The position numbers were made by a program, and so were the translations under genes. From Thermoplasmata archaeon M9B1D (GTDB lineage: Archaea; Thermoplasmatota; E2; DHVEG-1), in contig MUGC01000005.1 of the NCBI GenBank assembly GCA_002900535.1, positions 1 through 55,446 on the forward strand: a DNA stretch of 55,446 nucleotides. Reading direction: 5' to 3'. Below are positions 1-55,446 of the stretch, one piece after another (positions within the stretch are counted from its first letter, which is position 1; every line of letters starts with the position of its first letter). The notes beneath the pieces were generated by a model. That model was given only the letters and a program-made list of their open reading frames with translations, did not search any database and was not told the origin of the DNA.

Positions 1-302
1 CCATGGCCTTTTTCCCTTAACTTTTCAGCAATCCACCACTCAATATACTCAGCTTGTTTACGTTTGGCAATTGGATTAAATCTGGTAAAAATCTGTGGCA
101 CAAGTCTAAGACCATATTTTTTAGCAAATCTATTTGATTTATAACCCATTTTATGTTGCTTAAACCTAGTAGATGGATCATGAGTTGTTTGTCCAACATA
201 ATAACAAGCTTTTCTATTATCCATATGAGGATTTTTTTCTCTGAATTTTTTTGAACTCAATACTTCTTTATCAAGTTCTATTACGTAAACATTGTAGACC
301 AT
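1..302 (-). CDS. GIY-YIG-like small conserved protein, N-terminal ~100 codons (3' end runs off the window)
   Basis: Absent from the supplied ORF track because there is no stop inside the window. The reverse complement from 302 reads ATG then MVYNVYVIELDKEVLSSKKFREKNPHMDNRKACYYVGQTTHDPSTRFKQHKMGYKSNRFAKKYGLRLVPQIFTRFNPIAKRKQAEYIEWWIAEKLREKGHG with no stop. The VYVIEL..YVGQT..R..QH pattern resembles GIY-YIG/URI-type cores. The listed 17..199 ORF is an out-of-frame shadow of this ORF. Confidence 0.5.
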   Translation of the reverse strand, partial: MVYNVYVIELDKEVLSSKKFREKNPHMDNRKACYYVGQTTHDPSTRFKQHKMGYKSNRFAKKYGLRLVPQIFTRFNPIAKRKQAEYIEWWIAEKLREKGH

Positions 303-622
303 ATTCTCCTCACAATTACATTTTAGATAAGAATAAAAAATTTGCTAGTTATGATATCTACTCAATTCTTTCTAGCTCATATATTACTGGATTTTTTCCA
401 TCTGGACATGCATTTGTTGGATTTTCACTTTCTTTTAACCTGGGAAAACTAGCCCCATACATTATTGCGAATGCTTTAGGGATAATACTATAATTAGCAT
501 GAATACAAACATCTCCTTTAATATCATTTGTTAGAAAAGACACATAAGTATTATCAAATCTATAAATATATTAGAGCAAAGCCTATACACAATACAACAC
601 CAATATATCTTAAGGGGAAATA

Positions 623-1882
623 ATGAAAATCGATATACCTTATGGTAAAGAAAAAATTAAAGTCAACATTTCTGAGCCTTACGAAATCCTTGTTCCCAAT
701 AAAGTATCAGTCGAAAGCGAAGATAAATTAATTGAAAAAGCCTTAGAAAAACCAATTGGTTTTGAATCTTACGACGAATTTGCAGAAAAAGCTAATAGAT
801 TACTTGTTATCATTAATGATGCAACTAGACCAACTCCCACTTCTAAAATACTTAAGTACCTTCTTCCAGTTCTTTCATCACATCCAGATGTAAAATTCCT
901 TGTAGCCACTGGTGTGCATCGTGCTCCAACTGAAGAAGAATACAGATTTATTTTTGGAGAAACCTACGAAGTTTTTAGAAGAAGAACTTATGCTCATGAT
1001 GCCCGTAAAGATAAAGACATGGTTTATCTTGGTAAATCAAAAAATGGAACTGAAATGTATATCAATAAACTGGTCCCAGAGTATAGAAACATCCTTGTCA
1101 TTGGAAGCGTTGAACCACATTATTTTGCAGGTTACACAGGTGGACGTAAATCATTTTTGCCAGGTGTTGCATCATATAAAACCATTGAGATGAACCATAA
1201 ACTCGCCCTAAGCGATGAAGCATGTTCTTTAGCTCTAAAAGGCAATCCAGTTAATGAGGATATGGTTGACGCAATGAACGTCTTGAAGGATCTAAATATC
1301 TTCTCAATACAAACAGTTCTTACTGGTGATCATAAATTATATGCTGTCACTGCAGGTGATCTCCATAAATCATTTGATGCAGCGATTGAATTATCAAATC
1401 AGATTTTCTGCGTTCCTTTAATAGAAAAAGGAAATATCGTAGTTTCAGTCGCGCCATATCCTATGGATATTGATTTATACCAGTCACAAAAAGCGCTTGA
1501 CAACGGCAAACTTGCAATTAAAGACGGAGGCGTTATTATCGTTGTTTCGAAATGTCGCGATGGCGTTGGTGAAGATCAGTTTTTAAAGCTTTTATGTAAA
1601 GCAAAAAGCCCCAAGGAAGTCTTTGACATCTTAGATGTTGAATACAAACTAGGGTATCATAAAGCAGCAAAAATGGCACAAGTTGGTATACGTGCTGAGA
1701 TTTGGGGAGTTACAGACCTTGATGATGAAACCATGAAAAAAGCAATGCTCAAACCATATCGAAGTATTCAAAAAGCAGTTTATGATGCGATTAATTTTAT
1801 TAAATTAAAAGGTAAAAAACCAAAAATAATTATAATGCCTGCAGGAAGCCTTACAATCCCAATTTATAAAGGAGAAAAATAA
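623..1882 (+). CDS. larA: LarA-family (nickel-pincer cofactor dependent) 2-hydroxyacid racemase/epimerase
   Basis: 419 aa. It has the N-terminal IPYGKE..I.V.I fold signature and the motif VEPHYFAGYTGGRKSFLPGV, which holds the His and the cofactor-tethering Lys of lactate racemase. Its stop directly abuts the next ATG (TAAATG). Confidence 0.75.
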   Translation: MKIDIPYGKEKIKVNISEPYEILVPNKVSVESEDKLIEKALEKPIGFESYDEFAEKANRLLVIINDATRPTPTSKILKYLLPVLSSHPDVKFLVATGVHRAPTEEEYRFIFGETYEVFRRRTYAHDARKDKDMVYLGKSKNGTEMYINKLVPEYRNILVIGSVEPHYFAGYTGGRKSFLPGVASYKTIEMNHKLALSDEACSLALKGNPVNEDMVDAMNVLKDLNIFSIQTVLTGDHKLYAVTAGDLHKSFDAAIELSNQIFCVPLIEKGNIVVSVAPYPMDIDLYQSQKALDNGKLAIKDGGVIIVVSKCRDGVGEDQFLKLLCKAKSPKEVFDILDVEYKLGYHKAAKMAQVGIRAEIWGVTDLDDETMKKAMLKPYRSIQKAVYDAINFIKLKGKKPKIIIMPAGSLTIPIYKGEK

Positions 1883-3088
1883 ATGGATTTTAGTTGGACA
1901 ACCGAACAAGAATTATGGAGAAAAACAGTAAGAGAATTCGCTCAAAAGAAGATTAAGCCAAAAGTAAGAGAGATAGATACAAACAAAAAGATTCCAGAAG
2001 AAATAATCAAAGAAATGGGAAGACTAGGATTGCTAGCGCCAACTGTATCATCAGAATATGGCGGAGCAGATTTAGACTGGACAATGGCGGCAATCGCTGC
2101 AGAAGAAATAGGAAGAGCTGATATAAGCCTAGCAATACCAGTTCTATACCTTGTTGAGTCTTCATGGGGATTTATTCTAGATCGATATGGAACAAAAGAA
2201 GTAAAAGAGGAATTCCTACCAAAAATAACTAAGGGTGAAGCTTTCTGCGGAATAGCGGTAACAGAACCAGAAGGAGGTTCTGATATTTTAGGCGCTGGTA
2301 AAACCAAAGCAGAGAAAAAAAGTAAAAACTGGGTCTTGAACGGTGAGAAAATATTTATAAGCGGTGTCAAAGAATCCAGCAAATGGGGTGGTATTCATTT
2401 AACACTTGTCCGAACTGACCCTAAAGCTGGACATAAAGGTTTTAGTTTTTTCGCCGTCCCACTTAAGAATAATAAAAATATTGAAACTACTCTGTTTGAA
2501 GACATGGGACGCATGGGTATCTCTACAGGTGGTTTCACAATGAATAATTTAGAACTATCTCAAGAATATATGATTGGTGAAGAAAATCGTGGTTTCTACT
2601 ATACAATGGAAGGTTTCTCAGCTGCTCGGATGCTAATCGGTGCAACATGTGTAGGAGCATCAGAGACGGCACTTGAACTAGGTATTGAACATATAAAAAA
2701 CAGAAAAGCATTTGGTAGAGCAATAGGAAGTTTTGAAGGCATACAGTTCCCACTAGCAGAACATTATACAAACATTGAAAGTGTTAAATTATTGACGTAC
2801 AAAGCTGCATGGATCATGGATAAAAAGTACAAAGAAGGAAAGTTTTCACATAAAGATATATCACTTGCAGCTGCTATGAGTAAGCTCCGCGCACCTGTTT
2901 ATGGCTTCCAACTTATGAATGATGTAGCAGACTGGTTTGGAGCAATTGGTTATACAAAAGAATATCCAATTGAGATGGGCATACGTGGTATTAGATCATA
3001 TTCAATTGGTGCTGAAGGTACAATGAACGTTATGAAAATTATCATTGGCCGAGAGCTGTTAGGAAAAGATTTTCTACCGTACAAATAA
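1883..3088 (+). CDS. acyl-CoA dehydrogenase family flavoprotein
   Basis: 401 aa. Motifs seen: GIAVTEPEGGSD (TEPxxGSD), the C-terminal IGAEGTMNVMKIIIGRELL, and an overall ACAD three-domain length. Confidence 0.85.
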   Translation: MDFSWTTEQELWRKTVREFAQKKIKPKVREIDTNKKIPEEIIKEMGRLGLLAPTVSSEYGGADLDWTMAAIAAEEIGRADISLAIPVLYLVESSWGFILDRYGTKEVKEEFLPKITKGEAFCGIAVTEPEGGSDILGAGKTKAEKKSKNWVLNGEKIFISGVKESSKWGGIHLTLVRTDPKAGHKGFSFFAVPLKNNKNIETTLFEDMGRMGISTGGFTMNNLELSQEYMIGEENRGFYYTMEGFSAARMLIGATCVGASETALELGIEHIKNRKAFGRAIGSFEGIQFPLAEHYTNIESVKLLTYKAAWIMDKKYKEGKFSHKDISLAAAMSKLRAPVYGFQLMNDVADWFGAIGYTKEYPIEMGIRGIRSYSIGAEGTMNVMKIIIGRELLGKDFLPYK

Positions 3089-3094
3089 AATAAT

Positions 3095-4987
3095 TTAAAT
3101 TAGATTATATGGAGAGATGTAATCTCCATATCTATTTTGTGCTTCTAACAATCGCTCTTTTTGTTCTTTCAAGACATCAAATAATATTTCTGGTGTATCT
3201 TTAACTCTGGTGCTAAATATATCAAACATTCGCTCAATTTTTGATAGATTTTCAGGAGTTCTGATTGAAAATTGTGTGATATAATCCTCTTTTGTGTAAG
3301 TCTTTTTTAAAACTTGTTCGAACAATGTTTGTAAATCCTCATATTTTGGAATAAAACCTGTCGGAGTTTTAAGTGAGCCGACATTATTATTTGCTCTTAG
3401 TTCCATCCATTTTAGCCAAATCGCCTTATCGTTTTTATGGTTCAACCAGTTTCCATATCTATCTCTTAAAAAATAGTTAACCGAGAATATTTTAGGAGGG
3501 TTTTTTACGTTTTTTCCGAACTTCAAATTATCCTTTATGTATTTTCCAATTGGTATAGATAGAAAATCAATGTTTGACATTGGATTAAACACTCTAACAC
3601 CTTCTTTACCTAAAGTTGCAGCTGTGGTTTCAGATTCAAGACATGCCCCTATGGTTATAATTCCATGAGTCCAATCAAAGGCTTCTTGAACTGGTACAGA
3701 AGTATCTGAATCACGACCACCATAAATTATTCCGCTTATTTCCACACCCTTAGGATCATGTAATTTTTCATCTGCATTATTCAGGATATCCATTATAAAA
3801 GTAAAACGGGCGTTCTTGTGTGAAGCATTAATTACTTTCCCATCTTTGTCTTTTTTACCGTCATACCATTCGCCAGAGTGATTAAAACCTTTTTTTGGTT
3901 TTTGACCTGGTTTTCCATTCCAATAAACCTTGCCTTTATCATAGTATAGTTGGTTTGTGAAAATTATTTCTACCGGTTTATGAAGAGCATTCCACTGCAA
4001 TGGATCATCTTTATCATTAATGCCTTCTATAATACCAAATATTCCCGATTCAACATTAACTGCCCGTACTTTTCCACCAATATTATGTATGTAAGCAATG
4101 TCATCACCAACTATTGTTTCGCCTTTTACCATTGCAGTAGATGTTTTACCACACATTGAAGGAAAAGCGCCTGTGAAATAACTTTTACGATTGTTTGGTC
4201 CATGTATTCCCATAACAAGCATGTGTTCTGTTAACCAACCCTCCTTTGATGCACGGTTAATTGCCAAACGCATTGCTAATTTTTTTAGACCAATTGTGTT
4301 ACCACCATATTGAGTGTTAACACTGTAAATAACTTCATCTTCCAAATCAATGTAAACTCGTCTTTTATGAATATTCCTACTTACTAAAAGCCCAAGACTT
4401 GCTTCTTCTAACTCACCTTGTGAATGAACGAATTTGAAAAAATTTGCATTTTTTCCTAGCCTTAAAAAATCTTGATAACCCTGCCTGTAAAGTAAATCTT
4501 CGCTATGTGCAACATATGCAGAATCTGTTAATTGAATACATAGAATTGAAAATTTTGAATTTTTAGGACCCAAACAGAAAAATTTTACAAAAAGCTCATG
4601 GTCTTTCATGATGTTTTTTAGAATTCCAAATATTTCCTTAAGCCCCTTATCTCTGTTCATAGTATTTAATTCAGGTCCAAGATATTTACCTTGTGGGAGG
4701 AGAAACTTTGTTCTTATCTTATCACGGGCTTGATCATAATAGTTATCGTAATGAATTGTATGCCCTCCAATAGCCAATTTTGTTTCCTCATGATTCTTAA
4801 CTGCTGCCTCACGGGTATATTTGATATCCTCACTGCTATCGTCACATACTGTAACCTTTGAAGGATTACAAATATCAATATACTGTGCGATAAAAGAGTG
4901 TACTGTTTGATTTTTAATCCGTTCAACTTTTTGATAATCTGATTTGCTTAAACTATTTTTTAGAATCTCGAAGACTTTTTTACTCAT
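3095..4987 (-). CDS. pckG: phosphoenolpyruvate carboxykinase (GTP)
   Basis: 630 aa. The kinase-1a loop FPSMCGKTS (consensus FPSACGKTN), YFGGRDSD-like GGRDSDT, and the length are typical of GTP-PEPCK. Confidence 0.9.
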   Translation of the reverse strand: MSKKVFEILKNSLSKSDYQKVERIKNQTVHSFIAQYIDICNPSKVTVCDDSSEDIKYTREAAVKNHEETKLAIGGHTIHYDNYYDQARDKIRTKFLLPQGKYLGPELNTMNRDKGLKEIFGILKNIMKDHELFVKFFCLGPKNSKFSILCIQLTDSAYVAHSEDLLYRQGYQDFLRLGKNANFFKFVHSQGELEEASLGLLVSRNIHKRRVYIDLEDEVIYSVNTQYGGNTIGLKKLAMRLAINRASKEGWLTEHMLVMGIHGPNNRKSYFTGAFPSMCGKTSTAMVKGETIVGDDIAYIHNIGGKVRAVNVESGIFGIIEGINDKDDPLQWNALHKPVEIIFTNQLYYDKGKVYWNGKPGQKPKKGFNHSGEWYDGKKDKDGKVINASHKNARFTFIMDILNNADEKLHDPKGVEISGIIYGGRDSDTSVPVQEAFDWTHGIITIGACLESETTAATLGKEGVRVFNPMSNIDFLSIPIGKYIKDNLKFGKNVKNPPKIFSVNYFLRDRYGNWLNHKNDKAIWLKWMELRANNNVGSLKTPTGFIPKYEDLQTLFEQVLKKTYTKEDYITQFSIRTPENLSKIERMFDIFSTRVKDTPEILFDVLKEQKERLLEAQNRYGDYISPYNLI

Positions 4988-5135
4988 CGTAAAAATCGCC
5001 TCGGTACAGGCGTGAGGCTATAATATAAGATATATATTTAAAATAATTGAATTAAAAAAAGTGCATTTATAGTTTGTATTAAAACATATTTGGAAACGTT
5101 TATTAAATATTCTCTTTTTCATTGTCAAGATAAAA

Positions 5136-5477
5136 ATGACCGATCAACCAATATTAATGAGAAGTGGAGACGAAAAAAGTCGAACTCAGACCCCTGGGAA
5201 ACTATTTAGATTAATGATTAAATCAAAAAAGCTTGAGGCGATTATAGCTGAAATAGAACCAAATACCTCATCACGTTGGTATAAACATGACGGAGAAGAA
5301 CTTCATTATGTGCTTGAAGGCGAAATCGAATATGATGTTGGAGAAAAATCGTACAAACTTCATAAGGGAGACCTATTATGGCACAACTCAAATATTGAAC
5401 ACAGAGCTAAAAATATTAGTGATAAAAAAGCAAAATATGCAACAGTTGGAACACCACCTACATTTATGATAGAATAA
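5136..5477 (+). CDS. cupin-domain protein
   Basis: 113 aa. It has a two-motif cupin barrel pattern (HKHDGEELHYVLEGE ... GDLLWHNSNIEH). Confidence 0.55.
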   Translation: MTDQPILMRSGDEKSRTQTPGKLFRLMIKSKKLEAIIAEIEPNTSSRWYKHDGEELHYVLEGEIEYDVGEKSYKLHKGDLLWHNSNIEHRAKNISDKKAKYATVGTPPTFMIE

Positions 5478-5482
5478 AGAAA

Positions 5483-5917
5483 TTATTTTTTATTTTTCTC
5501 TGCTTTTTCTATTTCTTTTTTAAGCCATGGTCTAAGATTATCTACCTTAAACAGATTTTTTAATTCTTGTTTAAGATTTGATGGTTTTATTATTATTATC
5601 CAACCTTTATCATAGGGGCTTTTATTTAAAATAGTTGAGTTAAGCTCTAAATCTAAATTAGCCTTAATAATTACTCCAGATATAGGTGACACAAATTTAC
5701 CTATCCATTTTGATGACTGAATTCTTGCACATGTTTCACCTTGAATGACCTCATCATCTTCGAAAGGTAAATCAATATATGTAATTTCATCAGCACTTTT
5801 TAGATAAAAATCATTTATGCCAGCACGAATATTTCCATCAGACTCAATCTTTGCCCATGCATGGTCTTTATGATAGTATAAATCCTCTGGAAAATTATAC
5901 CCTTCAATTATTGTCAT
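5483..5917 (-). CDS. GcvH/LbpA-like lipoyl carrier protein
   Basis: 144 aa. It is colinear with glycine-cleavage H proteins: HAWAK..G..R.GI, and GETCARIQSSKWIGKFVSPISG aligns with [22 protein letters not shown], so the lipoyl-Lys (K70) is conserved. It is the last gene of the hdr operon, 47 nt after hdrA. Confidence 0.8.
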   Translation of the reverse strand: MTIIEGYNFPEDLYYHKDHAWAKIESDGNIRAGINDFYLKSADEITYIDLPFEDDEVIQGETCARIQSSKWIGKFVSPISGVIIKANLDLELNSTILNKSPYDKGWIIIIKPSNLKQELKNLFKVDNLRPWLKKEIEKAEKNKK

Positions 5918-5964
5918 ATGTTATCCTTCCCTTATTTTCTCTAATATTATTTGTTTTTTAAATT

Positions 5965-8900
5965 TTATTTTACTGCTGCATGAATCATTGATGAAATTTG
6001 TTCTCTTTTGAATCCTTTTTGGTCGATAGCATCACAGGGACATGCAACTACACAATTTCCACATCCTTTACATGCTCCTTCAATGATATGGAAAACTCTA
6101 ATTTTTTTACCATTTTTTAGTTTTGTTGTTAATTCTATTGCTTTATATGGGCATGTAGTTAAGCATATACCACACCCACTGCATAAATCCTCATTTATAC
6201 TAGCAATTGGAATATCAATGTAATATTTATTATTTGAAATAATTGTTAATGCTCGAGACACTGCACCATATGACTGAGTTAAAGTTTCACTAATTGATTT
6301 CGGTGAATGTGCTAAACCTGCAAGGAATATACCATCGGTTGCAAAATCAACAGGTCGTAGTTTTACATGAGCCTCTAAAAAGAAATTATCTTCATTTAAC
6401 GGTACCTTCAATTTTTTTGCGAGTTTAACATTATCTTTTAATGGAATGATTGCTGGGCTTAAAACAAGGTAGTCCGCATGTATATTCATTATTTCATTAA
6501 TTATGGGTTCTCTTACAGTAATTTCAAGATCTTTTTTACCTTTTCTAACCTTTGGTTTCTGCTCTTTATTGTATCTTATAAAAATAATTCCTCTTTCTCG
6601 TGCTTTTTCATAATATGTTTCTTTAAATGAATATGTTCTAATATCCCGATATAAGATGAAGATTTCTGCATTAGGATGTAATTCTTTTATTTTCAAAGCG
6701 TTTTTTATGGCATCATTACAACATATTCTACTACAGTATGGTCTTTGATTTTCACGTGATCCTACGCATTGTATCATAACAATAGTTTTTTTATTGAAAT
6801 TATGGTCTCTTACAAGTTTTTTCTCAAGTTCAAGCTGAGTCATTATTCGTTTATCTTCACCATAAAAATACTCATTTGGTTTATATTCTTCAGCGCCTGT
6901 AGCAACAATAATAACGCCATGTTTAACGTTTAGTTTTGCGTTAATATTTTTTAATGTAGTAGAATAACTTCCAACGTAACCTTCGACTCTGTCAATCTTT
7001 GCTTTTTTATAAATTTTAATTTTTGGATGTTTCTCAACTTTTTCTATAATTGATTTCATGAATGCTTGAACATCTTTGTTTTCTAGGGTATAAAAAATTT
7101 TTTTAAGGTTTCCGCCTAGTTCTTTTTCTTTTTCAACTAAAAAGACTTCAAATCCTTGATCTGCAATTGCAAGGGCAGATGTCATCCCTGCCAGTCCCCC
7201 ACCTATAACTAGAGCTTTTTGTATGACATCCAATTGAATAGTTGAAATAGGTTCAAGGCTTAATGCTTTTGAAACAGCCATTCTGATAAGATCCTTTGAC
7301 TTCTGTGTTGCAGCCATAGGGTTATTCATGTGCACCCAAGAACATTGATCACGAATATTAGCCATCTCAAAAAGATGAGGATTTAAACCAGCTTCTTGAA
7401 TAGTAATCTGAAATAAAGATTCGTGTGTTCTTGGAGTGCAAGACGCAACAACTACTCGATTTAACTTTTTTTCTTTGATTTTTTCTATAATTTTTATTTG
7501 AGTGTCATCAGAGCAAGAATAAAGATCCTCTTGAGCATATACAACGTTAGATAGTGTTTCTGCATATTTTACTAATGAAGATACATCGACATAGCCGCCG
7601 ATGTTAATACCGCAACGACAAATAAAAACACCAATTCGTGGAGTTTTATTTTTAACATCGATTTCCTTTGGATACGCACTTTTCTCAATTAAAGTGTTTC
7701 TCTTAGAAGCTATTATGCTACCAGCCTTTGCAGCTGCCGCTGAACCCTCTGTAACTGTTTCAGGGATATCTTTCGGTCCAGAAAAAGAACCACAAACAAA
7801 TATACCGTTTCTTGTAGTATCTATAGGATTAAATTCAGTGGTATTACAAAAACCAAAATCGTTTAGACTTACACCTATTTTATTTGCAATTTCTTTCATT
7901 TTTTTATTAGCAGTAATCCCAACTGAGAGTATGACCATATCAAATTTTTCTTCTTTTAGCCAACCATCCTCAGTCTCATATTTTATCAAAAGGTCTCTAG
8001 TTTTTGACTCTTCATTAATACAAGATATTCTACATCTTATAAATCTGACATTGTAATCTTTTTTTGCTCTGTTATAATATCTTTCGAATCCCTTGCTAAA
8101 AGTCCTCATATCAATAAAGAAGATAGTAGGTTCTATTTTTGGAGTATGCTCTTTAGACATTACCGCCTGCTTAATAGCATATATACAACATACAGATGAA
8201 CAATAGTTGTTACCAAAAACATTATCACGTGAACCTACACATTGAATCCAGGCAATTTTTTTCGGTTCTTTTTCATCAGATGGGCGTACTACACGACCTT
8301 GATATGGGCCAGATGCTGAAAGCATATATTCAAATTCTAATGCATTTAAAACATTTGGAAAACGTTCATAACCATATTCGCTTCTCAGTCTAGCATCAAA
8401 AAGATCATAACCAGTTGCAAGTACAATTGAGCCAACGTTTAACTCAAGTATTTTTTCGTTCATTTCGTGATTGATTGCCTCTGCTTCACAAACCTTTGAG
8501 CACTGCATACACTCTGAACAAATAGAACATGAAAGACACCTCTTTGCTTCCTTTACTGCTTCCTCTTCTGTATAACCAAGGTCAATTTCTCTAAAATCTT
8601 TAATACGTTTTTCAACTAGGAGTTTTTTCATTTGTACCCGTGGTTGATCTTTTCTTCTTTCTCTTAGTTCTTTGATTGTGTTTTCTTTTTTTCCACGCCC
8701 CTTTCGTAAATCCTGGTTTTTTATGTACCTATCAATTGATATCGCACCTTCAATACCATGCCCAATTGCCTCAACAACAGAAGCAGGACCAAAAACAACA
8801 TCCCCACCTGCAAATACACCGGGTATATTGGTTTCAAGTGTGACTTCATCTGCTTTTATAGTTTTTCTTTCAGTTAGCTCTAGTTTTTCAAAACCAGTTA

Positions 8901-10401
8901 AATCTGGTGTTTGCCCTATTGCAATTATTAATGTATCACCGTTGATAATCTGAGCATGGTCACTAGAAAACTTAGGTGAAAAATTACCTTTTTTATCATA
9001 AGAACGTTCACAAACTCTTGTTTCAAGACCAGAAACCTTATTATTTTTAATTCTAATATTAGATGGATTTAAAGACTCATAAATAACAACTCCTTCTTCT
9101 TTAGCATGTCTGATTTCCTCTGCTTTAGCTGGCATTTCTTTTTCTAAACCACGGTAGACAATATAGGATTTTTCCGCCCCGAGACGAAGAGCTGTACGGG
9201 CACAATCAATTGCGACATTTCCCCCGCCAATAGTAATTACTTTCTTGCCAAAGTTCTTAGGTTTTTTACCTTGTTTTACATTTTTTAAAAATTGAATACC
9301 GTAAAAAACATTTTCCGCATTTGAGCCATTGATTTTGAGTCTTGTTGAGTTTTGTGATCCTATAGCTAAAAAGACTGCTTTGTATTGTTTCCTAATTTCA
9401 TTTAATGTAATATCTTTACCAATTTTCACGTTTTTCTGAAATTTAATACCATGATCTAATATTCTGTTAATATCATACATAGCAATTTTACTAGGAATGC
9501 GATAATCAGGCATGCAGCTAGTCATCATACCGCCAGGTTTACTTGAGGCTTCAAATATGGAAACAGGGTATCCCATTTCTGTAAGTTTATATGCACATGT
9601 AAGTCCTGAGGGCCCAGCGCCTATTATAGCAATTTTTTCTTTTTTCTTTGGTTTAATAATTTCTGGAGGTTCTTCTCCATTTTTTATAATATAGTCTGTA
9701 ACAAAACGTTTAAGATTTTTTATTGCAATAGGATCATCTATCTTTGAGCGTAAACATTCGTTCTCACAAGGATGATGACATACACGACCACATACCACTG
9801 GAAAAGGATTATTTTCACGAAGTAAATCCAATGCTTCCTTGAATTTTCTTTTACTTATTAACTCTACATATCCTTGAGCGTTAACCTTTGAAGGACAAGC
9901 TGTTCTACATGGAGATTTACCATCGAGTTTATCGATAGTGTAAACATTTGGAATAGCTTGAGGATACATCTTATAGATTGCGTGTCGTTCTGCTAATTGT
10001 TGATCAAATTGTGAATGTATTGATACTGGACAAACCTGTTCGCATTCTCCACAGCCGTTACATTTATTTATATCTACATAGCTTGGTTTTTTTCTAATTT
10101 TAACTTTAAAATTACCCGCAGAGCCAGATATATCTTGTAAATCAGAATAAGTAATCAGTTCGATATTTGGATGTCTCCCGACGTTAACAAGCTTAGGGGA
10201 CATAATACACATTGAGCATTCATTTGTTGGAAATGTTTTATCAAGTTGAGCCATGACTCCTCCGATAGCTGGTTTTTCTTCTAAAAGAAATGTTTTAAAA
10301 CCAGAGTTAGCAAGGTCAAGAGCAGCTTGCATCCCACCAATACCACCGCCAACTACTAAAACAGAGCCGATCTTTTCATGGGATGATGATTTTTTACTCA
10401 T
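5965..10401 (-). CDS. hdrA: giant HdrA-type flavoprotein: HdrA core 1 with a nested NfnB/GltD-like NAD(P)H module, fused to HdrA core 2
   Basis: 1478 aa.
- aa 12-160 are an HdrA FAD core (VVGGGIGGMQAALDLA, DKTFPTNECSMC, CNGCGECEQVCPV).
- aa ~163-620 are GltD/NfnB-like (CRTACP..NPFPVVCGRVCHHPCENEC, IAIIGAGPSGLTCA, ITIGGGNVAIDCARTALRLGA..YRG..EMPA).
- The sequence then returns to HdrA (CLSCSICSECMQCSKVCEAEAI, IQCVGSRD..YCSSVCCIY).
- aa ~920-1478 are a second HdrA unit with the N-terminal Cys domain (RIGVFICRCGINIG), a GGGLAG FAD core and a C-terminal 2x[4Fe-4S] ferredoxin. Confidence 0.85.
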   Translation of the reverse strand: MSKKSSSHEKIGSVLVVGGGIGGMQAALDLANSGFKTFLLEEKPAIGGVMAQLDKTFPTNECSMCIMSPKLVNVGRHPNIELITYSDLQDISGSAGNFKVKIRKKPSYVDINKCNGCGECEQVCPVSIHSQFDQQLAERHAIYKMYPQAIPNVYTIDKLDGKSPCRTACPSKVNAQGYVELISKRKFKEALDLLRENNPFPVVCGRVCHHPCENECLRSKIDDPIAIKNLKRFVTDYIIKNGEEPPEIIKPKKKEKIAIIGAGPSGLTCAYKLTEMGYPVSIFEASSKPGGMMTSCMPDYRIPSKIAMYDINRILDHGIKFQKNVKIGKDITLNEIRKQYKAVFLAIGSQNSTRLKINGSNAENVFYGIQFLKNVKQGKKPKNFGKKVITIGGGNVAIDCARTALRLGAEKSYIVYRGLEKEMPAKAEEIRHAKEEGVVIYESLNPSNIRIKNNKVSGLETRVCERSYDKKGNFSPKFSSDHAQIINGDTLIIAIGQTPDLTGFEKLELTERKTIKADEVTLETNIPGVFAGGDVVFGPASVVEAIGHGIEGAISIDRYIKNQDLRKGRGKKENTIKELRERRKDQPRVQMKKLLVEKRIKDFREIDLGYTEEEAVKEAKRCLSCSICSECMQCSKVCEAEAINHEMNEKILELNVGSIVLATGYDLFDARLRSEYGYERFPNVLNALEFEYMLSASGPYQGRVVRPSDEKEPKKIAWIQCVGSRDNVFGNNYCSSVCCIYAIKQAVMSKEHTPKIEPTIFFIDMRTFSKGFERYYNRAKKDYNVRFIRCRISCINEESKTRDLLIKYETEDGWLKEEKFDMVILSVGITANKKMKEIANKIGVSLNDFGFCNTTEFNPIDTTRNGIFVCGSFSGPKDIPETVTEGSAAAAKAGSIIASKRNTLIEKSAYPKEIDVKNKTPRIGVFICRCGINIGGYVDVSSLVKYAETLSNVVYAQEDLYSCSDDTQIKIIEKIKEKKLNRVVVASCTPRTHESLFQITIQEAGLNPHLFEMANIRDQCSWVHMNNPMAATQKSKDLIRMAVSKALSLEPISTIQLDVIQKALVIGGGLAGMTSALAIADQGFEVFLVEKEKELGGNLKKIFYTLENKDVQAFMKSIIEKVEKHPKIKIYKKAKIDRVEGYVGSYSTTLKNINAKLNVKHGVIIVATGAEEYKPNEYFYGEDKRIMTQLELEKKLVRDHNFNKKTIVMIQCVGSRENQRPYCSRICCNDAIKNALKIKELHPNAEIFILYRDIRTYSFKETYYEKARERGIIFIRYNKEQKPKVRKGKKDLEITVREPIINEIMNIHADYLVLSPAIIPLKDNVKLAKKLKVPLNEDNFFLEAHVKLRPVDFATDGIFLAGLAHSPKSISETLTQSYGAVSRALTIISNNKYYIDIPIASINEDLCSGCGICLTTCPYKAIELTTKLKNGKKIRVFHIIEGACKGCGNCVVACPCDAIDQKGFKREQISSMIHAAVK

Positions 10402-11279
10402 TTTACTAACTCCAATTTTTCAAGTAAAGCATCGGGTTTGATTTTGTTCATATGAAAACCAAGTTTTTCTTGATTTATACCTAGAGCCAGTCCCAAAACC
10501 TGAGGATAATAAAGCACAGGAAGATTATAATTTACACCATACTTTGCCTCTATCTTTTTCTGATTATCTTCGTACATAATTGAACAAAATGGACAAATTG
10601 TCACAAGGGCATCAACTTTATTTGCTGTAACATTGTCAAGTTTAGGTTTTGCCATTGATAGTGCCATGTCTCCCTCGATTCCTAGTAAAGCACCACCGCA
10701 GCAATCAAGCTTATTTTTATAATCTATTACCTCTGCACCTGTTACTGATACGAGCTCCTCAATTGTAGATGGATTTTCCGCATCTTCAAAATAATCATAC
10801 AAACTACTTGGTCTTAGATAATGACACCCATAATGAATTGATAATCTTAATTTACCAAGATCATTCTTTATTTTGTTTTTTATAAAGTTTAAGCCTATAT
10901 CTTCATATAGTACTCGTGCGAAATGTTTGATTTCTACACCTGGTTTATATGTTCTTCCTATTTTTGCAAGTTCTTTGTTTATTTTTTCACGTAGCTTTCT
11001 ATTGCTCGTAAGCTCTTTGTTTGCTCCGGTTAGAACAGAGGTGCATGCACTACATAAAGTACATATTTTTTCATCTCTGTCAGCAGCAACAGCTAAATTT
11101 CGAGCTGCTATTAATAATGATATTTCAGAATTAATAGATCTGATAGGAAAACCACAACAAGAGAAATCCTCGAGGTTATCAAAATGTATTCCCAATGTTT
11201 TTGCAACTGTTCTTGTTGCCATCTCATAGTTTTGCCCACGAATCGGAATTGTACATCCTAGAAATAATGCATATTTCAC
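10398..11279 (-). CDS. hdrB: heterodisulfide reductase subunit B (two CCG domains)
   Basis: 293 aa. Two CCG-type motifs are present (LGC..SCCGFP..CSAC and GCHY..DCCGG..CPFC). There is a 4-nt overlap with hdrA. Confidence 0.85.
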   Translation of the reverse strand: MKYALFLGCTIPIRGQNYEMATRTVAKTLGIHFDNLEDFSCCGFPIRSINSEISLLIAARNLAVAADRDEKICTLCSACTSVLTGANKELTSNRKLREKINKELAKIGRTYKPGVEIKHFARVLYEDIGLNFIKNKIKNDLGKLRLSIHYGCHYLRPSSLYDYFEDAENPSTIEELVSVTGAEVIDYKNKLDCCGGALLGIEGDMALSMAKPKLDNVTANKVDALVTICPFCSIMYEDNQKKIEAKYGVNYNLPVLYYPQVLGLALGINQEKLGFHMNKIKPDALLEKLELVK

Positions 11280-11764
11280 TAAATCTTCTCCTTTATACGC
11301 ATGTTTTTTAATAGTTTTTTTACTTCTTCAAAAATTTTTTTAATTGGAGGTAATCCTAATTTTTCTCGTTTTTTATTATCAAAATCTTCTATAATGTTCA
11401 ATCGGCCAAATGTACTAATTATTCTTGCTTGTCCCCTAAAAAAAGGGTGAATATATCCTTCTTTTACTGCAATGTTTTTTAATGCCATCATAATTTTTGT
11501 TAATTCTACATTCTGCGGGCAACGATCATCACAGGTACAACATGTTGAACAAAGCCATATAAAATCACTTTTTAAAACTCGATCTCTCATACCTAAGAGT
11601 ATCATTCGAATGATTTTACGAGGGTTGTATGTTTCATCAATTTCACGAACAGGACAGCTTGCTGTACAAGTACCACAGGCAAAGCACTTTGTAATATTTA
11701 TTCCACCTGTTTCTGCGGCTACTTCATATTTAAAATTATGATCTAACTCTTTTGAATCAATCAT
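11279..11764 (-). CDS. hdrC: heterodisulfide reductase subunit C (2x[4Fe-4S])
   Basis: 161 aa. Motifs CFACGTCTASCPV and CSTCCTCDDRCPQ are present. It overlaps both neighbours (1 nt and 4 nt). Confidence 0.8.
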   Translation of the reverse strand: MIDSKELDHNFKYEVAAETGGINITKCFACGTCTASCPVREIDETYNPRKIIRMILLGMRDRVLKSDFIWLCSTCCTCDDRCPQNVELTKIMMALKNIAVKEGYIHPFFRGQARIISTFGRLNIIEDFDNKKREKLGLPPIKKIFEEVKKLLKNMRIKEKI

Positions 11765-12837
11765 ACCTTTTCGGCCTCTATTATAGCGTTGGTAAGATCC
11801 TCAGGTTCAACACCTGGACTTTCAATTTTATGTTTATCGTAATAGTTTTCAATTTTGGAAATTAAGATTTTTTCTTTTCGTTTTGTTTTTATTAAACTGT
11901 TTTCTAATCTATCAAGTTCTGATTTTGGAACTAACTGAAAGTCACCTGAAATATCGATATTTTTAATGAAATTATTTTTTACTTCCTGAGCGGTTCGTAT
12001 CAATCCGCCTCTTGCTTTAGAAGTACCATATAAGATTTCTACGCCTTCACGTATTTTAACTCCTTGAGGGATTCTCGGTGTTTTTTTATATAGGAATTTA
12101 TCAGAGGTAAGCCATTGTTCGAGTTCTATCATTTTATTAATTGTTTCAATAGTCAGATTTACTGGTTTTAATTTACCAGTAATCTTCTCATAATTATTGA
12201 TAAGAGAACAAATAATTTCCTTTCTATCTGGTACATTACCAAGTTCACGTTTCATATTTGTTAGATTTTCCTCCATGGATTTATATATTTTACCTCTAAA
12301 TTTCTCATCAGGTACTCTGAGTATTTTACTCATGGTTTGATAATCAAAATCAATTAGAATACCACCAACAAATACCATGCTTTGACCAATATCGCCACCA
12401 CCTTCACCAGCTATCTTTTGTTCTTTTTTTGTTACAATATCATTTTCTGGTCGAAAATGTGCGTCGATCCCAAAATCCTGATAGGTATCACAGACAGGCT
12501 GTGAAAGGTAAGAAAATATATCTTTTATCCTATTTGGAAAACAGGGATTACCATTACGCCATATTAGTTGATAAAAAATCTGATTTTTATCTAAATAAGT
12601 TGCGCCACCACCAACCTCACGTCGCATAACATAGATGCCTCTTTTTTTACAATATTCTAGATCTACTTCTTTTTCTGCATCTTGAAAATATCCTATTGAT
12701 GCCAAAGGCACTTCAGGGGATACTATCACTAGTCCTTCAAAACCCATCCTTGCTAAAGCATGAAATATAATCATGGATTGTTGACCTGGCAAATAATCTA
12801 GATTAAGAAGCTTCATCACTTTCATTAGCCTCCGCAA
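11761..12837 (-). CDS. lplA: lipoate-protein ligase A-like (catalytic plus C-terminal accessory domain)
   Basis: 358 aa. It has a BPL/LplA/LipB-type core (MRREVGGGATYLDKNQIFY, KIAGEGGG) and an LplA C-terminal domain pattern (DISGDFQLVP..LDRLENSL). It is the first gene of the hdr operon. Confidence 0.7.
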   Translation of the reverse strand: MRRLMKVMKLLNLDYLPGQQSMIIFHALARMGFEGLVIVSPEVPLASIGYFQDAEKEVDLEYCKKRGIYVMRREVGGGATYLDKNQIFYQLIWRNGNPCFPNRIKDIFSYLSQPVCDTYQDFGIDAHFRPENDIVTKKEQKIAGEGGGDIGQSMVFVGGILIDFDYQTMSKILRVPDEKFRGKIYKSMEENLTNMKRELGNVPDRKEIICSLINNYEKITGKLKPVNLTIETINKMIELEQWLTSDKFLYKKTPRIPQGVKIREGVEILYGTSKARGGLIRTAQEVKNNFIKNIDISGDFQLVPKSELDRLENSLIKTKRKEKILISKIENYYDKHKIESPGVEPEDLTNAIIEAEKV

Positions 12838-13012
12838 AGCTATATATGGCTACTGTTTATAAGTATAATATTATCATTAAATGTATTAATATTAATCATT
12901 ATAATTCTAAGATATAGTTTTTATAATAAATTGTTTTCGCTCTAATAACTATACAAATTCAATACATATTTATGAAAATAATATTTTTATTGTAAAAAAT
13001 GATAGATATGAA

Positions 13013-13561
13013 CTATATGTCGCCTCGTTCCAATTTACGTTCTTTAACTATATCTAAAGGTTTTGCTCTTACTGTCTCCTGATATCTCAATACTTCGTCT
13101 ACAGCAACTATAGCACATGCAGATACTTCATTTTTTCCAAGTCCCCCAACAATATCATCAGTAAGAGCCAATATTTCTTCTTTTGAAAGACCTGAATTCA
13201 ACGCATTAATTATACATTTTCTCAATTCTTTTCTTGCTAAACTACAGATACCAAAAGATTTTTTAAGTTTATTCTTAATTTTCTCATTTTCTTGTGGAGA
13301 TAACTTACCTGGCTTCACCTTTCCATATTTATCTTCATGTCTTAAAGCCTGACCAATAGCAGTAATTGAACATAGAGACACGTCTTGTTGATCATAATCT
13401 CTTCCTAACTCATTACTAAATAGCAGAATATCTTCTTTAGTCATACCTGCATTCATGGAATCTATCACACTTTTTCTAAGCTGCCTTCTTCCTAAAGCAC
13501 ATTTTTTAAAACTTTCTGTAATATCTTTTCTTATTTTTTCTAGATTCATATAAACAATCAC
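13013..13561 (-). CDS. hypothetical protein with two internal ~85-aa Cys-containing helical repeats (weakly AhpD/CMD-like)
   Basis: 182 aa. The repeat consensus is C-x2-(G/A)-R-x-(Q/E)-LRK-x6-(N/D)-x-G-(L/I/M)-(T/S)-KE(E/D)-IL ... S-x-C-(A/S)-I-x-A-(I/V). It is a paralog of 13700..14248. Confidence 0.6.
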   Translation of the reverse strand: MIVYMNLEKIRKDITESFKKCALGRRQLRKSVIDSMNAGMTKEDILLFSNELGRDYDQQDVSLCSITAIGQALRHEDKYGKVKPGKLSPQENEKIKNKLKKSFGICSLARKELRKCIINALNSGLSKEEILALTDDIVGGLGKNEVSACAIVAVDEVLRYQETVRAKPLDIVKERKLERGDI

Positions 13562-13699
13562 CCTTACTCAAATACCTTTAGCCAAAGTATCTAAATTTAT
13601 ATCTTTATCAAATCTAATTAGGAAATAATATTATCTTAGGATGAAAACAAGATAATCTTTATTTATGTTTCGATATTAAAAGTACAATTTTTTATTGTT

Positions 13700-14248
13700 T
13701 CATTCTGGGAATTCCATATAAGGCGCATACATTTTTACCATCTTTTTTAATTTATCGAAATCTTCATATTTTAAAACTTCGTCGACTGCGATAATGGCAC
13801 AAACCGAGACCTGGTCTTTTCCGAATCCCCCAACTAGATCATCGCATATAGCAAGTAGTTCTTCTTTTGTCAAACCTGAATTTAATGCATTGGCAACGCA
13901 TTTTCTTAGCTGTCTTCTAGCAAGACCACACTTTTTAAAACATTGTCTAAGCTTATTATAAATTTCAACCTTTTTTTGAGATGCAGGAGGTTCCGGTTTT
14001 ATTTTTTTATTTTCTCCTTCATATTTTAAAGCTTGGCCTATAGCTGTTATTGCACATAATGATGCTTCATCCTTGAAACCTTCTTCTTTCAATTTATTAG
14101 AAATAGCTAATATTTCTTCTTTGGTTATTCCCTTATCCATTGCAGAATCTACATATTTTCTTAGTTGGTTTCTTCCAGCAGCACATTTCCTAAAACAAAC
14201 CTCAAGTTTATCTTTTATTTCTCCTTTATTCAATTGGCCTTTCATCAA
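13700..14248 (-). CDS. hypothetical protein, tandem paralog of 13013..13561 (same double repeat), C-terminal YAPYMEFPE tail
   Basis: 182 aa, with the same length and repeat architecture as its neighbour. The C-terminal motif recurs in the degenerate fragment at 20808..20978. Confidence 0.6.
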   Translation of the reverse strand: MMKGQLNKGEIKDKLEVCFRKCAAGRNQLRKYVDSAMDKGITKEEILAISNKLKEEGFKDEASLCAITAIGQALKYEGENKKIKPEPPASQKKVEIYNKLRQCFKKCGLARRQLRKCVANALNSGLTKEELLAICDDLVGGFGKDQVSVCAIIAVDEVLKYEDFDKLKKMVKMYAPYMEFPE

Positions 14249-14372
14249 TTCTAGAATCTACAGTTCACAGATATATTTTTCTGATAATAACAACCAGTAT
14301 TTGAATAAAATCTTCTATATAGACCATATATCGACTTTAACAAAGAAGAGATTGTAAAATTTAAGGATTTTA

Positions 14373-16142
14373 TTAGATCTTTATCATAGGATAATATCTT
14401 GGAGTCCACATTTTAGATTTTATATCTTCAAGTGAATGCTTAGATGTTCCTCGTTCTTTTGCAATTTCTGTAATTGTTGTAAAAGCAATGTTTGCACTAA
14501 TATTTCGAATTTCGTTTATCGAAGGATAAACAGCGCCTTTACTGATTCTTTTATTTGGTGTCATTTCTGCTAATTTATAAGCTACTTCTGTAAAAACCGC
14601 ATCCGGAATATATTTTCCTTTACTAATAATTGCTCCTAATCCTACACCAGGAAAAATAAAAAAATTATTACATTGACCGATGATAATATTATTACCAGCA
14701 TGCTTAAATGACTCAAAAGGTGACCCTGTTGCAACAATGGCCTTTCCTTTTGTTACTTTATATATATCTTGAGGAGTTGCCTCAGAGTTTGACGTTGGAT
14801 TTGATAGTGGAAAAACAATTGGTCTCGAAGAATTATTATTCATTTCTGTAAGAATTTCTTTGGTGAAATGTCCTGGACGTCCAGATGTTCCAATGAGAAC
14901 AGTTGGTTTGAAATTTTTCACAACCTCTAAAAGTGTTATATTAGAAATATTTTCAACATTCCAATTTTTATAAACATTTTTCTTTTTCATGAATGGCTTT
15001 TTATAATCTTCCAATTCATTTTGATCCGTAACCAAACCTTTGCTATCTATTACAGCTATTTTATCATTAGCCTTTTCTTTTGAAATATGATATTTTAATA
15101 CAAGACATGCTGCTATTCGACGTGCGATACCTATTCCTCCAGCACCAGCACCATATATCACAAATTTTTGATCAACTATCTCCTCTTTTGATAATTTCAG
15201 AGCATTAATTATACCTGCAAGAGCCACAGAACCTGTACCTTGAATATCATCATTAAAACTAAGAATTTTATATCTATATTTATCTAAAATGGTAAATGCA
15301 TTCTGACGGCTGAAATCTTCCCATTGAATCAAAATATCAGGAAATTTTTTCCGTATTCCATCAACAAATTTATCAATAAATTCTTCATATTCTATACCTC
15401 TAAGGCGCCCTTTTTTATATCCCAAGTAATAAGAATCTAGTAAATCAGCAGAATTATCAGTTCCAACATCCAAAGTTAGTGGCATCGTCTCCCAAGGTCT
15501 GATACCTGCTCCTAGTACATATAACGCCAGTTTACCTATTGGGATATCAATTCCACCAACGCCTTGATCACCTAATCCAAGTATACCTTGATTATCTGTT
15601 ACTACAGCAATAGTCGGATGTTTAAATCGAAAATGATTAAATATTTTTTCAACAGATTCAATATTTTTTGGAGAAATAAAAATACCTCTGAAACGTGCTG
15701 AATCACGAGAATACCTGATTACTGCATCCCCAACAGTAGGAGTATAGATAATTGGAATTACCTCCTCTAAGTAACTATGACAAAATGCGTAAAAAAGAAT
15801 CTCATTTCTATCATGAAGATCACGTAAAAAATTAAAACGAGCTAAATCTCCTTCCTTTTTTATTGAGTTTTGTTCTAATTTACCAATTTTATCACAATTA
15901 ATACATATTTTCGAAGGGTTTCCTAGAGTATTATATCTCTGATAAACCTTTTCAACCTGTTGTTCAAGAGTAAGAACTCTTGGGGGAAGAAGACCATCTA
16001 AACCAAATCTTTCCCGTTCATCCTCATTAAATGCTGTACCTTTATTCAAAAGTGGAGCACGAATTATATCATTTCCCGTAGCACTGGTCAAAAACATGAT
16101 ATTTTTGTTTTCATCTTCTTTGATATCAAAATATATCGCCAT
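14373..16142 (-). CDS. NAD(P)-dependent malic enzyme (long, eukaryote-like form)
   Basis: 589 aa. The malic enzyme signature FNDDIQGTGSVALAGIINAL and the dinucleotide fold YGAGAGGIGIA are present. Confidence 0.9.
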   Translation of the reverse strand: MAIYFDIKEDENKNIMFLTSATGNDIIRAPLLNKGTAFNEDERERFGLDGLLPPRVLTLEQQVEKVYQRYNTLGNPSKICINCDKIGKLEQNSIKKEGDLARFNFLRDLHDRNEILFYAFCHSYLEEVIPIIYTPTVGDAVIRYSRDSARFRGIFISPKNIESVEKIFNHFRFKHPTIAVVTDNQGILGLGDQGVGGIDIPIGKLALYVLGAGIRPWETMPLTLDVGTDNSADLLDSYYLGYKKGRLRGIEYEEFIDKFVDGIRKKFPDILIQWEDFSRQNAFTILDKYRYKILSFNDDIQGTGSVALAGIINALKLSKEEIVDQKFVIYGAGAGGIGIARRIAACLVLKYHISKEKANDKIAVIDSKGLVTDQNELEDYKKPFMKKKNVYKNWNVENISNITLLEVVKNFKPTVLIGTSGRPGHFTKEILTEMNNNSSRPIVFPLSNPTSNSEATPQDIYKVTKGKAIVATGSPFESFKHAGNNIIIGQCNNFFIFPGVGLGAIISKGKYIPDAVFTEVAYKLAEMTPNKRISKGAVYPSINEIRNISANIAFTTITEIAKERGTSKHSLEDIKSKMWTPRYYPMIKI

Positions 16143-16265
16143 TTTTTCTAATATACCTCCAATGCAACAATTACCAATCGATAAACCTTATAAGTAACTC
16201 TAACTGACAATTCCTCGTAATTTATTAATTTTTCAGTAATTTTTTAAAAAAATTTAAAAAAACAA

Positions 16266-16745
16266 TCATTCGGAATTATATGCTATCAATTCTTTACTTA
16301 GAAGTTTAATATGACTCATTTCTTCCCTTATTATAGCATCAATTTTATCTTTTCCAATATGATCTGAAACTACGTCTTTCATTCCTAAATAAAAAACTAT
16401 AGAATCTTTTTCTGCAGTGATTGCAGATTTCAATATTTCTTTAATTGAACTAAAATCTATTTCTTTTTCATAAAAAATTCTAGTATCAGCAAGAGCTTTT
16501 AGATAGCTAGATGTTTCATCTTCGGGATCAAAACTTGTCATCATTTTTTCATCTTCGGAAAGATTTTTTCTCATTGTTTTAAATATTTGTTCATGATTAT
16601 CTTCCATTTCAGCAAGATTAATTAATAGTCTTTTTTTATCAACATTTGGAATTTTTTGTGCTGCATTTCTATAAAATCTTGCTCCATTTCTTTCGATTTG
16701 TTCAGCGATTTCCAATATTTCATCTATATTAAATTCAAAGCTCAT
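16266..16745 (-). CDS. ferritin-like diiron protein (rubrerythrin family, no rubredoxin domain)
   Basis: 159 aa. It has E..., ExxH, E..., ExxH ligand spacing (IERNG, EMEDNH, AEKDS, EEMSH). Confidence 0.65.
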   Translation of the reverse strand: MSFEFNIDEILEIAEQIERNGARFYRNAAQKIPNVDKKRLLINLAEMEDNHEQIFKTMRKNLSEDEKMMTSFDPEDETSSYLKALADTRIFYEKEIDFSSIKEILKSAITAEKDSIVFYLGMKDVVSDHIGKDKIDAIIREEMSHIKLLSKELIAYNSE

Positions 16746-16880
16746 AACATCTAGTCCTCATTACAATTTAACTGTTATAAAATATTCTTTTTTAAGTTTT
16801 AGTTATTTTAAAAAATATTGTGCAATTATATTAAAATAGCAAAAATAGATTACGATTCACTCACCATATTTAATAGTTGA

Positions 16881-17930
16881 ATGCTCATGGCATCATATAT
16901 TATTGACAAAAAAGATTTGAAAATTCTTCTAGATAAGTTTCTTAAAGAGTTTAAGGTCTATGGTCCAATAAAACCAGGTCTAGATTCATCTGTTGATGAA
17001 ATAAAATCAATAGATGATTTACATTTAGAATATAAATCAACTATTATTTCTCCTAAGAAATTTTTCCTTCCTCCAAAGGATACTTTATTTGAATTTAAAA
17101 TTCAAAAAGGAAATTATGAAATCAAAGAAATTGTAAATGATGAAAAGTTTATTTTATTTGGACTTCATCCATGCGATGTTAATGCTATTTTGAAATTAGA
17201 TGAGTTTTTTTCAGGGAAATTTAAAGATAAGTATTATCAAAATAGAAGAAAAAATTCAATTATTATTGCATTAAACTGTACACAACCTGGAGAAAATTCT
17301 TTCTGCAAATCTATGAATGCTGGTCCCTTCCTTTATAAAGGGTACGATATCTTACTTACAGATATCGATACAAAATATCTAATTGAAATCGGATCGGATA
17401 AAGGAAAAAAAATAATACAAGGATTAAAATTAAACATTGCTTCTAAAAATGATTTATTAAAAAAAGAAAAAAAATGTAAATTAGCCAACAAAAAAATAAA
17501 AAAAATTTTAGATCCAAATTGGCTTCCTAAACTTGCTGAAGAAAATCTTGACCACGAAATATGGATTGATCTTGGTGAACGTGGTGGTGTTGCTGGTTCC
17601 TTTCCTTGTTTATCATGCGGATCTTGCAGTCTTGTTTGTCCAACTTGCTATTGTTATGACATTTATGATACTGTAGATCTATCATTAAAAAATGGAAGCC
17701 GAGTAAGAGAACTTGATTCCTGTCAACTTCTTGAATATGGTCAAGTTGCTCTTGGAGGAAACTTTAGAAAAGATAGAAAAGATAGAATCAGGCATTGGAT
17801 GTTTTGTAAATTCGGTGCTGCAGCAGGGAGTAAAAACTCCAGTTGTGTCGGTTGCGGAAGATGCATAAGGGTTTGCCCATCTAAAATTGATATAACAAAA
17901 GTAGCAAAATCTTTATGGAGAAAAAAATAA
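16881..17930 (+). CDS. hydB: group 3b hydrogenase beta subunit-like Fe-S protein (HydB/AsrA family)
   Basis: 349 aa. Motifs FGLHPCDVNA, CLSCGSCSLVCPTCYC and CVGCGRCIRVCP are present. It is the first gene of a beta-gamma-delta-alpha arrangement like Pyrococcus sulfhydrogenase. Confidence 0.7.
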   Translation: MLMASYIIDKKDLKILLDKFLKEFKVYGPIKPGLDSSVDEIKSIDDLHLEYKSTIISPKKFFLPPKDTLFEFKIQKGNYEIKEIVNDEKFILFGLHPCDVNAILKLDEFFSGKFKDKYYQNRRKNSIIIALNCTQPGENSFCKSMNAGPFLYKGYDILLTDIDTKYLIEIGSDKGKKIIQGLKLNIASKNDLLKKEKKCKLANKKIKKILDPNWLPKLAEENLDHEIWIDLGERGGVAGSFPCLSCGSCSLVCPTCYCYDIYDTVDLSLKNGSRVRELDSCQLLEYGQVALGGNFRKDRKDRIRHWMFCKFGAAAGSKNSSCVGCGRCIRVCPSKIDITKVAKSLWRKK

Positions 17931-17931
17931 C

Positions 17932-18762
17932 ATGATGAATGAATATTATCCTAATTTTGCAATAATCAAAGAAATAAAAAAAGAAACTATCAATACAAAC
18001 ACATTTGTTTTAAAATTTACAGATCAAAAGATTGCAGACAAGTTTTCATGGAAACCTGGACAGTTTATGATGCTTAGCGTACTTGGAGTTGGTGAATCAG
18101 CAATTTCAATATCTAGTGTTGAAAACGATAATTCAATTAATGCAACAATTAGAAACGTTGGTAATGTCACAAATTCAATTTTTTCATTAAAAAAAGGTGA
18201 CAGCCTTGGTATGCGAGGACCATATGGTACAGGGTGGCCACTTGAAAAAATAATAGGAAAGGATATTTTAATTGTTGCCGGTGGAATGGGATTAGCACCA
18301 TTATATGGCGTAATAAATCACGTAATCAGAAATAGAACAGAATATGGTCATCTTGAAATTATTTATGGTGCTAGAACACCTGAAAATATGGTGTTTAAAG
18401 ACGAATTTTCCAAATGGAAGAGAATAAAGAATAGTACATTTTTTTTAACCGCTGATGAAATAACAAGGGAAAATCCTTTTGAGTGCAGAACAGGTCTTGT
18501 TACATCTTGTTTCCCGATGATGAAAACACATCATAGAAATGCAATAGCACTTTTATGTGGTCCTGAAATTATGATGAGGTTTGCTGCAAAATGTCTTGAA
18601 ACAATTGGTTTTGCTGATAAAAAAATTTACTTATCACTTGAACGACGTATGAAATGTGGAATTGGAAAATGTGGTCATTGTCAGATTGGTTTGAAGTATG
18701 TTTGTAAAGATGGGCCTGTGTTTAACTATGATGATATAAAACCCTTTATCCGACCGTTATGA
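17932..18762 (+). CDS. hydG: group 3b hydrogenase gamma subunit-like (FAD/NAD(P)-binding, C-terminal [2Fe-2S]; HydG/NfnA/SudB/PyrK family)
   Basis: 276 aa. Motifs PGQFMML, MRGPYG, AGGMGLAPL and the C-terminal MKCGIGKCGHCQIG..VCKDGPVF are present. Confidence 0.8.
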   Translation: MMNEYYPNFAIIKEIKKETINTNTFVLKFTDQKIADKFSWKPGQFMMLSVLGVGESAISISSVENDNSINATIRNVGNVTNSIFSLKKGDSLGMRGPYGTGWPLEKIIGKDILIVAGGMGLAPLYGVINHVIRNRTEYGHLEIIYGARTPENMVFKDEFSKWKRIKNSTFFLTADEITRENPFECRTGLVTSCFPMMKTHHRNAIALLCGPEIMMRFAAKCLETIGFADKKIYLSLERRMKCGIGKCGHCQIGLKYVCKDGPVFNYDDIKPFIRPL

Positions 18763-18776
18763 GGTGAAATTAAAAA

Positions 18777-19538
18777 ATGGCTAAGAAACCAAAGATTGGT
18801 GTATTCAAATTAACAGGTTGTGCAGGTTGCCAGATGGAAATATTTCGTATGGAAGATGAATTTTTGGATTTAATAAAATTATTTGATATTAGTTACTGGA
18901 AGATGGCTAAAAGGGATAATGATGATAAAGATTTAGACATTGCTCTAATTGAAGGTGGAATATCAACACCATGGGAAATTGAAGAAATCAAATGTATCAG
19001 AAAAAATACTAAATTTTTAGTTGCATTTGGCGACTGTGCAATTGGTGGTTGTATTCCAAGTATTCGCAATTGGATTCCTCAAATGGAAAGCGAAGAAATT
19101 GTTTATCCCGACCCATCAAAGATATGTTCCACCAAAGTACATGGTATTGGTGAATATGTAAAGGTCGATGCAGAATTAAAAGGATGTCCACCTCATCGAA
19201 AAACAATTCTTGAACTACTCAAATCTGCTCTTTTAAAAATTAGACCAAGACTTAGACAACATCCGGTTTGCGTAGAATGTAAATTTCAAGGTAATGCATG
19301 TTTGATTACCAGTAATAAATTGCCATGTATGGGACCTGTTATTAGTGGCGGTTGTGGTGCAATTTGTCCAACGCTTGGCAGAATATGTGAGGGTTGTTTT
19401 GGTCCAATGAGTAACCCAAACGCTTCTGCTCTTGCAAATATATTTAGGGACATTGGTCTAAATGATGAAGATATAAAACGTAAATTCAGGAAGTACTCAG
19501 GTATGAGCCCAGAATTTAGACTGGAGGCTGGACACTAA
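18777..19538 (+). CDS. hydD: [NiFe] hydrogenase small (delta) subunit, group 3b type
   Basis: 253 aa. It has the N-terminal KLTGCAGCQMEI motif and several distal Cys clusters. There is a 1-nt overlap with the large-subunit ATG. Confidence 0.8.
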   Translation: MAKKPKIGVFKLTGCAGCQMEIFRMEDEFLDLIKLFDISYWKMAKRDNDDKDLDIALIEGGISTPWEIEEIKCIRKNTKFLVAFGDCAIGGCIPSIRNWIPQMESEEIVYPDPSKICSTKVHGIGEYVKVDAELKGCPPHRKTILELLKSALLKIRPRLRQHPVCVECKFQGNACLITSNKLPCMGPVISGGCGAICPTLGRICEGCFGPMSNPNASALANIFRDIGLNDEDIKRKFRKYSGMSPEFRLEAGH

Positions 19539-20802
19539 TGACTGAGAAAACAATTAAAGTTGACTATATCGCACGAGTTGAAGGTCAAGGTGCAATTAGT
19601 ATAGATATAACAAAATATGGTAAAGTTGAAAATTTACAGTTTAAAATATTTGAACCGCCTCGTTTCTTTGAATCTTTTCTTGTTGGAAGAAAATATGATG
19701 AGGTGATGGAGCTTACAAGTAGAATATGTGGTATTTGTCCTGTTGCACATCAAATAACAGCGTTACGTGCTGTTGAAAATGCTATGGGCATAGTTATTAG
19801 CAATCAAACAAGAGATCTTAGAAAGCTTATGGCAATTAGTGCGCGCATATTCAGAGTAATGTTCTCAGCATGTATTTTTTAAGTCTACCTGATCTAATGG
19901 GTTATGAAAGCATTATTGCCATGGTGAAAGATCATTTGGATATTGTTAAAAGAGCTTTAATGCTTAAGAAACTCGGTAATGATATCATACAATTAATTGG
20001 TGGACGATCAGTTCATCCAGTTACAATGATTGTTGATGGTTTTACATCGATTCCTAGTAAAAAAAAGTTTGAAGTTATTAGAAAACGCCTTGTTGACGCC
20101 AAAAAAGTTGCTTTTGAAACCGTTGATATTTTCGCAAATATAAAAATTCCAGATTTCACTCGTAAATGTGAACATGTTGCTATTTCTAATTCTAAAAGTT
20201 ATGCTATAAACGAGGGGCGTTTAAAATCAACTGGAGGAATTGACATCGATGAGACAAACTATCGGGATTATATTTTTGAAAAACAAAAACCGTATTCTAC
20301 TGCTCTGCATAGTTATATTAAAAATCGTGATTCTTTTATGGTTGGACCCTTACCACGGGTTAATCTTAACCTTAAACAGATGTCAGATGATGCAAGAAAT
20401 ACTGCTGGAAATTGTGGTATGAAATTTCCTAATTATAATCCTTTTGTTTCTCATCTTGCAAGAGCAATAGAGCTAGTTCATGATATCGATGAATCCATTG
20501 AAATTATTGAGCGTTTACCACTAAAAGAGGAACATAGTACTCACATGTGCAAATCTGGTTTTGGAGCAGCAATAACTGAAGCCCCACGTGGAAGTCTATA
20601 TCATAGCTACGTTTTAAATAACAATGGAGTTGTCAAAAAAGCAGATATTGTTCCGCCTACTGCTCATAATGCATATAACATTGAAAAAGATATGAATGAG
20701 TTCGTTCAAACAATAATTGATGATCCATTGGATAAAATTACTTTAAAATGTGAAATGCTTGTTAGAGCATATGATCCTTGCATTTCTTGTTCTGCTCACT
20801 AA
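19538..20802 (+). pseudogene. hydA: [NiFe] hydrogenase large (alpha) subunit, group 3b type, split by a frameshift at (GC)3 19841..19846
   Basis: ORF 19538..19882 carries L1 RICGICPVAH. ORF 19870..20802 (-1 frame) carries C-terminal DPCISCSAH. The second frame is already open from 19840 as CAHIQSNVLSMYFLSLPD. 114 plus 310 aa sums to a normal alpha-subunit length. Confidence 0.8.
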
Positions 20803-20807
20803 TTTAA

Positions 20808-20978
20808 CTAATTATTATTCTTACGTTCATCTGGGAATTCCATGTATGGTGCATAATATCTAATAATATTTTTAAGCTGGTTAATTACTTTATTTTGTTC
20901 TTTTATTTTTGATTCCAGCTTATTTCCAATATTTTTTTCTAATAATGGTTAACATTCCTGACATTCAGGTCTACCCAT
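20808..20978 (-). other. degenerate small reading frame (56 codons with one in-frame TAA) ending in the YAPYMEFPDE motif
   Basis: The reverse complement reads MGRPECQEC-TAA-PLLEKNIGNKLESKIKEQNKVINQLKNIIRYYAPYMEFPDERKNNN-TAG. Its tail matches the C-terminus of 13700..14248 (KMVKMYAPYMEFPE). It is preceded by a 19-codon ORF (21042..20983) with a GGTGA Shine-Dalgarno. Confidence 0.3.
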
Positions 20979-21060
20979 AATATCACTCTAAGTCATCATC
21001 GGATATATAATCGTAGAATCCTATTATGTCTAGTGTTTTCATTTTTTTATCACCTACCTC

Positions 21061-21372
21061 CTACACATCTTCCCTTACATCTTCTAAAATTGAAATATGA
21101 GCTGCTATCTTGGATTCTCCATATCTTAACCTGTTGATAAGCTCCACTAAAGAAACCATAAGTTTTTTGTCAGTTATAACAAACGTTGCAACTCTTAGAA
21201 CATTTTTTATAAACGCACCTGAATCAAGTGCTTTTTCTGCATGAGTTGCAATAGACCGCATATCACCCTCAATCAACGCTTTTCCAATAGAGGACAATTC
21301 TCTTCTCTTATTATCAAGTACACCAATGTTTACAATCCCATTTTTTTTCAAACAAACCAATACCTGTTCCAT
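21061..21372 (-). CDS. hypothetical protein (103 aa)
   Basis: This is an ORF only, with no confident motif. There is a weak CMD/AhpD-like helix pattern (IATHAEKALDSGAF). Confidence 0.4.
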   Translation of the reverse strand: MEQVLVCLKKNGIVNIGVLDNKRRELSSIGKALIEGDMRSIATHAEKALDSGAFIKNVLRVATFVITDKKLMVSLVELINRLRYGESKIAAHISILEDVREDV

Positions 21373-21649
21373 TTTTCATTCCTAAGAAAAAATATCTCAT
21401 TCTTTACTTTTTTTAATCAATTTATATCATTTATGATATTATTTATGATAAATGTTTTATTTATACATATATTACAAAAAATTTCTTAAATATGTCAATA
21501 TTGATAATTTTTTTTTAAAAATTTGTATATCAATAACATTTTTGTAATTTTTATTTATTAATATTATCGACATAAATTAAAAAAGATTTATAAATATTGA
21601 TACTATTAACTATTATAAATAGCAATAATAACGAAAATTTGGTGAAATC

Positions 21650-22684
21650 ATGGAAAAATTACTAAATGATGAATTAAACCTGAAGATACTAAAAGATATT
21701 TGTTCAGGTCAAGGAATAGATGTAAATATTAGTGAACTATCAAAATTACTAAAAAAACACAGAAATACGATTCGTGATAGAGTTAATGCTCTGTTTAAAA
21801 ATGAGATAATAAACAGACCAACATTTCCATTTAACTGGCTATTTTCCGAATACCCCTTAATGGTCATTGCTAGAGCAGATTTACCACGTGATAATCAAAC
21901 TAAAAAATTTATTGAAAATGATCCACACATTTTTGCTGCTTTTTTTAAAAAAGATGAGATATATAACACTTTTCTAATAGAATATCATAAAGATATTGAT
22001 TCCCATCAAAGATGGAGAAATGCATTAGTCAAAGATGGAAAACTTCCACCAAGGGAAACTCGTTATCCTTCAGATGTTATGTATTTCAGTAACAAAAATT
22101 TTATAAAATATAATCCTGGACAGATGATGCAATTAATAGAAAACGATATAGGAGATCATAGAGGTATAATAAATAATTACAAATTAGATAAGTTATCTGT
22201 TCAAATCTTAAAAAAATTAGCACATGGTGAGGGGATTAAAACAAATGAATATTTTTTAGCTGAGAAACATGGCATTCATAGAAAGACTATTGAAAGACGC
22301 ATATCAAAACTTTTAGAGGAAAAAATCGTGTTGCCACCTGTTTGTCGGTTCCCTCGTTTGTTGGTTCCGCCTGATTATACCCTTGTTCTTTCATTAGTTG
22401 AGATCAGAAAGAATCCTGATCAGATTACAAATGTTTGGCAAGCAGATCCTCATATTTCAATAATTTTACCAGCTAGTACTGGTAGATATACTCATTTGTT
22501 ATTTTCTAGTTTTTACAGAGTAAAAGAACATTTAGCCTGGGATGAAAACTTAGATCTACGATTCCCTGGCTGTATTGGCGCTATATGGAATAAATATCTT
22601 TCCCCATCTATGATGTTTTCAATTGCGCAACAGTTCTTATCTTTAGAAATAATCGAGCTTTACCTAAAGCCTTTTGAAAGTTAA
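21650..22684 (+). CDS. putative transcriptional regulator with two Lrp/AsnC-type winged-HTH units
   Basis: 344 aa. It has two HTH segments (LNLKILKDI..ISELSKLLKKHRNTIRDRVNALFKNEII and LSVQILKKL..EKHGIHRKTIERRISKLLEEKIV), each followed by an alpha/beta segment of ~90-110 aa. It has the same architecture as 49112..50230. Confidence 0.55.
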   Translation: MEKLLNDELNLKILKDICSGQGIDVNISELSKLLKKHRNTIRDRVNALFKNEIINRPTFPFNWLFSEYPLMVIARADLPRDNQTKKFIENDPHIFAAFFKKDEIYNTFLIEYHKDIDSHQRWRNALVKDGKLPPRETRYPSDVMYFSNKNFIKYNPGQMMQLIENDIGDHRGIINNYKLDKLSVQILKKLAHGEGIKTNEYFLAEKHGIHRKTIERRISKLLEEKIVLPPVCRFPRLLVPPDYTLVLSLVEIRKNPDQITNVWQADPHISIILPASTGRYTHLLFSSFYRVKEHLAWDENLDLRFPGCIGAIWNKYLSPSMMFSIAQQFLSLEIIELYLKPFES

Positions 22685-22749
22685 TTTTTTTATATTACTG
22701 TGACTTGCCATAAAATTTATAAGCTAGTTATGAATATATATTCATAATT

Positions 22750-23556
22750 ATGAAAGACGAAACAACAATCAAATTGAATCTAGAAAAAAACTTAAAAAAA
22801 ATAAAACATAAAATCATAGTACTAAGTGGTAAAGGTGGGGTTGGAAAAAGTACAATATCAGCAAATCTTGCAGTAATGCTGGCAGACAAAGGATATAAAG
22901 TTGGAATATTAGACAGTGACTTGCATGGTCCTAGCATACCAAAATTACTTGGAATAGAAACTAAAAAACCAATGGTAACTGACACAGGCATACAACCAGT
23001 TTTTGCTATGCCAAATCTAGAAGTAATGTCGATAGCTTTTTTGTTGCAAGACAAAGATTCGCCCGTAATATGGCGTGGACCATTAAAAATGGGAGCGATA
23101 AAACAGCTCATTGGAGGTGTTGAATGGGGCAATTTAGATTATCTTATCGTAGATCTACCTCCTGGAACTGGTGATGAACCACTTAGCATATTACAAATCA
23201 TTAAAGATAATGATGGAGCAATAATCGTAACAACACCACAAGATGTTGCTCTTCTAAGTGTTAGAAAATCAATTAATTTTGTTAGAAAAATGAACGTACC
23301 AGTTATTGGAATAATTGAAAACATGAGCAGTTTTACATGTCCTCACTGTAATAGAACAATAAATATTTTCAAAACGGGAGGAGGATTAAAAGCTTCTATG
23401 GACTTAAATGTACCATTTTTAGGAAATATTCCATTAGATCCTGAAATTGTTGAAAAAGGAGATTTAGGTATAACAATCTTTTCTAAAAATAAAAAATCTG
23501 CTACTATGAATGCATTTATAGGTATTATAAAAAAAATTGAAGAAAAAAATAAATAG
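22750..23556 (+). CDS. Mrp/NBP35/ApbC-family Fe-S cluster carrier ATPase
   Basis: 268 aa. The deviant Walker A LSGKGGVGKST, DLPPGTGDE and CPHC motifs are present. Confidence 0.85.
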   Translation: MKDETTIKLNLEKNLKKIKHKIIVLSGKGGVGKSTISANLAVMLADKGYKVGILDSDLHGPSIPKLLGIETKKPMVTDTGIQPVFAMPNLEVMSIAFLLQDKDSPVIWRGPLKMGAIKQLIGGVEWGNLDYLIVDLPPGTGDEPLSILQIIKDNDGAIIVTTPQDVALLSVRKSINFVRKMNVPVIGIIENMSSFTCPHCNRTINIFKTGGGLKASMDLNVPFLGNIPLDPEIVEKGDLGITIFSKNKKSATMNAFIGIIKKIEEKNK

Positions 23557-23572
23557 GAGGTGAAAAAAGAAT

Positions 23573-23824
23573 ATGCCCGGTGGAGACGGAACAGGTCCTT
23601 GGTGGACTCAAAGAAGGGGGTGGAGATGCTGGTTACAATCATCTGGTTTTAGATTTGGTCAGCAAAGAAGATACTTGAGAAGATACCCTATAGATGAACC
23701 AGAAATTTTAACTAGAGCTGAGCAAAAAAGAGTATTACAAGATGAATTAAATAGCATTAATAAAGAAAAACATGAACTTGAAAAAAGAATACATGAATTA
23801 GAATCAGGTAAAGAAGATGCCTAG
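23573..23824 (+). CDS. DUF5320-like small protein
   Basis: 83 aa. It has the N-terminal MPGGDGTGPWW motif and a C-terminal coiled coil. This type is typically found next to Mrp, DUF134 and NifX-like genes. Confidence 0.55.
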   Translation: MPGGDGTGPWWTQRRGWRCWLQSSGFRFGQQRRYLRRYPIDEPEILTRAEQKRVLQDELNSINKEKHELEKRIHELESGKEDA

Positions 23825-24164
23825 ACCAAGACATTGTAGAAAAGTGGAATGCACACCAAATGTAATCTATTTTAAACCAGCAGGAATTCCAATGACAGAC
23901 CTTGATGAAATTAATTTAACAGTGGATGAGTTTGAATCACTCCGACTTAAAGATTTGGAAGGTTTTAATCAAGAAGAATGCGCTAAAAAAATGAATATTT
24001 CTCAGCCAACTTTTCATCGTTTAGTTATTACAGCTAGAAAAAAAATAGCAGATTCAATTGTTAATGGGAAAGGAATTAAAATAGAAGGTGGAAATTTTGT
24101 TGTATCATATCATAGGAAAAGGAAACATATTAGATATCATGGAAAAAGAGAGGTGCAAAAATGA
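23817..24164 (+). CDS. DUF134/UPF0251 family HTH protein
   Basis: 115 aa. It has the MPRPRHCRKV..P....FKP.G motif plus a sigma-70 region-4-like HTH (ECAKKMNISQPTFHRLV). Confidence 0.7.
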   Translation: MPRPRHCRKVECTPNVIYFKPAGIPMTDLDEINLTVDEFESLRLKDLEGFNQEECAKKMNISQPTFHRLVITARKKIADSIVNGKGIKIEGGNFVVSYHRKRKHIRYHGKREVQK

Positions 24165-24508
24165 AAGTTGCAGTTGCAACAGATGATAAAGTAAATATTG
24201 CTAATCATTTTGGAAGAGCATTAGGTTTTGTAATCTTTGAAATAGATGAAAATAAAGTCATAAATCAGGAATATAGAGAAAATATCGGTAAGCATCAAGA
24301 AGATTGTGGAAGCTGCGATCACGACACAATGATTAATAATTTAAGCGATTGCCAAGTGATTATAAGTTATGGAATGGGTAGAAGAATTTTTGCTGATTTA
24401 ACAAAAAACAACATACAAGCAGTTGTAACTGATGAAAAAACAGTTAAAGATGCAATAAGTAAATTCATCAACAACGATTTAAGAAATAGACTTGATAGGT
24501 TGCATTAA
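24161..24508 (+). CDS. NifX/NifB-C-terminal-like (dinitrogenase FeMo-cofactor-binding fold) protein
   Basis: 115 aa. It has MKVAVATDD..IANHFGRA..F.IFE and the later ISYGMG motif. There is a 4-nt overlap with the upstream gene. Confidence 0.65.
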   Translation: MKVAVATDDKVNIANHFGRALGFVIFEIDENKVINQEYRENIGKHQEDCGSCDHDTMINNLSDCQVIISYGMGRRIFADLTKNNIQAVVTDEKTVKDAISKFINNDLRNRLDRLH

Positions 24509-24512
24509 TATT

Positions 24513-25337
24513 CTATTTTTCTCCAAGTACCTTAATCATGCTAAGTATCTGACCATCTGTAAAACCCAAATGACCAATAGCTTGATTCAAGCAAGCTGCA
24601 GCACAAGAGCCACAACCTTTACAGAGTGCTTCATTTACTTCCGCTACAAGAACTTTATGTCCAAATCGATCTTTTTCAACAAGTTCAATCGCTTTATATG
24701 GGCATACCTCAACACAGAACCCGCAACCACGGCACAACTCTTCATTAACAGTTGCAATTGTCGCCTCAATTTCAAGCTTCTTTTTAGATAAAATATCGGT
24801 GGCACGTGATGCTGCTCCACTTGCTTGAGCAACTGTGTCGGGAACATCTTTTGGACTTTGGCAGCAACCGGCAAGAAAGATTCCATCTGTAAATGTATCA
24901 ACAGGTCTTAGCTTTGGATGTGCCTCTAAAAAGAACCCATCAGCACTCTGATTAATATTTAAAATTCGGGCAATTTCTTTTGAATCGTTACGAGGTACAA
25001 GACCAGCTGCAAGAACAACTAAATCTGCCTCAATATCTGGATGACCTTTAGCTTTTACAACAGCTTTAGCACCTTTTTGCTCGACTTTTATAGGATCATC
25101 AAGTTCACGGCGGCGATAATTAACATTTTCACCTTTAACACGGTTATAAAACTCTTCAAAGCCTTTCCCAAAAGCACGTACATCGGTATAATAAATTGTA
25201 AGATCTGCATCAGGGATTTTATCCCTGACCATATGAGCCTGCTTTGCTGTATACATACAACAAACACGACTACAGTACTCATTACCCTCTTTGTCACGGC
25301 TGCCTACACATTGAATAAATACAACTTTTTTACAAAT
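24513..25337 (-). CDS. hdrA: 3' segment (-1 frame) of the interrupted hdrA::gltD-like gene: HdrA C-terminal FAD-domain half plus 2x[4Fe-4S] ferredoxin
   Basis: The track ORF 24513..25256 begins MYTAKQAHMVRDK. The frame is open upstream to 25337 and reads ICKKVVFIQCVGSRDKEGNEYCSRVCCMYTAKQ, which is the conserved HdrA motif. It is colinear with, and partly identical in DNA to, the 3' end of 28095..29987. Confidence 0.75.
   Translation of the reverse strand: MCKKVVFIQCVGSRDKEGNEYCSRVCCMYTAKQAHMVRDKIPDADLTIYYTDVRAFGKGFEEFYNRVKGENVNYRRRELDDPIKVEQKGAKAVVKAKGHPDIEADLVVLAAGLVPRNDSKEIARILNINQSADGFFLEAHPKLRPVDTFTDGIFLAGCCQSPKDVPDTVAQASGAASRATDILSKKKLEIEATIATVNEELCRGCGFCVEVCPYKAIELVEKDRFGHKVLVAEVNEALCKGCGSCAAACLNQAIGHLGFTDGQILSMIKVLGEK
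25189..25333. repeat. 145-nt tract 100% identical to 28771..28915 (hdrA paralogs)
   Basis: Compared base by base by eye. The flanks drop to mismatched paralog-level similarity. The tract ends exactly at the frame break of the 25304..28123 gene. Confidence 0.85.
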
Positions 25338-28123
25338 TCAAGACCAGTTTTAACATTTTTAGATTTTCCATAAGCATACTCAAGTTTTTGAGTTGGATCA
25401 AATAAATCAAAACCAGTTGCAACAACAATAGCACCAACATCAAGTTCAACGATTTCTTCTTTCATATCATGGCATATTGCTCCCGCTTCACAAGTATTAA
25501 CACACTCGTAACATTCTGAGCAGCCACCACAGTTAAGACAACGCCTCGCTTCTTCTATTGCTTCTTCTTCAGAATAACCCAACTCTACTTCTTTGAAATT
25601 TTTGATTCTTTCTTTAACTGGAAGATACCTCATTGGAACCATATGTTTCTTTCTCAAACCTTCAACCGAAGGTTTTGCAATTTCAGGTTTTTCTTCACGT
25701 CCTTCTCTTAAGTCTTTTCCGTTGATATATCTATCAATGCTATCTGCTGCTCTTTTCCCAGCACCAATTGCTTCAATAACAGTTCCAGCACCCCAAACCG
25801 CGTCACCACCACTAAAAACACCTTCGATGTTTGTTTCAAGAGTAACAGGATCAGAATGAATAGTATCCCATTTTGTTAATTTTAAATCATCAAATTCATT
25901 TTTTGGAAAAGCAACAGGAACAACCTTTTTAGAACTCCATCGAGTCATTTCTAAATCAATTTCTTTAGATAAAAAATCAGTATCTAATTCTTGTCCAATT
26001 GCGAGGATAATGCTGTCTGCTCTTATTTTAAATTCAGAATCGAGAATTGGCTTGACCTTTCGTCTTCCACTTGTATCTTTTTCATCAAGAAGTTGCATTC
26101 TGATACATTCAACCTCTTTAACATTACCGTTTTTATCACCGACTACCCTAGTTGGTGCAACAAGATATACAAGTTTAACTCCTTCTTTTTCTGTTTCATC
26201 GATTTCCCAATCTGGTTCTGCTGGCATTTCTTCACGAGTACGACGATATAAAATAGAAACATCATTTGCCCCTAAACGTATAGCAGAACGAGCGGCATCT
26301 AAAGCTGCATTACCACCACCGATGACTAATACTTTTTTACCTATTTTTGGAGATAAATCTCTAAAACCTGATAACTTAATTGCTTTAGATGGACAAACTG
26401 ATGCGCATTTTCCACAGCCTCTACAAAGATATTTCTTATAAATCTGAGGATTTTTTTTCTTTGGATTTTTCGTATCCGGTTTTGTTTTAATTACTCCGTA
26501 ATAACAAACTTCTTCACATTTTCCACATCCTATACAGAGATTTTCGTTAATCTCAACAAGAGACGACGTAATAACTCGACCTAGATTTATATCTTTTAAA
26601 AAATCTATAGCCTGAAAAACGCCATTTAAATCTTCACCAGGGATATTCATCTTTTTGCCTTTTTGAGCACCTATTGATAAGAAAACGGATTTAAATCCAC
26701 GATTAAACAAATCTTGCAGAGTAAAATCTTTACCAAGCGCTGTATTAAGATGAACCTGTACTCCAAGTGCTAAAATATCAGAAATCTCTCGCTCAAGAAT
26801 TTCTTTAGGAAGCCTGAATGCTGGAATTCCAAAACGCATCATTCCTCCAAGTACTGATGCTGCCTCAAAGATAGATACGTGATACCCTTTTAATGCTAAA
26901 TCATGAGCACAGGTAAGACCTGCAGGTCCTCCACCAACTATAGCTATTTTTTCTGCTCTTGTCTCAATTGGAGGAATCTCTATAGCTGGAATCTTTAGCT
27001 CTAAATCACCAACAAATCTTTTAATATGTGCAATTTGGATAGGATCATCAAGATCTTTACGAGTACAAGCTTCTTCACATGGTCTATGACATATGCGACC
27101 ACAAATTGATGGAAAAGGTAGACGTTCCTTAATAACCCTGAGAGCTTCATAGAATTTCCCACGACCTACAAGAGTAACATAACCAGGAGCACCAACGCCC
27201 GCGGGACATACATCTCTACAAGGGTGCTTACCACGTTTATCAATCGTAGCTTTAAGAGGTACCGCCTGTGGAAAAGGAGTATATATAGCATGTCTAGTAC
27301 CATAGCCCTCATCAAATTCATTTGGTAATTCAACAGGACAGCCATTAAAGCACTCACCACAGCCTGTACATTTCTCCATATCGACATATCTTGGCTTCTT
27401 TTTCACTTTAACTTTAAAGTTACCAACGTAACCCTCAACACTTTCAATTTCGGAATAAGTCAATAATTCAACATTACAATGACGAGCAACATCAACCATT
27501 TTAGGAGTTAAAATACAAGCAGAGCAATCCATAGTTGGAAAAGTCTTATCAAGCTGAGCCATATGACCACCAATGCTTGGTGATCGTTCAACAAGATAAG
27601 TTTTAAAACCCATATTACCTATATCAATTGCTGCTTGAATACCAGCAATACCACCACCAACAACCAGAGCAGCAGGTGTTACACCAACTGTCTTTTTTTC
27701 AAGTGGTTTTAAAAGACCTACTTTAAAAACAGCACTTTGAACAAGTGATTTTGCTTTTTCTGTTGCTTCTTCCTTATTTTTATGAACCCAACTACATTGC
27801 TCACGAATATTTACCATCTCAAGGCAATATTCATTTAAACCCATATCTTTGAGTACTTTTCTAAATGTTGGTTCATGCATACGAGGAGAGCAACTTGCTA
27901 CAACAACCCGATCAAGTTTTAACTCTTTTATATCTTTTTTAATGAGTTCTTGCCCTGGATCAGAGCACATATACTTGTAAAATCTACTAACAGCAACATA
28001 TGGTAGTCTTTTTACATGTTCTACAACTTTTTCAACATCAACTGTTGCCGCAATATTGATTCCACATTCACAAACATATGCTCCAATTCGCAAATCACTT
28101 GCCTCCCTTGCTTTTATGAGCAA
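25304..28123 (-). CDS. hdrA: 5' segment of an interrupted HdrA::NfnB/GltD-like fusion (HdrA N-domain and FAD core, nested GltD-like module carrying its own inserted ferredoxin)
   Basis: 939-aa ORF.
- IGAYVCECGINIA (HdrA N-domain), VVGGGIAGIQAA, DKTFPTMDCSAC, CTGCGECFNGCPV.
- The GltD-like module follows, aa ~299-860 (LPFPSICGRICHRPCEEAC, IAIVGGGPAGLTCA, VIGGGNAALDAARSAIRLGA..YRRTREEMPA), with an extra CIGCGKCEEVC..CRGCGKCASVCP insert.
- The sequence then reads CLNCGGCSECYECVNTCEAGAI.
- The likely true start is TTG 28093 (LRIGAY aligns with MKIGVY of the paralog), 8 nt after GGGAGG and 1 nt after the upstream stop. Confidence 0.8.
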   Translation of the reverse strand: MLIKAREASDLRIGAYVCECGINIAATVDVEKVVEHVKRLPYVAVSRFYKYMCSDPGQELIKKDIKELKLDRVVVASCSPRMHEPTFRKVLKDMGLNEYCLEMVNIREQCSWVHKNKEEATEKAKSLVQSAVFKVGLLKPLEKKTVGVTPAALVVGGGIAGIQAAIDIGNMGFKTYLVERSPSIGGHMAQLDKTFPTMDCSACILTPKMVDVARHCNVELLTYSEIESVEGYVGNFKVKVKKKPRYVDMEKCTGCGECFNGCPVELPNEFDEGYGTRHAIYTPFPQAVPLKATIDKRGKHPCRDVCPAGVGAPGYVTLVGRGKFYEALRVIKERLPFPSICGRICHRPCEEACTRKDLDDPIQIAHIKRFVGDLELKIPAIEIPPIETRAEKIAIVGGGPAGLTCAHDLALKGYHVSIFEAASVLGGMMRFGIPAFRLPKEILEREISDILALGVQVHLNTALGKDFTLQDLFNRGFKSVFLSIGAQKGKKMNIPGEDLNGVFQAIDFLKDINLGRVITSSLVEINENLCIGCGKCEEVCYYGVIKTKPDTKNPKKKNPQIYKKYLCRGCGKCASVCPSKAIKLSGFRDLSPKIGKKVLVIGGGNAALDAARSAIRLGANDVSILYRRTREEMPAEPDWEIDETEKEGVKLVYLVAPTRVVGDKNGNVKEVECIRMQLLDEKDTSGRRKVKPILDSEFKIRADSIILAIGQELDTDFLSKEIDLEMTRWSSKKVVPVAFPKNEFDDLKLTKWDTIHSDPVTLETNIEGVFSGGDAVWGAGTVIEAIGAGKRAADSIDRYINGKDLREGREEKPEIAKPSVEGLRKKHMVPMRYLPVKERIKNFKEVELGYSEEEAIEEARRCLNCGGCSECYECVNTCEAGAICHDMKEEIVELDVGAIVVATGFDLFDPTQKLEYAYGKSKNVKTGLEFVKKLYLFNV
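27860..27999. repeat. 140-nt tract 100% identical to 29774..29913 (5' parts of the tandem hdrA paralogs)
   Basis: Compared base by base by eye. It encodes YKYMCSDPGQELIKKDIKELKLDRVVVASCSPRMHEPTF in both genes. Confidence 0.85.
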
Positions 28124-29987
28124 CTATTCCATCTATTTGTGCGATAATTTGTTTAACAGCAAAATGTCTCATTGAAATCGCGCCAGACGGACACGTAGAT
28201 GCGCAAGAACCGCATCCTTTACACATAACTTCGTTTACTCGCATAACGCCTGCTTTTTCATCAAATTCAAGAGCAGAATAAGGACACATCCTTTCACAGA
28301 CTTTACATCCACTGCATAAATCTTCATTAATAGTAGATGTAATTGCTTCAACCTCAACTTTACCTTGTGCAAGCGGTTCAGATGCGCGAACTGCTGCACC
28401 ACTTGCTTGAGCAACAGCATCAGGAATATCCTTTGGCCCTTGGCAGCAGCCAGCAAGAAAGATTCCATCTGTAAATGTATCAACAGGTCTTAGCTTTGGA
28501 TGTGCCTCTAAAAAGAACCCATCACTACTTTGACTAATATTTAATACTCGTGAAAACTCTTTAGCATCTTCTTTTGGAACTAACCCTACTGCTAGAACTA
28601 CAAGGTCTGCCTCAATATCAGAATAACCCTTTGCCTTAACAACTGTTTTATCGGCATTCGTTACAACCTCGATTGGATCATCAAGTTCACGGCGGCGATA
28701 ATTAATATTTTCACCTTTAACACGGTTATAAAACTCTTCAAAGCCTTTTCCAAAAGCCCTGACATCCGTGTAATAAATTGTAAGATCTGCATCAGGGATT
28801 TTATCCCTGACCATATGAGCCTGCTTTGCTGTATACATACAACAAACACGACTACAGTACTCATTACCCTCTTTGTCACGGCTGCCTACACATTGAATAA
28901 ATACAACTTTTTTACCATTGAGTACATTTTCACATGTTCCGTAACCATACTTGGGTTTTGTAAGAGGATCAAAAATATCATAACCTGTAGCAACAACAAT
29001 AGTTCCAACATCGATTGTGATTATTTCTTCTTCTTGACTAAAATCTATTGCTTCACGGTCACATGCCTCTTTACATAAAGGATGATCTCCGCATTTCCCA
29101 CGTTTAACCATTAAACAATTATTTGGATCAATTGTATATTTCAAAGGAACTGCCTGAGGAAATGGGACATAAATTGCACTACGTTTGCTAAGTTTCATGT
29201 CAAACTCATTAGGAATTCTTCCATGAAGACGACATGATTCAGCACAAACCCCACATCCAACACATTTATCTATATCAACGTAACGTGGTTTCTTTTTAAT
29301 TTTTACTTTAAAGTTACCAATATAACCATCAATATTTTCAACTTCCGAATAAGAAAGCAATTCGATGTTTGGATGCCGAGCAACATCGACCATTTTAGGA
29401 GTCAAGATACAAGCAGAGCAATCCATAGTTGGAAAAGTCTTATCAAGCTGAGCCATATGACCGCCAATACTTGGAGATCGTTCAACAAGATAAGTTTTGA
29501 AACCTTTATCAGCAATCTCAAGTGATGCCTGAATACCGGCAATACCACCACCAATCACAAGAGCCTTTGGTATTACACTTACCTCTTTTTTCTCAAGGGG
29601 CTCAAGAAATTCAGCTCGGCAAACAGCACCAGTAATAAGTTCAATTGCTTTTTCAGTTGCTACATCCTTGTCTAAATGAACCCAACTACAATGCTCACGT
29701 ATATTTACCATTTCAAAAAAATAAGGGTTTAAACCTGCTTCTTCAACAGCGGCTCTAAATGTTGGTTCATGCATACGAGGAGAGCAACTTGCTACAACAA
29801 CCCGATCAAGTTTTAACTCTTTTATATCTTTTTTAATGAGTTCTTGCCCTGGATCAGAGCACATATACTTGTAAAATCTACTAACAGCAACATTTGGAAT
29901 TTTCTCAATTTCTTTTGCAACTTTTTCAACATCAACTGTTGCTGCGATGTTGATTCCACATTGGCAAGTATATACTCCGATCTTCAT
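28095..29987 (-). CDS. hdrA: HdrA (single-core, canonical domain order: N-domain, FAD core with inserted ferredoxin, C-terminal ferredoxin)
   Basis: 630 aa. Motifs KIGVYTCQCGINIA, VIGGGIAGIQAS, DKTFPTMDCSAC, CVGCGVCAESC, IQCVGSRDKEGNEYCSRVCCMY, CSGCKVCERMCP and CKGCGSCASTCP are present. It lacks ~26 residues present in the other in-window HdrA cores (see findings). Confidence 0.85.
   Translation of the reverse strand: MKIGVYTCQCGINIAATVDVEKVAKEIEKIPNVAVSRFYKYMCSDPGQELIKKDIKELKLDRVVVASCSPRMHEPTFRAAVEEAGLNPYFFEMVNIREHCSWVHLDKDVATEKAIELITGAVCRAEFLEPLEKKEVSVIPKALVIGGGIAGIQASLEIADKGFKTYLVERSPSIGGHMAQLDKTFPTMDCSACILTPKMVDVARHPNIELLSYSEVENIDGYIGNFKVKIKKKPRYVDIDKCVGCGVCAESCRLHGRIPNEFDMKLSKRSAIYVPFPQAVPLKYTIDPNNCLMVKRGKCGDHPLCKEACDREAIDFSQEEEIITIDVGTIVVATGYDIFDPLTKPKYGYGTCENVLNGKKVVFIQCVGSRDKEGNEYCSRVCCMYTAKQAHMVRDKIPDADLTIYYTDVRAFGKGFEEFYNRVKGENINYRRRELDDPIEVVTNADKTVVKAKGYSDIEADLVVLAVGLVPKEDAKEFSRVLNISQSSDGFFLEAHPKLRPVDTFTDGIFLAGCCQGPKDIPDAVAQASGAAVRASEPLAQGKVEVEAITSTINEDLCSGCKVCERMCPYSALEFDEKAGVMRVNEVMCKGCGSCASTCPSGAISMRHFAVKQIIAQIDGIVAHKSKGGK
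28771..28915. repeat. partner copy of 25189..25333
   Basis: Identical 145-nt string, offset 3582 nt. Confidence 0.85.
29774..29913. repeat. partner copy of 27860..27999
   Basis: Identical 140-nt string, offset 1914 nt. Confidence 0.85.
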
Positions 29988-29996
29988 ATTTATCCT

Positions 29997-30836
29997 TCAC
30001 ATTTCTCCTTTCAAATTCTTAAGTTGATCATATGAAAAAACTGGTCCGTCTTTACACACATAAAGATTTCCAATGTTGCAACGACCACATTTGCCTATTC
30101 CGCATTTCATTCTCATTTCAAGTGTTGTAAATATTTGGTCTTCAGAAAAACCAATCTTTAGTAAGTTTTGTATTACAAACTTAATCATAATAGGAGGTCC
30201 ACATGTAATTGCAATTGTATTTTTTGGAGAAGGTTTAATCTTAAGCAAATTATCTGGAACAAAACCGACAAACTTTTTCCAACCTTTTTCTTCTTTATCT
30301 ATTGAAAGGTGAACATTAACATCTTTTCTTTTTTCAAGTTCCTCGAACTCGGGTTTGAAACAAATATCATTTGTTGAACGTGCACCATAAATAACATCGA
30401 TTTTACCGTAATTTTTACGATTATCAACAACGTAGTTAATCAATGAGCGGAGTGGTGCCTGACCGATACCACCACCAATAAATACTAGATTTTTGCCCTC
30501 CCATCCTTTAACATCAAAATTGTTACCATAGGGACCTCGTACACCTAGAGTATCACCTATTTCACATTCATGTAACGCAGAGGTTACCTTACCAAGTTTC
30601 ATCACACTAACTTCAATGTATTCTTTTTTTGTAGGAGCCGAGGATATTGCAAAGAAACATTCACCAAAACCAAAATGTGAAACCATTATGCATTGACCTG
30701 GAAGATATGAAAAATTTTTTTTGATTTTGTCATCTTGAAATATTAAGCGGAGGGTTTTAATTGCCCTTTCGCCTGTATTTTCCTGAACGATTTTTTCAAT
30801 TTTTGCAAGCCATGGTTGATATGGATTTTCTGTTAT
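29997..30836 (-). CDS. FlxA/HydG/NfnA-family FAD/NAD(P)-binding [2Fe-2S] flavoprotein (extended N-terminus, apparent ATA start)
   Basis: The track ORF 29997..30686 starts mid-domain. The same frame is open 150 nt further upstream and encodes ITENPYQPWLAKIEKIVQENTGERAIKTLRLIFQDDKIKKNFSYLPGQCIM, homologous to the N-terminus of 17932..18762. The C-terminal MKCGIGKCGRCNIG..VCKDGPVF is present. Confidence 0.75.
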   Translation of the reverse strand: MTENPYQPWLAKIEKIVQENTGERAIKTLRLIFQDDKIKKNFSYLPGQCIMVSHFGFGECFFAISSAPTKKEYIEVSVMKLGKVTSALHECEIGDTLGVRGPYGNNFDVKGWEGKNLVFIGGGIGQAPLRSLINYVVDNRKNYGKIDVIYGARSTNDICFKPEFEELEKRKDVNVHLSIDKEEKGWKKFVGFVPDNLLKIKPSPKNTIAITCGPPIMIKFVIQNLLKIGFSEDQIFTTLEMRMKCGIGKCGRCNIGNLYVCKDGPVFSYDQLKNLKGEM

Positions 30837-31858
30837 GCTTTCACCTCTCTTGCTTGATCAATAATATCAATTATGTCAATGTTAACAGGACAATCATTAA
30901 TGCAACGACCACAACCAACACAAGCAATTATGTTATAGTTTTTAGGATAATAGTTAAACTTATGATACACACGGTTACGGGTTCTATTCATCCTCGCAGG
31001 TCGTGGATTATGACCTGAAGCATGTACAGTATATTCAGGGTTCATACATGTATCCCAAACACGAACACGGGCACCATCTGAAAGTGTTGTTTCATCCTGG
31101 ATGTCAAAGCAATGACACGTTGGACATTGATAAGTACATATTCCACAGCCTAAGCATTTCAATGAAATGTTTTTCCAAATAGGATCTTCAAATATTTTGT
31201 CAAGTTTTTCAACAATACCTTTTGTATTCATATTTCTTGTAATTGCTTTTTCTACTTTTTCGGAAATTTCCTGTTTTTTATTTTTATCTGAAGAAGAAGC
31301 TTTGGAAAACAAGTCTTTACTAGTTTTTACAACTTCGTTTCCTTTACTAGTTTTTATTTCGACATAATATTTATCACCAATATCTGTTAAAAGAATATCT
31401 ACATCCTCAGCAAATGCAGGTCCACCATTCATTGATGTACAGAAACAGTTAACGCCAGGTTTTATACAAGAAAGTCCAATAAGAACTGTATTTTCTCTTT
31501 TATTCATATAATACGGATCGACAAAATCGTCCTTAAACACAAAATCAACAATGGAAAAACTTTTTGCATCGCAAGGTCTAATTCCAAAAATCACATTTTT
31601 TGAATTTGGAAAATCAACAGATTTGACCTCTGCAGAAATACCTTGTTTAAATTTAAATAAAGTTTCAGTCTGGCAAAATAAAATAGATTTTGGTGACACC
31701 TTTGAATTTAAAAAATCAAGATTTATTTCTTTATAATCATTTATAGGTTTAAATAATGTAATATTATCACATTTTGTCGGTGCTAAAACTGTGTATCTTG
31801 ATTGAATTTTTTTAATTAGTTGAGGAAGTTTATTTTTTTCTAATGTTAACGTTTCCAT
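30833..31858 (-). CDS. FlxB/HydB/AsrA-family Fe-S protein
   Basis: 341 aa. It is a paralog of 16881..17930 (FGIRPCDAKS, CLGCGICTYQCPTCHC, CVGCGRCINDCP). Confidence 0.7.
   Translation of the reverse strand: METLTLEKNKLPQLIKKIQSRYTVLAPTKCDNITLFKPINDYKEINLDFLNSKVSPKSILFCQTETLFKFKQGISAEVKSVDFPNSKNVIFGIRPCDAKSFSIVDFVFKDDFVDPYYMNKRENTVLIGLSCIKPGVNCFCTSMNGGPAFAEDVDILLTDIGDKYYVEIKTSKGNEVVKTSKDLFSKASSSDKNKKQEISEKVEKAITRNMNTKGIVEKLDKIFEDPIWKNISLKCLGCGICTYQCPTCHCFDIQDETTLSDGARVRVWDTCMNPEYTVHASGHNPRPARMNRTRNRVYHKFNYYPKNYNIIACVGCGRCINDCPVNIDIIDIIDQAREVKA
30841..30847 (-). promoter_or_regulatory. Shine-Dalgarno GAGGTGA placed 4 nt upstream of ATA 30836..30834, which overlaps the upstream TAA as ATAA
   Basis: Reverse complement of 30833..30848: AGAGAGGTGAAAGCATAA. 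Confidence 0.5.
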
Positions 31859-31875
31859 ATTATTTTTTTCTCTCC

Positions 31876-32859
31876 CTAAAGTATGAATTCTTCTGGATCA
31901 TCCGGTTTAAACATAGATAAAAGTGGTTTTACATCAACATCTAGACCTGCTCTGTAGTCAAACAACTCAAGTACTTCTTTTTCTAGCTTTTTATTTAATT
32001 TAACTAAAGGAATCTCAGCGGGACATACTCTTTCACATTCACCGCAGTCAATACAACGACCAGCAAGATGAAAAGCTCGCATAATATTCCAAGCAGTGTT
32101 TTCTGAAACATTCACCGACCTGCGAATCCATTGAGGATTAAGTTGATCTACCATACATTCTTTACAATAGCACATAGGACAAACATTACGACAAGCATAA
32201 CAACGAATACATTTTTCAAACTGTTTTTCCCAGTATTCCCATTTTTCTTTTAAAGATTTTTTTTCAAAAGATTCAACGTCTTTATAATTGGGTTTACCGG
32301 TAGTTTTAATTTCAGACCCTACCAGTACATCATAAATAATCGGGTTAGGAAACTGGCATTGTTTGCATTTATCCATTAATAATTCTTCTTTTGGAACTTT
32401 GTGAGTTTTCCCGTCTATTTTAATTACAAAGTTATTTGCATCTTCATCGATATCTACAGTTTTTGTCTGATTTGGAAATTTTTTATTTATCTTTTTAGGA
32501 TCAATAACACCCGTGCAAGGAATCCCGATTATAACCACATCATCGCGATTCAAACCTTTTTCTTGGATGATTTGAACTATAGCCCGAGAATCACATCCTT
32601 TAACAATAACGCCAACTTTACGTTTATCTTCCTCTGCTCCTTTTCGCAAAGGTAGTTTTTCTTGAAGCATTAGAAAAACAGTAAGATTATGAACACATAA
32701 AGGATTGAAAATTAATCTTTCTACATCATCGGAGGATGTTATAAACAAAGGTGTAACCTGGAATCCATGTGTTCCTTTTTCCCAGCCGATTACGTATTTT
32801 ACATCATCGCGGTTTATGATTTTTTCTGTGCTTTCTCTAAGTTTTTTAAGGTCTACCAA
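31876..32859 (-). CDS. Fe-S oxidoreductase subunit, FlxC-like (2x[4Fe-4S])
   Basis: 327 aa. Motifs VKGCDSRAIV..IIGIPCTG, CIRCYACRNVCPMCYCKEC and CIDCGECERVCP are present. The call follows from its position between the MvhD-like and FlxB-like genes. Confidence 0.5.
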   Translation of the reverse strand: MVDLKKLRESTEKIINRDDVKYVIGWEKGTHGFQVTPLFITSSDDVERLIFNPLCVHNLTVFLMLQEKLPLRKGAEEDKRKVGVIVKGCDSRAIVQIIQEKGLNRDDVVIIGIPCTGVIDPKKINKKFPNQTKTVDIDEDANNFVIKIDGKTHKVPKEELLMDKCKQCQFPNPIIYDVLVGSEIKTTGKPNYKDVESFEKKSLKEKWEYWEKQFEKCIRCYACRNVCPMCYCKECMVDQLNPQWIRRSVNVSENTAWNIMRAFHLAGRCIDCGECERVCPAEIPLVKLNKKLEKEVLELFDYRAGLDVDVKPLLSMFKPDDPEEFIL

Positions 32860-33293
32860 GAATTCGACCTCCTTATCTGATGCGTTGGACCAAGTTTACG
32901 AATATCATCTGTTACTTCTCTGATTACATCTGCAAATTTTTTACCTTCTGCTGCTGACACCCAGGTCATACGAACTCTTCGTTCATCTATCCCTAGATAT
33001 TCAAGTAATTTTTTTAAAACAGCAATACGACGACGGGCAAAATAATTACCTTGAATATAATGACAATCACCCGGGTGACATCCACCTATTAATACCCCAT
33101 CAGCTCCCTCATGTAGAGCATTTACTATAAACATAGGGTTAACACGACCAGAACACATAACACGTATTATTTTCACATTTGGTGGATACTCTATTCTACT
33201 GGTACCTGCTAAATCAGCTCCAGCATAAGAGCACCAATTACATAAAAAAGCTACAATATTAGGCTCAAAACTATCTTTTGACATATGCTTCAA
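32853..33293 (-). CDS. mvhD: MvhD/FlxD-type [2Fe-2S] adaptor protein (copy 2)
   Basis: 146 aa. Motifs FLCNWCSYAGADLAGTSR, VMCSGRV and GGCHPGDCHY are present. It is close to 35677..36096 in sequence. Confidence 0.8.
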   Translation of the reverse strand: MKHMSKDSFEPNIVAFLCNWCSYAGADLAGTSRIEYPPNVKIIRVMCSGRVNPMFIVNALHEGADGVLIGGCHPGDCHYIQGNYFARRRIAVLKKLLEYLGIDERRVRMTWVSAAEGKKFADVIREVTDDIRKLGPTHQIRRSNSW

Positions 33294-34239
33294 TTGGTCC
33301 CATGTTTTCTAATTCTTTGACAAATTTATTAATCTCTTGTTGTAATTTTGCTGATTCACCTGTTGAAAACCAATCAAGTTTTAAACGTTTAGGATTAATA
33401 TTTAATTCTTTTAAAATATTTTTAAGAAGAATAAGTCTTCTGCGGGTTTTATAATTTCCATCATGGTCACATTCTTCAGGTGGACAACCAGCTACCATAA
33501 CACCCCATGCACCTGATTCAAATGCATCAAGAATTAATTCAGGGGCAACACGACCGGAGCACATTGTAACAATTATACCATATGGTGTTTTAACAAGTGT
33601 TTCTGTTTCACTTAGTTGCATACCAGGAAAAATCGAATAATTGCAAGCAAACACGAGTAATTTTTTATCATCTTTTTTCAAAATTTCTTTCACGCTTTCA
33701 TGAAGTTCAGGTAACGTTACATTACATCCTTCTTTTTGAGAAATAGCACCAGAAGGGCAAGCTGCAAGACAGAGCCCACAGCCGCGACATTCAACCTTGT
33801 CTACTTCGATTTTCTTTTTGTCTTTTCCTTTATCAACTATTTTGAGTGCATCATACTTACATAGAGGTACGCATACACCACAGACACTACATAGATCTTC
33901 ATCAATTTGAACAATAGTGCCTTGAACTTCAAAACCTGCATTGATTAAATCAGCACGTGCATCGGTTAAGATATCTGTTACTGGTACTCCAGCAGAACAA
34001 TTATCGCTACAGTTTTTACAATAAAAACATTGAAAGATTTTATCAACAACTTCCTGTGTAGGTGCTATCTTTCCAGTAATCATTCCGTGAACCATTAAAA
34101 GTTTTCCACGAGGGGTATCTGATTCCCAGCTGTAAGATTTAAATAAAGGACAAAGTTCATAACAATATCCACAACGAATGCATTTATCAAGCTCATTTTC
34201 CCATTTTTTTGAGCGTTTAAAATCGACTTTTTTGACCAT
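33271..34239 (-). CDS. fusion protein: GlcF/HdrC-type N-terminal 2x[4Fe-4S] domain, ferredoxin domain and degenerate MvhD-like domain
   Basis: 322 aa.
- CIRCGYCYELCP..TPRGK..CFYCKNCSDNC (GlcF/HdrD-type N-domain).
- CSVCGVCVPLC..CRGCGLCLAACP (ferredoxin).
- FACNYSIFPG..TMCSGRV..AGCPPEECDHDGN (MvhD-like, with CNWC degraded to CNYS). Confidence 0.65.
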   Translation of the reverse strand: MVKKVDFKRSKKWENELDKCIRCGYCYELCPLFKSYSWESDTPRGKLLMVHGMITGKIAPTQEVVDKIFQCFYCKNCSDNCSAGVPVTDILTDARADLINAGFEVQGTIVQIDEDLCSVCGVCVPLCKYDALKIVDKGKDKKKIEVDKVECRGCGLCLAACPSGAISQKEGCNVTLPELHESVKEILKKDDKKLLVFACNYSIFPGMQLSETETLVKTPYGIIVTMCSGRVAPELILDAFESGAWGVMVAGCPPEECDHDGNYKTRRRLILLKNILKELNINPKRLKLDWFSTGESAKLQQEINKFVKELENMGPIEAYVKR

Positions 34240-34241
34240 GA

Positions 34242-35675
34242 TTACTTTACCACCCTATATCGTAAATCTGTTGCTTTCACCCAGTCATCTGGAGCATCCA
34301 TGAGTTTATGTGGATTTAAAATATTATTTGGATCAAGTGCTTTTTTAATAGCACGCATCATAGGAATTATATCTGCTCTTGCTTTTTTCCAAGGAGGCGC
34401 CTTAGATAAGCCAATTCCATGCTCAGCAGACGTTACACCGCCAACTGAATGAATATAATCATAAAGTTCTTCTATTACCTTATCAGCATCCTTCCATTGA
34501 TCCTTCTTTTTTGGATCAAGCATAATCTTTGTATGAATTACTCCAGATCCACAATGACCATAAACTGCCATAATTACATTATTTCGTTTAGCTATTTCAT
34601 GGATTTTTGCAGCTGCTTCAGCAATTTTTGAATTTGGAACACCCATGTCATCTGCAAGGTCGGTACAGATGATTCCCTCTTTATATCTAGAAAGCGCGGC
34701 AAAAAGTTTTTTTCTTCCACTAAAGATACGTTTTCTTTCCTCTGCATCGTAGCTAAGTTCTATTCCGAAACCATTATGTGCTTTACAGATTTCTTTCATT
34801 TTATTAATTTCAAAATCAACTGCTTCTTTCACATTACCATCTGCTTCAAATAAGATAATTGCTCCAACCTCTTTCAATCCAAGATCTAATGCCTTATTAA
34901 CAGCAACAATTCCAATTCCATCCATCAGCTCAAGCATAGAAGGCTGACACCCGCTAGTGATAATTTCTGATATAGCATTTCCTGCGTCTTCCAATTTATT
35001 AAAATTTGCAACACCTAGACAACGAAATTTTGGAAGCGGATAAATTCTTATAGTTGCCTCAACAACAATACCAAGAGTACCCTCGGAACCAACGATAAGG
35101 CGTTCAAGCTGATAACCCGAAGAATGAACACGGGTATTTGCACCAAGGTTAACTAGGCTGCCATCTGCAAGTACAACTTTTAAACCTAAAATATAGTCGC
35201 GAGTGGCACCATATTTCACAGATCTAACACCTGAAGCATTAGCTGCAATCTCACCACCAATTGTGGCAATTCTACTAGATGCTGGTGCTGGCGGATAAAA
35301 AAAACCATATGGCAAAAGCGCACGATTTAAATCATCATCAACAACACCAGGTTCCACCCGAACAAGTACATCTCCAGGTTTTATCTCAAGAATATGATTC
35401 ATTTGTTTCATATCCATGACAATTCCACCGTCGATAGGGACTGCATGGCCACTGGTACCAGTACCTGCACCACGTGGAATAACAGGAATCCTGTTTTTAT
35501 TTGCATATCTCATAATTTTTTGAACTTGTTCAATTGTTTTTGGACGAACTACAACATTAGGCATTGCTTGATGAACTGATGCATCTCCAGAATATGCATA
35601 TAAATCCACGGGGTTGTCAGTTGCATTTTCAGATCCAACGATTTTTTTAAGGTTTTCAACATCAACTTTTTTCAT
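34242..35675 (-). CDS. glcD: FAD-linked oxidase, GlcD/D-lactate dehydrogenase family
   Basis: 477 aa. It has a PCMH-type FAD-binding N-domain (VVRP.T.EQV..I..A....IPV.PRGAGTG.SG) and a C-terminal FAD-oxidase domain (SAEHGIG). Confidence 0.8.
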   Translation of the reverse strand: MKKVDVENLKKIVGSENATDNPVDLYAYSGDASVHQAMPNVVVRPKTIEQVQKIMRYANKNRIPVIPRGAGTGTSGHAVPIDGGIVMDMKQMNHILEIKPGDVLVRVEPGVVDDDLNRALLPYGFFYPPAPASSRIATIGGEIAANASGVRSVKYGATRDYILGLKVVLADGSLVNLGANTRVHSSGYQLERLIVGSEGTLGIVVEATIRIYPLPKFRCLGVANFNKLEDAGNAISEIITSGCQPSMLELMDGIGIVAVNKALDLGLKEVGAIILFEADGNVKEAVDFEINKMKEICKAHNGFGIELSYDAEERKRIFSGRKKLFAALSRYKEGIICTDLADDMGVPNSKIAEAAAKIHEIAKRNNVIMAVYGHCGSGVIHTKIMLDPKKKDQWKDADKVIEELYDYIHSVGGVTSAEHGIGLSKAPPWKKARADIIPMMRAIKKALDPNNILNPHKLMDAPDDWVKATDLRYRVVK

Positions 35676-35676
35676 A

Positions 35677-36096
35677 TTATGCGATCTCCTTCAGAGGTGT
35701 TGGTCCCAATTTTTTTAATTGATTTACAAAATCAGTTACTACTTGTGCAAACTTTTGTCCCTCTGAAGCAGACACATATTCAAATCGTACTCGCTCAGGT
35801 TCTACACCCATATCATTAAGAAATTTTTTCAAAAGCCTAATCCTTCGATTAGTTTTGTAGTTTCCAGATTGGTAATGGCAATCACCAGGGTGACAACCAG
35901 CAATGAGAACACCATCAGCACCCTTTCGAAGTGCTTCAAGGATAAAAACCGTGTCAACCCGACCGGAGCACATTACTCTTATGGATTTGATATTTGGTGG
36001 ATATTTTATCCTACTAGTACCTGCTAAATCAGCTCCAGCATATGAGCACCAGTTACATAGAAAACCAATAATGTTTGGTTCAAATTCTTTTGCCAT
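35677..36096 (-). CDS. mvhD: methyl-viologen-reducing hydrogenase delta subunit
   Basis: 139 aa. Motifs FLCNWCSYAGADLAGTSR, VMCSGRVD and AGCHPGDCHY are present. Confidence 0.85.
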   Translation of the reverse strand: MAKEFEPNIIGFLCNWCSYAGADLAGTSRIKYPPNIKSIRVMCSGRVDTVFILEALRKGADGVLIAGCHPGDCHYQSGNYKTNRRIRLLKKFLNDMGVEPERVRFEYVSASEGQKFAQVVTDFVNQLKKLGPTPLKEIA

Positions 36097-36108
36097 AATT
36101 TTTTCACC

Positions 36109-36582
36109 TCAAATATCTAATTTTATCTTTTTTATCTCATTAAGTGTTAATTCTACGGCATTTGGAACAGCCGCAGCAATATCTTTGCTTAGTTTTTCCC
36201 TAAACTCACAAGGGATTTCTTTCATCATTATTCCAATGATTATGATATCTTTAGGAATTCTGGTTTCTCCCATTTTTTTTGCCATTTCAATGGCTTCTAT
36301 CAGCGATACATCATGTGGGTTGCATGAATGCATCGTGTTGAAATCGCTAAGAGGAATTCTTTTTACTTCCCCGTTTTCTGCATCTTTTGATTTTACTGCA
36401 TCAATGATTATCGCTCTATCGTATCCTATTATTAGATCTAACAGGTTCATACCACCTGTTATTGCTTCGTCAAGTGTTACATCTGGGTCATTGATTTGTT
36501 TTTTCAGCTCGTTTACTACGTGTATTCCTACACCATCATCGCCAAGAATGAGATTTCCCACTCCCAGTACGATGGTTTTCAT
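36109..36582 (-). CDS. [NiFe] hydrogenase maturation endopeptidase (HycI/FrhD/HyaD family)
   Basis: 157 aa. It has the N-terminal VLGVGNLILGDDGVGIHV motif plus later D and H ligands. Confidence 0.8.
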   Translation of the reverse strand: MKTIVLGVGNLILGDDGVGIHVVNELKKQINDPDVTLDEAITGGMNLLDLIIGYDRAIIIDAVKSKDAENGEVKRIPLSDFNTMHSCNPHDVSLIEAIEMAKKMGETRIPKDIIIIGIMMKEIPCEFREKLSKDIAAAVPNAVELTLNEIKKIKLDI

Positions 36583-36595
36583 AGATATTTTTCCT

Positions 36596-37987
36596 CTACA
36601 AATTTTGTCTTAGTGTTTTGTATAATTTTTTGTTATGGTCAAATATTTTTACCTCTAGTGGCATACCACCAGGTAATGTATGTGTTGCACATGCAAAACA
36701 TGGGTCATATGCGCGAAATGCCATTTCTACCATGTTTAGTGTTTTGTTGCTGACATCTCCTTTTTTAATTACCCCTTTTGCTGCGTCTCTTACACTCATA
36801 TTTATTGCACCAGCATTGTTTGTTGTTGCAACAATAAGATTTGCTTTGTCAATAAGTCCATCTTTTGTTAGTTTATAGTGATGAATTAATGTTCCTCTTG
36901 CTGCTTCTGTTACGCCCATTCCTTCACCTGGTTCACCTACAGGGTTTCTGATTTTTTGGCTGGTGATTTCAGGGTCATTTACCAGTTCTTTTGCTCTTTC
37001 AGTTGCATATAAAAGTTCGATGAGTCTAGCCCAGTGAAATGCAAGAGTACTGTTGACTGCTTTCCCACCTAGAGTTTCATACATTCTTTTGTATTCTTTA
37101 TCTGCGAGTGGTGTTGCCATACCTTCTGCTGCATTAAGTCTTCCTAGTGGTCCTACACGATATATCCCACTGTCTTTTCCATCTTTGAATCCTTTCCAAC
37201 CTACAGATTTTAGATAAGTGAATTTTATATATGTCCATTCCTCAACGTGTTCTGCTATATGTTTATAATAGTCTTTTACATCAAATTTTAACTTTTCTTT
37301 TCCTTGCTGGTCAGTTACTCTAATTTTTCCGTCATAAAAGTTCACCTTGTTATTTTTGTCAACAAGCCCCATGTTATATGTTGCAAGTTGATATGGGTCA
37401 CTTAGAATCAAGTTAACATAGTCTTTATTTTTAAGCACTATATCATCAAATAGTTTGAGTGAAAATTGTGCAAATTTGATACATGAGTCAACCATTGTTT
37501 TTATATCTTTTACTTCATCTTTGTTTAAACCTTTTGAAACACCGCCAGGTAAACCACACACAGGATGTGTTGCCTTACCGCCAAGAATTGCTGTAATTTT
37601 TTGACCGTATGCTCTGTGTTTTATTACTTCTTTTCCGATTTCCACTCCTGCTTTTTCAATTACACCTATTACATTTCGTTTTGCTGGTGGTGCATCAGGA
37701 CCAACAACAAAATCAGGCCCCCCAAGATAATAGAAATGTAATATATGATCATAGATATAGTAACCCACATACATTAATTCACGAAGTTTTTTAGCAGCAC
37801 TAGTTGGCTCTACATTGAACGCTGCATCAAGGGCTTTTGTTGATGCAAAATGATGAGCAACAGGAAAACCACGAAGTTCAGGAATCTGTAAATATGCGTT
37901 TTCAACATCGCCTTTGTCGTCCAAAAATATACTTATTTTTCCATGACCTTCAAGACGGGTTATCGGGTCTATTGTAACTGTTCTCAT
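36596..37987 (-). CDS. mvhA: MvhA-like [NiFe] hydrogenase large subunit (group 3c context) lacking the N-terminal RxCGxC motif
   Basis: 463 aa. It has the N-terminal ITRLEGHGKISIFLDD and the C-terminal DPCFACATH plus a cleavable tail. After ELRGF the sequence jumps straight to PVAHH, so there is no CxxC. Confidence 0.8.
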   Translation of the reverse strand: MRTVTIDPITRLEGHGKISIFLDDKGDVENAYLQIPELRGFPVAHHFASTKALDAAFNVEPTSAAKKLRELMYVGYYIYDHILHFYYLGGPDFVVGPDAPPAKRNVIGVIEKAGVEIGKEVIKHRAYGQKITAILGGKATHPVCGLPGGVSKGLNKDEVKDIKTMVDSCIKFAQFSLKLFDDIVLKNKDYVNLILSDPYQLATYNMGLVDKNNKVNFYDGKIRVTDQQGKEKLKFDVKDYYKHIAEHVEEWTYIKFTYLKSVGWKGFKDGKDSGIYRVGPLGRLNAAEGMATPLADKEYKRMYETLGGKAVNSTLAFHWARLIELLYATERAKELVNDPEITSQKIRNPVGEPGEGMGVTEAARGTLIHHYKLTKDGLIDKANLIVATTNNAGAINMSVRDAAKGVIKKGDVSNKTLNMVEMAFRAYDPCFACATHTLPGGMPLEVKIFDHNKKLYKTLRQNL

Positions 37988-38988
37988 TTTTTCATCACTC
38001 TCCTGTTTATAAGAGCAGAGGGCAGACCATATTTGTAAAACGTCCCAATAGGATCTACAACTTGATCTATCAATTTTTGTACTTCTTCATCACTCATTTT
38101 TTCTTCACCCTCTATACCGAGAATACTAGCAAGTGCAGATATCATCTTAGCACCTTGATCAAGCGAGTTGGGTGTTGGCCCTCCACAACCAGTACATGGC
38201 ATATTTGCATCTAAACATCGTGCACTACATCCACCACGGGTTGCTGGACCAAGGCAAATAATACCTTGTTCAAGAAGGCATTTTTCTTCTATTTTATCTA
38301 CTTCATATACTCTTTTTATCTCCTTGATTTTTTTCTCGGTTTTTTCAAATCTGCATTCATCACATACAGATTTCATTGGGCCAATAATTGATCCTTTTGG
38401 TGGTAGTTTATTTTCAACAATTGCACCTACAGCAGTCATAATTTGATCGGGTGTAGGTGGACAACCAGGTAGATAATAATCAACATCAACTGTTTGATCC
38501 AATGTTTTTACAGTATCATAAAACTCTGGAAGTGTAAGAGTACCCTCCTTTACTTTAACAGATGTTTTTGGAACAATTTTTTTAGGATTATCAGTCGATG
38601 GATTATCTAAATAAGCAACTCTAAAGACTTCCTCACGGTTTGCAACATTTGCAAGACCAGGTATCCCACCGTTAACTGCACATGCCCCAAATGCCACCAT
38701 AAATTTGGATTTCTTACGCAATAGTTTTGCGATATGTTCTTGTTCTTCAGTTCTTATTGACCCATTGAAGAAACAAACATCTATTTGTTTATCCTTCATT
38801 GCTTCTACATCTTTGTACTTGAAATCCATTGCAACTGGCCAGAATAAAATATCTGCAATGCCAATTACATCTAGTATTTTTTCATCGATATCAAGTACAG
38901 CGATTTCACATCCGCCACAACTTGCGGCCCAATAAAAAGCAAGTTGCAGTTTCTTTTTTGCTTCACTTTTCTTTTTTTCTTTTGTCAT
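37984..38988 (-). CDS. mvhG: MvhG-like [NiFe] hydrogenase small subunit
   Basis: 334 aa. It has WAASCGGCEIAVLD and multiple distal Cys motifs (CDEC, CLGPATRGGC, CTGCGGP). Confidence 0.8.
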   Translation of the reverse strand: MTKEKKKSEAKKKLQLAFYWAASCGGCEIAVLDIDEKILDVIGIADILFWPVAMDFKYKDVEAMKDKQIDVCFFNGSIRTEEQEHIAKLLRKKSKFMVAFGACAVNGGIPGLANVANREEVFRVAYLDNPSTDNPKKIVPKTSVKVKEGTLTLPEFYDTVKTLDQTVDVDYYLPGCPPTPDQIMTAVGAIVENKLPPKGSIIGPMKSVCDECRFEKTEKKIKEIKRVYEVDKIEEKCLLEQGIICLGPATRGGCSARCLDANMPCTGCGGPTPNSLDQGAKMISALASILGIEGEEKMSDEEVQKLIDQVVDPIGTFYKYGLPSALINRRVMKK

Positions 38989-39010
38989 ATACTACCACCT
39001 TTTTCAAATC

Positions 39011-39892
39011 TTATTTTCTATAAACTCCCTTTTTTTTCAATAATAAATTAGGATCAACAGCATGTTGTTCAAATCCACATACTGTTGGATCAAGCCCTAG
39101 TGCAATTGCGATTAGCTGGGTGTAATAATAAACAGGTATTTGTTTGTATCCCCTATGTAGTTTTTCTGCTTCTTTTCCACGTACATCAATGTTGAACCTA
39201 CAAAGCGGGCAAGACAAAACAATAGCATCAGCCCCGCGTTCAAGGGCAAAGTTTGTAATTCTATGAGCACGGTTTGAAACAATTTCCTTATGCTCAACAG
39301 TATGATAAGAACCACAGCATTCAATATTAAATGGATTGTCAACTATATCTGCACCAAGGACCTTTAAAAGATCAGAGAGAATTTGTGGATCTTCTGCATC
39401 ATCAATTGCGACTTCTCTTGGACGAAGCATCATACAACCATAATATGGCATTATTTTCATTCCGCGAAGTGGATTTTTAACCATTTTTTTAAGAGTTTTA
39501 AATCCTACTTCGTCACGTAAAAACTCAAGGAAATGATAAACTGTAACCGTACCCTTGTAATCGTTTTCCTGGTCCATAAACGCATTCAATGTCTCAAGAT
39601 CATCTGCCTTTTCTTTAACACGAAGATTGGTTTGTTTTAGTGTATTGCAACACATATCGCAAAGTGTTAAAACTTTATCTTCACCCTGATCTTCAACATG
39701 AATAAGGCTACGCAGAGGTGCCAAGTGTCGCATTAAATCATCATCTGATAAGGATGACACAACACCGCAACAGGTCCAGTCATCCATTTCAACCATCTCA
39801 TGGCCTAACTTTTCCATTATTGCAAAAGCTGTTTTTTCCAAATTTTTTGCAGATGTCTTAAGTGTACAACCTGGGAAATATAACATTTTCAT
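39011..39892 (-). CDS. hdrB: heterodisulfide reductase subunit B (two CCG domains), copy 2
   Basis: 293 aa. Motifs PGC..TCCG..CDMC and YGC..ECCG..CPLC are present. Confidence 0.85.
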   Translation of the reverse strand: MKMLYFPGCTLKTSAKNLEKTAFAIMEKLGHEMVEMDDWTCCGVVSSLSDDDLMRHLAPLRSLIHVEDQGEDKVLTLCDMCCNTLKQTNLRVKEKADDLETLNAFMDQENDYKGTVTVYHFLEFLRDEVGFKTLKKMVKNPLRGMKIMPYYGCMMLRPREVAIDDAEDPQILSDLLKVLGADIVDNPFNIECCGSYHTVEHKEIVSNRAHRITNFALERGADAIVLSCPLCRFNIDVRGKEAEKLHRGYKQIPVYYYTQLIAIALGLDPTVCGFEQHAVDPNLLLKKKGVYRK

Positions 39893-39897
39893 AGTTA

Positions 39898-40326
39898 TCA
39901 GCCTATGTTTTTTCTAAATAAACTTACAAACGCAATCTGAGGAATTGCCTCTCTTTCCTTTTTTGAGGTTTTTTGAGCATAACTATGATCAATTTTTCTT
40001 CGCAAGATTATTTGACGAAGTGCTTCCATGATTTTTGTGATGTTAATGTCGCGAGGACATCTTTCAGCACAAGTAAAACATGCAGAGCAAAGCCATATGG
40101 TCTTTGAACTCAACACTTCCTGTCGATCAAGAACAACATAACGTATAACTTCATCAGGTGTTAAATCCATATCATCAACATAAGGACAACCCGCAGAACA
40201 TGTTCCACACTGATAACAGCCAAATAAGTTTTCACCACAGATATCTTCAACTTCTTTTACAAGCTCGCCTTTTTTAAAAACAATTTTGCTGATTTCTTTG
40301 TTTTTTGGGAGTTGTTTTCTAGCCAT
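39898..40326 (-). CDS. hdrC: heterodisulfide reductase subunit C, copy 2
   Basis: 142 aa. Motifs CYQCGTCSAGCP and CSACFTCAERCP are present. Confidence 0.8.
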   Translation of the reverse strand: MARKQLPKNKEISKIVFKKGELVKEVEDICGENLFGCYQCGTCSAGCPYVDDMDLTPDEVIRYVVLDRQEVLSSKTIWLCSACFTCAERCPRDINITKIMEALRQIILRRKIDHSYAQKTSKKEREAIPQIAFVSLFRKNIG

Positions 40327-40328
40327 AT

Positions 40329-43300
40329 CTAATTCTCCTTTCCAAGAAGAGCATCTACCATGACTCTGATTTGTTTATTTTTAAATCCTTTTTGTTCAAT
40401 TGCTCCAGACGGACAAGCCGCGGCACACGCGCCACAGCCTTTACATAAAGCTCTGTTAACCGTTGCTACTAGATGGTCAGGTTTATCCTGTCTTGGTTTT
40501 ACTTCAATTGCACTATAAGGACAAATTCCTTCACAAGTCTGACAACCACTACATAAATCATCGTTTACCTCTGCAACTTGACCCTCACCTTTCATTTTCT
40601 CTTGCATTATTGGAATCGCTGCACGTGATGCTGCTCCTTCAGCCTGTGCAATTGAATCAACAAGGTTTTTTGGGTAATGTGCAGCACCACAAAGATATAT
40701 TCCATCTGTAGCAAAATCAAGTGGTCTTATTTTTGCATGAGCTTCTAAGAAAAATCCGCCTGCATCAGCAGGTATTTTAAGCATATTTTTAAGTGTATTA
40801 GTAAGCACTTCACCTTCAGTGTTGACTGTTAGTACTACTAGATCCGCATCAAGAACTAGCTCTTCATTTAGGATGTCGTCATATACCTTAACAGTCATAG
40901 GTCCTTCTTTTGGATCTTTTTTATCAAGTTTTATCTCAGGTTTTTTATCACCAGGATACCTAACTACTGTGACATGATGATTTTTTAAAACATTTGAGTA
41001 ATACTCCTCTTCTTCTTTTCCAAAAACACGCATATCACGATAGAGCAGCCAAATCTTTACACCAGGATATCTCTCAGAAATAAGTTTAGCATTTTTAATT
41101 GCAACACCACAACCTATACGACAGCAATATGGTCGTTTTTCATCCATTGCCCCAGCGCAGTTAACAATAACAACGTTTTTAGGTTTCTTTTTAAGTGTAC
41201 CTTCCTTGATTTTTTCTTCAAGTTCAGTTTGAGATATTATATTTTTATTTTTACCATAATGATATCGACCTTCAAGGTCTATTTCTCTAAAACCAGTTGA
41301 AACAATTATTGTTCCAAACTCAATTTTTCTCTTTTTGCTCTTATGTTTAATTATTCCCTCATAGTTCCCAATAAAACCATCAATGTCAACCAGTTCCGAT
41401 TCTGTCATGACAGTTATAAGTCTATTTTTAGTAACTTGTTTAATCAATGGATCAATAATATCTTTTGCTTTAATATCAGATGGGAACATTGAGTGCAGAT
41501 GTTTAAGTCGTCCACCTAATTCTTTTTCTTTTTCAATTAAATATGATTTAACACCCATATCTGCAAGTGCAAGAGCTGCCTTCATACCTGATACTCCACC
41601 GCCAATCACAAGTACCGATGGAATAATAGAAAATTCTTCTTCACTAAGTGGCTCTAACAGTCGTACTTTAGCAACTGCTGCATTTACAAGATTTATAGCT
41701 TTATCTGTTGCCTTGTCCCAGTCGTCAGAATGAACCCAACTACAGTGATTACGAATATTTGCCATTTCAAACAAATACTTGTTTAAACCTGATTCAAGCA
41801 ATGTATCTTGGAATAAACCACCATGCGTTCTTGGCGAGCAAGCTGCAACAATGATTCTATTAAGTTTTTGATCCTTTATAGTATCGCGTATCTTCTTACA
41901 AGTATCTTCAGAACATGCAAACATCACATGTTCTGCATAAACCACATTTGGTCGCTTTTTGACTTCTTCGGTTACTTTTTCAACATCGAGATAACTGGCA
42001 ATATTTTTACCACAATGACAAATGAAAACACCAATTCTTGGCTCCTCTAAAGATACATCTTTTTCTGGAGGAAAGTCACGACCCACATGTCGTTTTCTGT
42101 CTTTCACTGGTGCGACTGCTTTTGCGGCAGCACCACTAGCCATACTAACGCTGTCGGGGATATCCTTTGGACCCTGTATACATCCTGCTAAAAATATTCC
42201 TGGTTTAGTTGATTGTACAGGGTTTTGTAAAAGTGAATCCTGCTTGAAAAAACCATTTTCATCCACTTCAATTCCAAGGATTTTTGCAATTTTTTTATTA
42301 TCTTTTGCAGGAATAATTGCTGTTGAAAGGACAAGAAGGTCGACTTTATCTTCCTTTACTTTACCAGAAAGCGTGTCTCTGTATCGTATTGTTAAACTCT
42401 TATCCTTGTTTTCATAGACATTAGAGGGGCGACCTCGGATATATTTTACACCCAGATCTTTTGCATGATCATAATATTGTTGGAAATCCTTACCATATGC
42501 TCGGATATCCATATAATAAATATTAATATTAATACCAGGATTTGCCTCTTTTACAATACTTGCCTCTTTAGTCGCATACATACAGCAAACACGGGAACAA
42601 TAGGGATATCCTTCTTGTTCACTACGTGAGCCTACACATTGTATCCAACCAATCTTTTTAGGCTTGTTTAAATCTGAAGGACGGAGTACTTTGCCTGCAG
42701 TAGGGCCAAAACTTGATAAAAGACGTTCGAACTGCATAGCAGTCATAACATTTTCGTATTTACCATAGCCATATTCCTTACGTAATTCACTTGGTTCAAA
42801 TACTTCAAAACCAGTTGCTATAACAATTGCGCCTGCTTTAACCTCGATTTCTTCTGATTTTTCTAGAAAAGTTATTGCCCCTGGCTCACAAACCCTATCA
42901 CAAGCACCACATCCAGTACAATGTTCATGATCAATTGTATAAACAATCGGAACCGCTTGTGGAAACTCTATATAAATTGCTTTTCGAGTTGAAATTTTTT
43001 CATTAAAACTACTAATAACATCCACAGGACAAACCGCGGTACAGTCATCACAACCAGTACATTTGTCTGGATCAACATATTTCGTTTTCTTCCAAATCTG
43101 TGCTGTGAAATCTCCTTTTTTACCTTCTAATTTGTTAAGTTCTGCATAAGTAATAAGTTCAATGTTAGGGTGACGAGCAAGTTCTACCATTTTAGGTGCA
43201 GCTGTACATATACTGCAGTCATTTGTTGGAAAAGTCTTATCTAATTTAACCATTGATCCGCCAATTGTTGAGGTTTTATCAATTATAACTACCTTGTAGC

Positions 43301-43544
43301 CTTTATCAGCGACATCCAGGGCAGATTGCATACCAGAAATCCCAGCACCAATAATTAGCACATCTGAGTCGATTACCCGTTTTTTCTTTTTAAAAGCCAT
43401 CTGCGTTATACCCTTAACTGTTGTCTCAGGCGAAGGCATTTTGTCTTCTAAAATAGCTAGTTCAGGCTCATCTAAAAAGTAATCATCAGCAAGAGGAATT
43501 CCTTGGTCATGATCTATTTTTTGGTTATATCTTCTTGAGGGCAT
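40329..43544 (-). CDS. hdrA: tandem HdrA-HdrA fusion (two FAD cores with complementary accessory domains)
   Basis: 1071 aa.
- Core 1: [76 protein letters not shown].
- Core 2: [14 protein letters not shown] N-domain, [12 protein letters not shown], no inserted ferredoxin, C-terminal [24 protein letters not shown].
- The start is uncertain, because there is a 20-nt overlap with the upstream gene. Confidence 0.85.
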   Translation of the reverse strand: [1071 protein letters not shown]

Positions 43545-44067
43545 TCTTTCCTGCCTCTACTCCTTTTTGATATGCTTTTTCATTTAGCTCTAAAAATCTT
43601 TTTGGGACACTATCAAGAACGGCTTTTTTTACTGCTTCTTCATCAATTAATCCAAATATTGCCATTGATGCTCCTACCATTACAATATTTGTAACAATTT
43701 TGTTACCAAGTTCTTCTGCGATTTTTTGCGCTTGAACTTTGTACACAGGTCTGCCAATATCATGTTTTGGAACAAGATCGGGGTCTATGACAATCTTTGT
43801 ATCTTTGTTAAGATCATCTCGATATGTGTCAAATGATTCCTGACTCATTGCAACAAGTAAATCTACACCAGTGGGGCGAGGATATCCTATTTTTTCATCA
43901 GAAATAATTACTTCTGATCGTGCTGCGCCTCCTCGTGCTTCAGGACCATATGATTGAGATTGAACAGCATTATAATCCATAAAAACAGCTGCTGCTTTTC
44001 CAATGATAAATCCTGAAAGAATTACACCTTGACCGCCAAAACCACAGATTCGGATTTCTTTTTTCAT
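43525..44067 (-). CDS. korG: 2-oxoacid:ferredoxin oxidoreductase gamma subunit
   Basis: 180 aa, with ICGFGGQGVILSG. The delta-alpha-beta-gamma gene order favours a 2-oxoglutarate-type (Kor) enzyme, but specificity cannot be read from the sequence. Confidence 0.8.
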   Translation of the reverse strand: MKKEIRICGFGGQGVILSGFIIGKAAAVFMDYNAVQSQSYGPEARGGAARSEVIISDEKIGYPRPTGVDLLVAMSQESFDTYRDDLNKDTKIVIDPDLVPKHDIGRPVYKVQAQKIAEELGNKIVTNIVMVGASMAIFGLIDEEAVKKAVLDSVPKRFLELNEKAYQKGVEAGKNALKKI

Positions 44068-44960
44068 TTTTGCACCACCGCCTTTGCCTTAACAGGTGTT
44101 TTTGGTGATCCGCCCATAACTCTGTCGACTAGTTTTTCATATCTTTCAAAAAATCCCGGGTTATTCAAATCCTGGAAAACCCCTATTGGAAACATATCTT
44201 TGACTTCTTCTTTTTCTTTTTCAGTTCCATAATTCATGATTCTTTCATAATCCTCAATAAGAATAGTGTTGTTATCATACCATTCCCAGTGTTTCTTGAT
44301 ATCACCAAGTTTGTTACGTCTTCCAAAAGCTGTTGGGCATGGTGCCAAAAATTCTACTAATGAAAAACCTTTCTTGCTAAGTGCATCCTTAACTGATTTA
44401 ATTGGCTGATAAGGATGAGTAACGGTCCAACGTGCAACATAATTTGCACCAAGAGCTTTTGCAAGATTACAAATATCAAATGGTGGTTCAATGTTTCCAT
44501 AAGGAGCTGTCGTTGCAATACTACCTAATGGTGCAGTAGGTGCAAGCTGACCTCCAGTCATACCATAAATAAAATTATTTATCATAATTACGGTCATGTC
44601 CATATTTCTTCTAGCTGCGTGAATAAAGTGATTTCCACCTATTCCTGCACAGTCTCCGTCTCCTGTAAAAATTATTAGATTTAGATCAGGATTTGCAGCT
44701 TTTATTCCAGTGGCAAATGCTATTGCTCTACCATGGGTTGTATGAAGACCATCCGCGTTTATGTAACCAGGCATTCTAGATGAGCAACCTATCCCTGAGG
44801 CAAAAACTGTTTTATCCATATCCCAGCCTAATTCCTCAAGAGCCCAAAGAGTATACTCTAATACTACTCCATGACCACATCCATTACAGAAAATAGTGGG
44901 CCACATCCCGTCTCTGAGGAATTTTTTATTTAACTGATCTGCGGTTTTTACTTCAACCAT
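44064..44960 (-). CDS. korB: 2-oxoacid:ferredoxin oxidoreductase beta subunit (TPP-binding)
   Basis: 298 aa. Motifs CNGCGHG, GIGCSS and FTGDGDCAGIGGNH are present. Confidence 0.9.
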   Translation of the reverse strand: MVEVKTADQLNKKFLRDGMWPTIFCNGCGHGVVLEYTLWALEELGWDMDKTVFASGIGCSSRMPGYINADGLHTTHGRAIAFATGIKAANPDLNLIIFTGDGDCAGIGGNHFIHAARRNMDMTVIMINNFIYGMTGGQLAPTAPLGSIATTAPYGNIEPPFDICNLAKALGANYVARWTVTHPYQPIKSVKDALSKKGFSLVEFLAPCPTAFGRRNKLGDIKKHWEWYDNNTILIEDYERIMNYGTEKEKEEVKDMFPIGVFQDLNNPGFFERYEKLVDRVMGGSPKTPVKAKAVVQK

Positions 44961-44961
44961 T

Positions 44962-46146
44962 TTATTTCACTCCCAGATATTTTAAAAGTTCAACAGGCAG
45001 ATGCATTTCACCGCCTATTTTTGGAGCAACCTCAACTTCACAGTTTCCGCATGCTGCTTCTCTAACTGGATGATAGATTTGGCCAAGGTTCATCTCTGGA
45101 ACAATTATTTTATCAACCTGCTTTGCAAGTTTGGCTACAATTTTCTCAGGAAAGGGCCAAACAATTTTTAATGTTAGAAGCCCTACTTTTTTACCTTTTG
45201 ACCGTGCTATTTCCATAGCTGTTTCAGCAGGACGAGCACTAGCACCATATGTTACAAAAACCGTATCTGCATCATCAAGATTGAATTTTTCAACTTTCAC
45301 AAGTTTATCAGCATCATCCGTAATTTTTTCAGTGATTCTTTTAACAAGTCTTTCATGATCTTTTTGTTTATCAGTTGCTGGAAAACCTTTCTCATTATGA
45401 GTAAGACCTGTAACATATGTATGATACCCTATACCAAATGTTGGAAAATCAGGAACTTTACTACCTTTTACTGTTTGAGAATTTGTAAATGGTATGTATT
45501 TATTTTTTGAAATTGTTGCCTCAACTCTATTAATAAGTTTTAGATCTTTTTCATCTGGAATAACTATTCTTTCACGTAAATGTCCCATCTCACCATCTGT
45601 CATAACACATACAGGATTACGATATTTCTCAGAAAGATTAAATGCTTCAATTGTAAGATCTAGACATTCCTGTACTGTGCTTGGCGCAAATGCTAATGCT
45701 TCAAGATCGCCATGAGTCCCGTAGCGCGCTTGCATCATATCACCCTGGGCACCTAGTGTTGGTTGTCCAGTGCTGGGACCTGTTCTTTGAACATTTACTA
45801 TTACACAAGGTGTTTCAGTCATGACAGCAAAACCATAATTTTCCATCATAAGTGAAAAACCAGGTCCAGATGTCGCAGTCATGGATTTTGCACCACCCCA
45901 AGCAGCACCAATTACTGCAGCAATACTTCCGATCTCATCTTCCATCTGAATATATGTTCCACCAACACGTGGAAGCATTCTTGCCATTCCTTCAGCAACT
46001 TCTGATGCTGGAGTAATCGGATATCCACCAAAAAATGAAACACCAGCGAGTAGACCTCCATAAACACAGGCCATGTCGCCTAGTAGAAACTGGACTTTAT
46101 TTCCTAATACCTCTCTTATCTTTTTAGGATCACGCTTATATACCAT
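44962..46146 (-). CDS. korA: 2-oxoacid:ferredoxin oxidoreductase alpha subunit
   Basis: 394 aa. Motifs GGYPITPASE and TATSGPGFSLM are present. Confidence 0.9.
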   Translation of the reverse strand: MVYKRDPKKIREVLGNKVQFLLGDMACVYGGLLAGVSFFGGYPITPASEVAEGMARMLPRVGGTYIQMEDEIGSIAAVIGAAWGGAKSMTATSGPGFSLMMENYGFAVMTETPCVIVNVQRTGPSTGQPTLGAQGDMMQARYGTHGDLEALAFAPSTVQECLDLTIEAFNLSEKYRNPVCVMTDGEMGHLRERIVIPDEKDLKLINRVEATISKNKYIPFTNSQTVKGSKVPDFPTFGIGYHTYVTGLTHNEKGFPATDKQKDHERLVKRITEKITDDADKLVKVEKFNLDDADTVFVTYGASARPAETAMEIARSKGKKVGLLTLKIVWPFPEKIVAKLAKQVDKIIVPEMNLGQIYHPVREAACGNCEVEVAPKIGGEMHLPVELLKYLGVK

Positions 46147-46147
46147 A

Positions 46148-46402
46148 TTATTTCCTTCCCCCTACCGGTCTTAAAAGAGTTTTTCTACTTTCTTTCTTTT
46201 TATCATCAGTAAATACAGTTATTGCAAGATCTGGACACAATAACTCGCAGAGTCTGCAATAATTGCATTCATTAACCTTCTTGAGCCTTGGTGGGCGCAC
46301 ACCTCTCTTATTCATTTTATCAGATTCTTCTAGTGCATTCACTGGACAACGCTCTATGCAGATCCTGCAACCTTTGCACCAATCTTCATTTACTTCAATC
46401 AT
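46148..46402 (-). CDS. korD: 2-oxoacid:ferredoxin oxidoreductase delta subunit (2x[4Fe-4S] ferredoxin)
   Basis: 84 aa. Motifs CKGCRICIERCP and CNYCRLCELLCP are present. Confidence 0.8.
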   Translation of the reverse strand: MIEVNEDWCKGCRICIERCPVNALEESDKMNKRGVRPPRLKKVNECNYCRLCELLCPDLAITVFTDDKKKESRKTLLRPVGGRK

Positions 46403-46411
46403 GCTTTTTCC

Positions 46412-48058
46412 TCAGAAAATATCAAGTGATCTAGAAATTGCCATTTCACCGCGGTATTCAGGTAAGATTATTGGTGCGGTTTTCTTTGGTTTTATTCCAG
46501 CGTTATCAAGGATCTTATTATATTTATTCAAGTGTGAAAGGGTTAGTTTCCCGATTTTTGCTTTTTTAACATATTTTGCAGCATAAATACCTGCTCGTCT
46601 ACCAAACACATTGAAATCCAAAAGTGAGTTACCCATCAGTCTATTTTTGCCATGTACCCCTCCAGATACTTCACCAGCAGCAAAAAGTCCAGGTATACGA
46701 GTTTCACATTTTTCATTTATTTCTACACCGCCATTCTGGTAGTGAAGTGTTGGGTAAACAAGAATTGGATGTTTGGTAATGTCTATGTTAAATCTTTTAA
46801 ATTTTCGAACCTCCCCAGAGAGTTTAGTTGCAATGGTTCCTTCACCATGAATTATTTCAATCATTGGTGTATCTAGCCAAACGCCGGGCATTCCAGTTGG
46901 TGTAACTACGCCTCTTCCTTCTTTGCATTCACGAATGAGTGATGCTGATTCAACATCACGAGGTTCAAGTGGAAAAACAAATGGGTCACCATCAGCGTTA
47001 AGCGGAATGGCACCAAGACCTCGAATTTTTTCAGTTGACAATATACCTACTATGGGCTCTGGAAATGCGTCACCCGTTGGGTGAATCTGAATCGTGTCAA
47101 GATCAAGTAAGTTTGCTCCCACATGATATGCCATTACAAGACCATCACCAGTTGCACCATAATGATTTGTTGTTGGATAATTAGATAGATGAAGTCTACC
47201 AGATCCACCAGTTGCAAGAATTGTTGCTTTAGCACGTATTACATAATATTCATATGTTTCAAGGTTAAATGCTACTGCTCCAGCGACTTGTCCTTTATCA
47301 TCCATAATTAGCTCTGCTATAGGGCAAAACTCAAGAACTGGGATTTGAAGATTTCTTGCATTGTCTCGAATGTTTCTCATTATTTCCATACCGGAATAAT
47401 CCTTACAGCTGTGCATACGATTACGGCAGGTTCCACCGCCTGAGAGTTCTTGAAATTCTCCATCATCAAGTCTATCATACATTACACCTAGTTGTTCATG
47501 CCAGTTGATAATAAGAGGAGCATCGAGTGCTAGTGCACGAGCAAGTTCAGGTTTATTTGTGAAATGTCCTCCACCATAAATATCAAGATAATGTAATGCA
47601 GGGTTGTCATTAGGACGATCTGCTGCTTGAATACCACCTTGAGCCATCATGCTGTTTGCATCACCATGGCGAAGTTTTGTAACAATTAAGATTTTCTCGA
47701 TTGGAATCCCTGATTCACGGGCAAAAAGAGCAGCAACTGTTCCTGCTCCACCTCCTCCAATTATTAAAAGATCAACATCGTAATCAATCTTGCTAAGATC
47801 AACATCTTTTGGGTCTAGAACTGGGCGTGATTCAAGTAGATCTACAATTCCATTGTAAAAAATTTGACCTTTGTCAACTCCAACACGGAGTTCACGTCGA
47901 GTTCCCTGCATATAATCTGGATGATACTTACCTAGCATGTCCTCCCTTTCTTTCATGTTCATTGGTTTAATCGGATGCTTCATGTTGTGTTCTCGTTTCT
48001 TTTCTACAAGTTTTATTGATTCCATCATATAATCTGGATAACCATCAATAAGTTTCAA
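46412..48058 (-). CDS. succinate dehydrogenase/fumarate reductase-family flavoprotein (soluble type, ~95-aa N-terminal extension)
   Basis: 548 aa. Motifs IIGGGGAGTVAA, NSMMAQGGIQAA, LATGGSGR, IQIHPTG and GLFAAGEVSGGVHGKNRL are present. Confidence 0.65.
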   Translation of the reverse strand: MKLIDGYPDYMMESIKLVEKKREHNMKHPIKPMNMKEREDMLGKYHPDYMQGTRRELRVGVDKGQIFYNGIVDLLESRPVLDPKDVDLSKIDYDVDLLIIGGGGAGTVAALFARESGIPIEKILIVTKLRHGDANSMMAQGGIQAADRPNDNPALHYLDIYGGGHFTNKPELARALALDAPLIINWHEQLGVMYDRLDDGEFQELSGGGTCRNRMHSCKDYSGMEIMRNIRDNARNLQIPVLEFCPIAELIMDDKGQVAGAVAFNLETYEYYVIRAKATILATGGSGRLHLSNYPTTNHYGATGDGLVMAYHVGANLLDLDTIQIHPTGDAFPEPIVGILSTEKIRGLGAIPLNADGDPFVFPLEPRDVESASLIRECKEGRGVVTPTGMPGVWLDTPMIEIIHGEGTIATKLSGEVRKFKRFNIDITKHPILVYPTLHYQNGGVEINEKCETRIPGLFAAGEVSGGVHGKNRLMGNSLLDFNVFGRRAGIYAAKYVKKAKIGKLTLSHLNKYNKILDNAGIKPKKTAPIILPEYRGEMAISRSLDIF

Positions 48059-48060
48059 AA

Positions 48061-48825
48061 TTAGTCACCTCCAAGGCTTTCGGTTTCATCTGCTTCGATT
48101 TTTCTATTTTTATAAAGCTCCATGATTTCTTTTTTTGTTATTTTTATAAGTTTTTCTATTTCATCATTATATTTTCGGTTATCAATTTCTTTTAGTCTTT
48201 TTGCTAGATTTTTTGACTTCGGATCGATATATTTTCCCCTTAACCTTCTGGCAAGTTGAGCTAAATGATAATGTTTAATATCTGCAGGACAACGCATAGC
48301 ACAAAGACCACATTGAATGCAATCAAACGACAATTCTGCACAACGTGCAATGTCGCCTCTTATCGCCATCTGGATATATTTCATTGTTTCAATATCCTGT
48401 GGACAAGACTTAGTGCAAGTATTACAAGATACACATCGAGCAATCTCAGGATACATTTCTAAGAGAATAGTATCACTTGGCAGTATTTTTTCAATATCAT
48501 ATTCTGTTTTTGAAGCAGGAACAAACGGAAGTTGAACAAGATACATTTTATCTTCAACGACTTTTTGACATGCAAGATCAAAGCCTAGCTTTTGTTCATC
48601 CTCAATTCTATAAACCGTTGAACATGCACCACAAAAACCAGCACGGCATCCACAACCTCTAATAAAACGGTAACCGGCATATTCAAGTGCTTTCATAATT
48701 GTAAGTCCAGCTGGAACTTTGTAACTTTTACCCATTATGAAAACTTCAACTTCACCAGCTTTTGTTTTTTCATCCTTAGATTTTTTCTTCTGCTTTTCAA
48801 TAAGGACCTGTTTACTTTCACCCAT
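48061..48825 (-). CDS. SdhB/FrdB-like Fe-S subunit ([2Fe-2S] plus two Cys clusters), no CCG domain
   Basis: 254 aa. Motifs GCGCRAGFCGACS, CVSCNTCTKSCP and CIQCGLCAMRCP are present. It is the first gene of the long minus-strand array. Confidence 0.65.
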   Translation of the reverse strand: MGESKQVLIEKQKKKSKDEKTKAGEVEVFIMGKSYKVPAGLTIMKALEYAGYRFIRGCGCRAGFCGACSTVYRIEDEQKLGFDLACQKVVEDKMYLVQLPFVPASKTEYDIEKILPSDTILLEMYPEIARCVSCNTCTKSCPQDIETMKYIQMAIRGDIARCAELSFDCIQCGLCAMRCPADIKHYHLAQLARRLRGKYIDPKSKNLAKRLKEIDNRKYNDEIEKLIKITKKEIMELYKNRKIEADETESLGGD

Positions 48826-48870
48826 GTTATTTTCCCCACAAAAAAGATAATATTAATTTCATAAATCTCT

Positions 48871-48878
48871 CTATATAA
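48871..48878 (-). promoter_or_regulatory. candidate archaeal TATA box (TTATATAG on the minus strand) ~46 nt upstream of the 48825 start
   Basis: This is the only strong TATA-like octamer at a sensible distance. The background is AT-rich, so support is weak. Confidence 0.25.
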
Positions 48879-49111
48879 TCATCTGCATATGTATCCGGGT
48901 TGATGGCCTTAAATGCCATATTTATAACCAGAATGGTTCCTCCCACGCAATGCAAATTCTAATATATATTATATAATATAAACTTTTTGTTAAAATTCTC
49001 AAAAATATAATAAAATATCAGTGGATTACTTTTTAGGGCAAAAATAATTGATAAATTGAGCGTTTTATCAAAATATGGATGTTTAGATGTTAATATGATA
49101 AAAAGATTTAT

Positions 49112-50230
49112 ATGCAAATTTTACTTATTCTTATTATTACAATGGGAAGGATAGAATTAACTCCAAAGGAAAAATTAATGTTATACGGTTTAATTAAATA
49201 TCCCAATTTTACAGATAAACAATTATCAAATAAATTAAAATTAAAACATTCTACCGTAACATCAATTAGACAGAGACTTAAAGAAAACGAGTACATTAGA
49301 AAATTAATCATTCCTCATATTCAGAACATGGGATGCCAGATGCTCGTAGCAATTTACACTAACTTTAACCCACTAATCCCCCTAGAAGAAAGAATTGAAA
49401 TAACTGGTAAAACCATAGAAGTATTTGAAGAAATCTTCTTTTCAGTCGGTGAGCAAGATAAAGGTTTTTCATTGAGTCTTTCTCATGATTATGCTACCGT
49501 TGGTAAAATCAATGACATTAGAACTCAGACTTTCGGAAGCCGAGGCCTTTTAGAAGAGGAGTACCCAGGCATGGTTGTTTTTCCATTTGATATAAGTAAG
49601 ATATATCGATTTTTTGATTTTGCTCCATTAATAGGTAATAACTTTAACATAAAAACCGAAGAAGAAAAAAATATTATAGATCTTGCATTTAGACACATAA
49701 AAAATGTTGATTTTTCAGATACAGAGAAAAATGTATTTTGCATGATGGTCAGCTATCCCGAAATGTCAGATAGTGATATAGGTCGGGAAATAGGTGTTTC
49801 TCGTCATACTGTTTCCCGGTTACGTCGTGGTTTTGAAGAAAAAAAACTGATAAAAAGAATTAGTCTTCCAAATCTTCAAAAACTTGGTTATGAAATCCTT
49901 GCCTTTTGTCATATCCGTTTTGATCCGAGAAACCCACCAACTATGGATAATGATGAAGCAACAACACTAATGAGTGATTCAACTGTGTTTTTTGCAAGTC
50001 GTATGTTTGAAGCGGTAATGATTTCTGTATATAGAGATTACGATGGCTATAAATCTGATATGATGAAGGTGATGCAAATCTTAAAAGAGAATCGTTGGAT
50101 TGCACAAGATCCAATTATTAAAACATATGGTTTAAATACGATGATTTTTATAAAAGATTTCAAGTTTGCACCCATCACACATAAAATTGTTGGATGTGAT
50201 TTCTGGGTTAAAAAGCTATTAAATATGTGA
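49112..50230 (+). CDS. putative transcriptional regulator with two Lrp/AsnC-type winged-HTH units (paralog-type of 21650..22684)
   Basis: 372-aa ORF. The likely start is Met11 (49142, MGRIELTPKEK). HTH segments are KQLSNKLKLKHSTVTSIRQRLKENEYI and SDIGREIGVSRHTVSRLRRGFEEKKLI. It is divergent from the large redox array. Confidence 0.55.
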   Translation: MQILLILIITMGRIELTPKEKLMLYGLIKYPNFTDKQLSNKLKLKHSTVTSIRQRLKENEYIRKLIIPHIQNMGCQMLVAIYTNFNPLIPLEERIEITGKTIEVFEEIFFSVGEQDKGFSLSLSHDYATVGKINDIRTQTFGSRGLLEEEYPGMVVFPFDISKIYRFFDFAPLIGNNFNIKTEEEKNIIDLAFRHIKNVDFSDTEKNVFCMMVSYPEMSDSDIGREIGVSRHTVSRLRRGFEEKKLIKRISLPNLQKLGYEILAFCHIRFDPRNPPTMDNDEATTLMSDSTVFFASRMFEAVMISVYRDYDGYKSDMMKVMQILKENRWIAQDPIIKTYGLNTMIFIKDFKFAPITHKIVGCDFWVKKLLNM

Positions 50231-50248
50231 ATTTGTATTCAGTGTGCC

Positions 50249-51355
50249 ATGAAACTTTTTGAATATCGGGGGAAGGAACTTTTTAAAAAATATGGTTTAG
50301 AGGTTCCAAATGGCAAGCTGGTAAGCACTGAAAAAGATTTTTCTGGCCTTAATTTTCCTTTGGTTTTAAAAGCTCAGGTTCCAATTGGTGGACGTGGCAA
50401 AGCAGGTGGTATAAAATCTACTGAAAATAAAAAGGATGCAATATCAAAACTTAGCCAGATTATCGGCATGGATATCCGTGGATACAAAGTTGGAAAGGTT
50501 CTTGCTGAAGAAAAAGCAGATATAAAAAATGAGCTATACCTTAGTATTTCTCTTGACAGAACAAAGAAAATGCCTTTGATTATGGCTAGCGCCTCGGGCG
50601 GCATGGATATTGAAAGTGTTCCTGATGAAAAAATTATTAAAGAATGGATCAACCCACTAATTGGCATTCAACCTTTTAATATTCGAAACGTTGTCTCAAA
50701 GCTAAAATTAGGAAAAGAAGAAAGTAAAGAGACATCAAAAACTCTTACTAAAATTTACAAATTATTTCGTGATTATGATTGCGAACTTGTAGAAATTAAT
50801 CCATTGATAATAACTAGCAATGGTGGCGTGATGGCTCTTGATTCTAAAGTAATTATAAATGACGATGCTATGTATCGCCATACAGATATTATTCCTGAAC
50901 ATGTTGAGCTAACACCTCTTGAAAAAGATGCAAAGGAAAAAGGTATTACATTCATCCAGCTTGATGGAGATATTGGTGTTATTGCAAATGGTGCTGGGCT
51001 TACCATGGCAACTCTCGACGCACTTACTTATTATAAAGGTCAAGGTGGAGTATTCTTAGACCTAGGTGGTACAGATGATCCTGAAAAAGTAAAACAAGCT
51101 TTTGAGCTTATGAAAAAAGCAAAACCTAGAGTTATATTTTTAAATCTTTTTGGTGGAATTACTAAATGTGATACAGTTGCAACAGGTGTAAAAGCAGTGA
51201 TTACAAAAGAAGGAATTAATTGCCCAGTTATTACTCGAATTAAAGGTATGAATGAAGAAGCTGCTAAAGAGATTTTAAAAGATGCTGGTCTTATAACTGC
51301 TACAACCTTACAGGATGCGGCTCAACGAAGTAGTGAACTTGTAGGAGGAAAATAA
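50249..51355 (+). CDS. sucC: succinyl-CoA synthetase beta subunit (ATP-grasp)
   Basis: 368 aa. Motifs MKLFEYRGKELFKKYGL.VP.G, VLKAQV..GGRGKAGG and GVIANGAGLTMAT are present. Confidence 0.85.
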   Translation: MKLFEYRGKELFKKYGLEVPNGKLVSTEKDFSGLNFPLVLKAQVPIGGRGKAGGIKSTENKKDAISKLSQIIGMDIRGYKVGKVLAEEKADIKNELYLSISLDRTKKMPLIMASASGGMDIESVPDEKIIKEWINPLIGIQPFNIRNVVSKLKLGKEESKETSKTLTKIYKLFRDYDCELVEINPLIITSNGGVMALDSKVIINDDAMYRHTDIIPEHVELTPLEKDAKEKGITFIQLDGDIGVIANGAGLTMATLDALTYYKGQGGVFLDLGGTDDPEKVKQAFELMKKAKPRVIFLNLFGGITKCDTVATGVKAVITKEGINCPVITRIKGMNEEAAKEILKDAGLITATTLQDAAQRSSELVGGK

Positions 51356-52222
51356 ATGTCTATTTTTGTCGATGAAAAAAATAAGGTTCTTGTTCAAGGT
51401 GCAACTGGTCATCAAGGTGTCTTCCATATCGCTGAGATGCTAGGTTTTGGAACAAAAGTTGTTGCTGGTGTGACACCTGGTAAAGCAGGACAAGAAGTTC
51501 ATAAAGTTCCTATATTTGACAATGTTCAAGAGGGTGTAGATGAAACCGGTGCTGATACGAGTCTTATTTTAGTTCCTGCTCGTTTTGCAAAGGATGCAGT
51601 TTTTGAAACACTTGATGCTGGGGTTAAAACCGTTGTTGTAATTACTGAAAATATTCCTTTTCATGATGCTATGGAATTTGTGCATTATGCCAAGTATAAA
51701 GATGCTATTCTTATTGGACCGAACTGCCCTGGAATTGCAAGTCCAGGTAAAACAAAAATCGGAATCTTACCTGGAAGTATTTTTAAACAAGGAAATGTAG
51801 GTGTTGCAAGTCGCTCTGGAACTCTTACCTATGAGATTGTTAATTCATTAACTGAGAAAGGTATCGGTCAGAGTACTTGCGTTGGTCTTGGTGGAGATCC
51901 GATAATTGGTACAACATTCATTGACTCTCTTAAAGAATTTGAAAAAGATAAGGATACAAAAGCAATTGTCTTGGTAGGTGAAATAGGTGGAACTGCTGAA
52001 GAAGATGCTGCAGAGTTCATAACTGAACATATCAACAAACCCGTGTTTGCATTTATCGCAGGTCGCACGGCTCCACCTGGAAAACGTATGGGTCATGCAG
52101 GTGCAATTATTGCAAGGGGAAAAGGTACTGCTGCGTCAAAAATAAAAGCTTTTGAAAAAGCAGAGGTAAAACTTGCTAAGTTCCCAACAGATATCGCTGA
52201 TTTAGTTGAGCAACACATCTAA
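51356..52222 (+). CDS. sucD: succinyl-CoA synthetase alpha subunit
   Basis: 288 aa. Motifs VQGATGHQG, SRSGTLTYE and the phosphohistidine loop MGHAGAII are present. Confidence 0.9.
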   Translation: MSIFVDEKNKVLVQGATGHQGVFHIAEMLGFGTKVVAGVTPGKAGQEVHKVPIFDNVQEGVDETGADTSLILVPARFAKDAVFETLDAGVKTVVVITENIPFHDAMEFVHYAKYKDAILIGPNCPGIASPGKTKIGILPGSIFKQGNVGVASRSGTLTYEIVNSLTEKGIGQSTCVGLGGDPIIGTTFIDSLKEFEKDKDTKAIVLVGEIGGTAEEDAAEFITEHINKPVFAFIAGRTAPPGKRMGHAGAIIARGKGTAASKIKAFEKAEVKLAKFPTDIADLVEQHI

Positions 52223-52239
52223 TTTTTCTAGAGATTAAG

Positions 52240-52253
52240 TTTTTTTCTTTTTT
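52240..52253 (+). terminator. oligo-T tract (TTTTTTTCTTTTTT) after sucD
   Basis: An archaeal-style T-rich terminator candidate in the 65-nt convergent gap. Confidence 0.3.
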
Positions 52254-52287
52254 AAATAAATATAATCGTAAAAAGAAAAAAATAGAA

Positions 52288-53589
52288 TTAGACAAGAGGA
52301 TTCACAATACTTCCAAGAAACAGTATTGTTCCTGTTTCTTTATGTTGAATTAAAAACAAAAATGGATGATCGGCATTAAATGTAAGTCTTGAACTTCCAC
52401 CGTCATCAATAGATGTTTTATCCATAACTACGGCTGTTGCAGCAGCAGCTTCTGTTCCTTCTTCACTAACATTAATAAATGCTTTATGCAAAACAGCGCT
52501 AATAAATAAATCAGGACGACCATCAATTCCTGAAAAATCAGCAAAATCACTAAAAGCATCTTGCATTCCAAGTTCTATTAAGTAATCATTAAGCCCATAA
52601 CTTGTTTCAAATTCAAATTTTGGAAGATAAATATCAACTTCAGTTTCATACATCGAATCAATCCATTCGGAAACGCTATCCTTATCAATGGAATTTATCA
52701 CATCTTCTAATTCAACACCTTCTCTTGGTAAAAATATAGTCATAGATATTTCATTTCCAGTATAAGGAAGTTCAATTATCTGCAAATCCTCTGTTTCAGT
52801 ATAATTAAATCTATCTTTTGTCCCAGTTAAACGCATAGTCGGAACTTTGATTAGATTTTCTTCAAAATCCGTAAAATCTCTATCCGTAGTGTTGAGTTCA
52901 TCAAATTTTACTTGCCAGGTTCCTTTGAAATAAATAGCATTAGTTAGAATAAGCATTGTCAAAAATGGATTAATAACATCAGAAGGGACTAGATCTTTTA
53001 TTAAATTATTTGTTTGATCTTCAACCCATTGATTAATTATTTCTGCTGCTTCTTTAGGTTTAGAAAAATCAACTTCTGAAGATATACCACCATAATAAGT
53101 CTCAATAGTATTAATGTATTCATCTAAAAGCTCAAAGTTTTCTCTTACCCACAAAGCATTAGCCGTACTTATATTGTAATCAGTATTTTCATTTAAATAT
53201 TCATATAGGCTTTTCATATATTGATGGAATGAATCATTGTCTTGCTCAATACTAAGAACGCTCTCCATCTCATCAGCTGTATTATTTTTAGCACCCTCGT
53301 ATGTCATGGCAAGCGCTGTAAAAACACTATATGGTGAATAAAAAATATTACCTTCATTAACTGGATCATTGGATATTTTTCTAAACAAATCAAATGCAAA
53401 AGCATTTACTGCATCGTTAAAAGAAGTTTTATTTCCTAAAGCCTCAGGAGTTTCATCTTCAGATTCTTTATTATCGTCAATAGTATTTGAATCAATAAAT
53501 AAATCGCTTGTTAAAACTACAAAAGCAGCACCTAATACTACTAAACTCACGATAATTGCAACTATAGCATTTGATTTCATATCTATCAC
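52288..53589 (-). CDS. serpin (serine protease inhibitor) with N-terminal signal-anchor helix
   Basis: 433 aa. It has a hydrophobic segment AIVAIIVSLVVLGAAFVVL, the serpin motifs FSPYSVFTALAMTYEGA and NAIYFKGTWQVKF, the hinge EEGTEAAAATAVVM, and FNADHPFLFLI. Confidence 0.85.
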   Translation of the reverse strand: MIDMKSNAIVAIIVSLVVLGAAFVVLTSDLFIDSNTIDDNKESEDETPEALGNKTSFNDAVNAFAFDLFRKISNDPVNEGNIFYSPYSVFTALAMTYEGAKNNTADEMESVLSIEQDNDSFHQYMKSLYEYLNENTDYNISTANALWVRENFELLDEYINTIETYYGGISSEVDFSKPKEAAEIINQWVEDQTNNLIKDLVPSDVINPFLTMLILTNAIYFKGTWQVKFDELNTTDRDFTDFEENLIKVPTMRLTGTKDRFNYTETEDLQIIELPYTGNEISMTIFLPREGVELEDVINSIDKDSVSEWIDSMYETEVDIYLPKFEFETSYGLNDYLIELGMQDAFSDFADFSGIDGRPDLFISAVLHKAFINVSEEGTEAAAATAVVMDKTSIDDGGSSRLTFNADHPFLFLIQHKETGTILFLGSIVNPLV

Positions 53590-53634
53590 TAAATAGAGGT
53601 ATAAGTTTTTTTACTATTTAATATAATTGAAAAC

Positions 53635-53653
53635 GTTTGGAAAAAACCAAACA
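53635..53653 (-). terminator. hairpin GTTTGG-N7-CCAAAC between the aminotransferase stop and the serpin start
   Basis: A perfect 6-bp inverted repeat. The loop is T7 on the minus strand. Confidence 0.25.
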
Positions 53654-53718
53654 AGGCATAATTTAACTTATAAGTATAAATTCAAACCATTAACATGCAT
53701 AAGCCAATACTGATTTTA

Positions 53719-54876
53719 TTAAAAAGATTCTTTAATTTTCTCAATCGCAACATCGATATTTTTAAGAGTGTTTGCATAAGAAAAACGGATATAACCTTCA
53801 CCAAAAGGACCAAAAGCAGTACCGGGCAAGGTTGCCACATCTGCATTGTATAATAGATGATCTGCACATTCTTGAGAATTCATACCTGTTTTTTTGATAT
53901 TTGGAAAAGCATAAAATGCTCCACGAGGGGATAGACAGCTAAAACCAGGAATTATGTTCAATCCATTTACTATACGATCTCTCTTTTCTTTAAAACGTTT
54001 CATCATTTCACTTATAAAACTCTGATCGCCAGTAAGTGCTTCTACACCAGCCCACTGGGTAAAAGCAGCTGTACAAGAAACAGCACTAACTAAAAAATCT
54101 TGAAGGCGTTGAGCCATCTTTTTTGGTGCAACCATGAAACCTAATCGCCAACCAGTCATTGCAAAATATTTTGAAAAACCATCTAAAAGGACTGTTCTTT
54201 CTTTTGCTTCATCTATTGCAGTTGCTGAAAAATGTTTTGATTCATATGTCATCTTACTATAAATTTCATCTGAAACAACAAAGATATCATGTTCTTCAGC
54301 GAGCATTGCTATTTCATCAAGTTCTTTTTTTGTCATAACAGAACCCGTTGGATTTTGAGGAGAATTTACAATAATTAATTTTGTTTTTTTAGTAATTCTT
54401 TTCTTAACATCGTCAGGGTTCATACGAAACTCATTTTCTTCAAGCAAAGGAATTAGTACTCCTTTTGCACCAAGAAAGGAAGAAACCGAACCATAAGTTG
54501 GATAACCAGGATCTTGATAAATTACTTCATCCCCCGGATTTACTGTTGCAAGCATTGAGAAAAAAATCCCTGGTTTAAGACCAGGTGTAATCACAATTTG
54601 TTCAAGATCAGGTCGATATCCACGTGTTTTTTCTACTTCATCTTGCACAGCTTTACGAAGCTCAAGTATTCCAACTGAGGGAGTATAATGTGTTTTTTTG
54701 TTTAGTATTGCTTTGATTCCTGCTTCTGCAATATTTTTTGGTGTTTCCATATCTGGTTCGCCGATTTCAAAATGAATGATATGCTTTCCTTTTCGCTCCA
54801 ATTCTTGTGCTTTTGCAAGTACTTCAAAAGCAGCCTCTCCATAGATTTTATGTGCTCCCTTACTAAGTTCTGGCAT
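53719..54876 (-). CDS. class I/II pyridoxal-phosphate aminotransferase (aspartate/aromatic type)
   Basis: 385 aa. Motifs NSPQNPTG and FSKYFAMTGWRLGF (PLP lysine) are present. Confidence 0.85.
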   Translation of the reverse strand: MPELSKGAHKIYGEAAFEVLAKAQELERKGKHIIHFEIGEPDMETPKNIAEAGIKAILNKKTHYTPSVGILELRKAVQDEVEKTRGYRPDLEQIVITPGLKPGIFFSMLATVNPGDEVIYQDPGYPTYGSVSSFLGAKGVLIPLLEENEFRMNPDDVKKRITKKTKLIIVNSPQNPTGSVMTKKELDEIAMLAEEHDIFVVSDEIYSKMTYESKHFSATAIDEAKERTVLLDGFSKYFAMTGWRLGFMVAPKKMAQRLQDFLVSAVSCTAAFTQWAGVEALTGDQSFISEMMKRFKEKRDRIVNGLNIIPGFSCLSPRGAFYAFPNIKKTGMNSQECADHLLYNADVATLPGTAFGPFGEGYIRFSYANTLKNIDVAIEKIKESF

Positions 54877-54882
54877 GTATAA

Positions 54883-55446
54883 TCATACTCCAATTAAATT
54901 TGCATATTCTAATAGATCAAGTTCCTTCAGTTTTTCTTTTTTTGGCAATCCTTTTTCATCCCAACCTCGAAGACTGTAATACTCTTTTAGACTTTGCTCA
55001 AATCGATCTTTTGTCAAAACTATTCCTTTCGCAGGACCTTTTGTAAATGATTCATTGAAAAGCCTAGGTGGAAGTTTATCACTGTCGGGTTTTAATCCTT
55101 CACGTAAATTGAAAAGCCGTATCAAGTTCCAAATCCGCTCACCACATTTTAGATAGCTTTCAACTGTGTGATTAAAACCAGTTGCAAGATTCCACATATC
55201 AACACAATCTTCTTCTGAAATTGGTGCAAAATCACAAAGAACTAGTGAAAAAAATGATGCTCGCTCATCTTGAACATTCTTTACAATTCCTGCTTTTTTA
55301 TCAAATGAAAATCTTTCAAGTTCAGGATCGTTAAGCTCTGCTCTAACAGTCCAAGCACGCTGGTGACATGCACCCCTATCCGATGTTGCATATGCAAGTC
55401 CCATACCAAATGTACCACGTGGATCATAACCTGGTATATCCATCCC
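54883..55446 (-). CDS. aldehyde:ferredoxin oxidoreductase family (tungstopterin), C-terminal part; 5' end off window
   Basis: The frame is open to the window edge. Motifs DPRGTFGMGLAYATSDRGACHQRA and the C-terminal RGWDEKG.P are typical of AOR domains 2/3. Confidence 0.85.
   Translation of the reverse strand, partial: GMDIPGYDPRGTFGMGLAYATSDRGACHQRAWTVRAELNDPELERFSFDKKAGIVKNVQDERASFFSLVLCDFAPISEEDCVDMWNLATGFNHTVESYLKCGERIWNLIRLFNLREGLKPDSDKLPPRLFNESFTKGPAKGIVLTKDRFEQSLKEYYSLRGWDEKGLPKKEKLKELDLLEYANLIGV

Follow-up and report, generated by a model that had tools for sequence, protein, structure and literature searches.

The FAD-dependent dehydrogenase of the lactate-confurcating Ldh-EtfAB complex (LctBCD) of Acetobacterium woodii (PDB 7qh2) is, among solved structures, the nearest homologue of the GlcD-like protein described here. 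According to a published gene-context table, genes of the lactate-racemase group (LarA group 1) often accompany that EtfAB-dependent system. In glycolate oxidase (GlcDEF), a GlcD-type flavoprotein is combined with an Fe-S subunit that has an N-terminal domain with two [4Fe-4S] clusters. The Fe-S subunit of the D-lactate dehydrogenase of Desulfovibrio is a CCG protein, and CCG domains harbor non-cubane clusters and are where thiol/disulfide or quinone chemistry takes place. HdrD/GlcD pairs have been proposed in Bathyarchaeia, Methanomethylicia, and Korarchaeia (PMC10667645). In the MvhAGD-HdrABC, FdhAB-MvhD-HdrABC, and Elp-Hdr complexes of methanogens (5odc, 7bkb, 8rvu), an MvhD-fold [2Fe-2S] adaptor connects the input enzyme with HdrA. 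In HdrA2 of Methanosarcina (a type Ia HdrA), an MvhD is fused to HdrA, and in FlxABCD-HdrABC of Desulfovibrio vulgaris, an NAD(P)H module feeds HdrA via the MvhD-like FlxD.

In a window of 55,446 nt (the whole stretch of DNA that was analyzed) from Thermoplasmata archaeon M9B1D, a sediment archaeon, a glcD-like gene (GlcD, 477 aa) is adjacent to a gene for an Fe-S protein of 322 aa (Fus). As in Ldh-EtfAB, a 2-hydroxyacid/2-oxoacid couple near −190 mV would serve a flavin-based bifurcating module as its high-potential partner; however, the partner of GlcD would be a predicted five-cluster Fe-S protein with an MvhD-type end instead of EtfAB, and HdrA would presumably take the role of the bifurcating flavoprotein. 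At its N-terminus, Fus has a domain homologous to the 2×[4Fe-4S] domain of the GlcDEF Fe-S subunit, but a ferredoxin and an MvhD-type [2Fe-2S] domain replace the two CCG domains of GlcD/GlcF- and HdrD/GlcD-type enzymes. The M9B1D operon encodes canonical copies of all parts of the methanogen complexes, from which the system would differ in having a hydroxyacid dehydrogenase as input enzyme, in the fusion of the Fus MvhD domain, which lacks Cys16 and His68, to the electron wire, and in a redox couple too positive for a bifurcation donor. Residues 99–317 of Fus are co-linear with the C-terminal ferredoxin and MvhD part of HdrA2 (NCBIfam, 5e-50; HdrA2 positions 560–775), whereas the thioredoxin-reductase/FAD core of HdrA2 is missing, and the score is 170 bits against a family cut-off of 1100. 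Immediately downstream of Fus, mvhD (146 aa), the flxC-, flxB-, and flxA-like genes, and hdrA share the design of FlxABCD-HdrABC, which includes no hydroxyacid dehydrogenase; here, the Flx-like module lies in one operon with Mvh and GlcD-Fus.

Organization of the gene string

The genes considered are the following:

623..1882, plus strand: LarA homologue of LarAH group 4 (Lar_N 3.7e-58), 31 kb from glcD
25304..29987, minus strand: hdrA (630 aa) and an hdrA::gltD fusion (939 aa), candidate docking partners
29997..32859, minus strand: NAD(P)H-side module, consisting of flxC-like (327 aa), flxB/AsrA-like (341 aa), and flxA/HydG-like (229 aa as called) genes
32853..33293, minus strand: mvhD (146 aa), canonical MvhD/FlxD (PF02662 3.7e-58, full-length)
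33271..34239, minus strand: Fus (322 aa), Fe-S electron-transfer subunit with predicted four [4Fe-4S] and one [2Fe-2S]
34242..35675, minus strand: glcD-like (477 aa), FAD-dependent D-2-hydroxyacid dehydrogenase (FAD_binding_4 2e-44, FAD-oxidase_C 2e-53)
35677..36096, minus strand: mvhD (139 aa), canonical MvhD (PF02662 7.4e-58 over the full length)
36109..43544, minus strand: hdrA (1071 aa), hdrC, hdrB, mvhG, mvhA, and hycI, the upstream part of the gene string
46412..48825, minus strand: FrdA-like flavoprotein (548 aa) and Fe-S protein (254 aa), with 54% and 50% identity to their counterparts in locus L164

The order mvhD-glcD-Fus-mvhD reported in the first-pass annotation was confirmed, with all four ORFs on the minus strand and separated by gaps of 1–2 nt or joined by short overlaps. 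The mvhD gene of 139 aa is preceded by mvhG-mvhA-hycI, and in the alignment its product retains CNWC (Cys16) and GCHPGDCH (His68, Asp71); it is probably part of the Mvh hydrogenase. The mvhD gene of 146 aa overlaps the next gene by 7 nt and heads the Flx-like module, the domains of which are FrhB_FdhB_C plus Fer4, Fer4_22 (with ShyB at 4e-71), and NAD_binding_1 plus DHODB_Fe-S_bind. Genes for a 2-oxoacid:ferredoxin oxidoreductase are located directly upstream of hdrA, and the order hdrA-hdrC-hdrB-mvhG-mvhA-hycI is conserved in loci L001 and L003 and in about 20 metagenome loci. The synteny survey of glcD-mvhD neighborhoods that had been proposed as a check recovered the mvhD-glcD-Fus-mvhD order in one closed genome belonging to the genus of M9B1D, as well as in about 25 other loci from metagenomes or genomes. 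Thus, the arrangement is not due to chance.

Domains and cluster ligands of Fus

Domain searches divided Fus into three parts:

33985..34194, minus strand: residues 16–85, GlcF/HdrC-type 2×[4Fe-4S] domain (Fer4_17 3e-12, Fer4_8 1e-10)
33739..33912, minus strand: residues 110–167, 2×[4Fe-4S] ferredoxin domain (Fer4_7 2.5e-15)
33298..33657, minus strand: residues 195–314, MvhD-like [2Fe-2S] domain, variant CN[WY]S...GCP..EC[DE]H (PF02662 4.3e-34)

These results support the domain composition proposed from the initial reading, that is, an N-terminal GlcF/HdrD-type double-cluster domain followed by a ferredoxin and an MvhD-like domain. The motifs quoted for the N-terminus are present, and this region matches residues 14–99 of GlcF (NCBIfam, 1.4e-14). 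The ferredoxin domain is a homologue of the C-terminal ferredoxin domain of HdrA and matches residues 524–636 of 5odc_A. A CCG domain was not found in the 322-aa protein. The identification of the C-terminal domain as MvhD/FlpD, on which the earlier inference had been made to depend, held for both sequence and fold: the FlpD match reached 117.6 bits against a cut-off of 22.3, and the best Foldseek matches of the AlphaFold2 model (pLDDT 85.4) were the solved MvhD chains 5odh_D, 5odc_D, and 8rvu_F (TM-target 0.78–0.83).

Twenty cysteines of Fus are conserved across 39 homologues, 19 of them invariantly and Cys252 in at least 90% of the rows. The four [2Fe-2S] ligands of the MvhD-like domain, Cys199, 227, 252, and 257, are all kept, and the alignment shows that Fus lacks no ligand of the four predicted [4Fe-4S] clusters and the single predicted [2Fe-2S] cluster. 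The loss of one Cys from the CNWC motif, already seen in the first-pass annotation (Fus reads CNYS), concerns the counterpart of MvhD Cys16, not a cluster ligand but an additional cysteine outside the cluster (PMC13580544). In 33 of 35 members of the Fus family this position is Ser, and the position of His68 is Pro in all 35. A cryo-EM study located Cys16 and His68 of canonical MvhD at or near the HdrA-facing side and the path from the [2Fe-2S] cluster to the HdrA flavin.

Probable partnership of GlcD and Fus

Of 80 metagenome loci, about 70 have glcD as the gene immediately preceding Fus, as do the genome loci; glcD-Fus is a widespread gene module. Its loci form three deep Fus clades, and the same three lineages are recovered by the GlcD tree, whereas the Fus copy that lacks glcD branches from within one of the clades, as a derived paralogue. 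Judging from these trees, glcD and Fus were already neighbors in the ancestor of the fused family, and they have remained so even where hdr and mvh genes are missing altogether.

The view that Fus stands in place of a CCG-domain partner gained support from the sister genera of M9B1D, which carry exactly such a partner: the same operon position is occupied there by mvhD-glcD followed by a gene for a 371-aa protein with a GlcF-like Fe-S domain and CCG domains. The GlcDs preceding CCG-type and Fus-type partners are orthologous and at least 61% identical. The N-termini of Fus from three closed relatives are 53–57% identical to that of a GlcF-like CCG protein encoded by a related MBG-D genome, and in locus L145 of a close relative a GlcF-like CCG protein and Fus are encoded side by side, with 60% identity over the first 103 residues. 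In three closed genomes that carry Fus, another GlcF-type CCG protein was not found. Very probably, GlcD and Fus together form a soluble two-subunit D-2-hydroxyacid dehydrogenase of the FAD/Fe-S type. A literature search retrieved no biochemical study of the module.

GlcD might instead cooperate with EtfAB, as in LctBCD, with Fus as an accessory Fe-S subunit of Hdr/Mvh that is unrelated to GlcD. M9B1D encodes EtfAB, LctD is the solved structure most similar to GlcD, and Fus-type proteins, encoded by one fused gene or by two separate genes, occur in glcD-less hdr/mvh clusters of bacteria and, as a paralogue, of MBG-D. However, etfAB is located on another contig, where it adjoins genes for an acyl-CoA dehydrogenase and an acyl-CoA synthetase rather than glcD, and both the shared three lineages of GlcD and Fus and the apparently ancestral adjacency, with its persistence outside hdr/mvh clusters, argue against this pairing, which we consider highly improbable.

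Probable substrate and possible link to HdrA

GlcD is the product of the only FAD-oxidase_C gene of the genome. Its nearest solved structures are LctD (7qh2_C, 2.5e-77), followed by 9qgz and mouse LDHD. At the sequence level, GlcD is fully equipped for the catalysis typical of the LctD/LDHD/D2HGDH family, with conservation of the carboxylate Arg, of His/His/Glu at the metal site, and of the catalytic His. In the GlcD clade, RKK comes after the carboxylate Arg, and an invariant Lys (in HTK) occupies the position of Ile407 in mouse LDHD and Asn443 in human D2HGDH in the side-chain pocket. In LctD this position is Tyr; in LctD and mouse LDHD the pocket is hydrophobic.

According to the first-pass annotation, a LarA-family racemase could supply D-lactate or glycolate-type substrates. 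The racemase gene exists, and larA directly follows glcD-Fus in about 40 loci of other lineages, with the signature residues of the window LarA. The LarAs of clade C share its three signature motifs, while those of clade D differ by conservative changes outside the signature residues. The assignment to lactate did not stand up equally well: the window LarA is 52–57% identical to the group-04 members WS0140 and LarAH4, with the same signature residues, and group 4 has been designated ‘putative malate racemases’. This group has been tabulated with COG0277, COG0247, and COG1908 (Desguin 2020 Table S1); of its members only LarAH4 has been assayed, and the refolded protein was inactive. A larC gene, on which the LarA cofactor depends, was found neither in M9B1D nor in four closed MBG-D relatives.

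The gene neighborhoods also bear on the substrate. In L145, glcD is separated from glcF/Fus by fumA and fumB, and in clade C the order is transcarboxylase genes, glcD, Fus, larA, fumA, hdrC, hdrB, Fe-S, frdA, fumB. The window FrdA-like and Fe-S genes are orthologues of the fumarate-reductase-like genes in this string. Class I fumarase is present in all five genomes searched (M9B1D and the four closed relatives), in which an Ldh_1-type malate or lactate dehydrogenase was not found.

A D-lactate (or glycolate) dehydrogenase fed by a lactate-racemizing LarA, with electrons confurcating at HdrA with reduced ferredoxin from the neighboring 2-oxoacid:ferredoxin oxidoreductase, would fit the similarity of GlcD to LctD, the position of the oxidoreductase genes directly upstream of hdrA, and the lack of an Ldh_1-type lactate dehydrogenase among the M9B1D genes. 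In addition, the LarA loop HYF/GGRK is closer to that of lactate racemase (HFF/GGRK) than to that of the malate racemase Mar2 (HYK/GGHK). However, the Gln before the catalytic Lys and the Lys on helix 14 are shared with Mar2, the racemase belongs to group 4 and not to the EtfAB-associated group 1, the pocket Lys differs from the Tyr of LctD and the Ile of mouse LDHD, and the recurrent neighbors are fumarase, fumarate reductase, and transcarboxylase genes. This makes the lactate-based system unlikely and D-lactate or glycolate probably not the substrate. Because of the group-4 LarA, the invariant Lys of GlcD, and the fumarase and fumarate-reductase genes in or beside the module, D-malate (with oxaloacetate as product) appears to be the likeliest substrate and D-lactate the second choice; a substrate of the malate type is moderately well supported.

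With respect to the electron acceptor, about 25 MBG-D loci have glcD-Fus wedged between mvhD and mvhD-flxCBA-hdrA, with genes overlapping or abutting, and the glcD-less Fus-type proteins still adjoin hdrA and mvhD. This operon context makes docking of the MvhD-type end of Fus on HdrA in M9B1D plausible, if tentative, and the co-linearity of Fus with the C-terminal part of HdrA2 fits such a link. In clades C and D, glcD-Fus is found without an adjacent hdrA, next to fumarate-reductase-like genes or metVF; thus, HdrA is not an obligatory neighbor. Such contexts, with frdA-like and hdrBC-like genes or metVF beside the module, would also suit a self-contained GlcD-Fus enzyme that passes electrons to a nearby soluble partner, the position in the hdr/mvh operon reflecting co-regulation only. 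The acceptor could be MetVF, a ferredoxin-type carrier, or an enzyme resembling fumarate reductase, and the frdA-like and Fe-S gene pair of the window shares the strand of glcD-Fus at a distance of about 10 kb. The missing Cys16 and His68 in the MvhD-like domain of Fus point in the same direction, but the conserved placement in the MBG-D loci and the hdrA-mvhD neighborhood of the glcD-less proteins do not, and the one clade D genome checked encodes HdrA and MvhD elsewhere. We regard independence from HdrA, and with it these acceptors, as rather unlikely.

The best overall explanation, in which we place moderate confidence, is a GlcD-Fus dehydrogenase for a malate-type substrate that is linked to HdrA. 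Electrons would pass from the GlcD flavin via the GlcF-type and ferredoxin-type clusters to the MvhD-type [2Fe-2S] cluster, and the enzyme would most likely be connected, through the MvhD-type end of Fus, to one of the HdrA flavoproteins encoded in this operon. The same machinery would receive the Mvh hydrogenase and the Flx-type NAD(P)H module, each docked through an MvhD protein of its own. L-malate, which fumarase would supply, may be interconverted with D-malate by the group-4 LarA homologue.

An argument against this explanation is that, in solved complexes, canonical MvhD serves middle-potential donors and not the high-potential leg. At about −170 to −190 mV, the oxoacid/hydroxyacid couple is much more positive than those of ferredoxin, H2, and NAD(P)H, so that it could act only as the high-potential partner. 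Either reduction of the oxoacid would pull the reduction of ferredoxin by H2 or NAD(P)H, or the hydroxyacid together with reduced ferredoxin would yield H2 or NAD(P)H. The second option, if true, would represent an HdrA-based counterpart of Ldh-EtfAB.

Gene order and architecture of the 322-aa fusion protein

The four genes singled out in the first-pass annotation lie exactly where it had placed them, abutting or overlapping, in the middle of a single uninterrupted minus-strand gene string that runs from 43544 down to 25304. From the first mvhD through glcD and the gene for the 322-aa fusion protein (Fus) to the second mvhD, the spacings are a 1 nt gap, a 2 nt gap, and a 23 nt overlap, followed by a 7 nt overlap with the next gene.

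Genes of the string in the window, in order
From 43544 (-): hdrA (1071 aa), hdrC, hdrB, mvhG, mvhA, hycI
35677-36096 (-): mvhD, 139 aa (MvhD139)
34242-35675 (-): glcD-like, 477 aa (GlcD)
33271-34239 (-): fusion protein, 322 aa (Fus)
32853-33293 (-): mvhD, 146 aa (MvhD146)
Down to 25304 (-): flxC-like, flxB-like, flxA-like, hdrA (630 aa), hdrA::gltD (939 aa)

The source of the window is an uncultured Thermoplasmata archaeon belonging to the marine benthic group D (MBG-D) type, and the closest named proteins are those of 'Thermoplasmatales archaeon SG8-52'. The gene order reappears unchanged in CP070836, a closed genome from this genus, and in a further locus (L003). The assembly of the window is known to be locally defective; Fus and GlcD are backed by many independent assemblies. 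The mvhA gene (36596-37987, -) lacks exactly 23 residues (ERFSxGRRAEDMPQITSRICGVC) that its 486-aa counterparts in two close relatives contain, among them the N-terminal nickel-binding CxxC. The flxA/HydG-like gene (29997-30836, -) encodes 229 aa as called, versus 279 aa for the orthologue in the closed relative, and the residues absent from its N-terminus probably lie in the 147 nt 'gap' upstream, with no standard start codon. The window also contains a full-length serpin gene (52288-53589, -; PF00079, 5e-120).

Domain calls with HMMs, as proposed in the first-pass annotation, resolved Fus into a GlcF/HdrC-type domain, a ferredoxin, and an MvhD domain, and no CCG domain (PF02754) was found in it. 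The N-terminal 2x[4Fe-4S] domain (Fer4_8/Fer4_17, residues 16-85) is, as measured on the Fus proteins of close relatives, 53-60% identical to the N-termini of GlcF-like proteins of MBG-D archaea, and the two-cluster ferredoxin spans residues 110-167. Residues 195-314 match MvhD/FlpD (PF02662) with 4.3e-34 and 117.6 bits versus a gathering threshold of 22.3; MvhD139 and MvhD146 are canonical, full-length members of the same family (about 1e-58). The suspected MvhD/FlpD identity of the C-terminal domain is thus upheld by the score, and also by the fold: when the AlphaFold2 model of Fus (39 homologues, pLDDT 85.4) was compared with solved structures using Foldseek, MvhD came first (5odh_D, 5odc_D, and 8rvu_F; probability 1.0, TM-target 0.78-0.83), followed by the ferredoxin end of HdrA. 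In agreement with the latter, residues 99-317 are co-linear with positions 560-775 of the 777 positions of the HdrA2 model (NF040770), that is, with the C-terminal ferredoxin domain of HdrA and the MvhD fused to it. This match reached 170 bits versus a cut-off of 1100, and the thioredoxin-reductase-like FAD core was not matched.

In an alignment of 39 Fus-type sequences, 19 cysteine positions never vary, and Cys252 is retained in at least 90% of the rows; eight cysteines fall into the GlcF-type domain, eight into the ferredoxin domain, and four into the MvhD-type domain. The first-pass annotation had remarked that one Cys of the CNWC motif is lost. This is correct, and the lost residue, the second Cys of the motif, corresponds to MvhD Cys16, an additional conserved cysteine that cryo-EM placed outside the cluster (PMC13580544). 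By elimination, the conserved residues C199, C227, C252, and C257 are the predicted [2Fe-2S] ligands. Because all four are kept and Cys16 is no ligand, the [2Fe-2S] site of Fus is predicted to be intact, and the notion that the loss disables the cluster was rejected.

The substitution at Cys16 is not an isolated one. Ser occupies this position in 33 of 35 family members, and Pro replaces His68 in all 35, whereas Asp71 is represented by Glu or Asp; in MvhD, His68 and Asp71 are placed at a bound ligand of unknown identity (cryo-EM; PMC13580544). Fus also scored only 54.9 bits versus 215 for the VhuD equivalog. Since the HdrA-facing residues are altered in a conserved, family-wide manner, the domain is, as far as its sequence tells, a distinct MvhD subtype and not a product of decay. 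That Fus might be a chimera of the assembly or a gene in decay was likewise rejected, as the architecture is present in more than 400 protein clusters and the cluster ligands are invariant.

Probable partnership of GlcD and Fus across three clades

A metagenome scan with an alignment specific for Fus returned 80 loci, and the survey of glcD-mvhD neighbourhoods envisaged in the first-pass annotation revealed that the glcD-Fus order recurs across three Fus clades. About 25 loci of the MBG-D clade carry the entire hdr-mvh-mvhD-glcD-Fus-mvhD-flx-hdrA string. The second clade (clade C; 49-53% identity) comprises about 20 loci with the order glcD-Fus-larA, most of them continuing with hdrC-hdrB, and the third (clade D; 36-41% identity), to which the locus L004 of an Acidobacteria genome belongs, about 25 loci with the order glcD-Fus-larA. 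The module is widespread: it is matched by hundreds of protein clusters and is present in MBG-D archaea, an Acidobacteria genome, and many metagenome contigs. Throughout, GlcDs of a single clade are paired with one and the same type of Fe-S partner, usually accompanied by a group-4 LarA homologue, a putative racemase. At nine loci of clade D (L004 10933-13790 and eight more, among them L179-L181, L185, L188, L202, and L203), glcD-Fus-larA is followed by metV-metF (methylene-tetrahydrofolate reductase), which hints that hydroxyacid oxidation may be coupled to the Wood-Ljungdahl methyl branch in this clade.

The Fus tree consists of three clades, and the GlcD tree gives the same three lineages. 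The only Fus copies without glcD in the tree form a derived paralogue nested within the MBG-D clade. According to the trees, adjacency to glcD is therefore ancestral for the fused Fus family.

That Fus stands in place of a CCG-domain partner is just what close relatives reveal. In sister genera, the same operon position is occupied by mvhD, glcD, and a gene for a 371-aa Fe-S plus CCG protein, the canonical GlcF/HdrD-type partner, and the GlcDs of these genera are 63-65% identical to that of the window. An MBG-D contig (L145 2105-7454) even contains both partner types in tandem, in the order mvhD-glcD-fumA-fumB-glcF(CCG)-Fus-mvhD; here, glcF(CCG) and Fus share 60% identity up to residue 103, and no relationship is seen beyond it. 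The first-pass annotation had also raised the possibility that GlcD has a different, known partner encoded elsewhere. This was rejected for the closed genome CP070836, which contains no second GlcF-like protein; in the window genome, which is 76% complete, the CCG matches are confined to three ORFs, all of HdrB type. More generally, no GlcF-like protein besides the N-terminus of Fus was found in three closed Fus-bearing genomes. EtfAB was also considered as a partner and judged unlikely, as etfAB adjoins genes for an acyl-CoA dehydrogenase and a synthetase. Taken together, four lines of evidence, namely the recurrent gene order, the 80-locus scan, the matching trees, and the CCG partner in the sister genera, argue that GlcD is the partner of Fus.

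Substrate of the GlcD-like enzyme

Domain searches identified the VAO/PCMH-type domain pair of FAD-dependent D-2-hydroxyacid dehydrogenases in GlcD (FAD_binding_4, 2.1e-44; FAD-oxidase_C, 1.7e-53). Subsite A is complete: with mouse LDHD as the reference (R347, carboxylate Arg; H398, H405, and E442, metal site; H443, catalytic His), R321 and the motifs GHCGSGVIH and AEHGIG are aligned and kept in 58 of 58 family rows. Judged from these features, GlcD belongs to the D-2-hydroxyacid dehydrogenase family (GlcD/LctD/LDHD/D2HGDH). Its scores fall below those of the glycolate oxidase equivalog TIGR00387 (388 bits versus a cut-off of 567.9) and of PRK11230 (283.9 versus 897), so that it is a relative and no GlcD equivalog.

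The hydrophobic subsite B of lactate-type enzymes (mouse LDHD V101, W351, S365, and I407) was not found in GlcD. At the position of Ile407, two residues past the second metal-binding His, there is an invariant Lys (HTK) in the GlcDs of all four clades and of the clade with the CCG partner, whereas LctD has Tyr and human D2HGDH has Asn443, a residue of the carboxylate-binding pocket. The position of W351 is occupied by Phe, and two further Lys residues directly follow the carboxylate-binding Arg.

Further indications come from two other parts of the window.

Window genes relevant to the substrate
623-1882 (+): LarA-family racemase homologue
46412-48825 (-): fumarate-reductase-like flavoprotein and Fe-S protein

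LarA carries the group-4 signature at 20 logo positions (D R H H Y F K H V Y Q Q K G H K A K M E/Q), and its motifs EPHYFAGYTGGRKS, YQSQKAL, and LGYHKAAKM are identical to the signature motifs of LarAH group 4. It is 57% identical to WS0140 and 52% to LarAH4, both of LarAH group 04 (Desguin et al., 2020). The three motifs are identical in the LarAs of clade C, and those of clade D have conservative changes outside the signature residues. Group 4 was described as 'putative malate racemases', with COG0247 (Fe-S oxidoreductase), COG0277 (FAD dehydrogenase), and COG1908 (MvhD) as genomic neighbours, whereas true lactate racemases (LarAH group 1) go with COG0277 and EtfAB (Desguin et al., 2020, Table S1). 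As in the malate racemase Mar2, the catalytic Lys of LarA is preceded by Gln, and helix 14 bears a Lys; the loop (HYF, GGRK) is nearer to that of lactate racemase. The suggestion that this gene product feeds GlcD is strengthened by the fact that LarAs of the same motif type directly follow glcD-Fus in other clades; its group-4 membership speaks against a lactate racemase. Only one group-4 LarA, LarAH4, has ever been assayed, and the refolded protein was inactive on all substrates tried. The gene larC (PF01969), which serves nickel insertion for the nickel-pincer cofactor, was found neither in the window genome nor in four single-contig MBG-D genomes (G089, G055, G056, and G094), all of which alike have kept a group-4 LarA homologue; larC is present in the module-bearing Acidobacteria genome.

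Genes of C4 metabolism recur around the module. On the L145 contig, both fumarase subunits are encoded between glcD and glcF/Fus, and on either side of the second-clade modules there are transcarboxylase-type genes, fumarase genes, and a fumarate-reductase-like set. The two fumarate-reductase-like proteins of the window are 54% and 50% identical to orthologues of another lineage (L164 11241-15011), whose genes stand after glcD-Fus-larA-fumA-hdrC-hdrB. This arrangement suggests that a soluble Frd with HdrBC-like subunits works alongside the module. Class I fumarase is present in all five genomes (that of the window and the four closed relatives), in two of them 3-4 kb from the LarA gene, and no Ldh_1-type malate/lactate dehydrogenase was found in these five. 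The window also encodes a 2-oxoacid:ferredoxin oxidoreductase, succinyl-CoA synthetase, malic enzyme, and PEP carboxykinase.

The first-pass annotation had favoured D-lactate or glycolate as the substrate. The group-4 LarA, the invariant Lys of GlcD, and the fumarase and fumarate-reductase neighbours point instead to a malate-type substrate, which we regard as the somewhat favoured candidate. What counts against malate is that the best-matching solved homologue of GlcD is the lactate enzyme LctD, that refolded LarAH4 was inactive, and that larC was not found in the window genome or the four closed MBG-D genomes. Lactate appears unlikely, and a substrate other than these two would be slightly more surprising still.

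Candidate docking on HdrA and its implications

Beyond domain content and synteny, all readings of the module are ones that we infer. As homology and the conservation of all ligands suggest, electrons would pass from the FAD of GlcD first to the GlcF-type clusters, then to those of the ferredoxin domain, and finally to the MvhD-type [2Fe-2S] cluster, and the MvhD-type end of Fus would then dock on HdrA. In view of the operon context, such docking is plausible. The operon is conserved in MBG-D, and Fus is co-linear with the ferredoxin-plus-MvhD end of HdrA2, a stretch that corresponds to a portion of the 'mobile arm' in Hdr complexes (PMC13580544). In addition, Fus-type proteins occur within hdr/mvh clusters that lack glcD. 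On two bacterial contigs (L005 9998-10953 and L078 9998-10956), a Fus homologue within hdrA/mvhDGA clusters is split into two genes, one encoding the GlcF-type and ferredoxin part (186-188 aa) and the other an MvhD of the CNWS subtype (about 131 aa), and glcD is absent. In Chloroflexi, fused Fus-like proteins are encoded between mvhD and mvhG. The MBG-D paralogue without glcD (L148 7409-16416) follows a NikR-like regulator and is itself followed, on the same strand, by mvhD, a split hdrA, genes for an Fe-S protein and an FrhB-like protein, and a second mvhD. Against docking, it has to be considered that two of the three clades have the module without hdrA next to it and that the HdrA-facing residues of the MvhD domain are altered.

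Two further Hdr loci deserve mention. A cluster of lplA, hdrC, hdrB, a giant hdrA::gltD, and gcvH is detached from the module in the window (5483-12837, -), while in the sister genera (L121 8478-13305) lplA-hdrC-hdrB-hdrA::gltD is located immediately downstream of glcD-glcF(CCG); because of this adjacency, the lipoyl-protein-linked Hdr may be part of the same functional unit as the glcD module. In the Acidobacteria genome, an MvhD (G001:C27:19406-19774) lies beside a 1530-aa HdrA-like frame, with one in-frame TGA in the matched stretch that could represent selenocysteine or a gene boundary.

The redox potentials of the oxaloacetate/malate and pyruvate/lactate couples are near -170 mV and -190 mV, respectively, and such a hydroxyacid couple cannot act as a bifurcation donor for ferredoxin. 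It could participate only in the role that the heterodisulfide has in methanogens, or in reverse with reduced ferredoxin, as in Ldh-EtfAB. GlcD-Fus might thus constitute the high-potential arm of a new HdrA-based flavin bifurcation, with oxaloacetate or pyruvate reduction replacing heterodisulfide reduction, a proposal that we consider tentative and rather doubtful. The formation of the D-hydroxyacid would then pull ferredoxin reduction by H2 (via Mvh) or NAD(P)H (via Flx), and in the reverse direction D-malate and reduced ferredoxin would yield H2 or NAD(P)H.

Among known systems, the module comes nearest to Ldh-EtfAB, to the GlcD/GlcF(CCG) and HdrD/GlcD pairs, and to the Hdr complexes that are mediated by MvhD. 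Unlike GlcF, Fus lacks CCG domains, unlike HdrA2 it lacks the flavin core, and its C-terminal domain is a variant subtype of the MvhD family. A full-text literature search found no paper on an enzyme of GlcD and an Fe-S::MvhD protein; the nearest were the HdrD/GlcD proposals and a supplementary table, which is the only literature trace of the gene association (Desguin et al., 2020). New are the swap of the CCG partner for Fus and the presence of both in tandem within one archaeal family, the recognition that the lost Cys is the non-ligand Cys16, together with the His68-to-Pro change, the trees with ancestral glcD adjacency for the fused family, and the fumarase within the module of a close relative.

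Even if Fus binds no HdrA, a known enzyme family would still gain a new type of subunit with it. Hdr/Mvh-type clusters are frequent among anaerobes that make no methane, and the module provides a concrete, testable candidate for their high-potential acceptor, namely a 2-oxoacid/2-hydroxyacid couple wired by a dedicated five-cluster protein that ends in a domain of the adaptor type by which enzymes dock on HdrA. Its characterisation would assign functions to three large protein groups at once, and possibly reveal a new class of flavin-based electron bifurcation as well as account for a D-malate route that depends on a racemase within the C4 branch of central metabolism. Should the bifurcation reading be true, it would explain what Hdr/Mvh does in at least some non-methanogens without CoM-S-S-CoB, and why malate would be handled by a racemase and a D-specific flavoenzyme rather than by an ordinary malate dehydrogenase.

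Follow-up and report, generated by a model that had tools for sequence, protein, structure and literature searches.

The window, by which we mean the whole 55,446-nt stretch of DNA that was analysed, belongs to a Thermoprofundales (MBG-D) MAG from Mai Po mangrove sediment and carries a gene for an MvhA-like, group 3c [NiFe]-hydrogenase large subunit together with the features listed in Table 1. The cluster around this gene contains a double hdrA, hdrC, hdrB, mvhG, mvhA, a protease gene, mvhD, a gene for a GlcD-like FAD oxidase and genes for Fe-S/MvhD fusion proteins. MvhG, MvhD and the HdrABC-like genes, the neighbours by which an MvhA is recognized, all lie within positions 35677-43544, and the order of the hdr and mvh genes is kept in relatives at ~80% DNA identity; the locus is an ordinary Thermoprofundales gene cluster. 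It resembles the MvhA/VhuA systems of group 3c (the Mvh-Hdr complex; 5ODC chain F, 7T2R chain D) in the whole-length homology of the large subunit, in its C-terminal DPCxxCxxH motif and tail, and in the adjoining mvhG, mvhD, HycI-type protease and hdrABC-like genes. It differs from them in that the window copy of the large subunit, as assembled, is without the N-terminal RxCGxC pair, which the sister allele of the same strain has, and in that the cluster adds the GlcD-like FAD oxidase and extra MvhD-fusion Fe-S proteins, both conserved in relatives. A search for hyp maturation genes that covered the window, the rest of the genome lying outside it, found none.

Table 1. Features of the mvhA locus and of the other assembly junctions in the window.
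Feature	Positions	Strand	Remarks
Window-private GC duplication (GCGCGC vs GCGC)	19841..19846	+	Group 3b large subunit split: 19538-19882 (114 aa) and 19870-20802 (310 aa)
HdrA-like paralog 2, third window-private deletion, 61 nt	25332..25333		Frameshift; ORFs 25304-28123 and 24513-25256
HdrA-like paralog 1, second window-private deletion, 72 nt	28914..28915		Ends exactly at position 20|21 of a 164-nt exact repeat
mvhD (FlpD), intact	35677..36096	-	
HycI-type maturation endopeptidase gene, intact	36109..36582	-	
mvhA-like group 3c [NiFe]-hydrogenase large-subunit gene, as assembled	36596..37987	-	463 aa, without 23 codons including RICGVC
144-nt block, inferred contig-overlap block	37722..37865		Window loses 69 nt upstream (gene orientation), MaiPo-9 contig 40 nt downstream
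Junction of the 69-nt loss	37865..37866		Missing nt CGAGCG...GGTGTATG relative to four sister assemblies; no microhomology
mvhG-like small-subunit gene (Oxidored_q6), intact	37984..38988	-	Exact protein also on sister contigs
hdrB-like (CCG domains), hdrC-like (Fe-S) and 1071-aa double HdrA-like genes	39011..43544	-	Upstream of mvhGA
Terminal 144 nt of the window contig	55303..55446		Directly adjoined by the 82-nt deletion of the MaiPo-9 contig (55221-55302)

The GlcD-like FAD-linked oxidase (34242-35675, minus strand) sits directly downstream of mvhD; next come an Fe-S/MvhD fusion (33271-34239) and a further MvhD (32853-33293). This arrangement at 32853-36096 (minus strand) is conserved in relatives (L001 and L006) and suggests that a dehydrogenase of the lactate or glycolate type is coupled to the Hdr/Mvh module. 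A second Hdr-like set occupies 5965-11764 (minus strand), where genes for an HdrB-like (10398-11279) and an HdrC-like protein (11279-11764) have a 1478-aa protein immediately downstream (5965-10401) with three flavin/pyridine-nucleotide oxidoreductase-like regions and Fe-S domains; the set adjoins genes for a glycine-cleavage H protein and a lipoate-protein ligase. The window also carries a serpin-family gene (52288-53589, minus strand), with Pfam PF00079 on the identical IMG gene call.

The mvhA open reading frame translates as MRTVTIDPITRLEGHGKISIFLDDKGDVENAYLQIPELRGF on the N-terminal side of the junction (ending in YLQIPELRGF), continues directly with PVAHHFASTKALDAAF, and reads RAYDPCFACATH near its end. 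Its product matches Pfam PF00374 (NiFeSe_Hases) with E = 2.5e-31, the solved MvhA 5ODC_F with E = 2.6e-95 and 9SW2_F with E = 1.4e-91. Alignment with 11 close homologs, to which it is 88-96% identical outside the gap, shows that it is without exactly 23 columns, ERFxQGRRAEDMPQITSRICGVC, which are present in 11 of 11. The absent residues, ERFAQGRRAEDMPQITSRICGVC, correspond to 69 nt and include both N-terminal Ni/Fe cysteine ligands. Compared with the full allele the nucleotide breakpoint falls at 37866|37865, while at the codon level the junction is F41|P42, at 37865/37864, precisely where the preliminary description had placed it. That description had also reported the loss of ~23 residues with both N-terminal cysteines from an otherwise complete gene set, and both parts of the claim are borne out, the loss by the alignment of homologs and the integrity of the remainder by the L2 motif DPCFACATH (residues 428-436), the 27-residue tail that follows it as a predicted cleavable extension, and the protease, MvhG and MvhD genes, all of which were found intact.

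The L1 motif, RxCGxCxxxH, was not found in the window mvhA open reading frame, and R.CG.C motifs elsewhere in the window occur only in other genes. On both 5ODC_F and 7T2R_D the window protein aligns as two stretches that skip the RxCGxC region, and the full-length allele of the sister assemblies described below aligns as a single stretch through the motif (E = 5.5e-111 against 5ODC_F). The motif had thus been registered correctly in the preliminary description, and a mis-registration with the cysteines elsewhere in MvhA is ruled out by the clean gap against the 11 homologs, the alignments to the solved structures and the lack of any R.CG.C in the frame. Selenocysteine recoding, an intein and programmed editing were likewise rejected, as the sequence is missing, not inserted, and its flanks are colinear. 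The true mvhA gene is most likely 1461 nt long and encodes 486 aa.

The gap was seen in no other sequence. All 120 homologs among the matches listed from a search of billions of proteins are 486-487 aa long and are without the gap. Across GTDB species representatives, 80 of 80 loci carry the 23-residue insert with RICGVC; these loci come mostly from Thermoplasmatota / MBG-D MAGs, and R.CG.C was confirmed by regular expression in 78 of them and by direct translation in the other two. A look-up among ~15 billion proteins placed the exact 463-aa sequence on one 55,446-nt NCBI contig only. The degenerate junction pattern PELRGFPVAHHF gave no matches in genome contigs; a scan of metagenome contigs also gave none, in a collection that is without the IMG sister contigs (their exact 60-mer likewise had no match there). 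Orthologs 75-87% identical to the window protein occur in MAGs labelled Heimdallarchaeota, Promethearchaeota, Bathyarchaeota and Woesearchaeota (L017, L030, L034, L050, L052, L057, L060, L061, L064, L067, L069), and the 90%-identity cluster of the window MvhA also includes MFW6120652.1, whose MAG bears the label 'Petrotogales bacterium'. These oddly labelled occurrences could be mis-binned Thermoprofundales contigs or lateral transfers.

Sister contigs of the same strain were retrieved by exact look-up of the window MvhG and protease proteins. The 69 nt are present in four of four same-strain assemblies, namely IMG 3300010413 (L007/L010/L014), IMG 3300009506 (L015), Logan SRR29850985 (L008) and Logan SRR14699975 (L009), whose flanks are 99.9-100% identical to the window, and the sister allele carries the L1 motif as SRICGVCPVAHH. 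In IMG 3300009506, the MaiPo-8 assembly, MvhA is 486 aa long and shows no differences from the window at the 463 shared residues; the same protein is deposited as PNX52130.1 from 'Thermoplasmata archaeon M8B2D' (MAG M8B2D). The preliminary description had proposed looking for a longer allele containing the ~69 missing nucleotides, and at the level of independent assemblies such an allele exists, on four same-strain contigs.

Two further features of the relatives were noted around mvhA. Both Logan contigs that hold the 5' part of the gene (L008 and L009, from different runs) end at window ~37203-37242, near which another contig (L011) restarts with a 31-nt overlap; these ends suggest a k=31 branch, caused by a strain variant, in both samples. 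In a relative from IMG 3300056923 (L006), identity to the window is 94% across mvhG and the initial 122 nt of mvhA (37865-38754), and only ~82% from the motif region onward, a step that points to a mosaic produced by recombination among strains, with its boundary near the L1 motif.

Comparison of the window with the MaiPo-9 contig from IMG 3300010413 over window 19699-55446 (~35.7 kb) revealed no substitutions and eight indel differences, an unnatural mutation spectrum. Private to the window are the losses of 69 nt in mvhA, of 72 nt at 28914|28915 and of 61 nt at 25332|25333, and the gain of GC at 19841-19846. Private to the MaiPo-9 contig are losses of 40 nt in mvhA (window 37682-37721), 70 nt (28721-28790), 62 nt (25147-25208) and 82 nt (55221-55302, in an AFOR gene), and the MaiPo-8 contig from IMG 3300009506 has indels of its own of -23 and -37 nt. 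Of the nine larger indels, only two have lengths divisible by three; that the mvhA gap keeps the frame is therefore no sign of selection. Microhomology or direct repeats, as expected for replication slippage, were sought at the 69-, 40- and 82-nt junctions and none were found, which fits butt-joined contigs better than replication slippage.

These indels break or alter other redox genes in the assemblies that carry them. The preliminary description had taken the group 3b large subunit of the window as an intact comparison for MvhA; this does not hold, as that gene is itself split by the frameshift of the extra GC, and its frame is intact in the MaiPo-9 IMG contig. The HdrA/GltD-like paralogs at window 24513-29987 (minus strand) are ~82% identical to each other. 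Merging the three assemblies restores intact HdrA-like open reading frames of 657 and 1223 codons, where any single assembly yields three to four fragments. On the MaiPo-9 contig (Ga0136851_10004029, IMG 3300010413, L014) the gene calls give mvhA as 115 + 349 aa and the AFOR gene as 117 + 476 aa, with the HdrA-like genes likewise in pieces; the MaiPo-8 contig (Ga0118657_10003302, IMG 3300009506, L015) has a whole mvhA (486 aa) but deletions of its own, of 23 and 37 nt, that split the HdrA-like genes.

The provenance of the assemblies is documented: IMG 3300010413 and 3300009506 are the MaiPo-9 and MaiPo-8 samples, sequenced as 150-bp paired reads and assembled into scaffolds by idba v1.1.1 with --mink 65 --maxk 145 --step 10, and the MAGs were obtained by re-assembling recruited reads in the same way (Zhou et al., 2019, PMC6461988). 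Given this provenance, it is most likely that IDBA assembled one set of reads twice, once into the window and once into the MaiPo-9 contig. All indels between the two lie at a boundary of a 144-nt block, 144 being maxk-1 for a maxk of 145, and this holds at all four sites. In mvhA, the losses of the two contigs flank one such block on opposite sides; at the end of the window contig, the 82-nt deletion of the MaiPo-9 contig abuts the terminal 144 nt; and the extra GC of the window is found 143-146 nt inside the end of the MaiPo-9 contig, which falls at window 19699. Once repaired, the HdrA-like paralogs have a 164-nt exact repeat in common. Position 144 of this repeat directly precedes the MaiPo-9 deletions, and position 20 is where the window deletions stop. 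These are the breakpoints to be expected from a graph with k=145, in which contigs coming from upstream would terminate at position 144 of the repeat and those leading downstream would begin at position 21. A paralog sharing the mvhA 144-nt block was sought in the window and not found; the block's only similarity was to the L1-motif region of the group 3b gene (43 nt, 79% match). The idea that deletion sizes equal 144 minus the (k-1) of an earlier k step fitted only two of nine and was dropped.

Real deletions that arose independently would neither stop at one and the same homologous base of two paralogs nor lie exactly k-1 apart in mvhA. The geometry is proof that the assembler made one or both of the mvhA deletions; it falls short of strict proof for the 69-nt loss in particular because a real deletion allele would also give k-1 branch points. 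The gap is private to one assembly, the full allele is present in an identical background, and the k-1 geometry recurs at every indel. We therefore regard the 69-nt gap, with high though not complete confidence, as a local assembly error at a scaffold join in the MAG contig and not as a property of the organism's gene.

Local assembly errors of this kind are prominent in IDBA-UD scaffolds, and scaffold-end overlaps tied to the largest k have been described (Chen et al., 2020, Genome Res, PMC7111523). The lesions in the window resemble those errors in being short consensus stretches that differ between assemblies of the same reads, lie at largest-k contig overlaps and leave genes broken or altered. 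Whereas the published cases were recognized by missing read support (PMC7111523), the evidence here is comparative, from four sister assemblies, and geometric, from the 144-nt blocks. In accordance with such an error, the gap is found in one assembly and is absent from the others of the same population, with its breakpoints at the boundaries of largest-k overlaps.

The exact step inside the assembler we infer to be as follows. Two contigs, P (...A-D-B) and Q (B-C-E...), would truly overlap by B, the 144 nt of maxk-1, and would be joined in scaffolding at a distance estimated from read pairs. The IDBA scaffolder would skip bases when the estimated distance is negative, without verifying the overlap. 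An over-estimated overlap would then cause the bases just past B in the appended contig to be dropped with the match unchecked. Joining P to Q with 184 instead of 144 would lose C (40 nt) and give the MaiPo-9 IMG contig, a product of the whole-sample assembly, while traversal in the opposite direction with 213 instead of 144 would lose D (69 nt) and give the window. An under-estimate, 142 for 144, would duplicate two bases, as in the extra GC.

The alternative that fares best is a real 69-nt in-frame deletion allele, minor or specific to the sample, which would kill MvhA in some MaiPo-9 cells and which the re-assembly followed. The junction sequence needs a source, and de Bruijn contigs normally require read support; the loss preserves the reading frame and takes out a compact element; and, with one sample behind both the window and the MaiPo-9 assembly, a different allele could have been picked in each. 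Against this, the second mvhA deletion, in the sister assembly, lies exactly maxk-1 = 144 nt away, a distance that biology could not know, and the window contains three further lesions of the same kind at the edges of k-1 blocks, two of them at homologous positions of two paralogs. The background without a single substitution, the junction without microhomology and the Logan contigs of two other runs, which cross the site unbranched, also speak against a real allele, and we consider it improbable. A wider version, in which the deletion is genuine and segregates in the Mai Po Thermoprofundales population and, together with a GC-slippage frameshift in the group 3b gene, marks a sub-population losing both cytosolic hydrogenases, seems to us a shade less probable again. 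Even if real, the 69-nt deletion would be a fresh null allele with no divergence or evolutionary history behind it.

It is scarcely credible that the window encodes an evolved MvhA-like subunit without a [NiFe] site, retained to serve the Hdr complex as a scaffold or electron relay by analogy with NuoD or Ehr, although the remainder of the protein is intact, as are its C-terminal motif, the protease, MvhG, MvhD and the Hdr genes. The gap is conserved in no other sequence (the 120 listed homologs, the 80 genome loci and other contigs), and there is no clade-wide loss. The same strain has the full motif with no other amino-acid differences, and outside the indels there are no nucleotide differences from MaiPo-9, which leaves no time for any adaptation. 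Without a metal site, neither the C-terminal ligands nor the protease would serve a purpose, and the gap is explained by assembler geometry. NuoD of complex I and the Ehr-type group 4 relatives do share the [NiFe] large-subunit fold with incomplete metal ligands. In those large subunits, however, the loss of ligands is ancient, conserved across clades and affects both motifs, whereas in the window it affects one motif on a single contig and an identical strain retains it.

The preliminary description had left three readings side by side, namely a recent inactivating deletion, a population variant or assembly artefact, and a non-catalytic role. The second stands, and within it the artefact; the absence of the gap from the 120 listed homologs and 80 genomes, the full same-strain allele and the k-mer geometry weigh against the first and the third.

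Taken together, these results give the gap no biological significance; its value is that of a data-quality warning on this MAG and on the sister IMG contigs. The 463-aa protein sits in NCBI nr as an ordinary entry, the window contig has at least three more assembler-made lesions in redox genes, and gene catalogues built from the IMG sister assemblies inherit such errors, in the form of split mvhA, AFOR and HdrA-like genes. Where two assemblies of one population are at hand, the k-1 spacing test offers a cheap, read-free way of recognizing these errors. Hydrogen metabolism, pseudogenisation or 'non-catalytic hydrogenases' inferred from these MAGs would mislead. Almost certainly the organism's own MvhA is normal, complete with its four cysteine ligands, and, judging from its sequence, the protein with the motif restored and both CxxC pairs in place should presumably be a standard group 3c large subunit beside MvhG, MvhD and the HdrABC-like proteins.
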